Origin: Candidatus Rifleibacteriota bacterium
GTDB lineage: Bacteria; Muiribacteriota; Ozemobacteria; Ozemobacterales; Ozemobacteraceae
Assembly (NCBI GenBank): GCA_051747585.1
Contig: JBNJGH010000067.1
Span: 1 to 18,637, forward strand
DNA: 18,637 nt
Direction: 5' to 3'
Shown one piece after another: positions 1 to 18,637 of the stretch. Every line of letters starts with the position of its first letter. Position 1 is the stretch's first letter. The position numbers and the translations under genes were made by a program. The notes beneath the pieces are model-generated. The model did not search any database. It saw nothing but the letters and a program-made list of their open reading frames with translations, and was not told where the DNA came from.

Positions 1-200
1 TGAAACTCTTCATAATTGCAATTTGCATCAGAAAAATCAGTCATCATCATTAAAGCAAATAAATCCTGCATTATTTTCTGACTGACGTCTTCAACATTTA
101 CATTAGAATCGGCAACGGCTCTGGTAATACCGGCAAGCACACCAGGCTTGTTAGCGCCGAGAACTGTTATAACAACCTTTTCCTTTTGACTCTGGTTCAC
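1..200 (-). CDS. ACT-domain protein, UPF0237-like (partial, runs off the left edge)
   Basis: Not in the ORF track. Manual translation from GTG at 200 (GGAGG RBS upstream) gives MNQSQKEKVVITVLGANKPGVLAGITRAVADSNVNVEDVSQKIMQDLFALMMMTDFS..., which has the ACT motif ITVxGxxKPG and the DVSQxIMQxxF segment typical of UPF0237. Confidence 0.85.
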   Translation of the reverse strand, partial: MNQSQKEKVVITVLGANKPGVLAGITRAVADSNVNVEDVSQKIMQDLFALMMMTDFSDANCNYEEF

Positions 201-269
201 CGGGAACCTCCCTGCGGATGCGATGATTATATTTTAATAACAATTGCTTGTGTTAATTTACAGCTATTA

Positions 270-298
270 ATCTTAGCGCGTACCCTTTAATTTGGCAA
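270..298 (-). promoter_or_regulatory. Putative sigma70 promoter for the ACT gene
   Basis: Minus strand TTGCCA (298-293), 17-nt spacer, TAAGAT (275-270), about 70 nt upstream of the GTG. Confidence 0.55.
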
Positions 299-306
299 AA
301 TATTTT

Positions 307-909
307 TCAATTTTTCCAGATCGATTGCAATTGTCGGTTAAGACGCACGGGAAAGCCGTTAAAGCTGAAATTATGTAAAACTTCCTTTTCGTCTTTTTCT
401 TCTGTTCTAAAAATTATTTTAAATTCAAACCAGATTCTTCTCAAATCGAATTCCGGGTTTGTCTCGACGATAGCAACCAGCTCATCAATGGTCGTTATTG
501 TTCCATCAGAAAGCTGCAACCTGGGCGTACAACTAAAACTTTTCACCAGTCCCTGGCCGACTTTAACTTTTTTTCCGCCTTTTTCTCTGTGAATTATTTT
601 TTGAGCCGAATCAAACTCGTAGGTAACAAGGGTGTCGCCATGGGGAATAGAAAACCCCACATCTGTTTTCATTACATCTGTAACGATTTGCTTGAAAAAT
701 TCTTCTTCATTTTGCAAGAAAGCATTTTCGAGGTCTTCCTGCAGATATGAGCTTAAAAGACTGCCCTGCCAGGTGCAGGAAACATACTCTTCCTGATGAG
801 AAAAACTACTCAGGGTAGCGCTTAACAACTTAAATATACTATGCAGCAAAATTGAAGAAATTAAACAAACAACCGCAAGTTCTATAAGCGCAAAACCTTT
901 TTTCTTCAT
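307..909 (-). CDS. Type IV prepilin-like protein (PilW/PulJ-like minor pilin), cassette B
   Basis: The likely start is ATG 909, which overlaps the upstream stop as ATGA. MKKKG|FALIELAVVCLISSILL is a class III signal with Gly-1, Phe+1, Glu+5 and a hydrophobic helix. Confidence 0.8.
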   Translation of the reverse strand: MKKKGFALIELAVVCLISSILLHSIFKLLSATLSSFSHQEEYVSCTWQGSLLSSYLQEDLENAFLQNEEEFFKQIVTDVMKTDVGFSIPHGDTLVTYEFDSAQKIIHREKGGKKVKVGQGLVKSFSCTPRLQLSDGTITTIDELVAIVETNPEFDLRRIWFEFKIIFRTEEKDEKEVLHNFSFNGFPVRLNRQLQSIWKN

Positions 910-1328
910 GGCGCCCACTCCAGAACCCGTGAAATAACGAATTGATGAGCAGGCTTCTTTCCCCAACGGATAACCGCTTTAACCATTTTAGCCTTATCGC
1001 CTAAATTTTCAATGGTCAGTTCCCTGGTGAAATTATCGGGGATCTCGGTTAAAGATAACTTTGTGCAAGGCTTTCCCTGTTGCAACAATGCATTATCTGC
1101 ATCGTTTCCGAGTGGGAAACCGCCAACCACCGGAATGTCAGCAAATCGCATAGTACAAATCTGGTTAACAAGCTCAATGGCAAAGTTATTTGCAAGCACT
1201 CTTTCTTTTGTAATTTTCGCTGTTGTACTGCTGCTTGAAAGCAGGGAAAATAACGGCAACAAAGCAATGGCAAAGATGAACGAAGCCACCAGAATTTCAA
1301 CAAAAGAGTATGCTTTTTTATACTTCAT
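906..1328 (-). CDS. Type IV prepilin-like protein (PilV/PulI-like minor pilin), cassette B
   Basis: MKYKKA|YSFVEILVASFIFAIALLPL has Glu+5. The C-terminal FTRELTIE...KMVKAVIRW is typical of PilV-like proteins. Paralog of 10004-10432. Confidence 0.8.
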   Translation of the reverse strand: MKYKKAYSFVEILVASFIFAIALLPLFSLLSSSSTTAKITKERVLANNFAIELVNQICTMRFADIPVVGGFPLGNDADNALLQQGKPCTKLSLTEIPDNFTRELTIENLGDKAKMVKAVIRWGKKPAHQFVISRVLEWAP

Positions 1329-1343
1329 AAAACAGTTGAACAA

Positions 1344-2393
1344 TTACCAGAGAAGATCTTCATCGGCCCCGGCTCCAAGTAAATCTACCAACGGATCCTT
1401 GTCTTTCTCGATTTCATCTTCGAAAGTTTTCACAGCGGGAATTATAAAATTTTCTGCTTTTTGAGGAGTTTTCGAGTCGAATTTAGAGTTTGTCTTGTCA
1501 ACAGGCTTCTTCTTTGCCTGATATTTTGGCCTTTGTGGTTTACTTCCACTGCGAGTTGTTTTTTTGCCTGTTTTACCTCTGGTTTTATCGGCTTTTTTTT
1601 GAAGGCTTTCTATTATATAATTGCTTCTGCTGGCCGACACCTCTGATGATTTTTTTTTATTGGGAACCTTATCGGTCAAAGCATACTGGTCAGCAACTTC
1701 TTTATCAACATGCCTGTAAAGAAAACGATCAAACTCGGCAATAGAAATGTTATCGTCTGCGTTATAGTCCATTAATCTTGCAATTAAGCGCTTGCGCCTA
1801 TCGCTTTGCTTTGAAGGCGACTGATTTATAAGAGCAGAAAGCCTGGTGATTCTTTTACTATAAACCAGAGCCAATAAGTCTGGCATTGCAGCATCAATTT
1901 CACTTTTATCTATCTTATTGTTTTGATCTCGATCAAGAATAGTAAAAATATTTTTTTTGGATTTCAGCCAGGCAAAATTTTGTTCAGCCTCTTGAGGATT
2001 GCTGCTTTGGAATATTTTTTTTACTAACTTCTTTTTTATTTTATTTTCAACTTTTTCTACCGCATCTTTTCTTCTACTTATAACGAAGTCGACAAGCTCC
2101 TGATAAGAAATTGAACCATCAGAGTCGGCATCAAGCTTTTGCAGTCGTTGAACAGCTCGAGGCCTTTTTACCAGGCTGATTTCCTGTGAATCCAATATCT
2201 TGTTACCGTCTCGATCAAGGCTGAAAAAACGATCAAATAAATTTTGTTCGTTAGTATTCTGCCTGTTGCCAGAACGACGAAAGCCTCGTTTATTGCCGCC
2301 GTAATTTTGAAATCCTTGTGCCTGGATTGCAGCTCCTGAAAAGCAATAACAAAAGATAGAAATCAGAATAAACGAACGAAAAATTCTATTCAT
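1344..2393 (-). CDS. Secreted EF-hand calcium-binding protein with a Lys-rich low-complexity C-terminal region
   Basis: Signal peptide (..AAIQA|Q) and four EF-hand loops: DRDGNKILDSQE, DADSDGSISYQE, DRDQNNKIDKSE, DYNADDNISIAE. AAGAGGA RBS upstream. Confidence 0.8.
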   Translation of the reverse strand: MNRIFRSFILISIFCYCFSGAAIQAQGFQNYGGNKRGFRRSGNRQNTNEQNLFDRFFSLDRDGNKILDSQEISLVKRPRAVQRLQKLDADSDGSISYQELVDFVISRRKDAVEKVENKIKKKLVKKIFQSSNPQEAEQNFAWLKSKKNIFTILDRDQNNKIDKSEIDAAMPDLLALVYSKRITRLSALINQSPSKQSDRRKRLIARLMDYNADDNISIAEFDRFLYRHVDKEVADQYALTDKVPNKKKSSEVSASRSNYIIESLQKKADKTRGKTGKKTTRSGSKPQRPKYQAKKKPVDKTNSKFDSKTPQKAENFIIPAVKTFEDEIEKDKDPLVDLLGAGADEDLLW

Positions 2394-2421
2394 ATAAAAA
2401 TCCTCTTAACAAAAATGAAAG

Positions 2422-2500
2422 CCAGGTTTAAACAAATTAACTCAGGGCGTTATCTTTAGCAAGATACCGCCCTGAAGCTAACCTCTGTTTTGAGACCTGG
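2422..2500 (-). terminator. Long stem-loop (terminator or RNA processing/stability element)
   Basis: The core inverted repeat is TCAGGGCG-T-TATCTT/TAGC/AAGATA-C-CGCCCTGA (2442-2475). It extends imperfectly to CCAGGT...ACCTGG and is followed on the minus strand by TTTCATTTTT. Confidence 0.6.
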
Positions 2501-2512
2501 TTTGGAACTGTT

Positions 2513-4375
2513 TTACATACCGCCATCGGTGGTAAAATTTTTACGCCTGAAAACATGGAAATGAAAAGTGCAACCATCCCGGTTCAAGAACTGACCACCA
2601 CTTTCAGGTAAGATTTTTACTCTTACATTACCTCCTACAGGAAGCTTTTTATCGAGATTAATTTTGATTAATGATTTTTTTACCTGAACTTTATTATTCT
2701 GATCAAAATTGATTGTTTCGGGGTTGAGCCTTACTCTTACCAGAGACTGGTTTTGGGCAGTATTAAAGCTAGCAGGATACAAAGTAACTTTTGTTTTCAG
2801 CTTAACCGAGTCAACGTATTTTACTTCATCGCCATCAAAAACCAGGTTCGCTATATTTAAGCGACGTTTAAAAGTTTTACCCGGAGCAGCTCTGATAACC
2901 CAGAGGCTTCTTCTGCCGCAGTTATTAGTTTTGTCTTTGTCACCGGGAGAACTTACCCTGATCTGAAGGCTTGCGTGACCTTTTATTTTTGATTTTGCAG
3001 GTATTTCTACATCGACGAATTCACCGGGATTAATTTTTTCAACCACGACCGGATTACCAAACTCTTTAAAATTTCCCAGAAGAGCGAAACGGCTGAAGTA
3101 AGTCTGAACTTTTACATTTTCGGCTGTTTCGTTACCGAAGTTATAAACTCGGGTTTTGATTATATAATCAACGCCCTGATGAAGACTCTGATCTGTTACT
3201 TCCTTTCCATTTTGAGCCAGGAAGATTTTAATATCGGGATTGGCCCAGGCCGGTATGGTCAGCTCCTGATCAAAATAACGAAAACCAGAATTATCTTTAT
3301 AAGCAGGCTGAGAAATGCCGGGATCGGCATTATTGGATACATTACCTGTACCAATAACCTTGTTGAGATGTTGCCAGATCTCATTTGTAAAGGTAGTCAC
3401 CGCATCTTCCTTATCATTTTCAGCAGAGTCGCCCTGACGAATTACTACCAGATTCTGGCTGGGCACTATAAAAATCTTCTGATCATTTTTACCCAGAGCA
3501 CAAAACATATCTGCAGGCGCAGCAGGTACAAGACTTCCTTCACCTTTTTTTGGCGGATGACCGGCAATAAAAGAATCTTTACCGTTAAGCCACCAGAGAT
3601 ATCCATAAGAAGGATTATCTTGCTGCGAAGTATTAACCATGTCATAAAAGAAATCTTTATCTTCCATAATTTCCCGGCCATTCCAGTTTCCGCCTGCGAG
3701 AACCATTAAACCGAATCTCGCCATATCGCGCGCGTTCATCTCAAAGGTATGTTTTAAAAACTTTGTGTTTTTCATTCCCAGTGGTTTATAAAGAACTTTT
3801 TTGGCAACTTGATCTACTTTATAACCGGTAGCGGCTTCTAAAAGATCATGAAGATTATGATAAGCCTTTGTATTATATCGCCATTTTTCGCCTGGCTCAG
3901 CTTCAAATTTGAGCCTGTTGTCAAGACCACTGTTCATTGAAAGCAAATGCTGGATTTTAATTTTCTTTTCGTTTTCGAGATTTTCTTTTGTCCAGCCGGG
4001 AATAAAATCTGATACAGACTGACTAATTTCAAGTTTACCTTTTTCCTGTGCCAGGCCTACCAGAAATGCTGTAAGACTTTTACCCACAGAGTAAACCCTT
4101 TGTTTATAATCGGCATTTTCTTTAGCCCAGTATTTTTCTACGACAATTTTGCCGTCTTTTAAAATTAAAAATGATTTACTCGAGTGCTCCTTTAAAAAGC
4201 CTTCCATTTCTTTGATCGCATTCATGTTCCAGCCGAGCTCTTGCGGCGAAATAGTATCCCAATTGCTTTCCCCGGGGAAATATAGTTTTTCTGCTGCCCC
4301 TAAAGTTGATGAACTCACTGTAACGACAGTAACCAGAACAATTAGCAAAAATAGCCTGAAAACCTTAGATCTCAT
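2513..4375 (-). CDS. Secreted serine hydrolase (class C beta-lactamase/AmpC-like fold) with C-terminal Ig/CARDB-like domain
   Basis: Signal peptide, SxxK motif (YSVGKS), QHLLSMNSGL, PGEKWRYN, MNARDMARFG, YGYLWW and ALGKNDQKIFIVPSQNLVVIR. The C-terminus has WANPDI...TRVYNFGNETAENVKV...INPGE...TNN, which looks CARDB-like. Confidence 0.85.
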   Translation of the reverse strand: MRSKVFRLFLLIVLVTVVTVSSSTLGAAEKLYFPGESNWDTISPQELGWNMNAIKEMEGFLKEHSSKSFLILKDGKIVVEKYWAKENADYKQRVYSVGKSLTAFLVGLAQEKGKLEISQSVSDFIPGWTKENLENEKKIKIQHLLSMNSGLDNRLKFEAEPGEKWRYNTKAYHNLHDLLEAATGYKVDQVAKKVLYKPLGMKNTKFLKHTFEMNARDMARFGLMVLAGGNWNGREIMEDKDFFYDMVNTSQQDNPSYGYLWWLNGKDSFIAGHPPKKGEGSLVPAAPADMFCALGKNDQKIFIVPSQNLVVIRQGDSAENDKEDAVTTFTNEIWQHLNKVIGTGNVSNNADPGISQPAYKDNSGFRYFDQELTIPAWANPDIKIFLAQNGKEVTDQSLHQGVDYIIKTRVYNFGNETAENVKVQTYFSRFALLGNFKEFGNPVVVEKINPGEFVDVEIPAKSKIKGHASLQIRVSSPGDKDKTNNCGRRSLWVIRAAPGKTFKRRLNIANLVFDGDEVKYVDSVKLKTKVTLYPASFNTAQNQSLVRVRLNPETINFDQNNKVQVKKSLIKINLDKKLPVGGNVRVKILPESGGQFLNRDGCTFHFHVFRRKNFTTDGGM

Positions 4376-4402
4376 TATCGACCTCCCTGAAAATTTATTC
4401 GG

Positions 4403-4933
4403 TTAAAAAGCGCTTTCGAGATTGTTGATAGTCAACTTTTCTACGCTTTGTTGATTATTTTGTTGCTCAATTATTGCAATCAGCTGGTCTGACTCGAGAT
4501 TCACATCATCAAAATCGCCAAGCGAATTAATTTTTTTCATATTGGCTCGATGCGCCTTGATAAAATATGGCAACCGCCTGCGTAAAGATTCTACCCTGGC
4601 CTTTGCAGCATCAGAGCTTGCCATTTTGCTTTCAAGATAGCGCCCGAGTTTAAGTAATTTTTTGAATTGAAGCCTGGCTGATATAAATCTGGCTTTGACA
4701 AGTGCTTTATCAATATGTCTCTTGTTTTCGAGCCTGAATATTACTTCTTTATCATATTCAAGAATTGTTTTAGCAATAGAGATCATTCGTAAATAAACCA
4801 TCTGTGCATAACGGCCTGCAGGCATAAGATCGTCATTATCTGCCGCATGCAAACTACCCGCAAGCAATACTGCAAAAACGAAAATAAAAAAACTTGAAGA
4901 AAAAATAGACATCGTTGTTTTTTTAAAATTCAT
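4403..4933 (-). CDS. Hypothetical secreted, predicted helical protein
   Basis: 176-aa ORF with a hydrophobic N-terminus ending LAGSLHA|A and no recognised family. It lies directly behind an ECF-type promoter. Confidence 0.65.
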   Translation of the reverse strand: MNFKKTTMSIFSSSFFIFVFAVLLAGSLHAADNDDLMPAGRYAQMVYLRMISIAKTILEYDKEVIFRLENKRHIDKALVKARFISARLQFKKLLKLGRYLESKMASSDAAKARVESLRRRLPYFIKAHRANMKKINSLGDFDDVNLESDQLIAIIEQQNNQQSVEKLTINNLESAF

Positions 4934-4964
4934 AAATACTTATCCTGATTTGGAATCTATACTT

Positions 4965-4993
4965 TAGACCGAAGAAAAAATTAATTTGTCACA
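4965..4993 (-). promoter_or_regulatory. ECF-type promoter copy 1 (TGTGAC-N17-GGTCTA)
   Basis: Minus strand TGTGAC 4993-4988, 17-nt spacer, GGTCTA 4970-4965, upstream of ATG 4933. The same bipartite motif and spacing occur at 6545-6573 and 8734-8762. Confidence 0.75.
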
Positions 4994-4999
4994 AGAATT

Positions 5000-5998
5000 T
5001 TAAAAAGCATCATTTAAATTTTTTATTTGCTGATCATAGTTTTCAATTTCTGAACCCGTAGCTTCTGTATCTGATTCTGGCTCTGAAGTTTTCTGATGAG
5101 TATTTGAAGCAGTTTCGGATTTGCGGGGATTTTTTAAATCAGATTTTTTAAAATTACCGACTTTTTTTCTATTCATTTCTTGATTGATTTTTTTTACTGG
5201 TACAAATTCTTTGTAACTTTCACCTTTATTTAGCCGTCTTACAGGTTTGTCAGTTTTATCAAAAATTTCAATGCTTCCATTTACAACTCTAATCTGGTTT
5301 ACCTTATCATCTGCAAAAACTTTTAAAGTAGTTCCATAAACTTTTACATTGTATAAAGGCAACTTAAGACTGATCTGACCTTTTTTCACCTCAAAGTTCA
5401 TTTCAGCCTCACCTGCAATAAATTCAACTGCAGTTTTTGAAACTTCAGCAACAAAGTCGCCTTTACAGGCTATTTTTCTTTGCGGAGCAAATCCGATATT
5501 GCATTCCATCGATTGTTTAAGTTTTATTTGTCGTATTTCTTTTATTTGAATTTTATCCACCAGCTTTTCTGAACCGGTTTTTTCATCAATAAGATAAAAT
5601 TGCCCGGCAATGAGCGGATAAATTTTTTCGGCCACATCTACTTTTTTTATCATGTGCTTTCTTTGAGGCGAACTGTAAAACAGAATTAGCCCAATTATTA
5701 CCAGGCAGGCTACAGCCACTTTTAAACCCAATGGGCCAAATATTTTTTCCAGAATTGATACAGATTTGTTTGAAGTTTTTTCATGTTTCAATCTGGAAAG
5801 AATCTGGTGTTTGAGCCGTTCTGCCTGCTCGGGCATGAGATCTTTTTCTTCTATTGAATCGACAAACAGATTGTAATTAGCAAATGCAGATTCACATTCA
5901 GAGCATTCTTTTAAATGTTGCCTGATTTCCTGAATTTCTTTTTCAGACAACTTTCGGGTGTTTTCGATCAATAAATTTTTTAACTGGTTACAATTCAT
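5000..5998 (-). CDS. Anti-sigma factor: ZAS/zf-HC2 zinc finger, TM helix and FecR-like extracytoplasmic domain
   Basis: The likely start is ATG 5998 (MNCNQLKNLL), an ATGA overlap with the sigma stop. It has HLKECSEC (HxxxCxxC), a TM segment VAVACLVIIGLILFY, and FecR-like VKVYGTTLKV...IRVVNGSIEI. Confidence 0.85.
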   Translation of the reverse strand: MNCNQLKNLLIENTRKLSEKEIQEIRQHLKECSECESAFANYNLFVDSIEEKDLMPEQAERLKHQILSRLKHEKTSNKSVSILEKIFGPLGLKVAVACLVIIGLILFYSSPQRKHMIKKVDVAEKIYPLIAGQFYLIDEKTGSEKLVDKIQIKEIRQIKLKQSMECNIGFAPQRKIACKGDFVAEVSKTAVEFIAGEAEMNFEVKKGQISLKLPLYNVKVYGTTLKVFADDKVNQIRVVNGSIEIFDKTDKPVRRLNKGESYKEFVPVKKINQEMNRKKVGNFKKSDLKNPRKSETASNTHQKTSEPESDTEATGSEIENYDQQIKNLNDAF

Positions 5999-6513
5999 CT
6001 TTGTAACTCCTGACGGAGTGCTTTTAAAACACGCCAGACCATATTTCTTAAAGTTCCGACCGGAACATCGCAAAGTTCTGCTATTTCTTTATATGAAAGA
6101 TCAAAAATAAATCTGTAAATCAGTATTTTTCTTTCGCTCTCTTTAAAAGGTGCAATAATAGTTAGAAAAGATTCACGCACTTCTTTTGGACTTTTGAACT
6201 CGCTGCTTATATCCTCTTTTTTAAGGTTATGGAAGGTATTCTGACTTTTCTTTTGCTGCCTGATTAAATCTATGCCGCAATTATAGGTTATTCTGGCCAG
6301 CCAGCTTTTTATCGAAGAGCTTTTTTTTATGCTTGCAGCAAACCTGAAAACCCTTACAAATACATTTTGATAAATATCTTCTGCATCGGCCTGGTTTCTT
6401 ACCATAGCCCAGGCTTTAGCGTAAACGAACCTACCATAACTATCTATAAGGTCTTCAACAGCTTTAACTTCACCTGTCTGCAGCCTTTTGATCAGATCAT
6501 CATCTTTTGTCAT
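5995..6513 (-). CDS. ECF-family RNA polymerase sigma factor
   Basis: 172 aa. Region 2 has DAEDIYQNVF and IKSWLARITYN, and region 4 has LSYKEIAELCDVPVGTL. Coupled to the anti-sigma gene. Confidence 0.93.
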   Translation of the reverse strand: MTKDDDLIKRLQTGEVKAVEDLIDSYGRFVYAKAWAMVRNQADAEDIYQNVFVRVFRFAASIKKSSSIKSWLARITYNCGIDLIRQQKKSQNTFHNLKKEDISSEFKSPKEVRESFLTIIAPFKESERKILIYRFIFDLSYKEIAELCDVPVGTLRNMVWRVLKALRQELQR

Positions 6514-6544
6514 TCTTAATCAACTTATAAGTTTTTCTATTATA

Positions 6545-6573
6545 TTGACATTCAAATTCAACAATATGTCACA
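6545..6573 (-). promoter_or_regulatory. ECF-type promoter copy 2 (TGTGAC-N17-TGTCAA), probable autoregulatory promoter of the sigma gene
   Basis: Minus strand TGTGAC 6573-6568, 17-nt spacer, TGTCAA 6550-6545, about 30 nt upstream of the sigma ATG. Confidence 0.75.
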
Positions 6574-6576
6574 AAA

Positions 6577-8670
6577 TTAAAAAGATACTGTTATATTATC
6601 AGAATAATCTGCCACAAAACATCGATAATAATAATCGTAATTCTTGCCGGAAGGATCGTTTAACTTGTTATAAAGAATGCGCCCGCCGGCCTTAAACTCA
6701 ATTGGGTTATAGTTGTTAACCGCTAAAGTTCCATTTAAATCAAGTCCGCGATTAGGAGTGTTATTTTTCACAGTGCCATTTAAAGCAATAAGATTTGCAC
6801 AAACAGGCTGACCAGATGAAAGATTTAAAAAAATATTTCCATCCAGGGCAACTATAGTTAACACTTCATCAGGGTCTGACAATCCAATTGCTCCAACCTC
6901 TATGTCGCCGTTTTCAACCAGCAGCAACCCGCCCCTTGTCAGGCTCAAACCATCAGGCAATTTAACTTGTTGCCCCTGAGAATTTTCAATCGATACCGTA
7001 ATTCCCAGGTTCAAACGATTATTTTCCGAGTCATAAAATCTCTCAAGGAACTCTTCAAAATCGTTTATTCTGTATGAAATTTTATCGTCTAAACCTTCTA
7101 CCGGGTAATCCTGGGGATAACCATCTTTGTAAAAATCTAGATCTGCAAATACTTCTGAATCAAACTTCAAAGAAAATTTATGCTGATAATCTGCAACGCT
7201 TTCTCCAAAACAACTGGTCTCGGGAAAAAAGTTATCTTCTGTCCTGAAATACAAATAATCGTGGCTGCGCAAATATGGTTCTGATATTATTGAACACATG
7301 TTCTCCTGATATTCAAAATCAGAAGCAAACATATTACTGTAATTTATCAGCCCGTTATCGAGCTGAATCGGAGTGCCGGGATCAAGACTTCCATTCGAAG
7401 CTGCATCAATAGTAGAGAGAGGCATTGGAAGATTGCCAACAGGCTCATCGGTCTCTCTGACATAATCAACAACTGCATCTCGCTGACCATCAAGATCAAC
7501 ATCTACTACAATTCCGCAAAAGTCTGCATAGCAACGATTTACATTGCCAAGAACAAGGGTAGGCGATGGATTAGATCTAGTTCCAAAAAGATTTAATGAA
7601 GACGAGCGCATTCTGGTTTCAGAAGTTGAATCTGAATCGGGAAAACTGACTGCAAGCCTCTGATCATAGTTCATACCACCGCCATTGTCCTGGGTTGTAT
7701 AAAAACCGGCAACAACATGTTTTAAAATATAAGCAAACTCACTTGCAAAATCAGGGCCACTGTTGAGCGACTGGGGCCATGTCTGGGTATAGTCAGGTGG
7801 AGCAGCAAAGAATGAAGGGGGAAACATAGTGTAATAACCGGGTATACCTGAGCTTTGATCCATTGCGTAAAAGTGAAAAAGCTCGCCGTAAGCCTCGAAG
7901 TTTCCCCCGGTAAGATTGATATCTACGCTATCTCCGCCAATAAATATATAACCACGTTTCTGCCAGCTGTCAGGGTCATTTATTTCAGATGCAGCAAAGT
8001 CAAGTTCGCCACCATTCTTTAAAATTACCGGAAGACAGTTAGTGCTTTGAGCAAAAGCACTGTCTGAATAACCGTCTATATGATTCGCAAAGCAATTCAA
8101 AACCTTAGAATCATCTAAATTTTTGACATAAAAAGTAAATTTTCCCAGAATATCGGGTAACAGATTAATCAGTCTTATTTGCCTGTCTTCGCTAAGTTTG
8201 CAATAAAATCCATTTGATGTGACTTCTGATGTAATTGTTACGACAAGCTCTTTTTCGAATGGATCAAAACCGGTTGTAGCTAAATTTTCTTCTTCGCGAA
8301 GTTGATGTATGTTTTTTACAATAATAGAACAATCAGCTGTAGCCTTTGAATAGTTTTGTAATATGTCTGGAAGCAAAGGAAAAGAAATTGGTATTTCATT
8401 ACCAGGCTCAATAGATTCAGAACGGAAAAACGAAGTTAGATCAGAATCTTCTGACTCCAGCTCTTCATTAAGCCTTGCTACAGAATAGTTTAAAACAGAT
8501 TGAGCCAGAACCATGGCAGTGGATCTTTTCTGAAGATGTCTGGATTGAGAAAGCTTCTTTCTTGTATAAGAATCTATACTGAAAGCGAAAATGCTTACAA
8601 TAACAAGCACTCCCAAAAGCGTATAAAGGACTATGCCGCGTTTATCCTCAATAATTTTGAGCTTAATCAA
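6577..8670 (-). CDS. Large PilX/GspK-like prepilin protein (697 aa), cassette B
   Basis: TTG start. EDKRG|IVLYTLLGVLVIVSIF is a class III-like signal lacking Glu+5, as in PilX/GspK. The C-terminus has beta-solenoid-like segments (GGLLLVENGDIEV, IVALDGNIFL). Paralog of 10429-12480. Confidence 0.7.
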   Translation of the reverse strand: MIKLKIIEDKRGIVLYTLLGVLVIVSIFAFSIDSYTRKKLSQSRHLQKRSTAMVLAQSVLNYSVARLNEELESEDSDLTSFFRSESIEPGNEIPISFPLLPDILQNYSKATADCSIIVKNIHQLREEENLATTGFDPFEKELVVTITSEVTSNGFYCKLSEDRQIRLINLLPDILGKFTFYVKNLDDSKVLNCFANHIDGYSDSAFAQSTNCLPVILKNGGELDFAASEINDPDSWQKRGYIFIGGDSVDINLTGGNFEAYGELFHFYAMDQSSGIPGYYTMFPPSFFAAPPDYTQTWPQSLNSGPDFASEFAYILKHVVAGFYTTQDNGGGMNYDQRLAVSFPDSDSTSETRMRSSSLNLFGTRSNPSPTLVLGNVNRCYADFCGIVVDVDLDGQRDAVVDYVRETDEPVGNLPMPLSTIDAASNGSLDPGTPIQLDNGLINYSNMFASDFEYQENMCSIISEPYLRSHDYLYFRTEDNFFPETSCFGESVADYQHKFSLKFDSEVFADLDFYKDGYPQDYPVEGLDDKISYRINDFEEFLERFYDSENNRLNLGITVSIENSQGQQVKLPDGLSLTRGGLLLVENGDIEVGAIGLSDPDEVLTIVALDGNIFLNLSSGQPVCANLIALNGTVKNNTPNRGLDLNGTLAVNNYNPIEFKAGGRILYNKLNDPSGKNYDYYYRCFVADYSDNITVSF

Positions 8671-8733
8671 TTAAAAATTCCTGTTTAACTTCTTTGTTCT
8701 TTAAATTATCATATTTTTTGTTTGACCAGAAAT

Positions 8734-8762
8734 TAGACCAGGAATTTTAGAAATTTGTCACA
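8734..8762 (-). promoter_or_regulatory. ECF-type promoter copy 3 (TGTGAC-N17-GGTCTA)
   Basis: Minus strand TGTGAC 8762-8757, 17-nt spacer, GGTCTA 8739-8734, upstream of the 697-aa PilX-like gene. Confidence 0.75.
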
Positions 8763-8769
8763 AAATTTT

Positions 8770-9468
8770 TTACTCATCAAAAGTTAAGAGCTGGGGCAAA
8801 AGATTGTTCTGCTCAAGAAAGTCGTATGCGCAACCTATATTGGCAGCTTCTTCAATATTGCGATGAGTGTCGGTTCCGATGCTGAGTTGAACGCCTGCAA
8901 GCAAAGCCGGATCGAGTTCGTTCCAGAACCATTTATTGCGTTCTCCAGATGGAATCTCGAGAGTAATTTTTAACTGTTTCAAAATAGAAAAAAAATCATT
9001 CAAAGGTGTGTGCTTCTGTATTGCTTTTAAATCTGAGTGGGCAAGAATCAGAGGTTTTTCACAGCGGCTCTTATAAGTTTCAAGCTCAGTTAGAGGGGCG
9101 CCTTGAAAACGCGATTCCCCAATGTATTCAAGCAAAACATAATCGAGATCTGTATTGATCTTATGCCATGGAATTTTATCAATGTCTCCTGTCGTTCTAC
9201 GCAGACAGCTGTCTATTTCAACTCCTGCAACCACTTTTATTTGTTCAGAGTAATATTGTTTAAGCTGCTTAAGACAGTGAACATATTTATCCCATAATTT
9301 ATCGAGCCATTGATCATAATTGAATTCGTAATAAACTTTTGAAGTATAAAAATGATCGGATATGCCGATTATTTCAAGATCAGCAGAAATCGCAGTGGTA
9401 ATTATTTCTTCGGGCAAAAAAGCACCATCAGAAAAAAGAGTGTGGTTATGCAGATTCTGTCTGGTCAT
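8770..9468 (-). CDS. PHP-domain metal-dependent phosphoesterase (histidinol-phosphatase/YcdX-like)
   Basis: Motifs NLHNHTLFSDG, IGISDH, AGVE, ILAH and GTDTH. AAGGAG RBS upstream. Confidence 0.88.
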   Translation of the reverse strand: MTRQNLHNHTLFSDGAFLPEEIITTAISADLEIIGISDHFYTSKVYYEFNYDQWLDKLWDKYVHCLKQLKQYYSEQIKVVAGVEIDSCLRRTTGDIDKIPWHKINTDLDYVLLEYIGESRFQGAPLTELETYKSRCEKPLILAHSDLKAIQKHTPLNDFFSILKQLKITLEIPSGERNKWFWNELDPALLAGVQLSIGTDTHRNIEEAANIGCAYDFLEQNNLLPQLLTFDE

Positions 9469-9477
9469 AGACTCCTT

Positions 9478-10017
9478 TTAAATACTATTTTCAAGATTTC
9501 TACAAACTATTAATCTTTTGCTTTTAAATTCTTCATTATTGTCTTCGTCAGATGAAACTGTTATTTCTACCCACATACCGCTTTTACTGCGATTATTAGC
9601 GGGCAGATTAAATTGTAGCTGTCGAAACAGAGCAGATAAATTAAGCCCGCGCCCAAATACATGTTTACTTTGACCGGTTAGACTGTTATCTTCCTGGCGC
9701 TCAAGACCATCTGCCAGCCGGTAAATAATAGTGCTGGTGCTGCCATCCTGGTTGGTAATTTGCCATCGTGCATCTGATTCGGAGTTTTCGATCGCCGGAT
9801 CATTTAAACTGGTGGCTCTCATAAGATCATATTCGATTTGCGACATTATTAAAGCGGCTGTCTGCATATTGGTAAGGTGAGCCATTCCCTTATTCGAGCC
9901 TTTAAGTCCGCCTGCAAACATATTCATAACTACTGCCATAACAATGCTTAAAAGAAGCGCGGCAATACATGCCTCAACAAGAGTGATTCCGCGTTTATAA
10001 ATTCTAGCTTCCTGCAT
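9478..10017 (-). CDS. Type IV prepilin-like protein (PilW/PulJ-like), cassette A
   Basis: YKRG|ITLVEACIAALLLSIVM has Gly-1 and Glu+5. It also contains QIEYDLMRA, like the PilW-type helix. Confidence 0.8.
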   Translation of the reverse strand: MQEARIYKRGITLVEACIAALLLSIVMAVVMNMFAGGLKGSNKGMAHLTNMQTAALIMSQIEYDLMRATSLNDPAIENSESDARWQITNQDGSTSTIIYRLADGLERQEDNSLTGQSKHVFGRGLNLSALFRQLQFNLPANNRSKSGMWVEITVSSDEDNNEEFKSKRLIVCRNLENSI

Positions 10018-10432
10018 TACTTATAACCCCTGTCATTATCAATTCTTCATCTTCGGTTTTTCCTTCGTTCCAGGTAACAGCCACCTTTATCAATTTATAG
10101 GAATATTTCCAATCAACAGGTTTTACCTCTTCTATTGAAACACTTCTGGTAAAAATCTCTTCCATGTCGAGCACAAGCTCTTCTGAGCCTGAATTGAAAG
10201 AAACAGTCGGCACTGATTTCTGGCTCACCGGCTCAAGAAAGGCGTCATTGTAAGCAAGCGAATAAGCATAATCTAAAATATTTGCCGCATGCTGACGAGC
10301 CAGCAAATCATTGCGGTTTTGAATGGTTCCGCTGCTGCTGAACGAAAACATCGTTGTCAGTGGAATCATAACCATTGCCAGGCAAACCACTGCAACTAAA
10401 ATCTCGACAAAAGAAAATGCTTTAATTCTCAT
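10004..10432 (-). CDS. Type IV prepilin-like protein (PilV/PulI-like), cassette A
   Basis: MRIKA|FSFVEILVAVVCLAMVMIPL, with C-terminal FTRSVSIE...KLIKVAVTW. ATGA overlap with the upstream PilX-like gene. Confidence 0.8.
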   Translation of the reverse strand: MRIKAFSFVEILVAVVCLAMVMIPLTTMFSFSSSGTIQNRNDLLARQHAANILDYAYSLAYNDAFLEPVSQKSVPTVSFNSGSEELVLDMEEIFTRSVSIEEVKPVDWKYSYKLIKVAVTWNEGKTEDEELIMTGVISNAGS

Positions 10433-12480
10433 TCTACCAGCTCCGGTTCATCTTTTAATGAAATCATCAGCAAGGGCTTTTCTGACATTGCATCGGAAGA
10501 ACGATCGGGCAGAGCAGCAAGATTTTTAAAATATTTAATTTCTGCTCCACGGGCAGCACTGCTGTTCAAACTGCCATTAGCCAAACGCTGCATTGCTACA
10601 TTTCCATTAATTGTTGGCAGATTGGAATTAGCAGAGCCTGCAAACTTAACCTGCCCCTTACCTGAACCCTGGCCGGCTGCAACCAGAGACACATTCATAT
10701 CTCCGCCGACGCCGCTCGATATTTCTATATTTCCATCGAGAGTAACCAGATGCAGAATAAACTCACCGGTATCAGACCTGATATAATTGCTGATCTGAAT
10801 ATTGCCCTTTTCTAATATAATACCGCCATGACTCTGCAATTGAAGGCCATTTTCAATATCAATGCCTGAATCTGATTTGACATGGAGCCAGCCATTTAAA
10901 TCGAGCTTATTACCATCTAATAAGCCTTCGCTTTTTAATCTATTCAAAAGCTTTTCACCATCACTAAGCTCAATGGTTTTGATCGAGCGGGCGCCGGGAA
11001 TCTGAATTTTATCGAGAATTTCATTCATCTCGTTCAAGCTCGAAACATCAGAAAAAATATTTGAATAAGGATCGGGAATGGCTTCGGCAGTCCCGCTGTC
11101 AACGGCATCACCTTTAATAAAATCATAAAGAGGATCTGAGGCGGAAATAATGCCTGAGTCCATTGGGTCTGGATTCTGATAGTTGGTAATAATATAGCTT
11201 AAAGCTCTATTATAAGGAACCTCAGTCAAACTACTTGCATAATCACTGTTATAGGAATCGAGACCTGGGTTTCCTGCAACATCGCTGAAATGTCCGATAT
11301 CGAAGTCTTCACTGCCTCCCGCGCTAATATCGTCGAGCCTGGCCTGGCTGCCACAAAAAGGCAAAGGCCCGTAAAAATCTGTGCCTTCTTTAAAAGCTTT
11401 GGCACATAGGGTCAGAGAATAAACATCGCCAAAAACAAGAGTAGGCGATTTTATTAGATCGGTACCCATCAGTCTAAAGATTGAGCTTTTTTTAACCTGG
11501 TCTGCAAAACCATCTCTAATAAGCTCATACCAGAATTTGGAAGCCGAATCACTGGTATCATCACATAAACCGGTTTCCCAGTTCAATAATGCCATATCTC
11601 CGATGTAGCCTGTTGTGTAAAGCCCATCGCCTCGGCCTTCGGCCAGTAAGTGAAAGCCTTCGCCGTATTCTCCCGGTATATTCCAGCCCCGGCAGTTACC
11701 CAGAACTATTTTTCCACCGCCCATATAGACCAATCCCAATGGCGAATTGATAATTTCGGAAAATCTGGCGGGAAAGCTTGAACTACCTGAATTGCCGTTA
11801 TCAAGAACCCAGGGTCGATAATCTGAACTTTTGAGTTTTCCGTACATGTCGTTAGTTACCAGGTTAAACCTTTCGGCTTCGTCTCCGCACAAAGCATCAT
11901 TTACGTAAAGAGTAAACCTGGACAGAACGGGTATGAGATTGGCAACAACTTTTACCTGAAGGGCATAAACATAATTTTCTTCGATCATATCTTTCGAGCC
12001 TGGCGCCTGATAGCTTATATCAACGGGAATCAAAATTTTGCCCGTTTTTTCTCTGGGGTAAGCCTCTATTAGCGGAGAAAAGTTCTCTTTTCTAATCACC
12101 CAGGAAACATCCGCACTGAGATTATTTAAACTTGCATTGCCTTCAAAAAGCTTGTTTTTGACTGCTGCCAGTTTGCCGACAAATTCTATATTGCCGCTGA
12201 GCTCCTCTTCAAGTTCCTCTACAGGGCGCTCTAACTGTTTAAAAAGATCGCCATCATTCTTTTTCAGCTCTATTTCTTTTAAATAATGAGCTGCGAGGGT
12301 AGCCAGAGAATAAGACAACTCACGGGCAAAAAAGCTTTTGTTTAGCCTGCCCGTGGAGTGTCTTCTACTGGTGGTATATTTTAGAAAACCGCCAAAGAAA
12401 AGAAACAGAGCCATTATTACAGCTCCGACTATGAACAGTGCGCTTCCCTTTCTTTTTCGCGGGGAGTTAGAAACTTTCAT
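10429..12480 (-). CDS. Large PilX/GspK-like prepilin protein (683 aa), cassette A
   Basis: RKRKG|SALFIVGAVIMALFLFF has no Glu+5. It shares several blocks with the 697-aa protein (FTLYV, SPTLVFGDV, GEGFH, LDGNI). Confidence 0.72.
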   Translation of the reverse strand: MKVSNSPRKRKGSALFIVGAVIMALFLFFGGFLKYTTSRRHSTGRLNKSFFARELSYSLATLAAHYLKEIELKKNDGDLFKQLERPVEELEEELSGNIEFVGKLAAVKNKLFEGNASLNNLSADVSWVIRKENFSPLIEAYPREKTGKILIPVDISYQAPGSKDMIEENYVYALQVKVVANLIPVLSRFTLYVNDALCGDEAERFNLVTNDMYGKLKSSDYRPWVLDNGNSGSSSFPARFSEIINSPLGLVYMGGGKIVLGNCRGWNIPGEYGEGFHLLAEGRGDGLYTTGYIGDMALLNWETGLCDDTSDSASKFWYELIRDGFADQVKKSSIFRLMGTDLIKSPTLVFGDVYSLTLCAKAFKEGTDFYGPLPFCGSQARLDDISAGGSEDFDIGHFSDVAGNPGLDSYNSDYASSLTEVPYNRALSYIITNYQNPDPMDSGIISASDPLYDFIKGDAVDSGTAEAIPDPYSNIFSDVSSLNEMNEILDKIQIPGARSIKTIELSDGEKLLNRLKSEGLLDGNKLDLNGWLHVKSDSGIDIENGLQLQSHGGIILEKGNIQISNYIRSDTGEFILHLVTLDGNIEISSGVGGDMNVSLVAAGQGSGKGQVKFAGSANSNLPTINGNVAMQRLANGSLNSSAARGAEIKYFKNLAALPDRSSDAMSEKPLLMISLKDEPELVE

Positions 12481-12485
12481 TTAAT

Positions 12486-12839
12486 TTATCTTGTATCGGG
12501 ATCTACTACTGATAAAGTGGGCATGAACCTTTTAGTTGCGTTTTTTTCTGCTTCAGGATCATCTACTTCATCATAATCAGTAACTTTAACATAAGCCGAA
12601 TGAACGTAAACACCGGTTCTGCCATCGACATTTACTTCATACCAGTTGCCTGAAAAACCGGTAATAGTTACAACCGTACCTTGTGGCACGGTTTGCAACA
12701 CATCATAGCTCATGCCAGGCCCTTCTCTTACGTTTAAGGCACTAGCCGTGGTTTCGCCTTTTGAAGGCATTTTCACCGCATATAAAAAAGATGAGCCCAC
12801 CAGTAAAAGTAATATTAGCAATAAAAAAATCTTTTTCAC
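12486..12839 (-). CDS. Secreted SH3b (bacterial SH3) domain protein
   Basis: The likely start is GTG 12839 with an AGGAG RBS (MKKIFLLLILLLLVGSSFLYA). SH3b motif ALNVREGPG...GNWYEV...YVHSAYV. Confidence 0.85.
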   Translation of the reverse strand: MKKIFLLLILLLLVGSSFLYAVKMPSKGETTASALNVREGPGMSYDVLQTVPQGTVVTITGFSGNWYEVNVDGRTGVYVHSAYVKVTDYDEVDDPEAEKNATKRFMPTLSVVDPDTR

Positions 12840-12862
12840 TGAGGTTCTCCTGGTTTTAAAGT

Positions 12863-13816
12863 TCAAGGCATTTTGAATGAACGAATTTTAAACTGGCCAT
12901 CAGGCGCTTCGGCATAATTTGCATCGCCCAGCCAGACATTATTTTGAAATTTATCGATAAAGCGGTTCATAACATAAGGAGGTTTTAAGTCTTTTTTGCC
13001 TTTTATTTCACCGTCGAAGCCAACTCTTGCAATTGTAAATTTCTTAACATGCTTGCCAGTATCTGAATAAGTCATTATAAATTCCTGTGCGGTTTCATCG
13101 ACCCACCAGAGTTCAGAATTGAAATGTTTGCCAAGATTCAGTTGAACTTCTTTGGTAATAGCCCCGTTTCTGTCGGCAGATACCAGAAAAGAACTCTGGC
13201 TTTCTTCTGTATAGAAAACTCTATATAAAGTGTCTAAATCAGGACAAAGAGCCATTCCTGACCACTGCCACGGCAATTGGAGCCCAAGCTTATGGCTTTC
13301 CGGTTCAAAAGCAAAAATTTTACGTTTCATTTTATCTGCCACATAGATTCGACCACTTGCGCTTATTTCAACTCTGTATGGCTGTGACAGGTTATCAGAA
13401 TCGATAGAAGCAATCTTTTCGCCTTTTTTATTAAACTTCATCAGGCTGTTGGTCATAGAATCTATTACCCAGAATGCCTTAACTTTTTTATCTTCAGTTT
13501 CGAGAGCGATATCTTCGATAATCATGGAAGCCGGTTTCTCGGTAAGTTTTACAGACTCAACCAGCTCATTCTTTTTATTTAAAACAAGTATTTTGCCACC
13601 CATGCTGTCGGCAATATAAAACTTTTCGGCAAAAACCTTAAAAGAGAGTGGACCAAGCGGATAAGGTTCTTCGAAAAATTCGGTATTCCTTTGATTTAGA
13701 AAAGCTACCTGGCCACTTTCTGTTCCGTAATTGAGTGATACCTGAGCAAAAGCAGCGGCTGAAAACAACATATTAACCATAACAAATAAAATAACTGATT
13801 TTCTTATGTTTACCAT
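12863..13816 (-). CDS. Secreted NHL/6-bladed beta-propeller-like protein
   Basis: Signal peptide (..AAAFA|Q) and repeated blades FYIADSMGGKILV, FWVIDSMTNSLMKF and PYRVEISASGRIYVADKMKRKIFAF. Confidence 0.72.
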   Translation of the reverse strand: MVNIRKSVILFVMVNMLFSAAAFAQVSLNYGTESGQVAFLNQRNTEFFEEPYPLGPLSFKVFAEKFYIADSMGGKILVLNKKNELVESVKLTEKPASMIIEDIALETEDKKVKAFWVIDSMTNSLMKFNKKGEKIASIDSDNLSQPYRVEISASGRIYVADKMKRKIFAFEPESHKLGLQLPWQWSGMALCPDLDTLYRVFYTEESQSSFLVSADRNGAITKEVQLNLGKHFNSELWWVDETAQEFIMTYSDTGKHVKKFTIARVGFDGEIKGKKDLKPPYVMNRFIDKFQNNVWLGDANYAEAPDGQFKIRSFKMP

Positions 13817-13830
13817 TATTTAATTTTTCC

Positions 13831-14694
13831 TCACACTTTTCTAAGAACTCGGCAAACCGGTGCATAGGTTGCAGGATGAACTCTGGGCATTCTTCGCGAA
13901 GAAGAGTTACTCATTGCCTGAACATTGTTACCGCTGTTCATTATGATGCCTATATGGGTATCGTTATCGTTGCGACCGTTGCCAGACCTGTCATAAGTGC
14001 GCCAGGTGATAACATCGCCCGACTGGTATGGAGGAACACTTACTTCCTGCCAACCAAGGCCTCTGAGTCTGTCGATAGCATTTAAAACTCCAAGCTGAAT
14101 ACCGGTATTTACACCTGCTGCTTCGAGAGCTGTGGTAACAACCTGAGCACAACCAAGCCGGCCGCCTTTTGTCAAGCTGTCATAAGGGAAAGCCTGGTAG
14201 GAATCATAGCGATTGACGAGATCTTGTGCCGCAGATACAACTTTTTGCTGAACGCTTCCTTTTGCCGGAACATTGACAAACGGAGCACCGCCTGTGTTTG
14301 ACGGACTTGACTCGGTGCCCGCGCCTTTCTGCTGGGAGACATACCAGGAGTGAACATAGGCTACGCCGCCATTATGTTCTATTTTATACCAGTTACCTTC
14401 ACGACCAATAATTCGTACTTTATCGTTATTGTATAAACTGCCGATTATTGTACCCCAAGGGCCGGTTCTAACATTTAACGAAGTGTTGACTCGCACGTAG
14501 CCATAGTCGGGCAAATCTTCATCTGAAGCAGAAGTGCCACTCAGATCAGCTCTTGCCTGAGATGTATCTTCGGTCTCAACAACTTCATCCGATGTATCAT
14601 GCTGGCTAAGAGTTTCATTAAAATTCATAGCAGCAAGATTACCGGCACACATAAAACCTGCAATTAAAAGCACCAGAATTATCGACTTTCTCAT
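13831..14694 (-). CDS. Secreted SH3b plus NlpC/P60-superfamily (papain-like Cys-His) peptidoglycan amidase/peptidase
   Basis: The likely start is ATG 14694 with an AAGGAGA RBS. Signal peptide, SH3b (SLNVRTGP...GNWYKI...YVHSWYV) and a catalytic domain GCAQVVTTAL...GDVITW...THIGII...MSNSS. Confidence 0.8.
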   Translation of the reverse strand: MRKSIILVLLIAGFMCAGNLAAMNFNETLSQHDTSDEVVETEDTSQARADLSGTSASDEDLPDYGYVRVNTSLNVRTGPWGTIIGSLYNNDKVRIIGREGNWYKIEHNGGVAYVHSWYVSQQKGAGTESSPSNTGGAPFVNVPAKGSVQQKVVSAAQDLVNRYDSYQAFPYDSLTKGGRLGCAQVVTTALEAAGVNTGIQLGVLNAIDRLRGLGWQEVSVPPYQSGDVITWRTYDRSGNGRNDNDTHIGIIMNSGNNVQAMSNSSSRRMPRVHPATYAPVCRVLRKV

Positions 14695-14812
14695 CAATTG
14701 TCTCCTTTTTGAGTGTTCCTGCTTAATTATACGCCATAGATGACAAAAAAGTTTTAAAATTTTATAGTTTATTTTGTACAATTAGATAGACCAAATAAAA
14801 AGGGAGAACAAA

Positions 14813-15013
14813 ATGGCCAGGCATGAAGCTCATAACAAGCCTAAAAAAAGAGTGCGCGGGGTAGTAGACAGAATCGAAAATGGAATAGTTGTTGTGGTTA
14901 TAGTCCACCCCGATAATCCTGATGCAACCCGGGAAATCTATGTGCCGATCGAAAAAATAAAAAAACGCGACCTGCACGAAGGCGACAGGGTATCGGTTTT
15001 AATAGATGAATAG
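14813..15013 (+). CDS. Small DUF3006-like protein
   Basis: GGGAGA RBS. GVVDRIENGIVVV...IYVP...LHEGDRV matches the DUF3006 pattern (DRxExxxAV...EGD) as I recall it. Confidence 0.65.
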   Translation: MARHEAHNKPKKRVRGVVDRIENGIVVVVIVHPDNPDATREIYVPIEKIKKRDLHEGDRVSVLIDE

Positions 15014-15156
15014 ATGTTGGGTGGATGATTGTAAGAAGAGGCGCAGAAAAAGATTCTCTGAAAACTCTGTGGTTAATTCCTTTGAGGCTTGGTGTGAGGC
15101 GAATTCTTTTCTGAAACCAACTGATGGTCGCTGACCGAAAATTGCTACAGGGGACC

Positions 15157-15185
15157 TTGATTTTTTACGCACCGTAGCGTATAAT
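15157..15185 (+). promoter_or_regulatory. sigma70 promoter of the TA operon with overlapping palindromic operator
   Basis: TTGATT (15157-15162), 17-nt spacer, perfect TATAAT (15180-15185). The inverted repeat TACGC-N6-GCGTA (15166-15181) overlaps the spacer and -10. A GGAGG RBS follows. Confidence 0.75.
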
Positions 15186-15203
15186 TGTAGTGGAGGTACA
15201 GAT

Positions 15204-15500
15204 ATGAGTTCTTCGTCTTCACATGTTCGGCACGGCGTTTACTTACCGGTCGAGTTGCTTAATCAGTTGCGAATTGTTGCTGCCAGCGAAAAGAAATCGA
15301 TAAACAAGCAAATCGAAACTATTATTCGTGAGTGGCTGGCAAAAGAGAAAAAAAGCATAAAGCTTTCCAGAGATGATCTGTTACAGTTGCCTCCTGAAGT
15401 TAGAGAAAGCATTCTGCACCTGCAAGCAAAAAAAATGAAAGACTATTATAAAAACAACGACGAATTCGCTGGTTCTGAGGCTGACTTGTATGAATACTGA
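15204..15500 (+). CDS. Antitoxin, ribbon-helix-helix (Arc/CopG-like) with acidic C-terminal tail
   Basis: HGVYLPVELLNQLRIVAASEKKSINKQIETIIREWL fits an RHH pattern. It overlaps the toxin start. Confidence 0.75.
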   Translation: MSSSSSHVRHGVYLPVELLNQLRIVAASEKKSINKQIETIIREWLAKEKKSIKLSRDDLLQLPPEVRESILHLQAKKMKDYYKNNDEFAGSEADLYEY

Positions 15501-15852
15501 GCCTGTTCTACCGGCGCGTGGTGAAATCTGGCTGATAAACTTCGACCCTACTATTGGAGCTGAAATAAAAAAGACTCGCCCGGCATTGATTTTAAGTATC
15601 AATTCTCTGGGAATTCTTCCCTTAAAACTAGTTGTACCTATTACCGGGTGGCGCAACGAATTCTTAGACAATGCATGGCACATTTTTCTAGGTGCAGATG
15701 AACAAAATGGTCTGCAAAAAAATTCAGCCCTGGATCTTCTGCAAATTAAAAGTATAGATGAAAGGCGATTGGTGAAACGCCTTGGCTCGGTTGACAGCGA
15801 AACCCTTTCTGAGGCGTTAAAAGCTCTTCTTATAGTGGTGGGTTACCAATAA
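15490..15852 (+). CDS. mazF: MazF/PemK family endoribonuclease toxin (type II TA)
   Basis: RGEIWLINFDPTIGAEIKKTRPALILS, VVPIT, NGLQKNS and QIKSIDERRL are canonical PemK/MazF motifs. Confidence 0.92.
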   Translation: MNTEPVLPARGEIWLINFDPTIGAEIKKTRPALILSINSLGILPLKLVVPITGWRNEFLDNAWHIFLGADEQNGLQKNSALDLLQIKSIDERRLVKRLGSVDSETLSEALKALLIVVGYQ

Positions 15853-15910
15853 CTTTTCGGATTTCAATGAAGTTAACTCGAAAAAATTAGAAATTATACA
15901 GGAGAGGTCA

Positions 15911-18637
15911 ATGAAAAAAAATATTTTTGTATTCGGACTAAATGACTCAAATCGTGCCCAGCTCGCATTGATACCCAATCCCGATGATTATGTTTTTCAT
16001 TCATTGCTTTCACCAGAAGAGCTTGTAGAAGCAGAAGCCTACGACTTCGACGATCTTTTGGATAAAGCCCGAAAACAACTTAAAAATTTTCCCGGAAGTA
16101 TCGATGGCTTGATCACTTTCTGGGATTTCCCTTCACCAGAATTAAAGGCTATTCTCTGTAAAGAATTCAATCTGCCGGCTCCATCGGTAGAAGCCTTGAT
16201 TAAATGTTCACATAAATACTTGAGCAGAGTAGAGCAGAAAAAAGTAATTCCGGCTAACATTCCTGGTTTTCAAGCTATAAATCCTTTTGATAAAGACCCT
16301 CTCGAAAAGATTAAATTGAATTTTCCTTTTTATTTAAAACCGGTTAAATCATACGCCAGTTACCTGAGTTTCAACGTCGCAGGACCCGAAGATTTTCAGG
16401 ATGCCATAGCAACCATAAGAAAAAGCATCAGCCGTTATGGCGGCCCTTATAACAGCTTTTTAAACCAGACTTCGTATAAAGACTATGAGGTTAATGCTGA
16501 ATACTGTATTGCCGAAGAAATGGTTTTCGGAAAAATGTGCACTATAGAGGGTTATTCTTACAACAACCAGGTAACAACCTTCGGGCTGGTTGATTCCCAT
16601 AGATTTCCCGGAAAAACGACCTTTTCAAGATACCAGTATCCTTCTTCGCTTTCTTTGTCGGTTAGAAAAAGAATAGATGAAATTGCAGAAAAGGTAATTA
16701 AACAGATTGGTTACGATAATGGAGCCTTTAACATAGAATTCTTTTACGACAAAAGGCTTGATAAAATCTGGCTGCTCGAAATAAATCCTCGAGTTTCGCA
16801 GTCACACAGCAACCTTTTTTATAAAGTTGACGGCGCTCCGAACCAGAAAGTTCTTATTGATATCGCTACCGGTGCAAAACCTGAGTTCCCATGGCGTAAG
16901 GGTGAATATAAGTATGCAGCAAAATTCTATTTAAGAGAGTTTCAAGATGGTATTGTCTCCCATGTCCCCGATAATGACACTATCCAGGAAATCGAAGAAG
17001 AATTTCCGGGTGCGATCATTCTTCCGCATGTAAAACTGGGTGACCGTTTGAGTGATTTGCACGATCAGGAGCCATACAGTTATCGACTCGGAGTGGTTTA
17101 TCTCGGTGGAGATTCTCAACAGCAACTTCTGGATAAATTCAGGGTATGTAAAAGTTCACTGGGTTTTCGCATCAGACCGGAATACCCCTTGATCAAAAAA
17201 AGAGGGCGCAAGCCTGCTGATGCCAGCTTTCAATTTCCGAAAATCGACAGCCGTGGGCAAAATGAAGTCGAGGTTATTGAGCATACCTGGATACCAATGG
17301 GTGATGGAACAAGACTTTCAGCTAGAATATGGCGGCCGAAAAACTCAAATCAGGCTCCTGTACCTGCAGTGCTTGAATATATTCCCTACCGTAAGAGAGA
17401 CCATACCCGAAGAAGCGATGAGATGGCTTACAATTATCTTGCTGCGCATGGTTTTGCCTGTTTAAGAGTAGATATGAGAGGAAGCGGTGAGTCAGAAGGA
17501 ATTCTCGAAGACGAATACCTTTCTCTTGAACAGCGAGATGGTATAGACATCTTGAACTGGATAGGCGAGCGCTCATGGTGTGACGGCAAAATCGGTATGA
17601 TTGGCATCTCATGGGGAGGTTTCAACAGCCTTCAGATTGCCGCGCTCAAACCTGCACAGTTAAAAGCGATAATTACCGTATGCTCAACCGATGATAGATA
17701 CAACGATGATGTCCACTACATGGGCGGAACCATGCTGGCTGACAACCTTTCCTGGGCAAGTATAATGTTTGCGAGAAACACACAGCCGCCCGACCCCGAG
17801 ATTGTTGGAGAAAAATGGTATGATATGTGGCTCGAGCGTCTTGAAGGCAGTGGTCTCTGGCTTGAAAAATGGATGAGACATCCCTGGCGCGATGAATACT
17901 GGAAACATGGATCTATTTGTGAAGATTACAGTGCAATAACCTGTCCGGTATTGGCGGTTGGAGGCTGGGCTGATGGTTATTCCAATGCAATCTTTCGTTT
18001 GCTCGACAAACTCGAGGTTCCATGTAAAGGAATTATCGGCCCCTGGAGCCATACTTATCCGCACTTTGGCAAACCCGGGCCTGCAATCGGATTTCTTCAG
18101 GAAACTTTACGCTGGTGGAATCACTGGTTGAAGGGTATAGATTCAGGTATAGAATCCGATCCGGCGTTAACGGTTTGGATGCAGAATTACGCCAAGCCAA
18201 TGGCTTTGATGGACCAGCGTCCGGGTAAATGGTTGACCTTACCCCAATGGCCTGACGACAGAATTAAAGAAGAATGTTTTTATTTCAATAATAATGGTGG
18301 TTTGAGTCCCTGCCAGAAAACAGAACCTGATGAAAAAGCTTACAAGGTTCAGTCTCCACTAAGCGTTGGACTATTTGGAGGAAAATGGTGTTCTTACAGT
18401 GTCACTCCGGATTTGCCTCATGACCAGCGTGAAGCAGATGGAGGTTCTTTGATATTTGAGAGCGAACCTCTTAAAAAACAAATTTCTATCCTTGGGTCAC
18501 CAGAAATTGAACTGGATATTTCGGCAAATCGTCCGGTGGCAATGGTTGCAGTGCGTCTATCAGAAATCTCGCCTGATGATAAAGCATCCAGAATTACCTA
18601 CGGTCTTCTTAACCTTACCCATAGAGATAGTCAGGAA
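15911..18637 (+). CDS. ATP-grasp ligase / CocE-NonD (peptidase S15) hydrolase fusion protein (partial, runs off the right edge)
   Basis: Not in the ORF track because there is no stop in the window. AGGAG RBS and ATG at 15911. Manual reading found 909 uninterrupted codons. ATP-grasp motifs: FPFYLKPVKSYAS, IAEEMV, FNIEFF, LLEINPR. CocE motifs: WIPMGDGTRLSARIWRP, EYIPYRK, VDMRGSGESEG, GISWGG (Ser at 17609), GGWAD, GPWSH. Confidence 0.88.
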   Translation, partial: MKKNIFVFGLNDSNRAQLALIPNPDDYVFHSLLSPEELVEAEAYDFDDLLDKARKQLKNFPGSIDGLITFWDFPSPELKAILCKEFNLPAPSVEALIKCSHKYLSRVEQKKVIPANIPGFQAINPFDKDPLEKIKLNFPFYLKPVKSYASYLSFNVAGPEDFQDAIATIRKSISRYGGPYNSFLNQTSYKDYEVNAEYCIAEEMVFGKMCTIEGYSYNNQVTTFGLVDSHRFPGKTTFSRYQYPSSLSLSVRKRIDEIAEKVIKQIGYDNGAFNIEFFYDKRLDKIWLLEINPRVSQSHSNLFYKVDGAPNQKVLIDIATGAKPEFPWRKGEYKYAAKFYLREFQDGIVSHVPDNDTIQEIEEEFPGAIILPHVKLGDRLSDLHDQEPYSYRLGVVYLGGDSQQQLLDKFRVCKSSLGFRIRPEYPLIKKRGRKPADASFQFPKIDSRGQNEVEVIEHTWIPMGDGTRLSARIWRPKNSNQAPVPAVLEYIPYRKRDHTRRSDEMAYNYLAAHGFACLRVDMRGSGESEGILEDEYLSLEQRDGIDILNWIGERSWCDGKIGMIGISWGGFNSLQIAALKPAQLKAIITVCSTDDRYNDDVHYMGGTMLADNLSWASIMFARNTQPPDPEIVGEKWYDMWLERLEGSGLWLEKWMRHPWRDEYWKHGSICEDYSAITCPVLAVGGWADGYSNAIFRLLDKLEVPCKGIIGPWSHTYPHFGKPGPAIGFLQETLRWWNHWLKGIDSGIESDPALTVWMQNYAKPMALMDQRPGKWLTLPQWPDDRIKEECFYFNNNGGLSPCQKTEPDEKAYKVQSPLSVGLFGGKWCSYSVTPDLPHDQREADGGSLIFESEPLKKQISILGSPEIELDISANRPVAMVAVRLSEISPDDKASRITYGLLNLTHRDSQE

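What the first reader, a model, noticed from the sequence alone, without database searches (positions are those of the whole stretch)
307..8762. Candidate system: an ECF-sigma-switched alternative pilus-tip cassette with embedded regulator and secreted cargo
Seen in sequence: cassette A runs PilX-like, PilV-like, PilW-like contiguously (12480-9478). Cassette B has the same order, but about 5.2 kb (ECF sigma, ZAS-TM-FecR anti-sigma, secreted hypothetical, serine hydrolase-Ig, EF-hand protein) sits between its PilX-like gene and its PilV/PilW genes. ECF-type promoters precede the PilX-B gene, the sigma gene and the cargo genes. Established: PilV/W/X-type minor pilins form pilus or pseudopilus tip priming complexes, and TM anti-sigmas relay extracytoplasmic signals. 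Inference: an envelope signal releases the sigma, which turns on a second tip complex plus co-regulated secreted enzymes, switching pilus/T2SS tip specificity. I know of no described system with this layout.
Basis: partly seen in the sequence, partly recalled or inferred. Interest (0 to 1): 0.8.

Follow-up and report, generated by a model that had tools for sequence, protein, structure and literature searches.

The report
Pilus-tip module with tail-coded cargo
In an uncultured group of bacteria, a set of pilus-tip genes travels with a regulator whose likely target genes encode unrelated, predicted exported proteins sharing short tail codes, and the regulator's membrane inhibitor ends in a copy of one code, so the cell likely checks whether its pilus tips are loaded; the proposed switch between two neighbouring tip sets is not supported.

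Summary
Genes and three ECF-type promoter motifs are real; the A/B switch is not supported. The genome (Ca. Riflebacteria by homolog names) has 25 long PilX/ComZ-like genes. Cassette A is a conserved neighbour; B is an accessory insertion (empty site in a congener). X-V-W are contiguous in 6 of 7 related loci; none has the sigma inside.

What is conserved is a module (tip trio, ECF, zinc/FecR anti-sigma, 176-aa helical protein, cargo slot, EF-hand protein) with C-terminal codes. The anti-sigma's last 8 residues match its neighbour's best of 3,270 genes; such matches recur in two other cassette types (25 pairs, p=5e-5). Sixteen proteins of at least five unrelated families end in Gly-Gly-Met: 7 of 8 module-bearing genomes, 0 of 11 others; all 5 dispersed ones carry the sigma's promoter motif.

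Best model (0.5): tails dock at the tip, and the anti-sigma's mimic reports vacancy, inducing cargo. Binding is untested. The scan earlier noted a mimic-tailed anti-sigma in an MSHA system on other DNA and this pilin repertoire; a word search of its notes found no GGM tag.

The parts
8734..8761 (-). ECF-type promoter motif before X-B (lineage-specific)
   Evidence: score 18.5, rank 1 of 2,961 upstream regions
6577..8670 (-). X-B: 697-aa ComZ/GspK-type apical pilin (no Glu+5; pilin sheet, about 330-aa insert, beta-solenoid, own C-terminal strand)
   Evidence: orthologues 34-52% identical
6545..6572 (-). ECF-type promoter motif before the sigma gene (conserved, likely autoregulatory)
   Evidence: motif before the ECF gene in 8 of 8 loci
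5995..6513 (-). ECF sigma factor, 172 aa
5000..5998 (-). Anti-sigma: zinc motif (C3, H28, C32, C35), one hydrophobic segment, FecR-like domain with invariant G222-T223, low-complexity linker, mimic tail
5003..5026 (-). Anti-sigma tail code (D-[DE]-x-F type), last 8 residues
4965..4992 (-). ECF-type promoter motif before the 176-aa gene
   Evidence: score 13.8
4403..4933 (-). 176-aa signal-peptide-bearing helical-bundle protein (proposed adaptor) ending in the same code as the anti-sigma (4406-4429)
2513..4375 (-). Variable cargo slot: 620-aa signal-peptide-bearing beta-lactamase-family serine hydrolase (SxxK at 96-99) with CARDB-like C-terminal part, ending Gly-Gly-Met (2516-2524)
2400..2515 (-). 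Long single-copy hairpin between hydrolase and EF-hand gene (possible attenuator or mRNA stabiliser)
   Evidence: (z -4.5, 0 of 200 shuffles)
1344..2393 (-). 349-aa signal-peptide-bearing EF-hand protein, conserved module member, ending ...LW
   Evidence: 6 of 6 orthologues end LW
906..1343 (-). V-B: PilV/GspI-type minor pilin (Glu+5)
   Evidence: V genes at X-B orthologues hit this gene best
307..909 (-). W-B: PilW/GspJ-type minor pilin (Glu+5)
   Evidence: W genes at X-B orthologues hit this gene best
9478..12480 (-). Cassette A (X-V-W), part of a separate conserved SH3-protein operon; NOT part of the module

Best explanation
This is an accessory module in which a pilus-tip trio, an ECF sigma factor with its membrane anti-sigma, and predicted exported proteins are linked by short C-terminal codes that the tip likely reads, so that the anti-sigma's copy of one code would report empty tips and switch on more cargo. 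Shown: the module's composition, its patchy spread, the three tail codes, the anti-sigma/neighbour tail match, and the promoter motif on cargo genes near and far. Inferred steps: (1) X-V-W prime a filament on one of the genome's shared machines (8 secretins); (2) the 176-aa protein docks on the tip by its D-[DE]-x-F tail and acts as adaptor for Gly-Gly-Met cargo (or X binds both codes); (3) cargo hydrolases are carried out or displayed; (4) when docking sites are vacant, the anti-sigma's tail, on its long linker, is caught and pulled, the self-cleaved FecR domain is opened to proteolysis, and the sigma transcribes adaptor and cargo, a negative-feedback loop. The tip is the likely sensor, not the output.
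For: Anti-sigma tail's best match among 3,270 gene proxies is the next gene; the neighbour is also rank 1 of 3,103 for the C31 and C36 anti-sigmas. 25 pairs: cognate score 18.8 vs 2.9, p=5e-5; residues -30..-23 p=0.70; within B type p=0.006. The paired proteins are not homologous outside the tail and 43 of 82 identical residues use different codons. Codes differ by cassette type, and only X/V/W and ECF/anti-sigma are common to the three types. GGM: 16 genes, at least 5 unrelated families; 7 of 8 vs 0 of 11 genomes, Fisher p=1.6e-4; 5 of 5 dispersed genes have the promoter motif vs 59 of 2,961 background; untagged homologues exist outside the module. X is directly followed or preceded by a GGM gene in 3 loci. 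Precedent for tip docking by about 10 terminal residues: PMC13533445.
Against: The X-B model supplies its own terminal strand (682-696), so the known PilY1 groove looks occupied and another site is needed; the insert is low-confidence (pLDDT <50). GGM tails are glycine-rich, not strand-like. G022 has an X-B orthologue but no 176-aa gene and no GGM gene in 14 hits; G015 (64% complete) has regulator and cargo but no X-B found. No B-type anti-sigma was found in G057 or G048. Three of six cassette-linked anti-sigmas in G000 (C2, C26, C58) show no tail match. Genomes are kin; the signal-peptide rule is a crude one of my own (1,120 of 3,270 pass). No expression data.
Confidence: 0.5

Rival explanations
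1. The tails are read inside the periplasm by something other than the tip (a tail-specific protease, the EF-hand protein, the 176-aa protein or the anti-sigma's FecR domain); the pilin genes are linked but are not the reader.
For: Hydrophobic C-termini (F, M, W) suit tail-specific proteases (recalled); one S41 protease is in the genome; Prc acts on FecR-type regulators (PMC9249621, passage). GGM tracks the 176-aa gene (7 of 7) slightly better than X-B.
Against: A single shared protease does not explain cassette-specific codes that co-vary within loci; the C31 code ends in polar residues; GGM genes are absent from 11 genomes without the module.
Confidence: 0.2
2. Same docking, opposite direction: the tip binds an outside polymer and retraction hauls it in; tagged hydrolases stay in the periplasm at the filament base, and the anti-sigma senses engagement (a pilus counterpart of FecA/FecR/FecI signalling).
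For: ComZ, the closest structure, is a tip DNA receptor (PMC6561018, abstract); FecR domain with Gly-Thr site retained; no TonB-dependent receptor at any locus, 2 in the genome.
Against: Does not explain why a soluble regulon product carries the same tail as the anti-sigma, nor why non-catalytic Ig-like proteins carry GGM.
Confidence: 0.18
3. One reading: an envelope signal frees the sigma, which turns on tip B and switches the pilus from tip A to tip B.
For: In this genome the strongest promoter motif precedes X-B, and V/W-B are last in the run of genes.
Against: 25 long X genes; A-B adjacency is an insertion; embedded layout in 0 of 7 related loci; motif before X in 1 of 10 relatives.
Confidence: 0.07
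4. GGM is a ligation signal: loss of Met leaves a Gly-Gly end that is joined covalently to a surface component.
For: Invariant Gly-Gly before the last residue in 16 of 16; Gly-Gly ends mark ubiquitin-like conjugation (recalled).
Against: No ligase or peptidase gene is conserved in the module; does not explain the other two codes.
Confidence: 0.05

Closest known systems
ComZ of Thermus thermophilus (PDB 6qvi) and T2SS GspK/XcpX (3ci0, 5vtm)
   Same: Pilin fold with terminal strand in cis; beta-solenoid insertion as in ComZ; no Glu+5.
   Different: Extra insert of about 330 aa; 25 paralogues; linked to a regulator and tagged proteins; weak structural scores (Z 10.2, rmsd 13.8; Z 8.6, rmsd 3.5).
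PilC/PilY1 and MshQ tip adhesins (PMC13533445)
   Same: A non-pilin, signal-peptide protein ends in a short conserved peptide and is encoded beside I-J-K pilin genes.
   Different: No beta-propeller; K subunit seems to fill its own groove; tails sit on many unrelated proteins and on an anti-sigma.
FecIRA-type cell-surface signalling (PMC9249621)
   Same: ECF sigma + one-pass anti-sigma with FecR domain and Gly-Thr self-cleavage site.
   Different: Zinc-type N-terminus; the receptor-binding C-terminal subdomain is replaced by a linker and an 8-residue tail; no TonB-dependent receptor at the locus.
VreAIR (PUMA3) with Hxc T2SS, P. aeruginosa (PMC2729926)
   Same: ECF/anti-sigma controlling adjacent secretion genes and secreted proteins, with a small periplasmic partner.
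   Different: Hxc is a whole T2SS; here only tip pilins, mostly without the promoter motif; no tail mimicry in the passages read.
Multiple core minor-pilin sets in cyanobacteria (PMC13759059)
   Same: Alternative beta-solenoid PilX tip sets on a shared machine.
   Different: Two sets there, about 25 here; no anti-sigma or cargo code in the abstract.
FlgM (recalled, not looked up)
   Same: An anti-sigma that reports the state of an export machine by behaving as its substrate.
   Different: FlgM is cytoplasmic and exported by a type III system; this one is membrane-anchored with a C-terminal mimic.

Membership tests
GspK/PilX/ComZ apical minor pilins | Prepilin-type N-terminus lacking Glu+5 | tested here: met
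   ...KRG|IVLYT, G12 invariant in 9 orthologues
GspK/PilX/ComZ apical minor pilins | Pilin helix + sheet closed by the protein's own C-terminal strand, with a beta-solenoid insertion | tested here: met
   Model pTM 0.54; H10-72, strands 111-169, solenoid 533-667, strand 682-696; aligned to residue 697 with ComZ, PilA, GspK. Foldseek gave no match at E<=0.001
GspK/PilX/ComZ apical minor pilins | Forms a tip trimer with I/J pilins | not testable with these tools
   The one complex job scored only the tail partner
PilV/GspI and PilW/GspJ | Methylation motif with Glu+5; order next to the K gene | tested here: met
PilV/GspI and PilW/GspJ | Reach a curated family cut-off | tested here: not met
   V-B: TIGR02523 20.5 vs 52.2, gspI 18.6 vs 44.35; W-B no PilW/GspJ model
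FecR-type cell-surface signalling | ECF sigma beside a one-pass anti-sigma with FecR domain and Gly-Thr site | tested here: met
   FecR E 0.0016, below cut-off; G222-T223 invariant in 6 of 6
FecR-type cell-surface signalling | Folded C-terminal receptor-binding subdomain and an adjacent TonB-dependent transducer | tested here: not met
   Low-complexity linker + tail instead; no such receptor seen in the loci; 2 elsewhere in the genome
PilC/PilY1 adhesins (for the 176-aa protein and cargo) | C-terminal beta-propeller | tested here: not met
   176-aa protein is a helical bundle; cargo families unrelated
PilC/PilY1 adhesins (for the 176-aa protein and cargo) | Last about 10 residues dock on the K pilin | tested here: inconclusive
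   Conserved tails; see Tried and rejected for the complex job
VreAIR-Hxc type locus | Whole T2SS (secretin, ATPase, platform) encoded beside and induced by the ECF | tested here: not met
   Only three pilins in the module; 8 secretins elsewhere
Verru_Chthon four-gene pilin cassettes (NCBIfam models, recalled) | Match to those models | tested here: not met
   No such hit at E<=0.05 for the six pilin proteins

The most novel reading that the evidence does not exclude
Riflebacteria use an address-code export system: each of several type IV filament tip sets reads its own short linear C-terminal code, any enzyme that gains the code (here Gly-Gly-Met) and the sigma's promoter joins that channel, and a membrane anti-sigma wearing a decoy of the code measures tip occupancy. 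This would be a linear, portable targeting signal for a type II/type IV filament machine and a new route of envelope signalling without an outer-membrane receptor.
Probability: 0.35. Interest if true: 0.9.

Novelty: new variant of a known kind. Interest (0 to 1): 0.74.

Why it matters
How type II/type IV filament machines choose cargo is open; a review passage states that linear signals have been excluded for T2SS (PMC9251779). Here unrelated enzymes share a three-residue end that tracks one tip module and one promoter, which makes a linear code directly testable with peptides and reporter fusions. The anti-sigma/companion tail match, repeated in three cassette types with co-varying codes, suggests a feedback sensor of tip loading and would explain why these bacteria keep two dozen tip sets.

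Tried and rejected
Complex prediction of X-B/V-B/W-B with the 176-aa protein's last 32 residues: no answer (0.12, mark 0.32), neither for nor against. Fold search of the 176-aa model: no match at E<=0.001; ESM Atlas for it and for the X-B insert: nothing at 0.9. Foldseek on X-B: no significant match. Sequencing runs: four low-share runs, only 150-320-bp pieces; the RNA run's pieces lie in the B region but the run was chosen with that region, so no use for expression or assembly check. Raw GGM-stop DNA counts are chance-dominated; only the in-frame test is informative. Promoter pattern searches in relatives were at control level; intergenic hits were ECF genes, GGM genes and a few others. High promoter score at the untagged G000 esterase lies in repeat-like sequence and was rejected. 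Sigma-70/terminator scan at chance level. DNA duplication as source of tail likeness rejected. Metagenome scan gave 2 loci only; genome-contig scan could not run on the 176-aa alignment. Close relatives (87-92% X) could not be fetched, so the split layout is untested at species level. Paper searches for Riflebacteria with pilin/pili/secretion, ECF with minor pilin (73), anti-sigma mimic (111), T2SS C-terminal signal (63), Verru_Chthon (85) listed nothing on this system; subscription papers are not covered.
Full report
1. Observation. The window is contig C67 of G000 (4.14 Mb, 93.55% complete). Homologues of two module proteins are named Candidatus Riflebacteria by their sources. The motif TGACA-N16-GTC[TA]A precedes X-B, the sigma and the 176-aa gene; its strict form occurs twice in the genome, both here. 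It does not precede the hydrolase or EF-hand gene, which would be read from the 4992 site; a strong single-copy hairpin lies between them. The X-B model (pTM 0.54, insert unresolved) matches ComZ (Z 10.2, rmsd 13.8, 278 aligned), S. sanguinis PilA (9.7, 3.5, 115) and GspK (8.6, 3.5, 106), with its own last strand closing the pilin sheet.

2. No A/B switch. G000 has 25 X-like genes of 400 aa or more, 107 prepilin-type ORFs by my profiles, 8 secretins and 10 ECF sigmas, 6 of them at such cassettes; the C2 cassette also has its sigma and anti-sigma between X and V. Cassette A belongs to an SH3-protein operon found in 4 of 5 congeners; in G003 the order is A, PHP, ACT gene with no B, in G005 other genes fill the site, and in G057 A and B lie on different contigs. 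None of 5 congeners has an X-B or 176-aa orthologue. B is an accessory insertion.

3. The conserved module. The 176-aa gene was found in 8 of 87 phylum genomes, all in the window's family. At X-B orthologues the V and W genes hit V-B and W-B best, so the split trio is cognate. X and V abut in 6 of 7 related loci; in G057 the 176-aa and EF-hand genes lie between them; the sigma never does. ECF and anti-sigma are adjacent to the trio in 5 of these 7. The run ECF, anti-sigma, 176-aa, cargo, EF-hand recurs in G024, G013:C22, G006:C152 and G015 with different cargo. Left out of these counts: G007 (pieces at contig ends), G022 (V gene not called), G048:C746, G006:C124 and L051 (fragments), G013:C53 (distant). 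The promoter motif precedes the ECF gene in 8 of 8 loci but X in only 1 of 10 relatives, weakly; in G006:C174 X follows a cargo gene that has it.

4. Tail code 1: the anti-sigma copies its companion. The anti-sigma has invariant zinc ligands, a FecR-like domain with invariant Gly222-Thr223 (the self-cleavage site of FecR/FoxR, PMC9249621 passages), then a linker and a D-[DE]-x-F end; the 176-aa protein ends alike. Among 3,270 gene proxies the best match to its last 8 residues is the next gene. Over 25 pairs from three cassette types cognate tails score 18.8 against 2.9 (p=5e-5); an internal stretch does not (p=0.70). Within types: B p=0.006 (8 pairs), C31 0.058 (6), C36 0.054 (11), C36 loci with a soluble FecR-like protein 0.014 (6) (data; loci whose anti-sigma end was not in the fetched DNA were left out). 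Partners are not homologous outside the tail, and 43 of 82 identical residues in 21 pairs use different codons, so the match is kept at protein level. Kin are not independent; the p values overstate.

5. Tail code 2: Gly-Gly-Met on cargo. The hydrolase is the only one of 3,270 proxies ending GGM. In-frame checks of GGM-stop matches found 15 such genes in 7 of 8 genomes with the 176-aa gene (G000 1, G006 3, G013 4, G057 3, G048 2, G015 1, G024 1, G007 0; 20 of 21 matches examined in G006, all in the others) and one on a metagenome contig behind X. Thirteen of the 16 show a signal-peptide-like start by my crude rule; three lack a visible start. They fall in at least five unrelated groups: beta-lactamase-family hydrolases, S9-like esterases, a PIG-L deacetylase, Ig-like proteins and a 189-aa singleton. 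In 11 genomes without the gene, 100 matches gave none (TAG stops not examined in 5 of them; chance genes: a membrane protein in G058, and an open frame in G010 whose start was not seen). Fisher p=1.6e-4, or 1.2e-3 if G010 counts. Homologous esterases outside the module lack the tag; one Ig-like cargo in G013:C22 lacks it and one ends GGID. All 5 dispersed tagged genes carry the promoter motif (scores 20.3, 13.6, 10.4, 14.8, 12.5) under a matrix trained only on ECF-upstream sites; background 59 of 2,961 and 2 of 108 at 10.4. Tag and regulon go together. A third code...LW, ends the EF-hand protein in the window and 6 of 6 orthologues.

6. Mechanism. Only X/V/W and ECF/anti-sigma are common to the three cassette types while the codes differ, which points to the tip as reader (inference). 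PilC/PilY1 dock on the K pilin by their last 6-12 residues (PMC13533445, parts 1-3 of 8 read); that paper places ComZ-type pilins among those supplying the strand themselves, as X-B seems to, so a second site, perhaps the insert, is needed. I propose that the 176-aa protein docks by code 1 and brings GGM cargo, and that the anti-sigma's decoy is caught by vacant tips, freeing the sigma to make more adaptor and cargo (0.5). This fits a regulon that holds the secreted genes but mostly not the pilins. Against it: G022 has X-B without adaptor or cargo, G015 the reverse (64% complete), and no B-type anti-sigma was found in G057 or G048. Rivals: a periplasmic reader (0.2), import with periplasmic enzymes (0.18), the A/B switch (0.07), covalent Gly-Gly ligation (0.05).

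7. Known and new. It works like FecR signalling with a pilus tip in place of the receptor, but fails membership of that family on the receptor and its binding domain; it resembles VreAIR-Hxc (PMC2729926, passages) without a whole T2SS. Also seen: PMC13759059 and PMC6561018 (abstracts), PMC9251779 and the ECF reclassification preprint 10.1101/2019.12.11.873521 (passages; no mention of pili), search listings otherwise; no supplements read. Searches listed nothing on this system. Earlier unchecked notes of this scan describe the pilin repertoire of this genome and a mimic-tailed anti-sigma beside an MshQ-type adhesin in another genome (seen after my own tests); a word search for the GGM tag found none.

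8. Verdict. Observation confirmed; interpretation partly supported; new variant of known kinds; interest 0.74. The codes and their link to the regulon are shown from sequence; what reads them is untested.

Noticed in passing
window 15204-15852 (+): Ribbon-helix-helix gene and PemK/MazF-type gene: ordinary type II toxin-antitoxin pair.
   Followed up: no
window 15911-18637 (+): One open frame fusing an ATP-grasp domain to an S15 (X-Pro dipeptidyl-peptidase) hydrolase, cut by the contig end.
   Followed up: no
window about 15050-15150: Copy of a dispersed repeat with many matches in the genome.
   Followed up: no
window 9478-14781 (-): Cassette A is co-conserved with two SH3 proteins and a propeller-like protein across genera; may be a cell-wall-targeting tip set.
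   Followed up: partly
window 1-200 (-) and 8770-9468 (-): ACT-like and PHP genes flank the insertion; the site holds other genes in G005 and is empty in G003.
   Followed up: yes
L248:1276-1881, L250:8116-8775, L251:1227-1829, L252:6031-6651, L209, L203, L206, L207: FecR-like lipoproteins of about 200-290 aa all end in IN[PQ]R, several beside pilin genes: a further possible tail code.
   Followed up: no
L222-L227: In some C36-type loci a soluble FecR-like protein of about 520 aa carries the same co-varying tail as the companion.
   Followed up: partly
L053:7345-8881 (G006:C124): X-B-type gene truncated at about 283 aa, directly followed by a start-less GGM esterase, no assembly gap: decayed copy.
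   Followed up: partly
G000:C2:18312-23327: Second cassette with ECF and anti-sigma between X and V, followed by a LysM protein; no tail match.
   Followed up: partly
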